A stretch of DNA of 64,000 bases from Takakia lepidozioides (taxonomy: Eukaryota; Plantae; Bryophyta): positions 82,150,001 through 82,214,000 of the forward strand of contig CM060731.1 in NCBI GenBank assembly GCA_030704615.1. Direction: 5' to 3'. Below, in pieces: positions 1 to 64,000 of the stretch (the stretch's first letter is position 1; each line of letters begins with the position of its first letter). Under the pieces are notes generated by a model. The model was not told where the DNA came from and ran no database searches. It saw only the letters and a list, made by a program, of their open reading frames with translations. Made by a program: the position numbers and the translations under genes.

Positions 1-689
1 CTACTTTCTACCTTTATTACTGGGAGTACCCAGATCTTTATTGTGAGAGGCCGCCAAAGTACGACTGAAATGACTTCTCGTTCTACCCAGTTTAATAAGA
101 CTTTGACATCTGGAAATTGATTCAGCGGGCCCAGCAGAAAATTTACCTCCAAGGTGATCAATTCGAGAATTCACAGTCAGTAACATGCGTGACCATTATA
201 TGTAGAGGTCAGGTCTCCACGGTAGCACAGAGCTTGCACTCTTATAAGTTGTATCATCCATCTCGATCAAGATCATTGAACTTCCGGCCTCCTTAAATTT
301 CCTCACCTAGTCCACACTCTCTCATCTCGTCTTACCAACACTCCTTGCGTAGACTCCTCCAGTTCTTGATTCCACAGACAAACCTTGCTGGTATATGTAC
401 ATTAAGTGTGTGGTAGTCATTAAGATAAATGACTGTCCATTTCATTTAGAGCTCAAAATCAGTCATATTCACGACTTGTGATGTGGACAGACCACACATC
501 CATCTTGTCATAGGTGTGCTAGTCGTGTAGTCCTATCCAATACAGTTGTCCTCAATGACTACTTAAGTAGTCGCCGCATGGAAAGGAACGAACACGAACC
601 CCAAAGTTGCATTGCAGGCAGCGGTAAGAATAACCATCTACAAGGCAGTGAAACTTACAGAGGGGACACCACACCTGACCTAGCCACCC

Positions 690-2205
690 CCTTTTGTTTT
701 TTTTTTGTGGGGGGGAAAGGGACATAGCCCAGAATTGCATCAAGAAAAGTGGAAAATATAATCACTCAGAGGCCGTGAAGGCTTAGTATTACAGGGGGGA
801 ATCACCCCGTGATACTTTTATTTTCTTCTTTTTTTCCTTTTTTAAAAATTTATACAGAACAGGGGACTTTTTTCTTAAAGGGAATCTTTTCTTCTTTTTT
901 TAAAGAAAAAAAGGAAACACCCGGGAGCGACAGCTCACAAATCAGGCCCCTTAATTATAGGGAGAGGAGAAAATAACTTCTTTTACAGTAACCTCGCTGT
1001 GAAGGCTTTCGCATGGGACACCGCCCAAGGGAAGGGGGAGATGAACACCCATCAAGGTAGCAGGATTTTACCCAGAATCATCTGGGCACTGGGTGCACTA
1101 TCCAACTGAGCTATTGACTGTTGGTCCCTTTTGAAATTAAATAAATCAGCAAAATGGAGTTCGTAGTGGGATAGTCGGTTAGGCACTTGCCTACCTAATA
1201 ATTGTTTTTTGGGGCCATTTGGCGGTTAGGCACTTTTGAGAAATGTCTTTAAATTAGGCATCTTGGATGTGTAATTTTTTCAAATTAGGCAACTAAAAAT
1301 AATGATCACAAAATAAACACAAAAATATCAATATACAACCGCTGCCATGGATGAAAATTGAAACTGAGTCCATGGATGACGTTTTAAATTAATATCATTT
1401 TTCATGGATATCATTTTTAATGTTTTCTCTATTTCATATTTTTTTAAATTGGAATTCAAGATTTTTTTATACCAAGCTTTCTTTTCGAATTAATTTCTGC
1501 CTAACTGGCTATCCCACTACAGTATTGCTTTAAGTGATATTGATGTTTCTTCTGGTTTTCCCCTTTTTTATTTCTTTCTTGAGAAAGAGGCCGGAATAAA
1601 ATAATATTAATACAAAGCGAGGAAGCCATAGTAATATATATAACTTAAGAAAAAGAAAGTCAATTTCAAAATGGAAATGCCAAATTGAATACAAAAGTTT
1701 GGATGGTATTCCCTTTGTACGGTAACCTCACCCAATTCCAACCCCACCTACAATCGGCACCTATAAAAACCCCCCATTTCCAATATCAAACCATCGCAAA
1801 TCCATCATATCATGATATCCCATGATACACCCAAAACACATGTTTAGACATCATTGGATGTCAAAGGATTATAGATGAAGGACCGGAATTGGTATTGTGC
1901 TGACGGGAATGGGTGAGTGTACTAGCGTGAAATGCGAGCCTGAATAGGTGAGTCTACTTTTAACCAGGTGAAAATTCAACAAAATTACAAAACAACTTGG
2001 GATGGGTTTCAAATTACATTGCCCATATCGGAAAAATGACCCATTGTAAAGAAGAAACGTCTTTTTAGGTGTATTTCTTATTGGTGCCATTTTGGGTGAG
2101 GTTCTTTAAGCCCTCACGGCCTCAGGTGGTTATTTTTTTCCACCGTTTTCATAATTTTATTCAGCCCTGTTTTCCAAGACAAAAACAAAAACAAAAAAAA
2201 ACCCA
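690..2205. mobile_element. Degenerate non-autonomous DNA element with long imperfect terminal inverted repeats
   Basis: 744-786 (gaaaagtggaaaatataatcactcagaggccgtgaaggcttag) is an imperfect reverse complement of ~2105-2150. No coding capacity; exact ends and TSD not resolved. Confidence 0.35.
1163..1520. mobile_element. MITE with ~23-bp TIRs
   Basis: gtagtgggatagtcggttaggca (1163-1185) versus tgcctaactggctatcccactac (1498-1520), AT-rich interior. No clear TSD. Confidence 0.5.
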
Positions 2206-3559
2206 ATTGCGTCTTGGAATCAAGAATCTATAGGTATTGTTCTGTAAGATGTGACACCGCTACAGCTTCTTGCCCCCTTTGGATGGGTATATGTCTCCCT
2301 TTCTTTGCTTGAATGGGCAACAGCTTTGATCACCCCAAATCGAGAAAAACACATATACGTACACCCCGCCCCCCTAGGATAATAAATACGAGACTGATGG
2401 AATTATACATGTAATATATATATATGGAGTCAAATGGGCCCCGAAGACAGAGGCGCACAAATTGAGTTAAACTAAGGAAAAAAAAACCTTGCCCAAAGGG
2501 GCATCAATGCTGATCAGGGGGACACTGCCCCCTAACCAAAGTCAGCAAGATAATCAACAAATACATGGAATTCATGCAAGCCCTGCCGTATAGTAATTAT
2601 GAATAGGTAGTAAAACTCTGGAAGATCACATAGTGTCTATTAATAACTATCACGGTAACAAGATTTGAGCCCTGAATCACCCAGGTGGCACGCATGGTAA
2701 TATCCGATGGACTTTCATTTATGGCATGTACAAGAAGTTGAAGAATATTCTCTTGACTACTGTCTTGATTGAATTCGAAGCGTAATCGAAAGTATCGGTG
2801 CTAAAATGCAGCTGAAACCCTTTGCATAGTCATGCCTTAGGAAGGTAGGGCCAATAAAAATTGTAATTGTCCTTGTAACTTCTGAAAGGTTCCAAAGAGA
2901 GAAGGGCTTCTTATTTGCCCTTCCTAAAATTCCTACGATGCCTCCAAGGGGGATGCAGAAGTACTAGTGTTGGTGAGCCCCCCATCATCGCCCAACACTC
3001 GTCCAATTCTTGTTTCTCTGCTCCCGTTGAAGGTGAAAGACTCTTCTGGATGCTCTTTTATTTTGCACAGCAACAGGTATTGTAGGGACAAAAAACCGAA
3101 TGCACACTTCAAATTAGTTGAAAAGAAGATACGGGATGGGAGAAGGAAAGTTGGAAGTAGAGAGCTAGGAAGAAGGAAGAAGAATCAATTTGAATAGACA
3201 CTAGTCCTACTAGAGGGGAAGGAGAGCTCCAGCAGGAGATATCATAGAGCGAGCATCGTCCTCATGAGCTCCGTCTATGAAAGAAGTTTTAATGGCATGG
3301 ACGATTTCAGAACTTCAAAACATCCCATTAGTGAAGCTTTATCACGGTGTCACCTAGCCACTATAGGGCTGTATAGAAGGAACAGAAGCATATGTTTTCA
3401 TTCACGTAACTCCCCAACATTTACAGTGGCCCCACAACTTTTGCTTTGACTGCTTATGCCCCCCACTATCTAAAGTTGTATGCACCATGAATAATACTGC
3501 TATGTAACTCCAATAGATCTATTTGTCCTAGTGGGGTGTCATGCTTTATCATTAGCATG

Positions 3560-4108
3560 TAATTAATTTAATCGGTGGGTCAATTACAATACCCGATGCA
3601 ACAACATCAGAGTGCTTCTGAGCATAAACACATATCATGTTGTTGATTTTATGTCGTAAGTATCGTCTGTCCAATCGACATCCGTAAATTCAAAGTAAGT
3701 ACATATAGATGTGTTTTACTGCCTGAGCATGAGGTTCTTGCGGCTGGGACATGAATCTGCTCACAACAATTACTACATATGTTATGTCGATTCTAGTATG
3801 AGTTAGAAAAATCAACTTGCTTTGGTAACGTATCATATCTGCAGGTGGACCCCCCGTGTCAGGAACAAGCTTGACCTTCTTAGGTAGTGATGTGTGAGTA
3901 GGATTGCAATCGGAAAATCCAAATTTCTTCAACATCTTGACCTTGATGTATTGTCTCTGAGTAACCATAATTCCCTCATCCACAAATATAATTTCTAGTC
4001 CAAGTGAGTATGACAAGAGTCCTAAATCTCGAACTCTTTTTGAATTTCTTCTTATATCAATGTTATGTACGTTCATCATGGTTAACAGTAAGGTATATAT
4101 CATCAACA
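3560..4108 (-). pseudogene. Ty1/Copia reverse transcriptase remnant, 3' part
   Basis: Translates to Copia RT motifs (VDDIY; DLGLLSYSLGLEI; LTHTRIDITYVVIVVSRFMSQPQEPHAQAVKHI); frameshifted. Confidence 0.85.
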
Positions 4109-4748
4109 TGTCACGGACATAGCCCAGAGGAACTTACCAAGAGTAAATACCAAAAGTTATCAAGTTACCATGTTATCATAAATTACCATAATTTACCATG
4201 ATCTACCATGAATTACCATTAGTTTCCAAATAATCGAGAGTTTATCAAATTACCGAGAGTAACTTGAGAAACTGCTCAGGAAGTTTCATTTGGAAGAAAC
4301 TTCTCCATCAAGATACCTCATTTGCTTAAGGAAACTTCTCCATCAAGAAACCTTTGTTTAACCTTGAAAACTCATCCATCAAGAAACCTCCATTGGGGAA
4401 GCTTCTCAGGGAACTTCCTAGTAGCCAGTATATATAGGAGGCGAGATTGGACACTCTTTAGTTTCGCCAACACAAGTTCAAGCTACTCTTGTTTCCAGTT
4501 CCAGTACTCCAGTTCAGCTTCCAGTACTCTAGCCTAGTTTCCAGTATCTGGCGCTCTAGTTCAGTTTCCAGCATTCCAGTATTCAAGTCGAGTTCCAGTA
4601 TCTTGTACTCTTGTTCATTGTTATAAAGATCATCTTGATTCATGTTTACTCATCATGCATTCGGCCACGCCGACCTTAACTTCTTGTCTAATCTTGTACC
4701 TCTAGTCCGATCTCTTGTTTGTGTTCAGTCATGTTCTCGTCCTTGACA
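4109..4748 (+). repeat. 5' LTR of chromovirus-type Ty3/Gypsy element
   Basis: Starts TGTCAC and ends TTGACA; TATA at ~4429; preceded by CAACA (4104-4108); homologous to the reverse complement of 30537-31162. Confidence 0.9.
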
Positions 4749-4749
4749 A

Positions 4750-4764
4750 TGTGGTGAAACTAAA
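4750..4764 (+). promoter_or_regulatory. Self-priming-type PBS (Tf1/sushi/Tcn1-like)
   Basis: tgtggtgaaactaaa just after the LTR is near-complementary to tttagtttcgccaaca (~4457-4472), about 25 nt downstream of the LTR TATA box. No tRNA-type PBS seen. Confidence 0.55.
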
Positions 4765-4786
4765 GTTTGTTCCTTAGTTAGTCAAG

Positions 4787-7700
4787 ATGGAAGGCACATT
4801 TGCGGAAATTGTCGCCACCTTACAAAGTTTTCAGCTCCAGATGCAAGAACTTCGTACCTCTACCGTCCAGTTACAAGCTGATCAGTCTCAAGATCTTGAC
4901 AACGCTCTCCACAATTTGCAACAACAAATTTCAGAGTTAAAGGAGTCGAACAATGGATCTTCAACTATATGAGTCCCTAATGCAACAGCTCCTACTACAA
5001 CGGTTCCTCTTCAACAGATTACGAGAGAACCAAATATTAGCATGCCCGAGAAATTTGATGGGACGAGATCAAGATTTCATGGTTTTGTTCAACAAGTATG
5101 ACTGTTCCTACGACTACATCCACAACGCTACCCCGATGAAGGTATTCAAGTGGGATTCGTAGGCACCCTTCTATCAGGCACTGTGGTTTGCACCGCTATT
5201 AGAAAAAAAAATTCGCATTCCGAGTTCACTGTAACGTTTGGAGAGAATGATAGAGAGAGAGTTGTAGAGACAAAGATGCGAAATCTTCGATAAAGAGCAC
5301 GTCCTGCTTCCGTTTATGCTGCCACCAAATTTCGACAACTTGCGTGCGACCTCGACTGGAATGAGAAGAGCCTCATTAGTCAGTTTCGATGTGGACTAAA
5401 GAATGATGTAAAAGATTTGTTGCTGACAATGCCAAACGTGAACACACTGAGCGAATTCATCACCCAAGTCATTGCATGCGATAATCGTTTGTTCGAAAGA
5501 CGTCAAGAGAAGCAATCTGGATGGTCGACGACGCATCATGCCACTGCTACTACGGCACCAAACACAACGATCCATCAGACATCCGGTAATGATCATATGC
5601 AGATTGATGTTGTCCGATTCAAGCCATTGACGTCACAAGAAAAACAAAGACGACGCTTGAATGGATTATGCCTCTATTGCGGAGAAGAAGATCACATAAC
5701 GTCTAACTGCCCCAACAAGAGAAGATTCAAAGCTCGAGACGCAACTCAAGTATTCGATACGAGGATGTTGGAAAACGAAGATGTTCAGTTACAGTAGGGA
5801 CCATGCGGCTGGACATCACAAATTTCTCACAGAAAAAATATCTCTTTCTACCTCTAGACCTTGCACCTTGCTTCACAGTTCCGGTAAAAATCAGAATGCA
5901 AAATCGAGATATCTCTATAGAAGCACTTTTGGACTTAGGGGCTTCAGCATGTTTTATTGACAAAAACTTTGCGAAGCAATACAATTTAACGTTCGTAAAG
6001 AAAAAACTATCGGCCCCCGTTAAAGTCATCGATGGACGACCGTTATCATTAGTAAATGTTGACCATGAAACTCGACCACTTGAAGTGAAGCTTAAAGATC
6101 AAGCATCACATATTGTTTTCAACGTCATCCAGTCTCCAACGAATCTTGTGATCATTGGACTTCCCTGGTTCGTACTTCACAATCCTGACATCGACTAGCG
6201 ATCATGAAAAATTTCTGCAAGACTAAAATGTAGAAATATCAAAGGTATTCAACCCCTGTTCCTTGGAGCTAGAGCTTTTATGAGAGCTACCAAAAAAGAT
6301 GTGGCATTTGCACTTTATGCGACTCCGATCAAGACCATAACAGACAAGGGTACTTCAACATTACCCACTCAATATCAAGATTTCAAGGATGTCTTCGAGA
6401 AGAAAAATGCAGATATATTGTCAGAACACCGACCTTATGATTGTGCAATTGAGTTACAAGAAGGAGCCCAACCACCATTTGGCCCAATCTATAACTTATC
6501 CCAGACGGAGTTGGCTGCATTATGTGAATACATTGATGAAAATTTGTCGAAGAACTTCATCCGACATTCAAAATCACATGCGGGGGCGCCTATCTTGTTT
6601 GTGAAAAAGAAGGACGGATCATTACGCACGTGTGTAGACTATCGCGGTCTCAACAAAGTCATAATTAAGAATCGTTATCTGTTGCCACTGATTTCTGGAC
6701 TTCTCGACCAGCTGGGACGAGCCAAGATTTTTACCAAAATTAACTTGAGATGAGCTTATAACCTTGTACGGATAAAAGAATGAGACGAATGGAAAACAAC
6801 TTTTCGAACAAAGTATGGACATTTTGAATACATTGTTATGCATTTCGGTCTTACAAAAGCTCCAGTAATTTTCCAACATAGATGAATGACATATTTTGAG
6901 AATTTTTAGATGACTTTGTAGTCATCTATTTGGACGACATCTTGATATTTTCACAGAATGAAGAAGAACATGACCGCCATGTACGCCTTGTCCTTGATAA
7001 ATTAAGAGAAAGATGATTATATGTCAAGTTAAAAAAATGTCTTTTCCATCAATCTGATGTCGAATTTCTGGGCTACATTATTTGCGACAAATGCGTCTTT
7101 ATGGATCAGAAGAAAATACAAACCATCATCGAGTGAATTAAACCAACTTCGGTCCGAGATGTACAATGTTTTCTAGGATTTGCAAATTTCTATAGAATCT
7201 TCATCAAGGACTATTCCAAAATTGCTGCACCATTGACACAACTCACAGGGAATGACAAATTTGTATGGGACGAGAAGGCTGACCAAACATTTGAAAAGTT
7301 GAAACAGATATTTACAAAGGCTCCAATATTGGTACATGCAGACCTATCTAAACCATTCTTTTTTGAAGCAGATGCATCGGATTTTGCACTTGACGCTGTA
7401 CTCTCTCAACACGGTACGGATGGCCAACTTCACCATGTTGGTTTTCGTTCTCACAAATTTTCCGCTGCGGAGATCAATTATGAAATCCATGACAAAAAAC
7501 TTCTGGCGATTATCGATGCTTTTGAAGAGTGGTGTCATTTATTGGAGGGAGCTAAACATCAAGTCACTGTCTACACCGATCACAAAAACCTCGAGTATTT
7601 TATGAGTGCTCGTGTTTTGAATCGACGTCAAGCGAGATGGAGTATGTCCCTAGCAAGGTTTGATTTTGTTATTATCTACATCTTCAAGGAAAACCAGATG

Positions 7701-8457
7701 CTCTTTCTCGACGATCGTATCTTGCGCCAAAAAAATGGGACACAGTTTTCGACCAACAGAAATCCATCATCTTAAAACCAGCAAATCTCCAATTGAATAT
7801 GTTATCTATGTCCACCTATGACGATGCAGAGATTATAAAGGAGATTCAGGAAGCACTGAAGAACGACCAATTTGCTAAAACACTACGAAGTCAACTAAAG
7901 CAACCCCAAGACCACCCACATGTTACGAACGATTTCGAATTCAAAGATGACTTATTTTACTTCAAGGGACTTCTTTATGTACCTCCAGGACCTATACGAC
8001 TTCGAATTCTTCAAACAGGTCATGATTTTTTGGCTGTAGGACATTTCGGCTTCAACAAAACAATGGAACTGATATCCAGGGACTATTGCCGGCCGCAGAT
8101 GTAGAAACTCGTGAAAGAGTTTATAAAATCTTGCGATACGTGTGCTAGAGCGAATGGACCACGACATCGACCTTACAGTCTTCTTCAACCATTACCCATT
8201 CCCAAGGGTCCATGGTCGTCCATGTCTATGGACTTTATTACGGACCTTCCAATTTCCAAGATCCGATTCCATCCTTGTTATTGTGGATCGTTTTAAGAAG
8301 ATGACACATTTCATTCCATGTAATAAGACGGTTATAGGCGAGGAAACTGCAAGACTCTTCCTCAACAATATCTACCGCATTCATGGACTCCCGAAGGACA
8401 TCATATCTGATTGAGGACCACAGTTGATATCGAATTTCTGGAGGGGATTATTTCACA
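4787..8457 (+). pseudogene. Degenerate gag-pol (Gag zinc knuckle, protease, RT, RNase H, integrase N-terminal half) of a chromovirus-type Gypsy
   Basis: CLYCGEEDHITSNC; ALLDLGASACFI; [10 protein letters not shown]...[15 protein letters not shown]; YLDDILI; FEADASDFAL...TDHKNL; GHFGFNKT, WSSMSMDFITDLP, IISD. Many stops and frameshifts; breaks at FWRGLFH. Confidence 0.92.
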
Positions 8458-8486
8458 AACCTTTTTTAATTAATTCTGGACTTTTG
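8458..8486 (+). repeat. Left terminal repeat (TIR) of a large DNA transposon inserted in the Gypsy integrase
   Basis: aaccttttttaattaattctggacttttg matches aacactattttaactaattctggacttttg at 32582-32611. Both abut the duplicated integrase sequence (TT)CACA. Confidence 0.7.
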
Positions 8487-8879
8487 ACTTAAATCCGGAC
8501 TAAACTTAATATATATTTGTATTAAATTTAATTGAAATATTAATAATATCATGGTGTAATGTGTGATTGAACTTTGTGAAGTTTCAGGTGATGTCATACT
8601 TCTTTTCAAAATGTGTCATAGACTTGACATTGAAGTGCTCAATATGAAGTAGCAGTATTGAACAATTCATTGAACATCCACTTGGAAAAGTTGAATAAAG
8701 TAATATTCCATTGCAGGTCATCATGATAAACAAATGGGTCGCATCGAACATGGGCCAAACTCGTACTCTACCATACTCGATACAACTTGCTAGTAATTTT
8801 ATTGATTGAATCTTCATATGAAGCACAATGTTCACATACCACGCCATTGGAATGAATCATGTTTTGGATGTGACAATGG

Positions 8880-9860
8880 CAGTAAAATATTAGAATAGCA
8901 TGAAACATTCGGAAGAGGTACTAGGGTAGTACAATAAGGTTTGGGGTGTAACTAGAGAGAAGTGTAATAAGGTTTGGGTTTATAGTAAGGGTAAGGGTTT
9001 AGGGTTTGGATTTAGGGTACAAAAAGACAAACAAATATGATGGACTCACACTCGGTAGAATTAAGACATGGTTGAGGAATTTGATATCCATGTAATCATT
9101 CTATCATACCTTATCCAACAAAAGAAAATATTAAAAGAGCATGAAACATTGAAAAGATGTAACATGATAGTACAATAAGATTTGGAGTGTAACTAGGGTA
9201 GTACACTAAAGTTATTGGTTTATGGTAAGATTAATGGTTTAGGGGTGATGGTAAAAGTAGGGTTTTCGGTTTGTCAGGTTTAAGAACACTATTGGACAAA
9301 CAAATATGGAAGACTCACAGTCGCTAGAACTTGGTGTGTGTTAGAAGGATAAAAAATAAAATAAAAAATGAATAAACAAATATTATGGAAGAGTCATTGG
9401 GCCGGAGAAGTATTTAGATTGAGGATTCGTCCTTGGAACCTGGTATTAAGATACATATGGTTATGGTATGGATATTTCATTCCCATTTGCAAGGGAAGGG
9501 TAAGGGTTTAGACGTAACAATGGCGTAGGGTTTTGTTTAGGGTTCCCGACGAGGGTTTAGGGTTTGGGTTGAAGGCAGAAATGGTGAGCATACATGCCGG
9601 AAGACTCGCACTCACTACAACTTAGTGTTGTTAGTAAGGTAGTACTAAGCAAAATAAAAATGAAGAACCTAATATTATGGAAGTGTAGTCATTGCATCGG
9701 ACAAGTATTTATATGAAAGACTCGTCCAGACTTCGCTAGAACTTAGTGTTGTTAGTAGGGTACTAGTAAGCAAAAAAAAAAAGAATAACCTAATATTGTG
9801 GACAAGTATTTAAATGAAAGACTCATCGTTGGAACCTGGACCTAGTATTAAGATGTAACA
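8880..9860. repeat. Degenerate subterminal direct repeats with telomere-like (TTTAGGG) motifs
   Basis: Recurrent blocks such as acaaatat...gactcaca, gaacttagtgttgttagt and agggtttagggtttgg. Confidence 0.45.
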
Positions 9861-10759
9861 TAGAAAGCAAACTGTAACATGCCTAAAGTTTGCATGTCAA
9901 TCCAAAACAAAGAAAAAAGCTAGCGCAAATATGAAGGGAGAAGACATTTCGATAACCATAATGGTTATGGTTATGGCTATGGTTACGGTATGAATAGATT
10001 TGGAAAGAAAATGGCGTTATATAACGACTTTTGGGAAGCGCTGGATCTCATGGGAGAAAATGGATCTGAAGAAAACATGAGAGAGGATAAAAAGTCAGAC
10101 CACCAAATAAAAACTATGAGAAATAAAAATTGCTTAAAATTTGAACAACGGAAAAGGACATGTGAAATTCCCTCTTAAACCAGGGCCAAAGATGAGAAGT
10201 ATGAAAATGAAATGAAATGAAAATTTGGTGCAGGAAAGTCGTAGAGCTTAGAGGGAAAATGGAGGAAAACCTCATAGAAAAAACTTGAGGACTGGCAAAT
10301 TGAAAAATTGTATGTCAACAACGATTGAGTAAGGCTCCTCCTAGTGGGAGACTTCAGTGGGAGAATTGGTTATGCGAAAAGCAAGTCCAATGTTTCAGAG
10401 AAGGACTGGAAATGGGCTATTTTCTTCCGTTGTTAAAAACCTCTTTGACCGAATTTGAAGACTCCAGTGGTCGTGCCCGCCCATTTTGTTCTTGTGATCT
10501 ATATGTTATGTAGGCGAAACTCCCCTACATGGTCATCTTTGTTGACCAAGACGTACAGCAGGCCAACATCCAACAAACCAGAAACAAAGGACGAGAACGT
10601 CCACTAGACATTCGAGGTTCAGTGCGACATAAGAAGATAACAAAAAGGATCCCCAAACGCAAACAAGAAGGGCCATATAGAGAAGAAAATTTTATTTTTT
10701 AAATCGAAGTACTGGAGTTGACCTCAACAATATGTCCTTGGTCTGGAACTTGCTCGCAC

Positions 10760-11255
10760 GACTTGTTTTCTGACTAACGATTAGCCTCCTCCAAATTAGT
10801 GCGCGCCTTCACTGCTTCGGCGGCAGTAATTCTCTTAGTGCTATTCATTGTCGTATTTTTTCGTGGAGGCATTGTCCGCACAACATTGTTCACACAACAT
10901 TGTTCACGTGGATCTATTGAGAAGGATCTGACGAGTTATACTCCCAAAGTTTTGACCAACAGTCCCTGTACCTTTCCAAGTCTGTTGGGTTACCACCTTT
11001 TCTCGGTCTCCACCACTCCACCTTCACCTTCTTAAAATTAGGATCCTCCCTTTCGCGGATCACGTCAGATATTGCCACCCCCATCCAGACCGGGCACGTA
11101 CTTGGGTCATAAGGGCGAACGAGCACAAAAAAACCTTTCTCAATATCTTTGAACGGATTCAGGGATATTCTTGGTCGCTCACACCTCGGGCCACAGTAAG
11201 GTTCTAGGATTTCATCCTCTTCTTCCACATCCGGCAATATATGTGGATGCACCCG
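10760..11255 (-). pseudogene. C-terminal fragment of putative DNA transposase (SH3/Tudor-like tail)
   Basis: FFVLVRP..PVWMGVA..VKVEWWRP..YRDCWSKLW. A related sequence is at 26272-26520. Recognised by motif resemblance only. Confidence 0.45.
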
Positions 11256-11259
11256 CTCA

Positions 11260-11643
11260 AATTGGCTCGTGCATTATCATCAAGAACCGGAGCAAAGATG
11301 GTACACGGAAGAGTGAACAGCCGCACATCGTCACTTTGAGTCGCTCCAATATTCTTAAACATAGCATAAGTAGATTCCTCTCTTCAGAACTACTGCACTA
11401 GGCGCTCATATTCAGCATGGAACGCCGGCAAGAAACTCACATGCATCAATAGCATGTATGTAGATATTAAATACATAACAGGAAAAAAGAAAAAACAGAA
11501 ATAAAAGTAAGCAACCAAGACATGATATGAATTTACTTACAATCTAGACATCCAATTGAGATGCTCCATCTGCAACAGTTAGTTCAAATCGTTGCTCCAC
11601 CTGACTACGGACTCCACAACCACAACAATGGTAGCTTTTTCAA
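11260..11643 (-). pseudogene. Distal part of an interrupted OB-fold/RPA-like pseudogene (target of the methyltransferase element)
   Basis: The reading frame HEKF|EKATIVVVVESV runs across the empty site when 11644-23687 and one TCAA are removed. Confidence 0.35.
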
Positions 11644-11728
11644 TGTCGTGCGCATACATATCGCTACACAACTACATCGTTGTCCAAACCACACCACACA
11701 TATATGCACAATAAAGTAGTCTACCACA
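11644..11728 (-). repeat. LTR segment A, extra terminal copy (85 bp)
   Basis: Matches 12092-12176 except for one visible substitution (tgtcgtgcg versus tgtcatgcg). Confidence 0.95.
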
Positions 11729-11729
11729 A

Positions 11730-12176
11730 TGAAAAGAAAGCTAACAAATGACACTGCTCTCCACACAAGAAACAATGTGAAATCCAAAACCATCACTCTT
11801 TAAAACAGTAGTCGAGCCAGGGGCACCCCAAGCTATGGGGACTCCACCCCACAACAACCTACACTCCCATCATGAGTACACTCAGATCTAAACGCACACA
11901 GGAGCTCGGTCGCGCAGGCTCAACTCGAGAGAGATGAGCTGCGCGACTGCCGCTCTCGTGAAGATAAGACGGACCAGGTGTCAAACTAAACTTGACACCT
12001 GATTTAACACTTGACCTAAATCCAAGTGTTAAATACAAATAACTAGTTTTATGCTAGCTGTTTTCACACTGTGCTTATTTAACTTGACAGCTGTCATGCG
12101 CATACATATCGCTACACAACTACATCGTTGTCCAAACCACACCACACATATATGCACAATAAAGTAGTCTACCACA
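11730..12176 (-). repeat. Complete 3' LTR (segment A + GC + segment B)
   Basis: On the minus strand it begins TGTGGTAG just after the PPT and ends TTTTCA. Contains palindrome TGACAGCTGTCA at 12085-12096. Segment B (11730-12089) matches 23328-23687. Confidence 0.9.
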
Positions 12177-12177
12177 A

Positions 12178-12190
12178 TCGCCCCCCTAGC
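12178..12190 (-). promoter_or_regulatory. Polypurine tract
   Basis: Minus strand gctaggggggcga immediately precedes T-TGTGGTAG. Confidence 0.75.
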
Positions 12191-12435
12191 TGGTGGATAG
12201 GTCCCTCTACCTCCAGATAGCTACAAGACGTAATAGCCATAGCCGTACTAAGTCCTCTATCACTGTCCCTATCGTACTCAAACTCTATAGACCAAGAGGC
12301 CGGGTACAAGAATAGCCCCATCGTTAGTCGCCGTCTTGCAATCTGTGAACTTGAGCCAGGACTTCGTGTATTCAAGGTCTCATGTAGCTGGGCCTTGCGT
12401 TGCTTGTTAGCCTCCCATGGTTGTATCCACTCCCA

Positions 12436-15411
12436 CTATCCAATGCATTGTGGACATAACCAATCCCCATCTGGAACCATCTCAAGAGGTGGAGTCAAGC
12501 ACCCCATATGCCAACCTCTAGAGCATCGATCACACACCAGCATGGTGGCTGCCCCTTTAGCAGACCCACACAACATGCACCTCAAACCTGCAGATACCAC
12601 TGCCAGGTTTGGGTCAATCCTGCCATCGACATTCGGAAGGTGACATGGCGCACAATTACGCACATGGTCCTTCCAAGTTATGCCATCCCGACCCTCCAAG
12701 ACCAAGACGCCTGAGGGCAAGACCTCTCGAACCCTCAAAATAACACGTCCTGCAGTCACATCCAGGGTCGTAGGAGCAGTCTGCTGCAGATAGACATAGT
12801 CACCAGGGTTGAATCTCCGAACCCCAGGACGATAGCCCCCACCACGTATGGTAGCATACCTCAACGTATCACGGTGTTGTGCAATGGCAAGGTTCTCGAA
12901 AGCCATGGGCATGACTCTCTTGAACAACTCTGCACGCTGCTCACATGCACGTGCCCACACGTCCGGATCGTCAAGGTTAAGAACTGTAGCAGCTTCTCTG
13001 CGAATGGATGTAGGCAAATCCGGCTCTCGGCCAAAGAGAAGAAAGTATGGTGAGAAGGAGGCAAGTGATGCTTGCTTGCTGAACCTGTAGCCCATGGCTA
13101 ACCAGGGTAACTGAAGGTCCCAATCTCCTAGGTGTCCCTTCTGCAAGCCATACTTGCGCAAACCCCTCTTTACTGTCTGAACAACTCTCTCTGCCAAGCC
13201 ATCGGCCTCAGGATGATCCCGAGAAGTGGTGCGGTGGTCTATCAAGGCCTTGTCACACAAAGCCTGAAACTCCCCCAAGAACTCTCTCCCTTGGTCCGTG
13301 AGTACCTCAGCTGGAGCACCGAATCGGCTAAGCACACAATCCAAGAATGCATACGCAGCTCCCTCACTAGCCTTATCAGGCAATGGAACCAATTCAATCC
13401 ACTTGGAGAAGTGCTCCACCATCACCAACACGTACTTGTTGTGGCGCATGGTCAGTGGCAACGGCCCTGCGAAGTCAAGACTCCACCTGTAGCCCAATCC
13501 CATGATCGGAAGAGGGTGCAATTGTGGAGTAGGGGCGTTGAATGAAGCACGCACCCTGTCACACACCATGCACCTAGCCACAAATTGTTGCACCTCTGTG
13601 TGCATACCACGCCACCAATACTGCCCCTGCAGTAGGCTATGGGTGCGTCGCACCCCAAAATGCCCCAACTCCTCGTGGGCATGCCGCACTAACCGTGCCC
13701 GCTGTGTTGGGTGAGGCACAATCCTCACTCGACCATCCTCCCACACTCGGAGCAGGTGTGTCCCCTCCCACTTGAACCTCTTGGCTTGTTGTAGGATCCG
13801 ATCCCTCTCCTTGGCAGTCACAGTGGCTGCCGTGTCTCCAGTGCGGAGGTAGTCCAACACAACTGAATCCTCATGTATATCTTTGGCGCCACCTTGCTCA
13901 TTGCTGGCCTCCGGGTCCTCAGACACTTGATCTACAGTCATCCCTGTTGCAGGTCCAACCTGGCCTTCCGCTGCCAAGATACACAGAAATGCAGATGCAT
14001 GCCATCCGGGCACCATCTCCTCGTCCGTCTCACCATGCCACCGAGCTCCAGTGTCATCCTGCTGGCTCGTGCATGGATTGCGACTCAACCCATCTGCATT
14101 GCGATTGACCAAACCCGGTCGATGCACCACCTGAAAGTCATACTCTTGAAGGATGAGTGCCCACCGTGCAAGCTTCCCCGTAAGCTTGTCTGACTCCATC
14201 AACCACTTGAGTGGTTGGTGATCTGTGACAAGGGTGAAGAGATTGCCGTATAGATAGCACCTGAAGTGTGCCACGGCCCACACTGCAGCTAAGCATTCTC
14301 CCTCATATGAGCTATACTTAGACTCTGCAGCATTGTTCGAGCGGCTAGCATAAGCCACTACAAACTCTCTTCCCTCATCATCCACCTGTGTGAGCACCGC
14401 TCCAAGCCCCAGCATGCTCCAATCTGTATGCAGCTGAAAAGGACGCCCCCTGATAGGTCGTCTCAAGATGGGCGCCGAGGTCAACCTCGCCTTGAGCTCT
14501 TGAAAAGCTTGTTCTTGCTCATCTTCCCACTGCCACTCCTGGTCCACCTTGGTCAGCTTGGTTAGAGCCTTTGCAATGGCACTAAATCCCTTAACAAACC
14601 GTCTGTAATAGTTTGCTAACCCCATGAAAGCTCGAACTCGGCTCACATCCGTGGGGCGTGGAACCTGTGCAATGGACTCTACCTTAGTCTGTTGTACCCC
14701 CAATCCTCCAGGATATATCATGTGACCCAGATACTCAATCTGGTTGTGGAAAAACTTGCACTTGCCCGGATGTAACTTCAATCTGTGCGTCCTCAAACGC
14801 TCAAATACCCCCTGAAGGTGTCTCTCATGCTCCTCCACCGTAGCACTAAAGATGATGATGTCATCTATGTAGCACCGAGCAAACTCCACCCCTGCTAGAA
14901 TCCTGTCCATGACTCTTTGAAACTCAGCGGGAGCGTTTTTAAGCCCAAATGGTAAGAACCGCCACTGGTATAGGCAATCCTTCCCGTGCTCATTGATCCC
15001 CCAGAATGCCGTCTTTTGCTTATCCACCTCCTTGATTGGCAACTGGTGATATCCGGATCGTAAATCCAACGTGCTAAAGACCTTGGAATGCCCAATGGCA
15101 TCAAAGATCTCCTCTGGTGTCGGCATGGCATACCTATCGGACTTGGTCTGATGATTTACAGGCCGGTAATCACCGCACATACGTCTCTCCGTCCAATTGC
15201 CATAGACATCCTTCTTGGCTGGCATCACTGTGGCTGAAGCATACTCTCCACCAGAGAGCTCCACCAAACCTGCCTCCCAGAGATCTTGAGTCCTCATCTG
15301 AATCAAAGACCTCTCCATGTCACTGTATCTATAGGGTCTCCGAAATATTGGCGTGTCAGTGGCCAACTCAATACGGATCTCTTGACCCTTCAGTGCTCCC
15401 AAGTCTTTCAA
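12436..15411 (-). CDS. pol: Pol: RT - RNase H - DDE integrase - C-terminal PHD finger
   Basis: 991-aa open ORF: LDLRSGYHQ, LPFGLKNAP, YIDDII; LHTDWS, TDHQPL, NADGLSR; HEELGH..CMVC, WSLDF, LTDQG, LAER. C4HC3 PHD CMLC..CDRC..WHMGC..WLCPQC at ~12439-12585. Confidence 0.96.
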   Translation of the reverse strand: MKDLGALKGQEIRIELATDTPIFRRPYRYSDMERSLIQMRTQDLWEAGLVELSGGEYASATVMPAKKDVYGNWTERRMCGDYRPVNHQTKSDRYAMPTPEEIFDAIGHSKVFSTLDLRSGYHQLPIKEVDKQKTAFWGINEHGKDCLYQWRFLPFGLKNAPAEFQRVMDRILAGVEFARCYIDDIIIFSATVEEHERHLQGVFERLRTHRLKLHPGKCKFFHNQIEYLGHMIYPGGLGVQQTKVESIAQVPRPTDVSRVRAFMGLANYYRRFVKGFSAIAKALTKLTKVDQEWQWEDEQEQAFQELKARLTSAPILRRPIRGRPFQLHTDWSMLGLGAVLTQVDDEGREFVVAYASRSNNAAESKYSSYEGECLAAVWAVAHFRCYLYGNLFTLVTDHQPLKWLMESDKLTGKLARWALILQEYDFQVVHRPGLVNRNADGLSRNPCTSQQDDTGARWHGETDEEMVPGWHASAFLCILAAEGQVGPATGMTVDQVSEDPEASNEQGGAKDIHEDSVVLDYLRTGDTAATVTAKERDRILQQAKRFKWEGTHLLRVWEDGRVRIVPHPTQRARLVRHAHEELGHFGVRRTHSLLQGQYWWRGMHTEVQQFVARCMVCDRVRASFNAPTPQLHPLPIMGLGYRWSLDFAGPLPLTMRHNKYVLVMVEHFSKWIELVPLPDKASEGAAYAFLDCVLSRFGAPAEVLTDQGREFLGEFQALCDKALIDHRTTSRDHPEADGLAERVVQTVKRGLRKYGLQKGHLGDWDLQLPWLAMGYRFSKQASLASFSPYFLLFGREPDLPTSIRREAATVLNLDDPDVWARACEQRAELFKRVMPMAFENLAIAQHRDTLRYATIRGGGYRPGVRRFNPGDYVYLQQTAPTTLDVTAGRVILRVREVLPSGVLVLEGRDGITWKDHVRNCAPCHLPNVDGRIDPNLAVVSAGLRCMLCGSAKGAATMLVCDRCSRGWHMGCLTPPLEMVPDGDWLCPQCIG

Positions 15412-15440
15412 ACTGAAGGCAAAGCAATTCCTGTAAACCC

Positions 15441-16868
15441 TCAGGAACCGCCGTATACGTCGTCTCTCTCCTCCGGTGACAATGGGTCCAATGTCAGGCT
15501 CCCAATTGTCCTCCGTAACTGCAACCTTAAGTCCAGTGGGCTTAGAGGTAGAGGACGCGTCCCGTGGTTGCTATGCTGCAACCTTTGAGCAGTACTCCCT
15601 TCCTGCTCAGTCAATGACAAGGCCTCATCCTGCCCCATCATCTCATCATTGAGAACCTCCTCATCCCGAGAAGAATCCCCAACCTCATCCATCACAGCTG
15701 CCTTGGCTGTCAACTCCCTCTGAACCTCGAGCACCTCCCACGTGTGCCATGGATGTCTACACCCCGTGGTCCTCACCGGCTCGCCCCCACTCGCTGCCTG
15801 TACCGTCTCGGTAGGCAGAGAGACCATCAAGGGAAGTGCACTTTGCACTCTACGTTGCTCAGCCATAGCCAAGCTGATAATCCAGGTCAAGCAATTGAGA
15901 TCCATTGCTTGCCCCAACACCTGACACCGTGATGCCTCAGAAAGAGAAGGCACCGCCGTGGTCCCAGTGGAAAACCCCATAGCCCGCTCTCGCTCGTCGG
16001 CATTAGGCTCCACTAACTGCTGCAACTGAGCATCCCACAGGAGGCCAGGTCCACCATCCCGAAAAGCATGGGATCCTGGGAAGCTGAGCAGTGTAGGTAA
16101 TGCTGCTCGTGGTTGACCCACCCTATTGACCACTGCCAAAGGCGAACGGTCATCGTGTCTCACACGTTGAGACTGCCTCCCTGTGTCCAAAATGCCATCC
16201 ACGGTAAGGTGTGCTGGCCGCGGCACCCCATCAAATGCACGCTTGAGCAGTGCGGGTGGCATCAAGTTAGTCCACCATAGTCGTGGACGATGAGCCCGTG
16301 ACCCCACTGCAGCTGCATCCAGCAACACTGCTGACCCAAGCCACGACCGGACTTGATGCACACTGGCCATCACCCTGGCCCGAGAATCACCCATCAGTGG
16401 CACATTCTCCAAGATGTATGCTGAAGATACAGCTTGATGAAGTTGCAAGTAGCGCAAAATCCGCACCATCTCCCAAAACAGACCCGTCCTCGAGTCTCGC
16501 AATCCATTGCCATGCCCGGCTGATGAATGCCCTTGGCAGGGCCAACCTGCCACTACGAGATCAATGGAGCCAACCTGCTCCAAATCCTGCGCCCCCAGCA
16601 AAGAAATGTCTGCTGGCAAGGCTTGTTGGTATCCACGAACTGCAGACACTGGCAACAAGTCAGGGTATTGCTGTACCAACTGAGCAACATGGCGCAGTGA
16701 GACGCGTCGTGCAGTCTCATCCCTCTCCACATACAGGTAACGCCTTACCCGCACACCTGCCTGTAGCACAGCAGCCAATCCGGTGCTGATCCCGCCAAAC
16801 AAGTCCAGAAGGCAAATGCCTTCATCCGGATACTGCCACACAATAGGTGTGGTATCCAATGGTGACAA
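15441..16868 (-). CDS. C5 DNA cytosine methyltransferase domain (DNMT3-like motif order) between protease and RT
   Basis: Motif I LDLFGGIST, II YVERD, IV AGWPCQG (catalytic Cys present), VI ILENV, VIII AHRPRLWWTN, IX ERERAMGF, X VLGQAM. Domain ~15880-16820. Confidence 0.95.
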   Translation of the reverse strand: MSPLDTTPIVWQYPDEGICLLDLFGGISTGLAAVLQAGVRVRRYLYVERDETARRVSLRHVAQLVQQYPDLLPVSAVRGYQQALPADISLLGAQDLEQVGSIDLVVAGWPCQGHSSAGHGNGLRDSRTGLFWEMVRILRYLQLHQAVSSAYILENVPLMGDSRARVMASVHQVRSWLGSAVLLDAAAVGSRAHRPRLWWTNLMPPALLKRAFDGVPRPAHLTVDGILDTGRQSQRVRHDDRSPLAVVNRVGQPRAALPTLLSFPGSHAFRDGGPGLLWDAQLQQLVEPNADERERAMGFSTGTTAVPSLSEASRCQVLGQAMDLNCLTWIISLAMAEQRRVQSALPLMVSLPTETVQAASGGEPVRTTGCRHPWHTWEVLEVQRELTAKAAVMDEVGDSSRDEEVLNDEMMGQDEALSLTEQEGSTAQRLQHSNHGTRPLPLSPLDLRLQLRRTIGSLTLDPLSPEERDDVYGGS

Positions 16869-16927
16869 CTGAGGTGGTCCTGGTGCAATACCCGCACTCT
16901 TCTCCTCTCCTGACGGTACAAAAGCCT

Positions 16928-17460
16928 CTACCCAGGCTTGCCATGCATGTCATCTTGCTTTACTGGAGGTGGCACATCCTCTGCATGGGCATTGCCTTCC
17001 AGCAACTCTCCAGGCCAACTAACTGCAGCTATAAAGGCGGCTAGTGTTGGCATCTTGCCCCGCTGGGCAGCCGCTATACCCCCAATGAATGTCACAGGGA
17101 GCTGTGCACGGCGACCATCGCCTGACTGCCATCTAGGCCTGTAGGATGCTGACTCCTCCCAAAAGTCTAGGGTGAAGCCCATGGGGTATAACACTGCCCC
17201 ACCAACGAGGACATCGTAAGAGACCGCGTCTGTCACAATGGCCTTGGCTCGCATTACTGAACCATCGATAGGATGATCCGGCTGCAGTCTAATGGCCAAC
17301 TGATGCCGTGTCATGCCCCGAGCCTGCTCTGATCCTCCCAGAGATGTCTGTATCTGGAAAGGACAAGGCTCCATATCCGCCTCCATGAGGCCCAAACCTG
17401 CAATAGCAGCTCTGCCTAACATCAGTGGCTGGCTCCCGAGTCCAACAAGACCCGCAGTGG
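16928..17460 (-). CDS. Retroviral-type aspartic protease (frameshift right after the active site)
   Basis: VLLDSGA ends ORF 17422-19008 and continues as MLGRAA...YDVLVGGAVL in ORF 16928-17422. Adding one base gives DSGAQPLMLG. Confidence 0.85.
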
Positions 17461-19683
17461 CCGGTACTTCTTGCCTGCCGGTCCACTCAAAGTGAAAATG
17501 CCTCCCTGGTTGTCTAACAAGACAACTCCAGGTGTCACTGTGGCGCGCTCAAAGGCTGGCCTAGCTGGCAGCTCCGTCAATCTGGCAGCTGCAGCTTGCC
17601 AGGGCACTGCCGTGGCAGTCTTGACCCTCAAATCCGAGGATCCCTCTGCCACTACACCTTCCACTAACTCCGCAGAAGATGAAGTGACCTCCCCACTCTC
17701 ACAGAGTGTTGCTGCTAGTCTGAACACTGCAGCTGGTCTCACTCCCGGCGTCGCAATCATGGTTGCCGAGAACAGTGGGGCTTGACACACAGAGGTGGCT
17801 GCCCCCAACAACACACCGGCTGCACTAGCCTTGGTAGCAGGTGTCAGTGCTGCACGTGTAGCTCTCCCCAATGGCATAGTAACCTCCGCCTTGGTAACAG
17901 TCGGGCGAGAACTAGGTGCCATGGATGGCGTCGACACAGTCTCCGCCAATGTGAATGACTGAGGAAGCCTCGCCTGACGGCTTGCCTCCCCACGCTGTGG
18001 ATCCAATTCCACCTCTGCACCTCGTGGCTCAGGAACTCGTGCTGCTCCTCGAGTCACGGCTGCAGCAGACTCCACCTGCTCTAGTGGTAGTGCTGCTTTG
18101 CACATAAATCCCATGCCTCCCATATCTCCTCCCTCAGGAGCAGGAGGTGGGCCATCCCGCCTGGGAGCCGGTACCGCCTGAGCTATAGCCATGACAGCGA
18201 GCCTCTGCTCTAGCTGTTGAAGCCGGTTGGCCATGCCTTGATCAACACCCTGACCTCCGCGTCCTTGGCCATGTTGAGCTTGCCCTTGGCCTGCACCTCG
18301 TGCCCGACCACCTCGTCCTCTCTGGGCTGGTCCACCTTGCCCCCAGCCACCATTGTTCCCTTGGAACTGGCCTGGGCGCAACTCAGGATGCAAGTCATAA
18401 CACTGGGCATCTCCATGCCCATACTTGCCACAATGCCCACACTGCAACTGTGCAGGCTGTGCTTGTGCCGGCCTTCTGCCACCCTCTGGGCAATCTCTCT
18501 TGACATGGGGTCCTCCACATGTCCAACATATCACCCCTGGTTGCTGTTGGCCTGCAAAAGACGCCACGGGCCTCTGCACCTGAGGTCCCCTGTAAGCTCC
18601 ATGGAACTTGGGCTGGGCAGCCTTGCCCCCCTGACCACGCTGTTGGGCAATCCCTTGTGCCTGTGGGCTGACAGCTGTGCCCCGTGCAGGTATGTCCTTG
18701 CCAAATCCAATTGTAACAACTCGCTCCTCCACCATGTTGAGCTCAATCCGCTCAGCCAGCAGAAACACATCTGCTAATGTGGGTTGGGCTGCTTGTAACA
18801 GGGTTGCATCTCGCACCCTTCTTTTGAGCTCCTTGTCCAGAATTCCATACCAAAACTGGATTGCCTGAGCTTCAGTAACCCCTTGGGTCACACTTATCAA
18901 GCGCCTCATACGAGTGTACGCCTCTTGCAGGCTCTCACTGGGTTTGTGCTGGAAATCTTGCAAACTTCGCAGCTTCTCTGTCCGTACGCCTTGGTAGTTC
19001 CTCCGCAACTCCTAGAAGAACTCCACCACCGGGTTGAATCTAGGCACATGTGTTGTAGTCATGGCAGGAGGAGTAGTAGCACCTTTTGAACTGGTACCAC
19101 CTGTAGAAGCACCAGCACTACTTGCTCCACTACTAGTGCTGGCAGTGGGAGCTACTGGTACTGATGCAGCTACTAGTCGCGTCGTGCCTCGAGTAATGGA
19201 GACGTAGTCAGGTGACCAATACATCCTCCACTCCTCAATCTCTGCTTCATGTCCTCGCCTGAACTCGTGGTAATCGTCCATAGGCGGGCCTTCCAAATGC
19301 TGGAACAGTCCCTTCCACGCCATGAATGGGGTGAATAGCTGTGGATTGCGCATCTGCTGCAAATCACACCAGCTGTCGAACTCCTGGATAAAGTCATCCA
19401 ACTCGATTGTGCCCACAGCTCCAGAGTACCTACGAGGCCCCTTGGTAGCTCCATACATCTCCTTCATGTCGTCCCACAACAATGGCGAATGAAAGTGCAC
19501 ACCAGTTGATGAAGCCTCCGAGTCTGTGTCTGACTCTACAGTAATTGAGGGTGGCGGTGAAGGTGGTCTGAACCGAATACCTCGTCTTGTGAACCCACTC
19601 TCACTGTTACTGCCTGTAGCCGTACTCCCCTCAAAACCCTTGGGTAACTCCGTAATGACACTCACAATGTGCACCTCCTCCAC
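17422..19683 (-). CDS. gag: Gag with two zinc knuckles; one in-frame TAG at 19012-19014
   Basis: RRYSG..ELDDFIQEF; FQHKPSESLQEAYTR..QFWYG; CWTCGGPHVKRDC and CGHCGKYGHGDAQC. The two ORFs are in the same frame (FF*ELRRNY). Confidence 0.88.
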
Positions 19684-20202
19684 GTGACACTATAAGGCTC
19701 TAGTACTAATCTAATAGTGACACGGGTGGGCACCTGTTGCAGTTTAAGGGTCATATCCCAATGGCTCAGGGCACCTGCACCTGCATCCACCGCAAGAACT
19801 CCTATGGTTGGCTGGTCATCAACCCAGCCTCACCATAGAAGAAACACTGGTGGTCTTGCTGCTCATCACTCCAGCCTCACCACCGACAACATACTCTAGG
19901 ATTGACCGGTGATCAAATCCGGCCTAATCCCTATGAAAGCAAGCGCCCACACAAAACCAACATGGCGCACAGTCAAGCATGCAGGTGTTGGGGGGGATCC
20001 AAACACAAGAAATCAAAACATCAACACCCCCACACCAAAATCCAGCAGCAACGCTGATCCTGCAGAATATCCCAGCCCAAAGCCCCGGACTGACTGGCCT
20101 CCACCAAGAGAGGCTTTGGCAACTACGAGTACAAGGTAATGAAAATAGTACAGAGATGGAGGGGAAGAATAGAAGCCCGCCCAAGCAAGATCTAATCCTG
20201 AT

Positions 20203-20952
20203 CTATGCTATCAACTTCCAGACTTCTCTCAAAGTGCCTCGCTCTGCATGATGGTAAGGTGTAGGAGGTATATCTATGTCCAGAAACCTGCCACTAACCT
20301 TGTCCCAAGCTACAGTAGCTCGCTCTAACCAACCCTCCTCCTCTTTCTGCCAGGTAGAGACAAAGCAATACTCTGCTATCTCCCGCTCACTGAACACTAA
20401 AGAAAACAAAGGTAGGGTCTGATAGTCTCTCAACTCGAAAGCTTTGAGACGGTTGCGGGTATCCTCATTGCGAATGGCTGCATCTCCTTCACGCACAACA
20501 AACATGTCATTGCTGATGAACCCCCGCTCGTGGTTGCCCTGTGCAGAGCGTATCCGGCTGCAACCATGTCTGATTGCACAAACTTGTGTAGCTCCTGCTC
20601 CTCTGCTCCAGTATACCACGGCCTTGTGGCTGAACACCTTGGTCCCCAGGGCTGTCTTTGGCTGTGTTCCAAGCCTAGCTTTCACCCACTTTGGTATTTC
20701 ACCTAAAGTTGCAGAACTGCTGGCTCCAACAGAGTTCTGACTGTCCAAGGCGATATTGAGGCCCTCAATGCCAACTACAGCAGTCTGTTGTCTACTGCTA
20801 ATGCCTGACTCCCAGTATGCAATCAACTCGTCCAACTGTTCTCCACTCAAATCAGTCTGAGTTCCTTGGGAAACATAAATCTTGTCCCCTTTGGTGCACA
20901 GGCTAAGAGAAGAGACATGCCCTTCAACGACGTCCTCATTTCCCCCAGCCAT
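20203..20952 (-). CDS. Additional sense ORF upstream of gag, unknown function (249 aa)
   Basis: ATG-initiated uninterrupted ORF inside the element with globular-looking composition; no motif recognised. Confidence 0.5.
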   Translation of the reverse strand: MAGGNEDVVEGHVSSLSLCTKGDKIYVSQGTQTDLSGEQLDELIAYWESGISSRQQTAVVGIEGLNIALDSQNSVGASSSATLGEIPKWVKARLGTQPKTALGTKVFSHKAVVYWSRGAGATQVCAIRHGCSRIRSAQGNHERGFISNDMFVVREGDAAIRNEDTRNRLKAFELRDYQTLPLFSLVFSEREIAEYCFVSTWQKEEEGWLERATVAWDKVSGRFLDIDIPPTPYHHAERGTLREVWKLIA

Positions 20953-21438
20953 ACAAGGAGTACATCCACAGATTTGTCTCTAATATAGACCAGCACAGGT
21001 TCTAGAAACAGGATTGTGGATCTTTCATGGCACGCTCACACTCTAAAAATTCCATACATTTTTAGCAAAGTCCCAAAAACAGAAACCAAGTCTAGATAGG
21101 TAGATTTCCCCTTTCTGCAGCTATCCCCTCAAAAACTGAGTCAAACGGAGCTCATTTGACAAAGATATGACCAACCAGGCTCTTTAAACATTTAAATTAG
21201 ATCAAAAAGGTTTTTTTTTTTTTTTTTTAACACCAAAACGCTTTTGCCATTACAACCTGTTCCCAGGTTATCTACGAGTTCCCGAGGTCGTTCCCCTCCA
21301 GGATTCTCCAGGCACCAAGAGCTCGTTAATTCCAAAACTCGACCTCAGTTGGGTGGGGTATCACACCCTGGAGGCGACTTGCTTTTCTCTGCGCGTGGGC
21401 CTGCCTCCTCGAGCTTTCACGACGGCACGGCAGCAGCC

Positions 21439-21480
21439 ATGTTTACGGCACGCAGGAAGATTCAGAAGGAGAAGGGGGCG
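21439..21480 (+). pseudogene. Captured N-terminal fragment of 40S ribosomal protein S7 (eS7)
   Basis: MFTARRKIQKEKG resembles the plant RPS7 N-terminus; only ~14 codons. Confidence 0.6.
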
Positions 21481-21654
21481 ATTCTTCCCAGTGAACCCTC
21501 GAGAGACGAGTCCCGTGTATCAGCAGGTGCTGGAGATGCTCGAGATCTAGAATTGCTGTGAAATGGGCTTCCAGTGCTCGCCCTGCGAGGGCTTGGATTG
21601 CCTTGTGTGGATTGCCCTCTTCAGAACAGCTTGATGCAAGGCACTGTAAGCTGC

Positions 21655-21765
21655 TGATTCGCTATCCAGTGATGGAAAGAGTGGTGTGGCTGGGGTGTCA
21701 ATAGCCAGTCGTAGTCATTCTTGTCTATATCAGCATTGAGCAAGTCGCTCCCCACTCCTTTTCGC
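21655..21765 (-). pseudogene. Captured fragment of a plant basic proline-rich (BPP-like) protein gene
   Basis: LLNADIDKNDYDWLLTP followed, after a frameshift, by ATPLFPSLD; this is a conserved plant motif. Confidence 0.65.
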
Positions 21766-21775
21766 TTGTGGAAAG

Positions 21776-22105
21776 GATTGTGGAAGACGAGCGCGTTGCC
21801 ATCAAAATGGCGGAGTTTGTTCGATTGAACACACTCGGTGTATCCCAGGATGCACAAGCCCGGGCAACCACCTTACTCCGGACACTCATGACTGGCTACG
21901 CGCAACTGGCTGTCGAGTACGGGGGACTGATGGACGCGACGAAGCAGCCCTTCTTCCATTATGGCCAGGCGGTGATGGAGGAGAGATGGAAGAAGCTGCG
22001 GCAGAAGTTGGAGGGCAGCACGCGCTTCGCTTTGCCTGATTATGACCCCTTACACTGTTCCTTCTTGGGAAAGATGTTTCGGCCCAACCCAGCTTTTGTA
22101 TGGCC
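21776..22105 (+). pseudogene. Captured intronless fragment of an alliinase/TAA1-TAR family aminotransferase
   Basis: MAEFVRLNTLGVSQDAQARA...FFHYGQAVMEERWKKL...CSF...PNPAFVW resembles the alliinase C-terminal domain. Confidence 0.75.
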
Positions 22106-23313
22106 GCGTTCAACCAGTTCTTCACCTCAGATACAAACCAGTTGCCCCCTGAGCCAGGTTGGCACCAATTACAGACTAGGTTGCACACAAAAACATTGGA
22201 GGAGTGAACTTCGTTCCTTTTCTCAACTGTGCATCACCAGTCGCAATCCATAGCAACAGCCCTTTCATAAGGAACAGAGACACAAGTCCCCAAAGAGCAC
22301 ATGAAACCACATGCAGGTGAAGGTGATCTGCCTACAATTTGCTGTCACAGCCTTGAGGCAACAGCCACAACATACCCATTGGAAGGAGCAGAAATGGTCT
22401 TGTGCATTTCAGAGCTTTCCTGGAGAACTCGTCTGACCATCCTTCTGCTACAATTGTGCATGTTGCTTGTACTAGATTGTTGCAGAAGCTACCTGCAAGT
22501 GGACAGAGTGGCATTTAGCATTTGCAGCTGACCCCTACAACCTCGCAAGCATCTTGTCAAGAAAGCTGATGCATTCGGTAAAGCCACGTTGCGCTGTGAA
22601 CTGCCTCCACAGCTGAGCCTCTGCTTCATTCAGTCTGGCAACGCCATTCTCTTCCCTGCAACAAAATCTTCTGCATCGTCCTCATCTCCTCATCGCAGAA
22701 TGGTGTGGCAGACGAGAACTCTCATGTCGCCACTGCTTAGGGCTGCTCCACGGACCTCAAAGCAGATTGATCAAGATTGCCCACACCAGTACAACCTGAC
22801 GCAGGCCCTTCTGAAGATGTCGCAACAAACTACAAACTGACTCTCTCACAGCCTCAAAAATACGGTAGCGGCTGTCAGCTCCAAGATTGAGTCCCTAGCA
22901 TAGCTTGAATGAGACGCATAGTTGTGGTTGAGAGCCTTGGACAGACGAAAAGACCCGACTTCCCCAACAATGCAAGAGCCCACAGAGAAAATAGAAGAAT
23001 GTGGGGATCTGCATATCTCTTGGACTCAGTACTCCACTAGATGACCCAAAAGACTGAGGACACAGTACGGTCGCCGTGCAAACCAGAAACAACATCTGTG
23101 CTCAGTCCACTGCTCGTAGCAACAGCATTCCATTGCTTGCTGCATCAGTATTGACCCCTTGCACATCTAGCTTCCAGCGAGCCTTGGCTACTCCTTCAAA
23201 CGTGATAGCGTTGCTCCTTCTGCTGGGCAGACTCATAGATTACCAAGTTATATTATAATAGTGCTAAAATAAAAAAACATCATATCTAGCTTAGCACTAG
23301 AAAACTAGATAGA

Positions 23314-23327
23314 TCATCTCTCTCGAG
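23314..23327 (-). promoter_or_regulatory. Self-complementary primer binding site
   Basis: tcatctctctcgag abuts the LTR end and is the exact reverse complement of ctcgagagagatga at 23522-23535 (and 11924-11937). Confidence 0.8.
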
Positions 23328-23687
23328 TGAAAAGAAAGCTAACAAATGACACTGCTCTCCACACAAGAAACAATGTGAAATCCAAAACCATCACTCTTTA
23401 AAACAGTAGTCGAGCCAGGGGCACCCCAAGCTATGGGGACTCCACCCCACAACAACCTACACTCCCATCATGAGTACACTCAGATCTAAACGCACACAGG
23501 AGCTCGGTCGTACAGGCTCAACTCGAGAGAGATGAGCTGCGCGACTGCCGCTCTCGTGAAGATAAGACGGACCAGGTGTCAAACTAAACTTGACACCTGA
23601 TTTAACACTTGACCTAAATCCAAGTGTTAAATACAAATAACTAGTTTTATGCTAGCTGTTTTCACACTGTGCTTATTTAACTTGACA
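23328..23687 (-). repeat. 5' terminal repeat: LTR segment B only (360 bp)
   Basis: Matches 11730-12089 (visible difference cgtacagg versus cgcgcagg); segment A is absent. Confidence 0.95.
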
Positions 23688-24124
23688 TCAAACTTCTCAT
23701 GAAAATGCTTGGAGAAGGCAATGATGATATCTTTGTGTAAGAAATTCAGTACCAGAGGATTGTGAAACGGCGGGATGACCTACACAACAGTAGCTGAGGT
23801 GATCTTCAGGCAGTACATCAGATCCTCTTTTTCAAACTTCAACTTAGGACGCACTGAAAAGTCCTCCAAACGCACACAGGAGCCCTTGTCGAACTTGTCA
23901 GAATGAGCTGGGACAAGGGAGCCTGAGATTGTAACATTAACGGTGGTGAACCTAAGGCGACCTGTCAAATCACAGTACAAGTAGGACCAGGTGTTGGAAG
24001 AATCCAGGACAGTGGGTTTGTTGACATTGTCGTAGCGACTCAAGACCAAACCCTCAAAAGCAGCATCTCTCACAGTGAGGTCTAAATCGTCTTCCAAAAG
24101 TATGGGACGTTCACGCTTGACCAT
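23688..24124 (-). pseudogene. OB-fold/RPA70-like pseudogene, possibly Helitron-derived, proximal part
   Basis: FDKGSCVRLEDFSVRPK..ITSATVV resembles RPA-type OB folds; contains a stop; continues at 11643. Confidence 0.35.
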
Positions 24125-26199
24125 TCATGTCATAACAAAGAGCTTGGAAAATAGAGCACAAAGAGAGAGTGCGTGAGAGTGAGAGTTTTCCAGAAATGAA
24201 ATGAGTTGTGAGAGAATAGAGACAGCAACCTACTTTTATATTCTTGAGATGGGATGCTCGTTTGCTTGGTTGCTACTCCTACGGATGCTTGTAAGTTGAT
24301 AGAGCTTTGAATGTGCATCAATACATGAAAGACAAAACGTCGGAAGAGTTGAAAGCAGGGCCGGTGGTGATAGTATGTGCAGAAGCAATTTCAAACTTGA
24401 GCATAAGTGCGCCGCACATGAAACCCTAGATGGAGGAAAGAGAGAGACAAACGATAATGAAATGAATAACTTAAGAACGCTATGAGAAAATTAACTTTAT
24501 TAAAAATTAAGGTAAGGTGGTTTGAACCTGAGATCGCATAGTTGTGAACTTATCTAACCAACAACCCAAAGTGTATGATGTATATAGACTCTATCTTCTT
24601 CCCGGATTTTTTTAAAAAAAGTCCTAAACTTGCTAACACGTGTCATTTTCATCCCAAAAAATGAAAAACACACATTTTTAGTCTATTTTTCCGCATTTCT
24701 GTCACCATTTGTTTTTACATCATCCTCCGCGGCCACCCTTTCATCGCTCTCTGCGGCCACCTTTTTCATTTGCTGTGAATTTATTCATCCAAGTTGTCAA
24801 CCTATTCAAAAGTAAGACAGTTCTTGTAGCATAAAGGTTTGAACGACCACTTGCAGAAGAGTCCGTTCCCCTACCACTACACTATACCTCTTATCTTGAA
24901 ACATAGAAATATAAGAATATATATATATATATACTCTCCTACATCATATTGATGATCTTGACTGCTATTAATGTGCTATTACTGTGCATTTCTTTTTTCA
25001 TCATAGTTGTTTACATGTTCAAAAAGTTGTTTTAGAAAGATTTGAATCCTCACCTTTTGCTCTTGTCTGCAATTAATGTGACGCACACCTCATTAACTAC
25101 ACATTTATAGAGCTCCTCCATATTAATATTCATTACTACTAGGGCATGTTTATCTACAACATAGGGCTTATCCGAGGGTGTTATATCCTCGTTGTACGTA
25201 AGTTTTGGTATAGGTATATGAGGATCATCCAACTTTTTCAAAATTGATGCGTGGTCTCATTTTGAGGGAGGAGCCAATAAAATACATAAATATATATATA
25301 TCGTTTTTTTAAGGCGACTCTGTAAGGTGCTGTGGCTGGATAGCCACGGTGTACGCATTGCTATCCCAACAGCTTAGATGCCATAATTTACAAAAATGAC
25401 TAAGTACTTTCAAACGACGCGCCCGGATCCGAAATAAATAAATAAATAACTTTTTTTTTAAGGGATTTTGAGAAGGGGCCACTTATAAGAAAATGTCTTT
25501 GCTATAGAATATGCCAAAAAACCGATGTCTCATGCGTCGTTTTTGGTCCGGTAAAGGAAACCATGATGGTAAACTAACTTATATGCAATCAAAATACGAT
25601 ATTATGCATAAGTTTTCAAATCGGCGTGTTAGTTAGTATATAGTATCTTAATGTTTCTCTAGTATAATAGCAATCTTGAATTCAAATTTGCCTAACAATA
25701 TGTAGGAAATCATCACGTATCATTCCACGGATCAAGTGGTGATGCTCATGTCTCACATTAATAAGGAACTCGAATACATGACATTTATATGTCCGTAGTC
25801 CCGCCATTATTTAAATCTTTGTTCAAAGAACGATCCCCATGGCATTGCTCCTAAGAAGCAATCCCCAAGCGGTAAAAATTGATCTCCAGGGATCGTCTAT
25901 TTATTTTATTTTATTTTATTTGCTCTTTATGCCATAATAGCAACGCCCCAAATGTCGCTAATGGGGCAATTTGGGCGGCAGCTAAGCGACATTTAGGGGG
26001 ACGGTCTTAAGTCCCTATTTAGTGTAGTTATTGCTTATCGCGATGGTGCTATGCAAACAACATCTTTTTGGCTTGATAATGTGAAAACAGATTATGCTCT
26101 GAATAGCTCAAATACAAACGGGGAGGAAATGACAACACTTGCCTGACGTTGTACCTCGAGGATATTTTGGAACAAAACGTAGATAACCGAAGAAACGAT

Positions 26200-26750
26200 A
26201 ATGGAAAGATGAATCATCTATGATCTAAACCCATCAAAATGGGAAAATTTTCAAGCTGTCAGAGGATATAATTGGAGAATTTGATCCAAGAATATAATCC
26301 AATAATAGATGTTGAGATTGGGCATTTTATTGGTGTGCATGTTAAGGATGATCAAATTCAACTTAGAGTTCCATTTAGGATCGGAAAAGTACTAAGCGTG
26401 GATAGACAAATACATAATGATGGTATTATACGGATTCTTTGGTATTGGCCAAAAGTACCTAAAGGCATGTCGATGAAGTCACAACATGCAATGATAACTC
26501 GATATGAAAGATGTCTATAAGAGGTTGGGTTCCAGTGATGATGGTGAAGATGACATTCAGTGGACAGTGTTTTTGTAATGGCGCAATACAGCTGGTAATT
26601 CAAAGACCAAAATGTGGCACAATATAAAAATCGAAATGGAGATTATCATCCCTCGCAAATTATACGTATATTTCAACAATTACATGAGCCTCATGGTTTC
26701 ATGTGTTCAAGATACCAATGATGTTGATGAACACGAATATGATTATTTAG
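26200..26750 (+). pseudogene. Second degenerate transposase C-terminal (SH3/Tudor-like) remnant
   Basis: IGHFIGV..PFRIGKV..IRILWYWP..RYERCL parallels 10914-11252. Confidence 0.35.
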
Positions 26751-28159
26751 CGTAATGATTTTGCTCATCTACATTCCAAATCAAAGCATATTTTACTGTA
26801 AAATTCAATGATTCAATATATGAGTTTTGTTTGCGTATTTCACTTTGTATGTTATTTTATTATCATTCATCACAATTAATTTGAATGAATATATATTATT
26901 TATTCTATTATATATATATATATATATATGTATGAATGAATGGATATTTTAGTTATTTTAGGTTATATATATATTTATATATATTGATGAATGAATGAAT
27001 ATGGAGAATGGATATATGTCATCAAATGTGTATTCATAGTCATTTCACATATTCACATTTCGATATTCACACTAAATGATATGAGAACTATTTAACACAT
27101 CATGTTTGATAAACTATGTTCCATAGATAAATCTCTCGGTCTTTTATACTCCTCCTCCTCGTAGCTTCACATCCCCTGCTTTCCCTCTAGGCCTCTCTCC
27201 TCTTCACCCCTCTCGCTCCTGCCACTCCTGCTACCCTCGGTCTCTCTCTCAAGGGTCACTCCGTTCTGTTTGCCCCCGCACTCAGTTTTTGCTAGGGCAT
27301 TCATTCGTTCGCCCTCTACTTCTCTGCCATCAATGGTTATCACATGGTCAGAGGTCTCCATGCCCAAGTATTGCAACATTCCGTTATGGTAACACTGCGT
27401 TCTGCCGAGGCTGCTAGCCTCCTAGTCCTCATGGTGTCGATTTTTAAGGTCCGTTTTAAAGTCCATGGTGTCCTAGTTCTTTGCTATTGTTTGAGAGTTA
27501 TCCAACATGACATACCGTGAGAACAAGCCTGATGGCAGCCTACGGGCAATCAAGGGTTTTAATTTTTTTTTTCCTTTAATAATCTTTCAATAAAGTTTCA
27601 TCCAGGGTCTCTCTCCCCTATTCCCTCAAATATTTTTAATTTTGTTTTTTGAAAAAAACCATGTATTTACCTAAATGTTGCATAAGTTAACATCACCCTA
27701 TTGTAAAATCCAACAACCCATTATTTATGCTAAAGTACACTTTTATACTCCCAAGTACACTTTTAGCCAATACGGTGTTATTGAAGCTTTACTAAAAAAT
27801 AATCATCTGATTTCAAAGTTATTGCCAATGCAACATTCAACAAATATACTTGATTATTCGCATCTTGACAGTGTCTCTCCCAAATTCTATTGGATTCAAT
27901 CAACTCATTTCTTTGTCTAGATGACTAGGATTAACACCTTGCTCATATGTCTGTTCACTTCGTGAGACTTTCATGGTTTTCAAGCGACTTGCCCAGTTTT
28001 GAAAGTCTGGAAAGCTTGGAATTAAAAGACATTTTTTCACAAAATACAATGTTACATTTTTTTTGTCGAAATGTATCTTCAATCTTAACTGTTTCCCTCT
28101 CTTTGTTTAGAACAAAGTGATTGTAGTTTGGATTGGCATACGCATAGGACGGATATCAA

Positions 28160-29060
28160 TCATATCATTAGGATTTGTGATTTCAAGATAATCATAAATC
28201 CATGATAAACATTTTTCAAGCAAAAAACATACAATTCAACTTTAAGAATGTCACCAATAGTGGGCACATATGATGGAGGATACTTAGATTTACCTGACAG
28301 AACTCCCTTGGCCATGGCTGCTTGAATTGTCATTTGAGACCCTAGACCTCCAACAAGAATGTTGTTCTTTTGTGCCAATATATGAGTTGCACCTCGAACA
28401 TGTTGGCCAATAGTGTCAACCACACCAAAAGTGTAATTGTAGCAACATAAAGTGCATTTCTAGCAATCAACATTGATAATCTCCACACCTAGTCAACCAT
28501 GAAAATAACCCACATGGTGTTGGACCCATCAACTTTAGATGAATAGAACAATATGAAATCTGGAAATGTGTAATAAGGGGTGGATGGTGAAAAGTACTAC
28601 TTTCTGAAACAGATCTAGCAATCCAATCTTGTCGCCGCTTCAAAACTATCTCCACTTTGTCCCTCAACTCTTGAGCTTCTTTCTGAGCTTTTATCTCTTT
28701 GTTCTCATACTTTCTTAAGTTTTTATCGTGCACACTTTCATCATTTACTTTCGGGGCCAAGTGAGTTTTCCAATTGAAGAAGTTATAAGAAGGATTGATG
28801 TTCTTTTCTGCCCAACATGGGACACAATACATGACCCACTTTCCCTGATTCTTTGGGTCCTTACTCACTCTCGGATAATAATGATCCTTCTTCTTAAAAT
28901 CCCAAATGAGATATTTCTCAAGCAATTTCCAGTTACTCATCAATCAAGATGACATCGTCCTATCAGTTTAAGCTTTCAAATATTCGACTCAAGGTCAAAA
29001 ATGTCAAACTGTTCCCCCACAGCAGGAAATCCAAGTTTCACTTATTTTCAAGACTTGTGG
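28160..29060 (-). pseudogene. Decayed ORF fragments with a CxxC...H zinc-finger-like motif, probably TE-derived
   Basis: WVMYCVPCW...NFFNWKTHL; fragmented. Confidence 0.25.
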
Positions 29061-29949
29061 CTCATCAATTTGTGAAAGACTGACCAACTCATGCAGAGAT
29101 GAGTTTGATCGCTTCATGTGAGCATCAATGAATGCTCACATGAAGGATTGGATGACAACTCTATAGCTTCCAAACTACAGATGCAGTTGCATCTCAGGAG
29201 TTGGCCCCCTAATGACTTTCCGTTTGTGAAAATTATTGTCATGCAAACAACATGCACAAAACTTGTCATTCTCAGTAGATACCTATAAGAAACACTGACA
29301 CCCACATTTCTGGCCTTGCACCTTTTTTCTGACATACATCAAATTATTCAGATTCATTAGCACCTGATTTGATGTGGTAATGCATGTGACAGTCACAACA
29401 TATATATACAAATGCATTGTCTTCTGAACCTTCAAATTCCTGACATCCGCATTCTTCACCATTGACAAAAAGTTTACACTCGGCCCATTCCATTGTCCCC
29501 AAAGACTTGCACATATGATCACCAACACCTTAAATACAAAATAAAACAAAATATATTTAAAAAAAAACACCATATTTCAAAGCAAATCTATCAGGGGACT
29601 CTCTGGTAACCATGCCCCAGTAAACTTGGTCATCTGAAATATATTAAACTATAGTGCTTCACAAATTAAAGAGAATGAAAATGATCATATCAGTAGGTGT
29701 TTGACAAGTTTGCTTTGGAGAGTTGTAGCAGTTATGTTCAACACTTCCACCACCCGCAAACAAGAATTTCTCATTCAGCCACCAATCAATCTAGAATATC
29801 CACCTGCTCGTCCGAATGTGCCGCTAATGACGTATCAACGAAGACAATTGACAACTCAAAACCAATCCACCTTAACATATTACCAGGAGTGAGAGAGTAA
29901 GTCGAATTCCCACCTTCAAGACTATCATATCAATGAAACTGCAGAGATC

Positions 29950-30536
29950 CCATTGATCAATTTGCCTTTAATGGATCATAAGACGGCCATGCTGCAGGTA
30001 TCCTGGGTGGAAGGAGGAAATGGACAAAGCTTCAATCCATATACAAGAACGATACTTGGGAATTAGTTCCTCTGCCTCATGATAGAATTGTCACCAAGTG
30101 AAAATACCGCAATACAGATGGATCGGCAACAAAACTCAAAGGGAGGCTGGCGAGGTCCAAGGGATTCCAATAGAAGGAATGACATGATTACATATAAACA
30201 TTTGCTCATGTGATGAAATGGAACATATTGAGCAGCATGGTAGCTCTGTCAGCATACAATGGATGGAAAATTTTCCACTCGGATATTAAGACAACATTCC
30301 TCAATGGAATTCTAGAATAAGACATCATGTCTTATCCCCTCCAAGCTTTGAACCTTCATAGGCGATTATGCTTGCAAACTCAAAAGACACTCTATGGCCT
30401 GAAATAAGCACCTAGAGCCTGGTACATTAAGGTCGAAGCTTATCTCAAGAATCAAGGGTTGTTCAAGTCGAATGTAAACTACAACATTTATTTCTACGAA
30501 GAAACGAAAAAATAATTCTGCTCATTCTCTATGTTG
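29950..30536 (+). pseudogene. Ty1/Copia RT remnant, 5' part (continues at 4108 on the minus strand)
   Basis: SIYKNDTWELVPLP, LYGLK*APRAWY; ends LILYV at the LTR edge. Confidence 0.85.
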
Positions 30537-31162
30537 TGTCAATGACAAGAACATGACTGAATACAAACAAGAGATCGGACTAAAGGTACAAAACTAGACA
30601 AGAAGTCAAGGTCGGCGTGACCGAATGCATAATGAGTAAACATGAATCAAGATGATCTTTATAACAATGAACAAGAGTACAAGATACTCGAACTCGACTT
30701 GAACACTGGAATGCTGGAAACTGGAGTGCCAGATACTGCAAACTGGGCTAGAGTACTGGAAGCTGAACTGAAGTATTGGAACTGGAAACAAGAGTAGCTT
30801 GAACTTGTGTTGGCGAGACTGAAGAGTCCAGTTTCGCCTCCTATATATACTGGCTACTAGGAAGTTCCCTAAGAAGCTTCCCCAATGGAGTTTTCTTGAT
30901 GGAGAAATTTCCTTGAACAAAGGAGATATCTTGATGTAGAAGTTTCTTCCAAATGAAGCTTCCTGAGCAATTTCCCAAGTTACTTTTGGTAATTTGATAA
31001 ATTCCAGGTAATTTGATAACTAATGGTAACTAATGGTAACTAATGGTAACTCGTGATAGATCATGATAAATCACGATAAATTATGGTAATTTAAGGTAAC
31101 ATGATAACTTCATAACTTCAGTATTTACTCCTGATAAGTTCCTCTGGGTTATGTCCGTGATA
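30537..31162 (-). repeat. 3' LTR of the chromovirus-type Gypsy, inverted relative to its 5' LTR
   Basis: Reverse-complement homologue of 4109-4748. PPT gatgagggggtga (minus) at ~31163-31175. Flanked by TGTTG (CAACA on minus) at 30532-30536. Confidence 0.9.
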
Positions 31163-31749
31163 TCACCCCCTCATCTAGCGTCGAGTTTTCTCGAGGAGCG
31201 GTAAAATCTTGGACTTGCTTAGAGTTGGAGAAAATCCAAAATCCGGCGTATGATACTTGCCAAGTATTCGGCTCTTCGTTCTTGACTCAAATGATTTATA
31301 GGTCCCTGCAACCATCGATAGTGTCCAACACCTTGAACTTGGGACCACGCAGTGATTTGAGTATTCTGATTTTTTAAGCTGCCTTCAAACATGATTTCGT
31401 TGCCCTCTAGGTCCGAAGCCTCAACCTCCAACAGAATTATCAGACTTCGAATAGGCTCCACTTGCCGTTGTACAGGGTCCAGACGAGGAAGTACACGTCG
31501 CATTGGTAGTCCATCGTCTCGAGAGCGTCGGTGTGATGGGCTGATCTGGTAGTTGGGATAGCGACAGCTCTAATGTATCTGGTCCTGTGACTTCATGCTG
31601 CTAATACAAGATGCAAGAGTGATGGAAGTGTAGCTATATATACCGATGTGTGGTGCTTCTCCCTCCTTAACGTGTATCAGGTACACTGAATGTGGAGTCT
31701 TAACCTTAAAGCTAACTTGGCTGACATCATCGTTGTGACGTCTTATTGA

Positions 31750-32583
31750 CGTGTAGCTCGGGGCTTAGCTGGATATCGTTGATGAAGCTCTTGAACTTTG
31801 TCAGATGCATTGGCGAGGTTGGATGAAGGTTCTCACGTTCGTTCACTGATGTCGTAGCCTTTCCAATGTACGAATACTCAAGACGTTTATACTTGATGCG
31901 AGAGTCTAGGACTTCTTCGACTTCTTCGACTTCTTACTCGATTTCTTGATTGACTTCAATCGGTGGAGGTGGTACAGAAACTCGCCCGGGGATACTTGAG
32001 TGATGATACAACTCTAATAATGAGACATGAAAGATTGGATAGATGCGCATATTTAGTGGGAATTCAAGCCGAAAACTGATCGGATTTATTTGTCGAACAA
32101 TTTTGAATGGTCATAGGCGTTGATAATCCAATTTCCTTGGATTATCTTGAGGTTTGTATGTCCCGTTGAAGAAGCCACACACAATCTCTACCTTGAACTG
32201 GGGTTGGACTTGGTAATGTTGATCTGCGTACTCCTTGTATTGTTTTTGAACTTCTGCGAGGTGGAATGTAAGCTCCTTGTGAATCGTAACAATATGAGTA
32301 GCAAGATTTTCTGCAGTAGGGCTTCCAACAATCGTTATGTGGAAAAGGTTTACTCGAAGATAATGACCATGATTGGAGAAAAATAGAGTTTGTTTGGTCG
32401 AAGAATGTATAGTGTTGTTGTAGGCAAACTCAACTAATGGCAGAAGGTCCGTCCAATTATCTTGGTGATAATTTATCGTACAACGAAGATACAACTCCAA
32501 AATCTGGTTTACGCGTTCGGTTTGACCATCAGTCTGTGGATGATTAGCTGTAGAGAGGTTGGTCTTAGTATCCAATATGTGAA
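31750..32583 (-). pseudogene. Integrase C-terminal half plus chromodomain of the same Gypsy
   Basis: HILDTKTNLSTANHPQTDGQTERVNQ continues FWRGLFH from 8457. GPF-like region, then chromodomain-like EVEEVLDSR... Confidence 0.88.
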
Positions 32584-33082
32584 CACTATTTTAACTAATT
32601 CTGGACTTTTGTTTGGTCCAGAAATAATATGAGAAATATGAATAAACAAAATTTATTATTGAAATAAAGTGATATATATGATTATTTTGTTTATTTTATA
32701 CACAATATAATCCTCCAAACATTTTTTGGAGACAATATAAGTATGTATTGTGGTTTTAGAAGAACATCCACTCCCAAGTTGACGTTCACGAAAAAAATGG
32801 GAGGATGCAATAAATTACACCATGATGTGAGGTAAGATATGTAAAACTTTTTGCAGAAAATGGTTGCCATATCAGATGACATACAAAACCAAACATAGAC
32901 TAATCATGGCATGTGATAAAGAGGATGATATGAAAGAATGTGTCCGCATACATTGATGATAAACATTCATATTTTATTAGAGATTGCAACTTTGGTGTTG
33001 CAGTCAGACCTAATGTAACGTCAACTGTACATCCGTTGGACTTAATGTTATCCAGCGGCTCGAAGCCATACAACGGCTTACA

Positions 33083-34320
33083 CTAACCCATTAATATTAC
33101 AGAGCCTCCTCCCAAACGGCTTGCAGTCAAGGCATGTGTTCGAAGATGCCTTCGGTTACCACAACCACTTGCAACGATCTCCGCACCAGATGAAACGGAA
33201 ATACTTTCGGAGAACTCGAACCTAGTAGTAATATTATCATCCGAAATGTTACTTGGAATTCTACTTGTTGAATCTTTTGATACCCTTGAAGCCTGCCGGG
33301 AAGCCCGCCATTCTTGCCAATCACGAAGCTCTTCTTCTTCTTTTCGAATTCGCTCATTGAATGTGACTGGGCAAAACAATTTTTCATATGACAAATGTCA
33401 GCTGAAATGTGGAACATTTGTAGAAAAAATGATAAAGTAAAAGTGCAAGTGGAAGACACTTTCAAGATCAAATTCTCCATAAACAACAAACAGTGGGATA
33501 AGTACATACCAAGGTAATCAGGTTCCTTTTGTTGTGGGATCCAAACACGAGGATCAACATATCTTCCATACCAAGCCCAATAGGCATGGTCACGACCAAT
33601 AGGCTTACGAGAACACTTGGCAGAGTTCTCGCTGATGTAATCTACGACTGTTGAAGCTGCAGCCATTTTCAATATATATGGCCACACAGCTTTTGTCATA
33701 TCATCCAGGTCAACCAATCCCTTTGGTGATGGCTTGTATGAAATATGAAAGAATCCAGTATTTGGTGGGTTTCGGAGGGCCTTTGATGGCTCATCATCAA
33801 CAAAGAGTATTTGTCTCTGCGTTGCAAAGGGTGTACCAGGGTACTTGGCAAGAACAGTGCGAATATCCTTAACGAGATATTTCATCCCAGGCATAATATA
33901 ACCGGTAGTGTCTTTGCAATCCTCAGCTGACCAGATGAAGCAAAACTTCTTCGCAATTTTCGTAGGAACTAAGCACTCGAGCATCCTACAAAGAACATGT
34001 CTTTCAGCACATGACCAGATCGCCACATGAAAATGCATGAACGCAAGGTTGAGAAACTCCAAGACTCCAGGCCGGGGAACCACAAAAGGTCTTTCGGGAA
34101 CATGAACTGTAACTTTCCTGAAACGAAATCTCTCCTTAAACAATTCACCGCCGGTTGGAGGTGGCCGGTAGCAAAGAAGACCGTTGACACTCAATATTAA
34201 CAGCATCCATTTCCTCTTCCCCGATGTTGCAAATGAAGGTTGATGGACGATACCAACCTGCGCAATTTAAGTGTTCCCGCCGTCAGAAACAACACAATGT
34301 AGTGTTTCTTAGTTTCAGAG
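33083..34320 (-). CDS. FCP1/NIF-like HAD-fold protein 1 (multi-exon, motif I degenerate)
   Basis: LILSVNGLL, RPGVLEFL, HVAIWS, ILFVDDEPSKALRNPP; GT donor near 33508. Probable upstream exons at 34460-35480. Confidence 0.75.
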
Positions 34321-35748
34321 TGACCTCTACGTTTTCGGAGACATAAGTGTCCCGACAATGGACTACTGTAAAAGACCAAGAGTAGACCATATATCGAAGA
34401 GTTCGAGATCACGAAAAGATGAACGTTGGCTGTCAAGTGGAGGTTAGTGGACGCACCTTGTCGGGAGGCGCATTCAAGAAGTTATGTGGCTCCATACTCG
34501 CTTATATAGAAATTACGGAGTTAGTTTGGGACAGAAAATAAAATTACAAACGAAAGTGGAGAAATTGTTTTGAAATGTACCATTGAAGCCTTATTGGAAT
34601 GTCTAGCAGAAGAACAGTGGATTCCCGCGGGCTTGGATTGACGAGGCGCCACAACATCCGAGGGAGTCCTCATGTGTTTGGAGTCCGCTCTTTTTTTCTT
34701 GTCAGCCTTTTGTCCTTTGGAATGATTTGCTGCAGAGGAAGGAAATGGCCCGGGGGCTGTTTTTCGCCTCTTTGGTGCAGAACATTGTGCGAGCAGTTCA
34801 GGGTCACGCTGTGTCGATGTTGGAGATGTTTTGTCATTGAACGACGGGAGAAATGGAGGGGCAACAACAGGCAAGCATAGAAAATTGTCCCTTGAGCAGG
34901 ATGGAATGAAAACGCAACGAAGGAATAATTTACCTCGGAACTGCATTCCAATGCAGACGTCGTTTGACAGGAAGGTCATAATCTGCAGATTTTCTTACCT
35001 GGAGCGACAGATGAATATCAGACCCCAAACTAAGTGAAACTAAGAGAATGAGCAAAGAGCGAGAAATGAGTTTAAGTCACCTGAGTCCTGCGGATTTGGG
35101 CTGTCCAACCCTTGTGCTGGGGAGATATGCGAGGAAGAGACAGAAGCAAGTGCAACGGAGCCGTAGCCGAGTCCCCGACGGTTGGATAGACCAGACCCTG
35201 CGTACTGAATAGGGAGGGTGAAAAATGTTCGGAAAGGTCGATAAAGTCTCCGGGATATTTGTGTTCTTCACCTGCACCTTGGACTTTACCCCCAGGAGGA
35301 CCCGAGAGGAGAAGAGTGTTGCCCGCTTCCCGGGAGGACAAGGGTCTGACAGAGGATCCATCCTCAATTTGAGCACCATCGTGAACCCTCGGAAAGCCTT
35401 CAATACTCCGACTCACAGCTGATCCGGAGGGTTCCTTTAGGGGATTTGAGGAACCGATGACGTTCTCAACATTTCCTTGAACCTACCAAAGAGACATAAT
35501 CATAAATCCGGGAATACACGAATGCGAACCTCCACTGAACAGTGGAGGTCACTAGATATAGTTTTGTCCCTGTATGAAGGCCTGTATCAGAGTCTTGGGA
35601 TTGCCCGGAATGTGCGTCAAGAATTCAACTAAAAATGAGTCAAAATGAGAGTACCATATCTTTCACGTGTGTGATTACAAGGAAATGAAAAAGAGAAACC
35701 ATGAAGATATTCAATAGCTCGAGTGAGATGGGATTGATAAAAAATAAT

Positions 35749-36495
35749 TTATTTTGAAGCACCATATCTGAGACTTTTAAAACCGTTGTCCTCAATAAAA
35801 TCCCAGAGTGGGCTAAATTTGGGATCGTTTGAAACATTGGGAAAAAAACTCAACCATATCATTTTTTTCCTAAGATAGCTTGAAACAGTGGGATGTTTCC
35901 TCATTCCAAGCAAATAGGTCTGAAGAACCTTGAGAAGATAGCAACCATCAGTCTCAACGGTCTGGAACGGTTTGAGAACAAGACATGAGTCGGGCGGGTT
36001 CAATACACACTTCATGGCGGTGTCGTCAATGAGCAGAGTGTTACTGTTGGTGTATTCCCCACCAAATCTCTGCCAGACCTTGATCAGTGGCTTCAAAAAC
36101 AAATGAGGAGGGTCCAATCCTGATTTGAATTGAGGGTGAACCGAAGTAGGGCATGAAATACAATCCTCTTGAGACATAACGAAGGCCGGTTGAGGTAGAC
36201 CACGAAGCAAAAAATCCAGGATGGGCTGCAAGTTCTTGTACCTCATAGAGCTCCAAATCCCTAACCGGTAGTGTTTGTGCAACTCTGTCCACACTTCGCG
36301 ATATTTCTCCCGTCTAAAGACAAATCGGAATCCAACAAGAGCTGGAATTCTGTAGTCTGATTCTGAAAACCGGGGGACATTGTAGCTCTTCTGGTGCTTC
36401 AAGATTTTGCACAAGACTCCATTCACGTCAAAAATAATCAAACGCAACCCTTGCGCAGGAAGAGAAACAGGTGCTCCAATCTGCCAGAGAGTCAT
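35749..36495 (-). CDS. FCP1/NIF-like HAD-fold protein 2
   Basis: LIIFDVNGVL, RLGIWSS, FLKPLIKVW, NTLLIDDTAMKCVLNPP; 248-aa ATG ORF. Confidence 0.85.
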   Translation of the reverse strand: MTLWQIGAPVSLPAQGLRLIIFDVNGVLCKILKHQKSYNVPRFSESDYRIPALVGFRFVFRREKYREVWTELHKHYRLGIWSSMRYKNLQPILDFLLRGLPQPAFVMSQEDCISCPTSVHPQFKSGLDPPHLFLKPLIKVWQRFGGEYTNSNTLLIDDTAMKCVLNPPDSCLVLKPFQTVETDGCYLLKVLQTYLLGMRKHPTVSSYLRKKMIWLSFFPNVSNDPKFSPLWDFIEDNGFKSLRYGASK

Positions 36496-36600
36496 TCATA
36501 CTTAGGATGATAAAAGGGAACAGTACAATGCATTGGAAAAATCGACACCAGGAAAGTGAACAAGAACGTCCACTGGACAGTCGAGGTTCAGCAAACTCAG

Positions 36601-37343
36601 TTAAAATATTTTATGTCCCAATGCAGCGGCACGCAACTCGAGATTGCTAAGAAACTTCTGCCACCTATAATCAAAGTCTCTAAGAAATTTGACCGCTGGG
36701 ACGTCCTCGAAGAAATCCTTCGAAACGCCGAAAGGATGTAGGTCGTTGAACGGCATGACATCCATCCCCGATAACCGGAACATGTTAAGGTGAGGTTTGA
36801 GCTCTTCCAGTAGAAATTTATCCCTGTCAGGATCCACGCGCGCCTTATATTTTGGAAGGAAGATGGTATGTCCTAACGGGTTCAAGTAGGACTTGTACAT
36901 ATTGTCTATAGTGTCGATGAGGAGAGTATTGGATTTGTAAGCCGTCGGGTTTTCCTCAGCGAAAATGTCGTAAAGACGTTTAAAGTAGATGGGATTTTGG
37001 GAAGCTTTGGGCCATTTTTCGTTGAATGTCGATATATGTATGACGGAATTCTCACTGCTATAAGTTCTGACCTGGGAATAGTACTTCCCGAACACGGCCT
37101 TGGCGATAGTCTCGACGTTCATTGCAGGTCCAGTGTTCCAAAAACAAACGGAAAACTTTTTGACGGCCCACTTAACGAATTCGTCAAGACCGTTTCGCGT
37201 GGCTAATTTGAATTTCCCTGCGGAGATACAAGGCTGGGTGGCAGGAGGTGTTTTCTTTCCATCCTTTAGGAAAACCTCACAAAGGTAACCGATGTCCAGA
37301 ACCAGGACGTAGTATCCTGGCCGGCATCCGTTCGGTCCCCAAG
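36601..37343 (-). pseudogene. FCP1/NIF-like HAD-fold protein 3, split by the CACTA insertion (N-terminus at 41735-41795)
   Basis: VLVLDIGYL, RNGLDEF, VCFWN, NTLLID, KSYLNP. Removing 37344-41731 and one AAG restores MHYPPV...HSLP-WGPNGCRPGYYVLVLD in frame. Confidence 0.8.
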
Positions 37344-38174
37344 CACTACAACAGATTGCGGCTTTTACGACTCCCATGGGTGCGCAGTCATGACAGATTT
37401 GTGGCAGAAATGCCATTTGCAGTCGTAAAATGCTTTTGAAGTCATAATGCAGGTCTGGGGAAGGCGTATATGCGACTGCATGGCTCCGGACTCTGCAGAA
37501 CACAGGTCAAACATGTTTGACCACGAATATTGGCATGGCAGATATGACTACCAGTCACGGTCATGGCTACACTAGAATGACGTGTGTATATTGCTAGAAA
37601 GACATATGACTTCATGACTCTCACTCTAATGCATTCTGCCAGATCATCACATGGATGAATCACTACATGACTGCACATGGCAACACATGCTTTTCTGGTT
37701 ATATATATAATATATGAGTATTTATATTTTGAAAAAACGGAGACTCTGACCACTAGAATCAATTTAAAAAAAAAAACAAAATGCAATTTAAAAAAAAAAA
37801 AAACACATCGGTTGGTAAGTGCACAGTGTGTCGCCCTGGTGGTTTGGGGTTCAAACCCGCTGCCTTATCCTGTGTGTGGGATTGTTCGTGACAGTATGTC
37901 TGGGCGTTGATCGTCCTGTATGTCTTATGGCCCATAAATGAAGGCGGGTGAATTTCCCCCCCTCCTCAAGGACCTGTGGTTTCCTTTAAGAAAAGAAAAA
38001 AAAGAAAAAAAATCAAAGAGGGGCTTTTAGGGTTTACAAAAAGGTTAAAAAACTTAAAAAGTTGCCCATCACGGTAGCGTGAACAGACTTAGAGTGAGCG
38101 GGAGGGAGAGAGAGAGAGGGTTGGGACTTAGAGCGAGCGAGCGGGAGAGAGGGCAAACATGCATGGGAGGCCCG

Positions 38175-38250
38175 CAGTTGGATCAACCTTCGCATTTGGA
38201 GCAAGCAACCCTAGAAACGCTACGGTATGTGTGCGAGGAGGTTTCGGCTG
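38175..38250 (+). pseudogene. Captured importin-beta-like fragment
   Basis: HLEQATLETLRYVCEEVS resembles a conserved importin beta-1 HEAT segment. Confidence 0.5.
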
Positions 38251-39049
38251 GGAGCCCGCCGTTCTTGGGAGAGTCAGCTTCGTCTTAGCAGGCCGTGTTT
38301 CAATCTCTACCCGCTCGGCCCTGATTTTACAGCACGGAGCAGAGCTGGCATGAGTTTCTAAAAGATCCTTCACGATGGTGGGACAACCGCAATTGCAAGG
38401 TGTGGCTTTTTCTTAATGTACGATGTGAAGAAGTTTGTCCATCCTGCAAATGTGGGCTGTTGGCTCCTGTTAGTACCATGATTTGGTATTCTTCCTGATG
38501 TTCCAAGGTTCTTGGGAGAGTCAGCTTGGTCTTAGCAGGCACACACAAGAGGTCCTTTTGGGTTGATGGTCGGTCAAATCCTCTATGGGTTCTTCTTCGA
38601 CCTATTTCAGCCTGTTTTGCCCTCTCATCAGACTCGGCCTTGAGATGCATATTGAATTATGTAAGTTAGCTCGTTGCTCATTGATAAGTAGGGTTGGGGG
38701 TGTTTGCTGGAATGATTGTTGTATGCATGATTTTGTGCAGAGGCATAGATAGCTGAAGGAGCAGGGATAGAGTGTGGAAGAGGGCCAGATTTCAAGCTCC
38801 AGATTATCTATGATTCCCTGTGGAAGGATAGATACAAGAAACCTGCATGGGTAGATGGTCAATTGGAAGCCGCAGCAGCAGCAGCACAATTGATACAATC
38901 AAGCACTGCTAATGAAGGCACCTTCTGAAACACATTTCACCCTATTTTCCCCTCTTATCAGAATCGGCCCTAAATTTTCATGTTCAATTCTGCAAGTTAG
39001 CTGGTTGAGTGAATCTAGTTGGAGTGACTTTGACATGATACTGCCAATG

Positions 39050-40110
39050 TGACAAGAGTATGCATTGAACCCATTGGTAGCGGGATATTGGGATATCTCT
39101 TGGCCATGTGCCAAGCTGAAACTGTACTAGTTGTCATTCTGACCACTGTCCTAGTGGACATGTATGCCAAATGTGGGTGCAGCAAGCCTGATGCAAAGGG
39201 AGAGTTCGACAACATGGCTAAATGAGATGTGGTGTTGTGGACTGCCATGATTGTAAGGTGTGTGTAGCATAGGTGTGGGAGTAAGGCTTTGGAAACCTAA
39301 GAACAAATGATGTGGGAAAGGATGAAGCCAAACCAGGTCATGTTCATTTGTGTTTGTTAATATGCATATGTGAGCCTAGCAGCCCTGGGAAGGGGCCAAG
39401 AGGTTCATGGTGACATCATCAAAGCTGGAATTGTACCTGATGTCATTCTGAACATTCCCCTGGTGTACATGTATGTCAAATGCGAGCCTGGTAGCCCTGG
39501 AAAGGACGCAAAGGTCCATTATCAAATCTGGAATTGTACCACTAGATGTCACTCTAAACACTGCCTTGGTGGATATGTATGTCAAATGCACGTCTGGCAG
39601 CCCTGAAAAAGGGTACAGAGGTCCACGGTGATATTGTCAAAGCTGGTATTGTATTTGATGTGATTCTGAACGTTGCCGTAGTGGACATGTATGCCAAGGT
39701 TGCAGGGTGCAACTACAAGGATACATGGTTGTTTTGATAATATGGCTGAATGAGATGTGGTACCAGCCTAGCCCATAATTGCACTTACCTAGAGTAGGCA
39801 ATGTGTGAAGATGGGGTTTGTGATGTTGATCGTCCAAGCTGGAATTAAACAAATGTTGTTCTGAACTATGCCCTTGTGGACTTGTATGCCAAATTGGGGT
39901 GCATGGAGGATGATGATCCCAGGATATGCACAACAGCGGCACGGGATGGAGGCCCTTTGGAGAGGTCTATGAGCAAGTGGTGTGGGAAGGGATACTGCAG
40001 CGCGACCACATCGCGTTTGTTACATTTGCAACATGTGTGCAAGCCTGGCAGCCCTGCAAAATAGCAAAGAGGTTCGTGGTGGAATTGTACTAGATGTCGA
40101 TCTGAACTTT
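39050..40110 (+). pseudogene. Captured, decayed PLS-class PPR fragments
   Basis: Repeated LVDMYAKCG, DVVLWTAMI and EVHGDIIKAGI..DV motifs with stops. Confidence 0.8.
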
Positions 40111-41150
40111 GACATGATGCCAATGTGACAACAGGAAAGTATCCAGAAACAGGTCACAGAGACGAGGAGAAGTTGTGGAATGGTGGGACAACCGAGGGAA
40201 AAAGGTTAATGCCTGTTAGATTATAGAGGGCAGACGCAATTCAGCATAGGAACTAGTGTGATAAGCTGAGTTGGGTGTTTCCTAGAAAAAATGTAGGCTG
40301 TCATTATCAGCTGCAAGGCAAGGAAGTATGCATGATTTGTGCAGAAGCAGTGATAGCTGAAAGAGCAGGGATAGAGTATGGGTCCAGATTCATCCAAGAG
40401 GGCCAGATTTCAAGCACATGATTACCAATGATTACCTGTGGATTTAGCTATAAGAAACCTGCATGGGTAGATGGTGAACTGGAAGCCGCAGGAGTAGCGG
40501 CACAATTGATAAAATCAAGCACTGCTAATAAAGGCACCTTCTTCAACACATTTCACCCTGTTTTTCCCTCTTATCAGAACCGGCCCTAAATTTCAATGTC
40601 TGCAAGTTAGCTGGTTGAGTGAATCTAGTTTGGAGTGACTTTGACATGATATTGCCAATGTGACAACAGGAAAGTATCGAAAAACAGTTAACGGAGATGA
40701 GGGGAAGCTGTGGAATGAATACTTTTCTGACCCCAGTCAATGGTGGGACAACCGAGGCAAAAAGGTAAATGCCTGTTGGATTACAGAGAGTAACAGATGC
40801 AATTGAGAATAGGAACTAGTGTGGTAAGTTGAGTTGGGTGTTTGCTGGAACAAATGTAGGCTGTCATTGTCAGCTGCTAACAGCAATGCAAGGATATATG
40901 CATGATCTATGCAGAGGCATGGATAGCTGAAGGAGCAGGGATAGAGTGTGGGTCCAGATCATCCAAGAAAGCCGGATTTCAAGCTCCAGATTACCTATGA
41001 TTCCCTGTGGAAGGATAGCTACAAGAAACCTGCATGGGTAGATGGTCATGGGTAGATGGTAGATAGTTTGGAGTAGCTTTGATGTGATACTGCCAAAGTG
41101 ACAATAAAAAAGTATCCATAAACATGTAACAGTAGCAGATGCAATTCAGC
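40100..41150. repeat. Imperfect ~0.5-kb duplications inside the Pack-CACTA (also 38690-39060)
   Basis: aagaaacctgcatgggtagatggt and gatagctgaa..gagcagggatagagt occur three times. Confidence 0.8.
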
Positions 41151-42781
41151 ACAGGCACTAAGACAAACTCTCCTTCCCCGTAAGGGTGTGTTTTGGTATC
41201 TGAGCGAATAAATATTTTATCTAAGAATATAATTTCAAAAATTCGTTATTTAATAATGTGCCACTGTCCCATGTTGGTCAGTAATAATAATAATAATAAC
41301 AAATAATTATAATTATTATTTTAGTAATTATAATAACAATAAAGTAAATCTATAACCCCCAACAGCGACGCGTGTCAATTGACATGAGGAACCACATGTC
41401 AAAATCACGATGCGACACATGCTGACGTCTGATTCCCTCCTCTGCAGTCGGATGACGTCGCAGTCTGACACGTGGCGTGTTCTGTAGAGAGCACGTGTCT
41501 CTATTACACAACGGCTGACATAGACCCGTTCAGTCATTCAGTAATGCCAGCGTGTATGACTACCCCCACAGCTGCTCTGGCGCCACGTGACAGCCAGCCT
41601 GGAGAGTCATATCTGCCATGTCACAACTGACTAGGTCTTTACGTCTGCAGAGTCAGGAAGTCGTAAATGGCTTCCATGACTGCATTTGCAGTCATAACAT
41701 AGAGACGTAAAAGCCGCAATTTGTTGTAGTGAAGGAAGGGAATGCAGATCGTTTGGATTGACAGAAAGGGAATAGTCGACTGGAGGGTAATGCATGTTGT
41801 TCTGTGGAATAACAGAAGAGTTCATTATTAATTTCAATTTGAGTAAAATCCCAAAGTAGACAAACGGAAGAATGGAGTTGAAATCATTACCATTTTTGGA
41901 GTGGGCCGCTGAGATCCCTGGGCAAGCTGCTCCTCCTCTTTCCCATCTCTACGTCCAACGTTATCGTCCTTCTCTGTGGAGCCAGATGGCAACCTCGACT
42001 GTCCAGTGGAGGTAACTTGTATGACCGGCTCAGTTAGAGCGACAGTAATTGTTCGATCCACTCTTCTCTTCACCATCTCAGTTTCGATAGAGTCGGTCCT
42101 CGTGTGTTTGATCTCCTCAGACGTCGTCTCACGAATCTACAGGAAATTAATGAAAAATCCCATGGATGACGACTATGGTGGTCCAAAATGATTTGACAAA
42201 ATTACCGAATTGAGCAATACCAAAGATTAGACTGAAAGACCAATAATAAGAGTAATAAGAAAAAAACCAATGTTTTACCCGAATCGGGATCTGTTGTTGG
42301 ATTACGCGATTGTGGTGCTCTGTCTCTTCTCCTTCCCCGCGAGTAGGAGGATTCTCCGACTCAATCCCTGCGTCCCTTGATGGCAACGTCGACTGGACAG
42401 TGGAGGTTACTTGCGGAACCGGCTCATGTGACCTGGCCCTCACTGTCAGATCCACGTGTCTCTTCACCGTTTGAGTCTCTTTTGATCCTTTTCTTGTGTG
42501 TGTCATTTCCTCCGAATTGGATTCTTGGATCTACAAGAAAAGTTATCCAAATCGGTTAGTGGCTGTCCACAAAGGTGTGCGAACGGAAATACGTATCCGG
42601 GTGGAAATATGTTTTATTTGGAAGTCCAGAAAGACGGATATGGGAAAAACATTGGGATTATATATAATTACAATATTGTAATATGGAAATAACATTCGGA
42701 TTATTCCACTCACAAGTATGTATAATTACAATATTGTCATATTGTATTCAGAAGTGTGTACGAATAAACTTTCACTAATTG

Positions 42782-45700
42782 TCATTCGTTACCTACATCC
42801 AGAACCAGATCCTGGGTGACATTCTGGGACACCAGCTCACGACGATTGTTAACGGGATCCGGTGACATAATCAATGGCTCGTCACCTTCCACAGGTGTGA
42901 ACCCTTGACCGAGGGTTTCAACTAACTCCCTCCATGTCGCTTCTTGTCTACCTAGAGAAGCCGGATTCTTATTCGTGGTGTTATCGGAACTGGAGGAAGA
43001 GCCGTCCAGATTGTGTACATCTTGTGGCGCAACGCGTTCTTGGGTATTTGGAATACTACCTAGATTATCCAACCGTGAAATTTCTTGGCCATCTCTTTCC
43101 CTTTCCAACATTAGCCGCATCTGCCCCTGGACTCCCTTGACGATTTCCATGTTCTCATCTTCGTCTTTCTCCTCCTCGTCGTTCTCTTTTTGTTTCTCCT
43201 CCATTTCCTCGTCCTGATCCTTGTCGTGTCCTTCATCATCATCTTCTTTGCTCACTTCGTCATCCTGCAGTGAGTCTCCGTCATCTCCGTCTCCTGCGAT
43301 AGTCTAATTGTCAATCTGGAGGGTCCTGAAATAGGCCTCCACCTTGCTTCTACAAATTTCTTTTTTGTTACAAAGTTTATGTCGAGCACACGAATATTTC
43401 TTTCCTGCAATGAAACCAAACAATGATATCAAAATAAATCCGACGAACACCAACCATCGATAGATTGAAAGGGTTAAGCTTTCTTTTGAGACAACTACCA
43501 AACACCCAAAACACCCACAACTCCAATAACATTATCCTCCACTGCCCAGTGGAGGTTAACAAAATGGAACAATCAGACACAGGTTAAACACGTTTTTCCG
43601 ACAACGTCAATAATACGAGAGTTAAATCCGGAAAACTGAAAACACAGACAATTCCAAGATGCAGAATCCGCTTACAAGAAGAACGTATGTCATTGCCAGT
43701 CCTCCGAAAATGTTCACACAAGACATCCCGTCCCTGCAAAAAAAAAAAAGACCAGGTAATCGTAGGTGTCCGGCCTCAGCTCATGATTGTAAGTCCTGCA
43801 CTCCATCTCTTGCGAGGTCGAGTCTACATTTGGTCCTTGGATAACGGGATTAATTGGGTCCAGCGATAACAAAACAGTTTGAATGTGGTTGTCTGGATTC
43901 ACCATCTCCTCAGCTGTTGCCGGAAATACGTAGTCAAGGCAGAGGATCGTTCGGGAGAATATAGTCGTGCAGCTCTTGTAAGGTGATTCAAACTCGCCGG
44001 GAATGTAATAACCCTGTCGGATAATAAACGATTTTGATCCAGGGCCATTCCGGATGTATGACACAAGATTTCCCGATGATTCTTGTGTGGAGAAAAACAC
44101 AAAAGCATTGGACATGAGTTGCCGAGCCACAAAAGCATCCAAGATATTTGAGTAGTCCTTTGTCTCAAAGACAACAGAGTCATCATCACAAACTGTATTG
44201 ACGAACACCATGGATATGTCGTCGAACCGATTCTTTGGTGCAAGTCCCAACTGTGATCTGGCATCAAAAAAATTCTGGTTTCCCCCCAGCTGTGTGTAAT
44301 GGGACCTGAAGCTCGTGCGTAGAATCGCCAGGGCATTCTGGTTATCCTCGAAGGTCTGCTTGCACGACAAGACATACTTCTTGAAGGCAGCAGTCATTGG
44401 CTGCGTCTCCATATTCATCTTCTGTTTGCTAACAATGTAGTCGTTCCCGAGCCTATCTCGAAATGTTTCAAACTCAGCTTTGTTGAAGTTGTATTTTTTT
44501 TTAACATCACGCCACTCCTGTTTGGTATACGGTTCCGGGTTTTGTTTGCTCCTCCGAGGCCACCCTAAGACTTCCATTACATCGTCGATAATAAACCGTC
44601 GCAATTTCATTTGGTCAATATACGCGCTCATTGTGTTTTTGGATTTGTCCGCGCCCTTGAATTTCGTTCCCCGAATGCAAATGTCTTTGTTTAGGATTTT
44701 CTCCGCCACTCTTTTCAACTGCCTGCTATTAAGTCCTTGCAGTTTCGCGATAGCGGTTTTATTCAGCGGTAGCTGTTCACCCTTGCACTGAATCCCGAAA
44801 ATATCAATATGCTTCCCTTGTTCCCACTGTTTGAAAATCTCCTGCCACAGGTTCAATACGTCTTCGTCACAGAGAACCAGAACCATGGCCTCCTTCACGC
44901 TACTCATCTCTAGTATGAGTTGACATGCTTGCATAAATTCCTACGAAAAATATCAGGGCCAAAGTTAGAAATTTCATTCAATATTTGATATTAATCTTGA
45001 GATGAAACAATAGTCACAACTATCTTGTCAATTATACTATACACGGAGTGATGATTCGATTGTGAATTCATCTCCGTCCATCTTGTTGTGCCTTGTAATT
45101 TGAAGCTCTTTCTGTAGTGTCTCCTGCTTCGGAATGCGGTGCTCCTCCAAGTCAAATTTGTCCAATCTGTTCATGTTCTCCACCAGGAACAGTTCCAAGA
45201 GTGTACCTAGAAAATCCTTGAAAAACCCAATGAGCATGAAAAGTTTTGGAAGCGTTCTCCGCAACATCACGTTTTCATGATCATATGATGTTTCAAGTAT
45301 TTTTGCGGCACATTTGCGGAACTGTTACAGTTGGAGAACATAAATAGATTGGGAAAATAAGAACTGGACAAGCACCTCATTACCAAACAAGACATATTAC
45401 AAAAGACCCCATCATGTTGAATTTTCGAATGCTGAACCATCCCGCTCGTTCATTGTAGCACCCTCCCCTACGAAGCGGTTTTTGTACTGTCTCCTGCTTC
45501 GTAATGCGGTCTCCGTTCGTCACATTAAATCCAAGCTTGAGAATATTTTGGTTCTCTAGCAAAAGGAACGGAAAACACAATGAATCATTTACCTTCCATT
45601 GTCTAGTCTCCGACTTCGTTGTGTGATTGTTATACTTTTTCAGCCTCCCCCTCAGCTCGAAGAAATTTCGGGCATGTGCAACTTTCTCGGGAAATGTTGT

Positions 45701-46400
45701 GTCAAATCTCTGCGCCTTATTCGGGTCGTTTAGGAGCTTAGATAGCTTCACGAGCCTCATAAGATCCTTTGACCATATAATCTTTGAGGGCTAGTCAGTG
45801 TAGTACTTCTTAAGATTGTCGTCGTCTACGTCTTGCACAAGTTCCTGCGACAGAATTGAATAAGGTCAGAAATGATATCGACCTAACAAGCATGTTGTTT
45901 AAAGTTCATGAACCTCCACTGTCCAGTGGAGGTTCATGTTGTTGCAAAAATTGGATTTTGTCGGGAAATTTACCTTGGCAGCAATGATCGTGTGTTGTCC
46001 ACCGATGACGAAGAATCTGGAATTTTCCACCTCCTTCCAGTTTCGAGGTTTCGAACTAGAAACCTCCATAGGCTTCTCGGGGTTTGCGGGAATCAAATAA
46101 ACTGGATGTTTGGAGTCGAACATCCGGAGCTGGTAAAGACGCGCTTTGACTTCGTCTTTGTGCTTCACATTTAGGGGCCTGTACACCATATCCCTGGGAG
46201 CAAGCTCCATCATGGAAACTTTGACGTGCTGGGTCGCCTCAAACCCAAAAGGAAACATGTCCTTGTAGTCTTGCTCCAGCCTCTCCAGCATCTTCTCACA
46301 CTTGTCTATGTCGAATATGTCTGCAGCCTTGGGTTTCTTGGTATCTGTCATGAACGCAGGATCCATCTCCTCCTTTTGTTTCTTCTTTCCCCCTGATGTA
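42782..46400 (-). pseudogene. Multi-exon gene: ParB/Srx-like N-terminal domain, degenerate beta-class amino-methyltransferase-like region, acidic tail
   Basis: YRPLN..VYLIP..FFVIGGQHTIIAA (ParB-like); GT-AG introns (donor near 45973). C-terminal ELRP..LVFFFCRDGMSCVNIFGG appears after a frameshift in a T-run. One in-frame TAG near 45791. Confidence 0.5.
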
Positions 46401-47271
46401 CCGGCTTCATTGTCATCACCACCGGCGTCAATGGATTTCCGTTTTCCCTTCTTTGGCTTCGCTCTTGCAGCCTCCTCCTCCCGCCCTTTGCAATCTCCTT
46501 ACCCTTTAAGTAAAGCACATCCAAGAAAATACCCCAAGCCATGCAAAAACCTTCATCTGTAAATTGAGTACCCTCGTCGCAATATGTGAACCCCGCCCGA
46601 ATGGACTCTCTCATCATGGCCGTCCTTAGAATTCGTACCTCCAGTTTGAAGCCAAATGATCTGGGAAATCTACCATCTTCCATCATGAACATTACCAACA
46701 TCAGAAATTCCACATCCATCTCCAGCTCTACGTGACCACATCTGCATATTTGAGCTCGGCGACCTTTGCACCAATCTTGTATTGGAACCAGAACTTATGG
46801 TCCGGAGGTGTGCCAACGCCATTCTGTGATCTCCGGGTTCAGCTCAAAAATTGCCAGGTGATCATTCTTGAAATTCGGAGTTTTTCGTGAAACAAATGAA
46901 CCACAGATAGGTTTGCACATTCCAACAATACAATCCCTCGGGGTAATGTTGCTGTCCACAGAACAAACCACCTCGGTCCTCAGACACATATCATGACAAC
47001 CATACAAGATTCCCAGGACAGTAACCTCCACTGTCCAGTGGAGGTTCAACAATTCATACGCTCATAGCTGACAGATAAAAGAGTTCAATTCAGGAGGAAA
47101 AAACGATTTCACTTATAAGAAGAATAATACATTTATTCAGAGAAGGCTCGTCTCGCCATTCCATACATCATGCGGTCTCAAAATTGAAAAATGAATATAT
47201 AATTTCTACAAGAAATCGATATTCTTTTGTAAGATGAGTTTCATCTTTTCATTTTCTTGTATCTACAATAT

Positions 47272-47580
47272 CTACAGGAGGCTCTCTCGAATCATCCTCA
47301 AGGTTTCAGGGGAGTACTCTCTAGGTGTATATGTCGGAGAATCTCCAGAGATGTATTCTGGAGAATCTCCAGGGACGTACTGAGGAGAATCTGGAGGGAC
47401 ATATTCTGGAGAATTTACAAGGACTGCATACTGAGGAGAGTGAGGATTGTATCCTGGAGAGGACGGAAGGACGGATCCCGGGTATTGTTCACTATCTCCT
47501 ATAGAAATGTCATTATCTGAATCAGACTGAAGATTACAGTCATCACTTTCATCTTTCTCTTCCTCTGTTTCCTCCGTTAC
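47272..47580 (-). CDS. Acidic peptide/exon with SPxY repeats resembling the RNA Pol II CTD
   Basis: SPGYNPHSPQY..NSPEYVPPDSPQYVPGDSPEYISGDSPTYTPREYSP; 24-bp tandem units. Confidence 0.45.
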   Translation of the reverse strand, partial: VTEETEEEKDESDDCNLQSDSDNDISIGDSEQYPGSVLPSSPGYNPHSPQYAVLVNSPEYVPPDSPQYVPGDSPEYISGDSPTYTPREYSPETLRMIRESLL

Positions 47581-47741
47581 ACACGGTAGAAAATAATAGC
47601 GACAGCGCATTGTCATCGACTAGGAAACTTTGGATAGGCAGGAACGGAAATGTTTATTGAATTGATTCATCTCTGAATAGAGTCTTCACTCATACTGCTT
47701 ATTACTGTCAGTAAGGTCGACACGGAGGGGTTTCCAGTTTC

Positions 47742-48268
47742 TTGAACCTCGCGTGTGCAGTGGAGGTTCCGGTGATCATGATTTTAGAGACGGGTCAAAG
47801 AGTGTTTCTTACTCTTCCCGGGTCCTCATCTCCAGTAGCCACTGGGGATTGCCTTAATGTCTCCGGGGTTGGGACCTGTCATGGACAACAATTATCTTCC
47901 TCAACCATTTCAGTAGTTCTCATCTCCTGTGATGAAGCACACTCATTATGTCCTCTTCCTTATGGACATATGGATGCTGACACCTTGAAGGAGGCCATTG
48001 GGACCCCGGTGATGTGGAATGTTGGCAAAGTTCTTGCAGAGAATAACGAGTATCAAGGAAGGCCTGACATGAATCCTGATTTTATGTCGGAGACAAGAGA
48101 TACTGCCGAGAATTCTGACGACGACGAGGATGAATCAAACCACAGACCATCGAAGAGTTCCGGAAATCCGAGCGGAGGACTCGGAAGAATCAACTGGAGA
48201 AACTTGTAGTGCGTACTGTTGGGTGATGATGGGGGTGCACTATTCGAGGGGAGGATTCAAGCCTGCAT
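47742..48268 (+). pseudogene. Putative transposase-associated N-terminal region, interrupted by the Gypsy at 48269
   Basis: The frame FEGRIQAC|IPDEVILNDKLGEDDVGV joins across TSD TGCAT to 61241. Confidence 0.5.
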
Positions 48269-49360
48269 TGTTAGAGGACTGTCAGGGACTTAGACACTTA
48301 TACGGGATCTGTAGGGTACCCTTAATTTTTGCACAGACCAAGACCAACAGGAGCCTTAGGGGTGACAGCAGCGCACTGTAGAGGGGGGTTACACAGCCGT
48401 CACAGTCGTCACAGCCGACACAGCCAACACAGCCCATCACAGTCGACACAGCCAACACAGTCGTCACAGCCGACACAGCCAACACAGCCGTCACAGTCGT
48501 CACAGCAGACACAGCCAACACAGCCCGTCACAGTCGACACAGCCAACACAGTCGTCACAGTCGTCACAGCCGACACAGCCGTCACAGTCGTCATAGCAGA
48601 CACAGCCGACACAGCCGACACAGCCCGGCACAGCCACACAGCCAGTCACAGCCCGACACAGCCAAACACAGTCACACAGCCAGTCACAGCCCGTCACAGT
48701 TTCACACAGCCAGTCACAGCTTGACACAGCTGTCACGATCATAGGGAACGAAAAGTAGGACAGGGAACGACTGTGGGGAACAACACCTGCGAAGGGAACA
48801 TGTTAGTTCACAGACGACGGTTAGTGAGGGAAACGGTTAGAACCGTGGATAGGAAGATAAAGGGAGAAACGGGGAATTGAGGGACATCATTCGGAGGAGG
48901 ACTTCTTGGTGATAGAGGAGAGGGGATCGGGCAGAGATGAAGAACGGAAGTGAAGATAGAGAGATGATGAGTAGATGCTTGATATATGCAAGGCTGTAAT
49001 GATATTGTAGAGTAGATTAGAGACACAATGGCTTCGGCCTGATACCTGATAAATCATAATCGGATACTTTTACGATACAATCACACTGTGTAGAGAGATC
49101 TGAGTGAAGCTGTGGAATGAATGGATGAGTTGATGGAATCCAATAGATTGATAAAGCAAACTGATACTTAATTATCAATGGTAAGATAGTTAACATGAAT
49201 ATCAAAAGGGAAACAAATAGGAAACACCCCCATGATACACTAGCTGTAGGTCATGACTGATTGTTCTGCGCGGGCTGAGTACTTAGAGATTTCCAACTCT
49301 TCAATCTTGGAGTTTCCGCCTCGAATAGCGAAGGGATGGGTGAGTAAAAGCCGCGCGACA
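48269..49360 (+). repeat. 5' LTR (1092 bp) with an ACAGCC/GTCAC short-unit tandem array
   Basis: Near-identical to 60254-61235 apart from array length. Confidence 0.96.
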
Positions 49361-49362
49361 TT

Positions 49363-49380
49363 TGGCGACCATACTGGGGA
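49363..49380 (+). promoter_or_regulatory. tRNA-type PBS (possibly tRNA-Arg)
   Basis: TGGCGACCATACTGGGGA 2 nt after the LTR. Confidence 0.75.
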
Positions 49381-49968
49381 CCTGGGACATGAACAACCAG
49401 ATGTGACAGGCATCTGGTGGGATCATGGTGGTTGGACCATTAAAGAATTTGAAGTGAATCAAATTCCCTGTGGAACGAAGGAAGAAAGATTGTCCAAACA
49501 ATTCTTTCAAAGGTTCTTGGAATTGCCAGACGGTTGTAAAGAAAATATTCTTAAACGAGTGCATGATGCTGATCCAGAATGGGGTCTGGAGAAAGGAGTG
49601 ATAAAGATTTATCAGGTAGCCTGTAGAGGAAGAGCACGTTGGTTACCAACATTGGTTTATGTGATAGCATTGCTATCCATTAAACGAGTAGAGTTTGAAG
49701 GCTGGGAAGAAAGAAAGGTGAATGTTTATACTCATATGCATGAAGAGCTTGTACTGGTAAAGAATTGGATTCCAAAGGATATTTGTGGATCAAACTCACA
49801 CCAAGAACAGCTTTTCAGACTTGTTTGCCATATGGTTATATGGTAACGGAGACTTCAAGTATAGCCAAGGGTGCATTGAAGCTTGAAAGAAACCCAGGCA
49901 TATACGAGAGATATTACAGAAGAGAGTTTTGGTTATTGCCACATTAAAAGAAATGAAAGACATGGGAC

Positions 49969-51851
49969 ATGAGTGATGAAAGAGAAGCTAGACGACAGAG
50001 ATATTCAGCAAAAAGAGAAAGCTATCTGAAAGCTAATTATCCATATCTTTGGGAGAGAGGAATAGACATAGGGGAATCATCTGGACCTCTCACACCATTA
50101 AGATCAAAGAGTGCCAGGCCAACGAAGGTGTCGGCTCAGGGGGATCAGGTGGGCTGCCTGGATCTGGCTCTGGGGGGACAGGGAGTGTGGGAAGTAGTGC
50201 AACTGAAGCTGGGAATACTGTGAATATCGTGGGGCCAGAAGCAAGGAGTGCTCAAGGGCCACCACTTGGTGGAAGATCCACCACAAAAACAACAGGTCCA
50301 GAAGGACCAGCACCAGCAAGGGTGCCAGCACCTGTCAGTGGGCAGAAGGTAGGGCCACAGATGGCGTTACAACCAACACGGGCAAAACCACCCTTTCCAA
50401 TATATTCAGGAAAAGGGGATCCCGATGTACACATTAGCCTATTTGAGCACATGTGTATAGTGAACAATGAGAATGGCGATGATGCCAAGATGAGACTGTT
50501 TCCTTGTTCACTTATCAAGAAAGCAAGTGAATGGTATGCAAGATTCCCTGATAATCATTTCCTAACCTGGAATGGCTTGAATACAGCATTTCGAAATAGG
50601 TTCAGGACAAGTAAAACTGAGGATGAAGTGTATGGAAGTTTACAACAGCTGAAGCAGAAGAAGCATGAAACTGTTGAAGAGTATATGGAGAAGATGGAAT
50701 TGATGATGAAAAAGCTGGCTGCAGTACCAGCGCCCGGTTTACAGAAGACTTGGTTTGTGAGTGGATTAAGACCAGAGTTGCAAAAGAAAGTGGATATGTT
50801 ACCCCATAATACAGTGGAGGAGGCATTTGAAACTACGAACAGAATTGAGCAATTGGGAATGCTCAAGAGAGAGAAAAAAGAAGATGAGGACTCTGAGGAT
50901 GAGTCAGATGAAGAAGAAGAGCAAGAACTAAAAAGAAAGAGTAAGAGAAAGGAGAAGTTGAAGAGGGATAACTATGAAAAAAAATTGGAAGAAATCTTGA
51001 AGAAGTATGCCACAGAGGCTGCAACACATTGGAGGAAGGGTGTATGGTGTGCAAAGTGCCAGAATGAAGGCCATACCACCACAGAATGCCACATGAAGGA
51101 GAAACACTGTACTATCTGTAAAATGGATAACCATTCTACTGAGAATTGTTACTACAAAAGAAGGACAGCTGCAAGAGAACCTAGGCAAGTAAGGGTGCAT
51201 CAGGTGCAGCCCCAGCCAAGAAGAAACAATGATCAGGACCACTATGGTAGGTCTGGTGGTTATAACAATGGCATGGAAGGGAGAGGTAATTCCAGAGGGA
51301 ATTACCAAGGAAATTCCAGAGGCAACTATCAGGGTAATCCAAGGGGGAATTACCAGCCCGGGAATCAGGATTATAGAAATAATCCAAGAACAGACCAAGG
51401 GCGAGGACCCAATGGTGAAGAGCTATGTTACTATTGTAATCAGCCAGGACATCGCAAGGCAGCCTGTTCATTCTGGATAAGACACCAGAATGAGATGAGA
51501 GCTTCTGTGAATGAGGGCCCAGTGGTGGCAGCTCACATGGTTAGGCCATGTGTTGTACCAGAAGTAAGTACAATGATAGTAACAAGAAGTAAAGCCAAAC
51601 TAATACCTCCAGTAGAAGAGGAAGAAGATGAGACTGGAAGTGGCAATGATATGCCTGAAGATGAAGAGACTTGGAAAGATGAGAAGGAACTGCACAAGGA
51701 AGTGGCAGATACTATAAGGGAAATGCAAAAGAGTACTGATATTCCTGTGGCAGATTCCTCTGATTCGGATGGAGAAAAAGAAGGGAGTGAGGAAGAAAGG
51801 AAAAAAAAGATGCAGACATGCAAAGTAATGAAGAGACTTTGGCTGCAGTAA
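49969..51851 (+). CDS. gag: Gag (probable frameshift near 50140) with three Cys/His knuckles
   Basis: YSGKGDPDVH..LFPCSL..ASEWY..LKQKKHETVEEY; CAKCQNEGHTTTEC, CTICKMDNHSTENC, CYYCNQPGHRKAAC. Confidence 0.9.
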
Positions 51852-54800
51852 TATGTCAGACCAAAGCAGAAATTACCATTGGACAGCTATTAGCTGTGGC
51901 ACCTTATTGTAGGCACAGGCTGTCTCAAACAATCAATCGAATTGCCCAAGAGACAGGAAACACAGACCTGAACAGCAAGGTGACCAGTTATAATGTGAAG
52001 CCGGAAGGGCGAGAAACAGTCATGGACTTTGATGATTCTATGCCAGTAATCCAATTGAGAATTGGAAGCACAGAACTAACTGATGTACTGATAGATGGTG
52101 GTTCTGGAGTAAATATCATGACAGACCAATTAAGGAAGAAGCTTGGTCTAAGTAACATGAAACCAGCCCCATTTACAGTAACAATGGCAGATCAAAGAAG
52201 TGTGCAGCCATTGGGATTAATAAGAGGAGTTAAGATACAGATACAGAAAATGATCTTTATGATCACAGTAACTGTATTAAAAATGGATGAAGTCATGGAG
52301 GCTTACTCCTTATTATTGGGACGTCCGTGGCTGAAACAGGCCAGGGTATTCCATGATTGGAATTCTCAGTTACTAACCGTGCATAATGGGATACACGAGA
52401 TACAAATTACCACAAAGAAATCTAGTAGATTACCTGCTACAAGAAGACCTCGAGGAGTCAGAGAGTATGACTGGAGAGGAGGACTGGATGAGGAGCAGGA
52501 AGCTACCCTATTTGCTGCACACCCAGAGTGGGAGCAGGTTGCAGAGATGCGGCTGGAAAGCCTAAGTTGTTTGAGAGGTATCTGCTGTGGTGTAGTGACA
52601 GCAACACCAACTGAAGAGGAAACCAGCATTTACCCATCACATTTCTATGAAGAAAGAGAAGGAGAAATAGAAATCCTAGAAGAACCAGCCACTGTGAGCT
52701 TACAGGATGAAGTGGTGACTGGTTGGACAATCACAGCTGATGAGCAGGTGAGAGAAGTAAATGTGGGAACTAAAGAGGAACCGAGGATGGTGAAAGTAGG
52801 AGCTGATTTGGAGCCGGAATTCTTCGAAGAAGCTAAAAGCTTGTTCATCAAATACAGAGATGTATTTGCTTGGAGCTATGAGGATCTAAAAGGGATACCA
52901 CCTGAAGTCTGTCAGCATAAGATTGAACTGGAACCAGGGTCAGTACCAATCAAGCAGGCGAGGTATAGAATGAATCCCAACTACGCACAGAAGGTTGGAG
53001 AAGAGATAAAGAAGTTGGCTGAGGCTAAGTTTATATACCCAATAGAGTATACAACTTGGTTGTCACCCATTGTTATAGTTCCCAAGAAGAATGGCAAACT
53101 AAGAGTATGTGTGAACTATAAGAAGCTGAATGCTTGTACGAAGAAAGATCCTTTCCCTTTGCCATTCACAGAAGCAGTATTAGACACTGTGGCAGGCCAT
53201 GAGATGTACTCATTCATGGATGGCTTCAGTGGTTATAATCAAGTGCAAGTGGCAGAAGAAGACCAAGGGAAAACAGCTTTCATCACAGACTGGGGGGCTT
53301 ATGCATACAAAGTCATGCCCTTTGGACTTTGTAATGCACCAGCGACCTTTCAGAGAGTGATAAGTGAATCTTTTCATGAGTATCTGGATGATTTCATGCA
53401 GGTATTCTTGGATGATTTCAGTGTGTACAGCTCTAAGAGTGAGCACTTGCATAAATTGGAGTTATGTTTGGCCAAATGCAGGATGAGAGGTCTGGGCCTG
53501 AATCCAGAGAAGTGTACTTTCTGTGTGAACTCAGGGGTGCTTCTGGGACACATTGTGTGTAAGAAGGGACTCCTTGTGGATCCCAGAAAGACAGAGTCCA
53601 TTAAAGCCTCTCCACCACCAGTGAATGTTAAAAGTCTACGGAGATTCCTTGGGCAAACCAGTTATTACAGGAGATTTGTCAAAAGGTATGCACAAATAGC
53701 AGCACCATTGAGCAAACTACTGAAGAAAGATGCAGTGTTTGCCTGGACAGCTGAATGTCAACAGGCATTTGAGGAACTTACACTGTCAGTAACAACTACA
53801 CCTGTGCTGATTAACCCTCACTGGCATGTAGTATTCCATGTTCACTGCGATGCATCAGGAGAAGCGTTGGGAGCGGTGTTAGCCCAGAATGTTACAGGGA
53901 ATATAGATTCACCTGTGTACTATGCTAGCCGGTTGATGAACAGTGCTGAGAGGAACTATAGCACAACGAAAGAGAAGCATTGGCAATGATCTATGCAGTG
54001 AAGAAATTCAGGCATTACCTATTGGGCAAGAAGTTTATGTTCTATGTGGATCACCAGGCTCTGATATACCTGGTAAACAAACCTCTGATAAGCGGAAGAA
54101 TAGCAAGATGGTTGATAATCTTGCACGAGTTTGAGTTCGAGGTTGTTTACAAGCCTGGGAGACTGCATCTTGTGGCGGATCATTTGTCACGATTGTCAAC
54201 AGGAGAACCAGCCACAGGAATAGATGATCAATTACCAGATGCGAGTCTCTTTGCAGTGGAGGTGCAGGGAAGTGCAGATGACTGGTTAGATTGGCAATGG
54301 CCAATCAGATACTACCTTGCTCATGGTCAGTGCCCACCTAGTTATGGTAAGGAGCAGAGGAAGAGAATCGCTATCAAAGCTTTACCTTATACTATGGTAG
54401 GAAGCAGAATGTATAAGTTAGGACGTGATGGAGTACTAAAACGATGCTTGTACCACCATGAAGTAAATAAAGTTTTGGCGGAAGTTCATAAAGGAGTGGT
54501 TGGAGGTCATTTTGGAGAAGAAACTACCAGTAGAAAGATACTACTCGCAGGATACTGGTGGCCTACTTTGTTCAAAGATGTACACGAGTATTGTCAGAAG
54601 TGTGATGAATGTCAGAGGCTAGGACCTTTGCAGAGATCTGGAAGGATGGCCTTGCATCCTACAATGCCTACAGAACCATTTCAGAAATGGGGACTAGACT
54701 TTGTTGGACCAATTAACCCACCATCCAAGAATACACGAAACAGGTACATAATTACAGCCACTGATTATACTACAAAGTGGGTGGAAGCTAAAGCTTTGAG

Positions 54801-55935
54801 GGACAACACAGCCAAGTCCACAGCAAGGTTCCTGTACGAGAACATACTTACACGATTTGGCTGTCCCTTAGAATTTATCAGTGATCAAGGAAGTCACTTC
54901 ATGAATGCGACCATTGAGTTGTTGACTAAAGAGTTTATGATTGTGCATAGAAAGAGTACAACATATTACCCACAGGGTAATGGGCAGGCAGAGGCTACCA
55001 ACAAAATACTATGTACTATCTTGGCTAAGATAGTCAATGCAAACAGAACGGATTGGGATACAAAGCTGCTGACAGTCTTGTGGTCATATAGGACTTCATA
55101 TAAAGTCACCACTAAGTATACACCATTCCAATTAGTTTATGGTATGGAAGCCTTACTTCCAGTGGAATTCCTGTTACCTACCATGAGAACGGAGTGGGGA
55201 AAAAGAATGGAATTGCAAGACTCCATCAAGGTCAGGAAACATGAATTATACCATGTGGAAGAAGTACGTGCTGATGCAGCTGATAATATGACCAGAATTC
55301 AGATGAAGCGAAAGGAACAGTTTGATGAAGGCAAGTTAAAGACTTTTAAGACGGGGGATTTGGTTCTATGGTTGCAGAAGAAAGGAAAGATTCAAGCTTC
55401 TAAGCTTAAATCACCGTGGAAAGGACCTTATGTCATACAAAAGATGTATGATAACAACACCGCCATGTTACAAACCATTAAAAAAGAAATGCTGGGAAGA
55501 GTCAATGCAAATAAGTTGAAGGGGTACAGTGGTATCCATGACAAACCCTTGCAGCATGATTTGCATGTTGAACCGCAAGAGCAGTCACGGGCTGCACCAG
55601 TGTTACGAACGGAGTATGGAACACTTGTCGCTAGGCCCAGCATATATGACCAGGGTGGGCAAAACAAACGTAACACATCCTATCACAGCCCATCAAGGCA
55701 AAGCACAGCACATCACACAGCCCATCACGACGTGACACAGCCTATCACAGCCCATCACAACGTGACACAGCCTATCACAGCCCATCACGACGTGACACAG
55801 CCTATCACAGCCCATCACAACGTGACACAGCCTATCACAGCCCAGCACGGCGCAACACAGCCTATCACAACCTACCACAGCGTGTCACAGCCTATCACAG
55901 CTTACCACAGTGCATCACAGCCTATCACAGCGTAA
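51818..55935 (+). CDS. pol: Pol: protease-RT-RNase H-integrase (frameshift near 53975), no chromodomain
   Basis: LIDGGSGVN; FMDGFSGYNQ, MPFGLCNAP, FLDDF; HCDAS; GGHFG..CDEC, WGLDF, ISDQG, QAEA; WKGPY. Confidence 0.95.
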
Positions 55936-55975
55936 CACAGTAAGACACAGCCTGTCACAGCTCAACACAGCCTAC
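55680..55975 (+). repeat. 30-bp tandem repeat (ctatcacagcccatcacRacgtgacacagc) at the end of integrase
   Basis: About 8-9 copies, translated as ITAHH[DN]VTQP. Confidence 0.9.
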
Positions 55976-56663
55976 TAAAGTTACACGATCCATAGAATCA
56001 GTGACAAGTGGACGCATAATAACTTCAGGAAAATGGCTGACGGAAGAGGAAACGGAAATTACTTTAAAAATAGACACGTGGAGGTCAGGGCGCGACACAC
56101 AGCCGAGAAGGAAGTGCAAGAATAGGTGTCAAAAAGAAAGAGGACAAGAACGGCCGTCAAAAGGGATGAAAGGCGGGCCCATTAATGAGTACGGAAAAAG
56201 GGAAACGGAACGAACGGCAAGTACAGAAAAGCGGAATTCTTGTCACATGTGTGATCCTAGTGGACTATCCAACAGGGAAAGTCCACTAAAGAAGATAAAA
56301 TCTAAAATCCAGTCACAGCGGATACAGCCAATAGAAAACCAGAGAAAGGATCAAGAAAATGGAGGGAAATTGAGCGCAAGAGGCGGCGTCGTTCTGAGTA
56401 ACGGGCGTCTCGACAGGACAGACCATCAATGCTATACCTTGGAAACTATGGAGGAACTAACAGACTATACGCTCGCAATATTACTTACGCAGTGACATAG
56501 ACACGAAAAGACAGAGCAGAGCTTTTCTCTTGAGCGATGCTTGCAAGCCCCGCAGGCTTACAAGAAATTACCCATAGCTTTCTGCGGCAACCATACGTTT
56601 ATGCTTTGTGCACTACAGGCATTCCTGCAGTTGTTACAGCCAAAACAGTTCTGTGAGTCTAAA

Positions 56664-59600
56664 ATGAAGAGAGTGAGAGGAATGGAGGAAATCAGGGTGA
56701 AGAGCACCACAATTCTGCAGAAACAAACGATTGCTACCCCACAGGCGATACAGATACTGGAGGAGCTGAGATTGCAAGGATTGCAAAGCCTAGATTGGAC
56801 ACTACACCATAGACAGTACATGTTACAATTTTTGCAGAACTTTGAGCCAAGGACAGGAACAACAACGGTGAAGGGAGTTGAATTAATGATTACTCCCCTA
56901 TACCTCCAGCAATTGTTTCGATTGCCAGCAGGTCAGGTGCATGTGGAGGAACACAGGGCAAGACTGCAAATAGGGGACTTATTCCAAGAAGGGAGTTTCT
57001 TTAAAACTCAGGGTTATGCTTGTACCAAGGCTGTGTACCCAGGGTTAAAAGAGGTAGGCCAGGTATTGAACGTTCTGATTGCCATGAAACAGAACCAACA
57101 GTATTTGAGCAGATCCTTCACGAAGGAAATACTCAAAGGCCTGAAGGGACAAGAGGTACAATGGGCGGACATAATGTACAACGCACTGGTAGAGGAGATG
57201 AAAAGATTACAAGGTACTACCGCAAAGTCTCCTATCATAGTGTCTGGCCTAATCATTGCTCAAATAATCCTTGATTCTGGCATACTTGATGCACAAGAAA
57301 GGAAGGAAATGGGAGTGTTTGAGCCAGAAACAACTGCAATGGAAGAGCAAGGCTCTTCACACAGTGAGGGTGGACTAGCATGGCAACCCGAGACTAAGAG
57401 GCAGAGACGGGGAAAGACTGTAGTGGCGGATCCACTGGCTTCACGGACTCCGCATGATAATGTTTCCCAAGCTCATGGTCAGGAAGGGGCACAGCAGCAC
57501 AGAGAAATGCTATTACTGGAAGCAGGACCTTCAGAGAGGGAGGAGGAAGTTACTTCTGTATCACAACCACCACAGCCAGCTGATCGACTTGTTACAAGGT
57601 CACAAGTTATCCATGCAGCTCAACCAGAAATAATTGATTTGGAAAAAGAAGGGTTAGATATTCCAACTACAGAACAGATAGTAGCAGAAATGGAGAAGGG
57701 GGACCTTCTCTATGAATATTCTGGTCTGGTCAAGGAGACAGAGATCCCAGAGGTGCAACAGTTGCCCAAGGGAAATCCCGAGGTGCAAATAATACATACA
57801 CCTGTGTCGGAGGTACCACAGGCGGAAGGTCATGACACTGTAGCACCGGTGATAGATGAAGTAGTTCAAGAAGAAAATCCGGTGGGACAATGGCCTGAAT
57901 GGTTCGTGAGACATCACACTGTTGAAGATCAGGAGGAAGAGCAGCAACCTCACCATGATGACCCTCAACAGGCAATGCTGATGAGTTCCATAGGCAGGAC
58001 ACTTAATTTGTTGGGGACTTATGTCAAATCCCATGTTCCAATTACCCAATTGACAGCCTTGAGAGAGGAACTCAGGAAGGAGTTTGAGGCTCGACTAGCC
58101 ACTGAGTGTGCAAACAAGGTCGATGAAGAGGTCACTCTCAAGATGAAGCAGGACTTGGGAAATACAGAAATGGCTTTGCAATTGGCCAAGGAACAATTGA
58201 TTGAGGCAGGCCTCGCGCAAGACCAGTTGCACGAAGCACATAAGCAACAGCTATACCAAATGCAGGTGCAGCATGAAAGCAAGTTGCAAGAACTGAATGC
58301 ACTACATACGGAGTTGCAGACAGTGCATAATAGGATGGCGATACAATGTGCTACATTTACAACTATGCTTGACCAATCTACAAAAGAAATAAACAGTCAA
58401 GCGGAAAAATGTACGAAGGCAGAAGAAGAGAATGTTGAGCAAATGAAGCTCATTGTCGATATGAAGAATACAATCTGTCGCAATGAAGATACTTTCAAGC
58501 AATACAGGCAGATTGAAGCTGATCAAGAGAAGCACATCGTGGAGTTGCAACAAACCATCATGGCCAATAGAAATGAAATCACGGTCAATAACAAGGCTTG
58601 GAAGGAAGCCAATAATCTACTTGCTGCTTATGCGCAATTGGTTGAACCTCAGGCGAAGCGCATGGAGGCTTTACAACAGCAGTTGGAATTGTACAAGCTA
58701 AGAGAGGAGCAAACTCTCAGGGGAACCACAAGCAACTTGGTGGATAACAGCCTTATGCAGGTCTGGTTAACACAAGGGCCAGTAGAGGGCAAAGCACCAC
58801 GGAAGCTCACCCAAAGCGAGATGAATGAGCTCAGGCTGCAGGTGCAGAACATTGCCACAACTACTATAGACAATGTCTATAGTAGGATAGCAGAGTTACA
58901 AGAGGATGTAGACGGACTCCAGACTCAAGTGGAAGACCTCACTTCAAACATCGACCAAAGAGTCTATATCCCTCAGGAACAGCTAATGGCTTCTTATTTA
59001 CAAGCCAGAACTTTGGCTTTTCAGTCTTCACAGGAGGTGCAGGAGATGCCAATGATACAAGAGCCAGTACCACCACCACCACAACAAGTCACTGTACCAG
59101 TAGCTGAACCTGTGGTTACTACAACCACACCACAGCCACCACAGCCGGAGGTATGGGGCAATGCCGCTTTTAACCCACCTAAAACTCCAGCTGCAAGGGA
59201 GTACAATAGGGCTATGATTATGCCCTTCAACCAAATTCCCATCATGTTGGATTTGGCTTGGAAAGAATTTAGTCCTCCGCAGTCATTCGCACATTACTAC
59301 CAAATCATGCGTATTTGGCTGCCAGTGGCAACTAGGACTAAAGTTCTTCCGAACAATCGACATATTGAAGATCATCACTTTGCACAATACTGGCACGAGG
59401 CAGGTACCATGTTGAGGGAATTGATTGCTTTCCAGGTTGTACATGGACTCATTTATACCAAGACCAAGGAGATAGCAAGTATTGTCATGGGGTGCAGGTT
59501 ATACTACGCTGCTTGTTTTCTGGTACGTTACCACATTGAGCAACAAAAGATGCAAACACGCTTTCTGAGTTATTCCAGTGGAGATCATTGGGTATTACCT

Positions 59601-59774
59601 TCGGTGCCACCTCATATGTACCTATATGACCCAAAAGTTATGATGCAAAAGGATTCTCAAATTCGTTCATGGTTTCAAGCGGCCTGGAACCATTTGTCAA
59701 CACAGAAATTCGGCATTGATGACATTTCTATAAGGGACATGTGGCATGGAAGTACTTGCACGCTGCACCAGTAA
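56664..59774 (+). CDS. Large extra ORF downstream of integrase (env-position ORF) with a long coiled coil
   Basis: Uninterrupted ORF 56541-59774, probable start MKRVRG at 56664. N-terminal QFLQNF..VKGVELMITP..LFRLP resembles Athila-type accessory/plant-mobile domains; E/Q/L heptad region at ~58050-58950. Confidence 0.85.
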   Translation: MKRVRGMEEIRVKSTTILQKQTIATPQAIQILEELRLQGLQSLDWTLHHRQYMLQFLQNFEPRTGTTTVKGVELMITPLYLQQLFRLPAGQVHVEEHRARLQIGDLFQEGSFFKTQGYACTKAVYPGLKEVGQVLNVLIAMKQNQQYLSRSFTKEILKGLKGQEVQWADIMYNALVEEMKRLQGTTAKSPIIVSGLIIAQIILDSGILDAQERKEMGVFEPETTAMEEQGSSHSEGGLAWQPETKRQRRGKTVVADPLASRTPHDNVSQAHGQEGAQQHREMLLLEAGPSEREEEVTSVSQPPQPADRLVTRSQVIHAAQPEIIDLEKEGLDIPTTEQIVAEMEKGDLLYEYSGLVKETEIPEVQQLPKGNPEVQIIHTPVSEVPQAEGHDTVAPVIDEVVQEENPVGQWPEWFVRHHTVEDQEEEQQPHHDDPQQAMLMSSIGRTLNLLGTYVKSHVPITQLTALREELRKEFEARLATECANKVDEEVTLKMKQDLGNTEMALQLAKEQLIEAGLAQDQLHEAHKQQLYQMQVQHESKLQELNALHTELQTVHNRMAIQCATFTTMLDQSTKEINSQAEKCTKAEEENVEQMKLIVDMKNTICRNEDTFKQYRQIEADQEKHIVELQQTIMANRNEITVNNKAWKEANNLLAAYAQLVEPQAKRMEALQQQLELYKLREEQTLRGTTSNLVDNSLMQVWLTQGPVEGKAPRKLTQSEMNELRLQVQNIATTTIDNVYSRIAELQEDVDGLQTQVEDLTSNIDQRVYIPQEQLMASYLQARTLAFQSSQEVQEMPMIQEPVPPPPQQVTVPVAEPVVTTTTPQPPQPEVWGNAAFNPPKTPAAREYNRAMIMPFNQIPIMLDLAWKEFSPPQSFAHYYQIMRIWLPVATRTKVLPNNRHIEDHHFAQYWHEAGTMLRELIAFQVVHGLIYTKTKEIASIVMGCRLYYAACFLVRYHIEQQKMQTRFLSYSSGDHWVLPSVPPHMYLYDPKVMMQKDSQIRSWFQAAWNHLSTQKFGIDDISIRDMWHGSTCTLHQ

Positions 59775-60236
59775 TTGGTACCCCACTCACCTGGACAGAC
59801 AAGGAGCTCAGTGTCTACACCAATTTTGCTGTTCAGCGGTTACACCAAGTTGTAAAATACAAACTTCCAGACATGGTAGGACGGCATTGTATGCCCCAGA
59901 TGATTCCACAAAAAAGTTCGAAAATTAAAACACCTGAGAGGCGATGAGGATTCTGATACAACTGTTTCTTCACCGAATTCTTTTGACATGGGAGAAGACT
60001 ATGCAATTCAGATGGCAGAGAAGAAGCGACGGGGGTCTCCTATGCTGGAAAGGTTACCTCGATATCAGCCTCCAGAGGGCCTCACTTATCCAGGTAGTGA
60101 TCAACCATCTCCGTCAACCAGAGACAGACCTCGGGCTCGTACACACAGTCCGCCACGAAACTCTCAACGTCAAGAAGGTGCTCACTCACAAAGGTTTGCT
60201 AGTCGAAATCAGTAAACCGTGAGGACACGACTTTTT

Positions 60237-60250
60237 GAGGGGGGAAGGGG
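60237..60250 (+). promoter_or_regulatory. Polypurine tract
   Basis: gaggggggaagggg ends 3 nt before the 3' LTR. Confidence 0.85.
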
Positions 60251-60253
60251 TAA

Positions 60254-61235
60254 TGTTAGAGGACTGTCGGGGACTTAGACACTTATACGGGATCTGTAGG
60301 GTACCCTTAATTTTTGCACAGACCAAGACCAACAGGAGCCTTAGGGGTGACAGCAGCGCACTGTAGAGGGGGGTTACACAGCCGTCACAGTCGTCACAGC
60401 CGACACAGCCAACACAGCCCGTCACAGTCGACACAGCCAACACAGTCGTCACAGTCGTCACAGCCGACACAGCCGACACAGCCGTCATAGTCGTCACAGC
60501 AAACACAGCCAACACAGCCGACACAGCCCGACACAGCCAAACACAGTCGCACAGCCAGTCACAGCCCGTCACAGTTTCACACAGCCAGTCACAGCTTGAC
60601 ACAGTTGTCACGATCATAGGGAACGAAAAGTAGGACAGGGAACGACTGTGGGGAACAACACCTGCGAAGGGAACATGTTAGTTCACAGACGACGGTTAGT
60701 GAGGGAAACGGTTAGAACCGTGGATAGGAAGATAAAGGGAGAAACGGGGAATTGAGGGACATCATTCGGAGGAGGACTTCTTGGTGATAGAGGAGAGGGG
60801 ATCGGGCAGAGATGAAGAACGGAAGTGAAGATAGAGAGATGATGAGTAGATGCTTGATATATGCAAGGCTGTAATGATATTGTAGAGTAGATTAGAGACA
60901 CAATGGCTTCGGCCTGATACCTGATAAATCATAATCGGATACTTTTACGATACAATCACACTGTGTAGAGAGATCTGAGTGAAACTGTGGAATGAATGGA
61001 TGAGTTGATGGAATCCAATAGATTGATAAAGCAAACTGATACTTAATTATCAATGGTAAGATAGTTAACATGAATACCAAAAGAGAAACAAATAGGAAAC
61101 ACCCCCATGATACACTAGCTGTAGGTCATGACTGATTGTTCTGCGCGGGCTGAGTACTTAGAGATTTCCAACTCTTCAATCTTGGAGTTTCCGCCTCGAA
61201 TAGCGAAGGGATGGGTGAGTAAAAGCCGCGCGACA
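60254..61235 (+). repeat. 3' LTR (982 bp)
   Basis: TGTTAGAG...GCGACA. Confidence 0.96.
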
Positions 61236-61800
61236 TGCATTCCGGACGAGGTGATCCTCAATGACAAACTGGGAGAGGACGATGTTGGAGTTCTTGTCAC
61301 CAGAATACTTTCTGAAGGTTCTGGATTCTTGATATCTCTTGTAAAATGGCCTTTAACAAAAACACGACTTTTGGAAAGTGGGAAACTACTCTCAAATGAT
61401 ATGGAGAATTTTTTTAGATCCTTTGACAGTATCTTGTACGAAGATCACGAGGCAGGTGTGAAGAAAGGGGCGTATCGGCATTTTACGAGAAAGAAGAGGC
61501 ATCGAGATTTGGAACACTCCAAAACAAAAATGAAGAATCTTACTCTGGAGGAAGTCCGGTCCGTGAGCAGCAAACCTTGCTGCAGACTTCACTGCTGTCA
61601 ATATTTCGATTGGCGAAAAACCTTGGTTATCCGTACTTCTTTTTAGGGATCCACTTTCGATGAGAGGAGAGAACACGGACTGAATGTTTCGAAACGACTT
61701 CACATGGTGGAAGGGACCTCTCGCAGGGCATACGTTACGATTGAGGGTGTGGATGTATATGAGACTGCTTGGTGGACAATTCATGGAATTGGCAGGTCCA
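61236..61800 (+). pseudogene. Continuation of the putative DNA transposase N-terminus with a Cys cluster; truncated near 61800
   Basis: KPCCRLHCCQYF ... VTIEGVDVYETAWWTIHGIGRS; one stop at 61644; coding signal lost after ~61800. Confidence 0.5.
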
Positions 61801-63234
61801 CAAAGTCTCGATTTTAATTCTAAATTTTTGGTAGAGGGCCCATTTATAAGATCATAAATAGTAAGTTGGAGGCGAGATAGGCATCCCTCCTTCTCCTCTA
61901 TATACCTTCTCAGGGCAGCCGGCGCGGCCCTGTTACGCTGCGCTTGAGCCTTCTAGGTCCGCGCCATGTGTCTATAGCCCCATAGGTGGCACCTGCAAAG
62001 AGAGGACTTCATAATAATATAGACGCTTCCCAAAGGGAGAGTAAATTATGGTGTCTCTTCAGCACAAGGGCTACTGCCTTCCAGCTGAAGGTGGACACCT
62101 TCATGACACACCAGACCGTGGTTTGAACCCACAACCACATCCAACGTGGTATGTGCCCATTACCATTGGGCTACATGCTGGTTGTCGACAGGACTTCTAT
62201 TGAAGCTAGCATAGCTATCAAGCCACTTCACCTTGCAACTATTGTTCCCTTTTAAGGGTGGACTCTATAAAGTTGGCGCCTGCACATATATCTTCTTTTT
62301 GTCGCTCTACAACATTGGTTCCTATTATGTTTAATAATGTTGTACCAATATTGAAATTTTGAAATAGTAAACTACTATTGGTATTGAAGTATGGACTAAT
62401 TGAAGACAAAATCAACACACCACAATCATGGCATTGTAATTTCAAATTTGTATGCACAACTATGGCAACATCACCCTAAAAATTATAGCCACTATGAAGG
62501 GGCCCGCACAGATGATGTGTAACTACCAAAGACCTTGTCACAAAGATTGGGGGAGCATTGGTATCTACAAGGTAGGAAAAAATGAATACCAAATTGATCT
62601 AGTAGAAGCTAGGTAACTACTATAAGCCTAGGTTTATCGGGGATAACCTATTAATAACCGGATATTCTTCTTGGTTGATATCAAGTGACATGGGTAGGTC
62701 CTTGATACCAGCGCATATACATGTGCACAGACCATGCAGTATCTTATATACCAGTACAACACTGGTTCATACCTCCCTATTGGTCACTCTACATCATGTT
62801 TAAATTTCCTTGACCTTCAAAATTTCTCCCAACAAACGCTCGAATATTTTATTCAGCATAGTTCGATTCATAACAATGTACGCTTATATTTTAAAATCAA
62901 TATATGAATTTATGCGATTTGTTTGTTTGTTTGTTTTGTCACGTTGAGATGTCCCAAACCGCGAGGCCCCAGCACTGGTGCTTGGTACCGTTGGAAATCC
63001 CTCATCGAGGAAGGGTATTGCACCGGCTTGGTCTCATGATTTTTGGCCCTGCGGTGTGGGAGATACGGAATTCCAAGTACTTTTGGTCGCTGGAAATTCA
63101 CACAAAATAGCAAAAATGGCAAAGTGAGCATTCCTGGGACAATGGTTGGAGCCTTGACGGGAGAGATATCAAAGGAAAGGTCTCCGATTCAAATTTGGTC
63201 GTAGGCTCTCTGAAAAAAAAAAATGATTAGATAT

Positions 63235-63630
63235 GGGATTGCACTTGGACTTAGATGACACTGGACACTTGGGCCTGTACATGGGAGATGCACTTGGATA
63301 CATGAATAGAAGATTGCACTTGGGCTTAGATTTCAATTCTTCACACATGGGCCAACGGCGTAGGCTACACTAGAGGTCGCACTTGGGCCTCGACATAGGA
63401 GACCCACTTGGATGCATAAGAAATTGCACTTGGGCTTAGATTTCAATTCTTCAGACATGGGCCTTGACATAGGAGACCCTTACTTGAATACATAGGGGAT
63501 TGCACTTGGACTTAGATTTCAATTCTTGACACATGGGCGAATGGCGCAGGCTACTCTAGGCCTAGATCTCCCAAACAAGGGGGTCTCTTGATACATAGGG
63601 GATCGGATGATACTGGACACTTGGGCCAAC
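63235..63630. repeat. Degenerate tandem repeat (tgcacttgg[ga]cttagatttcaattctt)
   Basis: The full motif recurs at ~63315, 63425 and 63501, with shorter cacttgg units between. Confidence 0.7.
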
Positions 63631-64000
63631 GGCACGGACTACCCTAGTATTTCAAGTTGAAGTCCAATGGTGGTAATGGGCATATCCCACCTTGGAAGAC
63701 TTGGTCGTGGGTTCAATCCATCAAGATGCAGGTGTCACAAAGGTGTCTACCTTTCCACCGGAAGGCAATAGCGTCCCTTCGGGATCAAGAGATGCCATAA
63801 TTTACGCTTCCTTGGGGAGGTGTCATGATATTCGCAATGCAAAGCATTTGTCATGGATTGATTTGTAAGGTATATGATGCAATCATATATCAAAAAACAA
63901 GAAGCAAAACTTTGAAAAATAAATAGTACATTCATACCATTTTTTTTTTCTTAAACACATTAATAATATAAAGCAAACTCGTGATGGAACATAATCAATG

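Follow-up and report, generated by a model that had tools for sequence, protein, structure and literature searches.

The window (the whole 64-kb stretch of Takakia lepidozioides DNA analysed here) contains a Gypsy-type retrotransposon, a recently inserted and damaged member of a family with a DNMT3-like methyltransferase gene of its own. The identity of the element and its membership in the family are close to certain. An unbroken pol ORF of 1044 codons (12436..15570, minus strand) carries five Pfam domains on the same strand: RT (about 14,716-15,183; RVT_1, 3e-31), RNase H (14,140-14,529; RT_RNaseH, 8e-36), the H2C2 and DDE core of integrase (13,210-13,710; Integrase_H2C2, 4e-16; rve, 8e-14) and, C-terminal to integrase, a PHD finger (12,445-12,579; PHD, 1e-10). 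Upstream, also on the minus strand, are the methyltransferase domain (15855..16856), an aspartic protease region (16979..17601, with LLDSG near 17,440) and a gag region (17602..19689) that has Cys/His knuckle-like motifs and a long linker and resembles that of relatives. The protease region is split by a frame change and gave no Pfam match in this copy; unbroken relatives matched Asp_protease_2 weakly there (E 9e-5 to 5e-3). The gag region showed a weak match to Retrotrans_gag (E 0.0085) when its in-frame stop near 19,010 was read as X.

Lesions, passenger and age of the element

In addition to the stop in gag, frame changes near 17,430, 16,940 and 15,580 interrupt the window copy. Other copies, as represented by their contigs, deviate from it at all three frame changes or close by, so these look like lesions of this copy. 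A leader open frame of 258 codons (20203..20979, minus) lies in the high-depth part of the element and is here part of the repetitive family; it had no Pfam match and no counterpart in the related loci (the best 80 of 168). Between the leader and the 5' repeat there is a passenger of about 2 kb (21230..23313) with lower depth than the rest of the element and, on the element's strand, a poly(A) run at its end. Within it, and opposite to the element, lies an alliinase/tryptophan-aminotransferase-like fragment (21,705-22,253, plus), for which a moss protein was the best match (57 candidates, 2 matches). The passenger may itself be a low-copy repeat, or be carried in few copies, since its depth in run X1 was several-fold above that of the element's outer flanks. 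Depth over the methyltransferase domain was like that of the rest of the element; contig depths serve here only to separate the repetitive part from the passenger and do not measure copy number.

A contig of run X1 from another sample represents the empty site: it joins 11,639 to 23,688, and 4 letters fit both sides. All 12,044 bp form a single insertion, which that other sample lacks; a 4-bp target site duplication (TCAA, 11640..11643 and 23688..23691) flanks it. The insertion is young, because its repeats are nearly identical and the site is empty in another sample. The sequence-only reading had deduced a young insertion from nearly identical LTRs; the near identity (3/447 differences) and the age stood, but the 360-bp copies taken for LTRs make up one half of a split repeat (see below).

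Elsewhere in the window, a second, unrelated element of Gypsy order (gag, protease, RT, RNase H, integrase) occupies 48,269-60,803 on the plus strand. Its end repeats are 95-97% alike, and it has an extra frame of 1092 codons (56,496-59,774) with no Pfam match, and a tandem array of 30-bp units occupies 55,656-56,005; the RT of the DNMT element is 34% identical to its RT. Three frames at 33,127-37,506 (minus) matched NIF (NLI-interacting-factor-like phosphatase) in Pfam. Decayed PPR-like repeats at 39,100-39,750 (plus; Pfam match below cut-off), which we take to resemble the land-plant PLS type, are followed by short dispersed repeats to about 41,150. Two copies of one repeat, 81-94% alike and in opposite orientation, lie at 4,108-4,748 and 30,537-31,163; the former may also account for an RNase H fragment at 7,137-7,775.

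A DNMT3-like domain between protease and RT

The ORF at 15,441-16,949 (minus) matched Pfam DNA_methylase with E 1.5e-12. The domain is unrearranged and stop-free, with the catalytic Cys, Glu and Arg-x-Arg present and the motifs in linear order: LFGG (16,802), PCQ (16,541), ENV (16,409), RPR (16,289) and GQAMD (about 15,910). DRM, the plant RdDM methyltransferase, was rejected as an identity, its permuted motif order being absent. Employing the window domain as a phmmer query against solved structures, we found DNMT3A/B first (E 2.5e-10), then DRM (3e-6) and HhaI (4e-4); the family profile returned the same three at 1.6e-30, 3e-17 and 2e-9, and the alignment with DRM was confined to the N-terminal part of the query. 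The predicted model of the domain (pLDDT 96.1) had exclusively DNMT3 structures as its top Foldseek matches (TM 0.71/0.84) and matched DNA-bound DNMT3A over the whole length. The ranking agrees across sequence, profile and fold, with DNMT3A/B first, DRM second and bacterial enzymes last; matches in the Atlas were generic C5 methylase clusters only, the first of them eukaryotic. By its residues and modelled fold, the domain is a predicted C5 DNA methyltransferase. The sequence-only reading had described such an enzyme, DNMT3-like and linear with PCQ, ENV and RxR motifs, not DRM-permuted, and had placed it between protease and RT; both the description and the position, with the protease region upstream and RT, RNase H, integrase and PHD finger downstream, were borne out.

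Across related domains about 35-75% identical, the catalytic Cys (173/177), the Glu of ENV (177/177) and each Arg of RxR (175/177) are nearly invariant. The Pro before the catalytic Cys is replaced by Glu in 66/177; the window domain keeps PC. Between the window and related loci (among the best 80 of 168), dN/dS was 0.09 for DNMT (33/40 pairs unsaturated), 0.07 for RT (10/27 pairs unsaturated) and 0.07-0.08 over RT, RNase H and integrase, all near synonymous saturation (pS about 0.73). The value for DNMT, close to saturation as it is, lies below 1, the threshold that the sequence-only reading had named for a test. Mostly decayed copies, compared among one another in the same set of loci, gave dN/dS of 0.42-0.88 for DNMT, slightly above RT: 0.56 vs 0.45 for close loci at dS 0.1-0.3, and 0.42 vs 0.27 at dS above 0.3. 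Judged from these substitution patterns, the methyltransferase domain is under purifying selection.

The family in bryophytes and green algae

Of 168 related stretches from metagenomes we kept the best 80 and read domain order where neighbours were visible. The prevailing order in these loci was gag-PR-DNMT-RT-RH-IN-PHD; most of them represent one closely related family, and the counts are not independent. The DNMT is a family trait of the element. Its recurrence in the related loci, together with the single target duplication around the unit, contradicts the possibility considered at the outset that it was confined to this copy or had entered by a secondary insertion.

Marchantia, Calypogeia, Riccia and Sphagnum supplied the named close relatives, most of them about 60-75% identical; a Klebsormidium relative was 45% identical, Scenedesmus and Monoraphidium were further off, and no fern or seed-plant names appeared among the matches listed. 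Altogether 265 clusters (50% identity) scored below 1e-30 against the domain. In a tree of 37 hand-picked rows, the window domain fell into an 18-row clade (support 100/99) with all named liverwort and moss rows. This grouping, the PPR-like tract and the moss match of the passenger fragment make a land-plant host, rather than an algal one, the likeliest. The Klebsormidium relation named in the sequence-only reading is known indeed and is closer than that reading supposed: the K. nitens protein P0058 has the same PR-DNMT-RT-RH-IN order.

DNMT and RT were found in one chain in 68 proteins, DNMT preceding RT in 19 and lying between RNase H and integrase in 49; a PHD finger is present on integrase in both architectures. 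In a tree of 158 domains, the 64 after-protease domains (P0058 included) formed one clade apart from the 94 after-RNase-H domains (FastTree 0.992); the DNMT trees had no host DNMT3 or DRM sequences as root, and P0058 was on a long branch. One capture followed by a move and two separate captures are both compatible with trees lacking a host DNMT3 root. The after-RNase-H clade (proteins P0040-P0209) is large, and Glu-Cys often replaces Pro-Cys in it. Its named members, Scenedesmus and Monoraphidium, are chlorophytes only, outside the streptophyte range given in the literature as far as its text was available. Cluster names were Scenedesmus for one after-RNase-H cluster and cyanobacterial for P0236 and P0389; the latter two are probably mis-binned eukaryotic contigs. 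Viral contigs scanned with P0042 yielded no relative. Some related loci (L010, L012, L022, L007, L053 and others) are interrupted inside pol or DNMT by insertions of 0.8-1 kb, which are probably small elements nested there.

A conserved stop between DNMT and RT

The DNMT frame is separated from pol by a stop in a readthrough-type context, TAG CAA CCA (15565..15573, minus), which is in frame with pol and conserved in the family. Among the best 80 of 168 loci, the DNMT end and RT were both visible in 58, and a stop followed by CAR was present at one place in 52/58, compared with 21/751 for decay stops inside domains. DNMT and RT were in one frame in 40/58 loci, and 0/40 were stop-free between the two; PR and DNMT were in one frame in 45/51 loci of the same set. 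The one continuous gag-PR-DNMT-pol ORF that the sequence-only reading had envisaged is not supported: in this subclade the frame would be continuous only by readthrough of the stop, and the window copy also has the stop in gag and three frame changes. Single continuous chains exist in some other lineages (P0073, P0058).

The TMV-type readthrough signal is given as UAG CAR YYA in the text of PMC2754532, and the window stop matches it fully. Only 4/52 stop loci (among the best 80 of 168) have the full CAR-YYA context; 46/52 have CAA CCC. In most CAA CCC loci an in-frame ATG follows, which is absent from the window element and from the three divergent loci L023, L024 and L038. Because most CAA CCC stops precede such an ATG, re-initiation or splicing is possible at those loci. 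Going by the codon context, the Pol domains are probably made by readthrough of the TAG-CAR stop. Chains of gag-PR-DNMT without RT made up 31/212 proteins. Since the stop is conserved after DNMT and such chains occur, the methyltransferase likely belongs to ORF1 and is made at the Gag level.

Split repeats, junctions and self-priming

On the coding strand, the element has the layout A1-primer site-genes-PPT-B1-NN-A2-B2 inside the 4-bp target duplication. Repeat A1 (23328..23687, minus; 360 bp, beginning TGTC) forms the 5' end of the element, and A2 (11730..12089, minus; 360 bp, TG...CA) is 99.4% identical to it. B1 (12092..12178, minus) lies directly 3' of the polypurine tract (12177..12191, minus), the same tract preceding B1 in relatives, and B2 (11644..11730, minus; ending GACA) forms the 3' end. 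The A copies have 2 differences in 360 bp and the B copies 1 in 87 bp, all three at CpG. In its PR-RT-RH-IN order, DDE integrase, TG...CA ends and duplication of 4 bp (canonical range 4-6), the element agrees with Ty3/Gypsy (Metaviridae). The repeats depart from the canonical LTR pattern in that the polypurine tract adjoins B1, whereas A1 opens the element and B2 closes it. Both ends could be seen in 8 elements, namely the window element and those of 7 loci at 6 distinct sites; the 4-bp duplication was found in 8/8 of them, a 5-bp duplication in none.

The B1|A2 junction, which we propose as the integrase cut site, is a palindrome, TGACA-GC-TGTCA (12085..12096). In 13/13 rows listed, two of which had been found by searching that very pattern, this junction consisted of the element's right end, two variable bases and the element's left end. 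The 28 loci with a PHD match (among the best 80 of 168) comprised 9 with a full B-A-B 3' end, 11 with a single B, 1 with a B-A cut by the contig end, 2 divergent ones with the junction palindrome only and 5 with none. L057 (single B) and L071 (B-A-B) have nearly identical right flanks; recombination between B repeats can thus produce a single-B copy. Between insertions the A2|B2 junction is not constant: some have nothing or one base there, L017/L021 have 9 nt of the primer site plus 5, and L069 has an insert together with the last part of the polypurine tract. An A-B-A layout, with B before A at the 5' end, was seen at 0/20 visible 5' ends (17 distinct flanks). A distant PHD-bearing element (L067:14,640-17,230; integrase 48% identical), the 5' part of which falls outside the contig view, ends as tract-B-palindrome-A-B. 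Split repeats thus reach beyond the closest family.

The primer-binding site (23314..23327, minus) is of the self-priming type: its 14 nt are exactly complementary to 23,522-23,535 inside A1, and 0/1472 internal control 14-mers match. The sequence after A1 starts without TGG. With the criterion as described in the text of PMC6317226, a self-priming complement (9-mer within one mismatch) was found in 14/20 loci vs 22/600 controls.

Discussion

We propose that the methyltransferase is made with Gag and methylates the cDNA before integration, and that the DDE integrase cuts inside the repeat. For this explanation as a whole, we estimate a probability of roughly 0.55. Standing at the end of the gag-protease frame, the enzyme would likely be made in bulk and packaged with Gag; the protease would free it from Gag-PR-DNMT, and the enzyme would meet the newly made cDNA in the particle and methylate its cytosines ahead of integration. 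On cDNA as the substrate we would place even odds. RT, RNase H, integrase and the PHD finger would be made by readthrough of the TAG-CAR stop. Copies methylated beforehand would arrive resembling host heterochromatin, which might damp their recognition or their own further activity.

Self-primed reverse transcription as in Tf1 would give linear cDNA with one B-NN-A repeat per end. In retroelements, the primer site and the polypurine tract define the terminal repeat that is placed at both cDNA ends; because the primer site here follows A1 and the tract precedes B1, that repeat would be B-NN-A. The two cDNA ends, once joined, would form the variable A2|B2 junction. By cutting the upstream palindrome after CA on each strand, the DDE integrase would generate A1-genes-B1-NN-A2-B2 with a 4-bp duplication, and the integrated form would be the cDNA in circularly permuted order, with the upstream NN as the point of opening. 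In GACA-NN-TGTC, nicks behind CA on each strand would produce recessed CA-3' ends with 2-nt 5' overhangs. Such ends are what DDE integrases use. Cutting inside the repeat is the option that we moderately favour. A free two-repeat circle would offer two equal cut sites, and the missing A-B-A class (0/20 5' ends) misfits it. That class would not arise if linear cDNA were cut at the site near its left end and the loose ends were joined before or after strand transfer, or, as a speculation, if one palindrome were protected, perhaps by methylation.

The split repeats could instead be produced along a Ngaro/DIRS-like route, in which the RNA runs into B2, template switches rebuild the ends and the integrase uses ordinary linear ends with no internal cut. 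The layout is indeed that of the DIRS group (Fig. 4c legend, PMC5890265), and the absence of A-B-A is easier to explain without a symmetric circle. We nevertheless consider this route doubtful: a normal primer site after A1 and a normal polypurine tract before B1 define a B-NN-A terminal repeat, individual insertions have different A2|B2 junctions with remnants of primer site or tract, like freshly joined ends, and the 2-bp spacer fits the overhang from cutting after CA.

As to the substrate, the enzyme may act in the nucleus on integrated copies or the target region, with the PHD finger steering it to a chromatin state, in self-limitation or in manipulation of host silencing. The PHD finger on integrase in both DNMT architectures would suit such a role, and the ORF1 position would imply enzyme in large excess over what a few cDNA molecules require. 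However, the methyltransferase in this clade has no attached targeting domain, fusion to Gag-PR favours packaging according to established retroelement biology, and the methylome of Klebsormidium is described in the text of PMC5890265 as ordinary and plant-like despite such elements; we regard nuclear action as unlikely. Somewhat less probable still is a domain kept as a nucleic-acid-binding or structural part, or as an RNA methylase, that does not methylate DNA. The Pro-to-Glu replacement beside the catalytic Cys in relatives and the negative result with the Klebsormidium domain in yeast (text of PMC5890265) point that way. Against it, the catalytic Cys, Glu and Arg pair are nearly invariant, the window domain retains PC, its predicted model matches DNA-bound DNMT3A over the whole length, and related Symbiodinium retro-DNMT3 enzymes methylate CG (same source). 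That the methyltransferase is a chance passenger or secondary insertion, or the layout a nest of separate elements, is very improbable: the window copy is indeed damaged and contains an unrelated 2-kb passenger, but DNMT is found at this place also in related loci and in proteins of liverworts, mosses and Klebsormidium, its dN/dS is far below 1 and its depth like the rest of the element, and one target duplication surrounds the whole unit, with an empty-site contig to match.

Extending our proposal of cDNA methylation and an internal cut, we tentatively suggest a clade of PHD retrotransposons in the green lineage, from chlorophytes to land plants, in which the integrase would open an inherited palindrome in end-joined cDNA and a Gag-level DNMT3-like enzyme, found at two places in the polyprotein, would methylate the cDNA first and possibly choose the palindrome; this is a conjecture with the odds against it. 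If true, the internal-palindrome route would be an integration mode undescribed for LTR retrotransposons, and the split repeats bear on whether internal palindromes are a normal substrate of a DDE integrase. End-joined cDNA is usually regarded as a dead end; use of the internal palindrome would give it a role. The conserved stop, in turn, would predict the amount of enzyme made. In practical terms, elements with split repeats would be mis-delimited by LTR finders, and element-borne DNMTs could inflate DNMT counts in bryophyte annotations. A transposon with a host-type silencing enzyme was previously known from one charophyte and from dinoflagellates. Through the relatives in Marchantia and Sphagnum, the question of its purpose reaches plants for which genetics and methylomes exist, and the family, being young, polymorphic and repetitive, would offer unintegrated cDNA.

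Comparison with known systems

The closest described system is KnitGypsy-Dnmt3 of Klebsormidium nitens, reported as a retro-Dnmt3 in a Gypsy element under purifying selection (de Mendoza et al. 2018, text of PMC5890265), with repeats "the same as a DIRS retrotransposon" and Gypsy domains (Fig. 4c legend). The window element shares with it the unrearranged, intronless Dnmt3-like domain, the Gypsy order, the purifying selection and the DIRS-like repeats. P0058, which at 45% identity falls in the same after-protease DNMT clade as the window's domain, is presumably one of the copies in that report. Unlike KnitGypsy-Dnmt3, the window element resides in a land plant and has relatives in liverworts and mosses; its family ends the gag-PR frame with DNMT before a conserved stop, whereas an uninterrupted Pol ORF is given for KnitGypsy-Dnmt3 in that text. 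A PHD finger is present in the window element, with 0 mentions for KnitGypsy-Dnmt3 in the main text of PMC5890265, and that text describes for it none of the self-priming, target duplication and integration mechanism given here. In the same text, cDNA methylation was proposed for Symbiodinium DIRS elements, and SymbioDIRS-Dnmt3 was shown to methylate CG in yeast; the Klebsormidium enzyme gave no methylation there, a result called inconclusive by the authors, human DNMT3B having failed too.

EpiLTRs and DAM-LTRs are methyltransferase-bearing retrotransposons of DNMT4-like/DAM clades, presented in a preprint (bioRxiv 10.64898/2026.05.21.726589) whose accessible text lists "streptophytes (Gypsy-DNMT3)" without naming land plants. 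According to these sources, SymbioDIRS-Dnmt3, SymbioLINE-Dnmt, EpiLTRs and DAM-LTRs resemble our element as retrotransposon-borne methyltransferases for which cDNA self-methylation was proposed, and differ from it in element class or enzyme clade. PHD-bearing Gypsy-7a is known from Chlamydomonas (PMC10952607, PMC11982613, PMC12344493 and the Chlamydomonas v6 preprint), and the text seen of these sources contains nothing on these elements beyond Gypsy-7a. Our literature search, outside which lay figures, many supplements and subscription papers, found no description of land-plant members, conserved stop, self-priming or integration mechanism; land-plant members may already be shown in such places (2018 figures, supplements or earlier reports). 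DNMT in a Gypsy element is a known kind, and the conserved stop, the reach into land plants and the repeat mechanism were found undescribed in the literature searched.

The Ngaro/PAT/DIRS tyrosine-recombinase retrotransposons have split direct repeats in the order A1-genes-B1-A2-B2. This layout is shared by the window element, as is, likely, the circular permutation of the cDNA; unlike them, the element has a protease, H2C2, a DDE integrase, TG...CA ends and a 4-bp duplication. Membership in DIRS/Ngaro was rejected on the presence of the DDE integrase and protease, and no tyrosine recombinase match was found by Pfam in the element's ORFs. Troyka is likewise an atypical LTR element with Gypsy domain order; it was rejected, since the CG...CG ends, 3-bp duplication and restriction to animals given in the text of PMC12440569 do not fit the window element. 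In Tf1/sushi and Tcn1, the primer site is complementary to the inside of the 5' repeat and there is no TGG tRNA site, as here; they are chromoviruses with ordinary LTRs (text of PMC6317226), whereas the window element has a PHD end and split repeats. For the proposed integration step, the nearest parallel is foamy virus, the integrase of which cleaves the palindromic LTR-LTR junction of 2-LTR circles to give processed ends (text of PMC1180852). There, the cut site is the LTR-LTR junction; the site proposed here would lie inside the repeat and be inherited with it.
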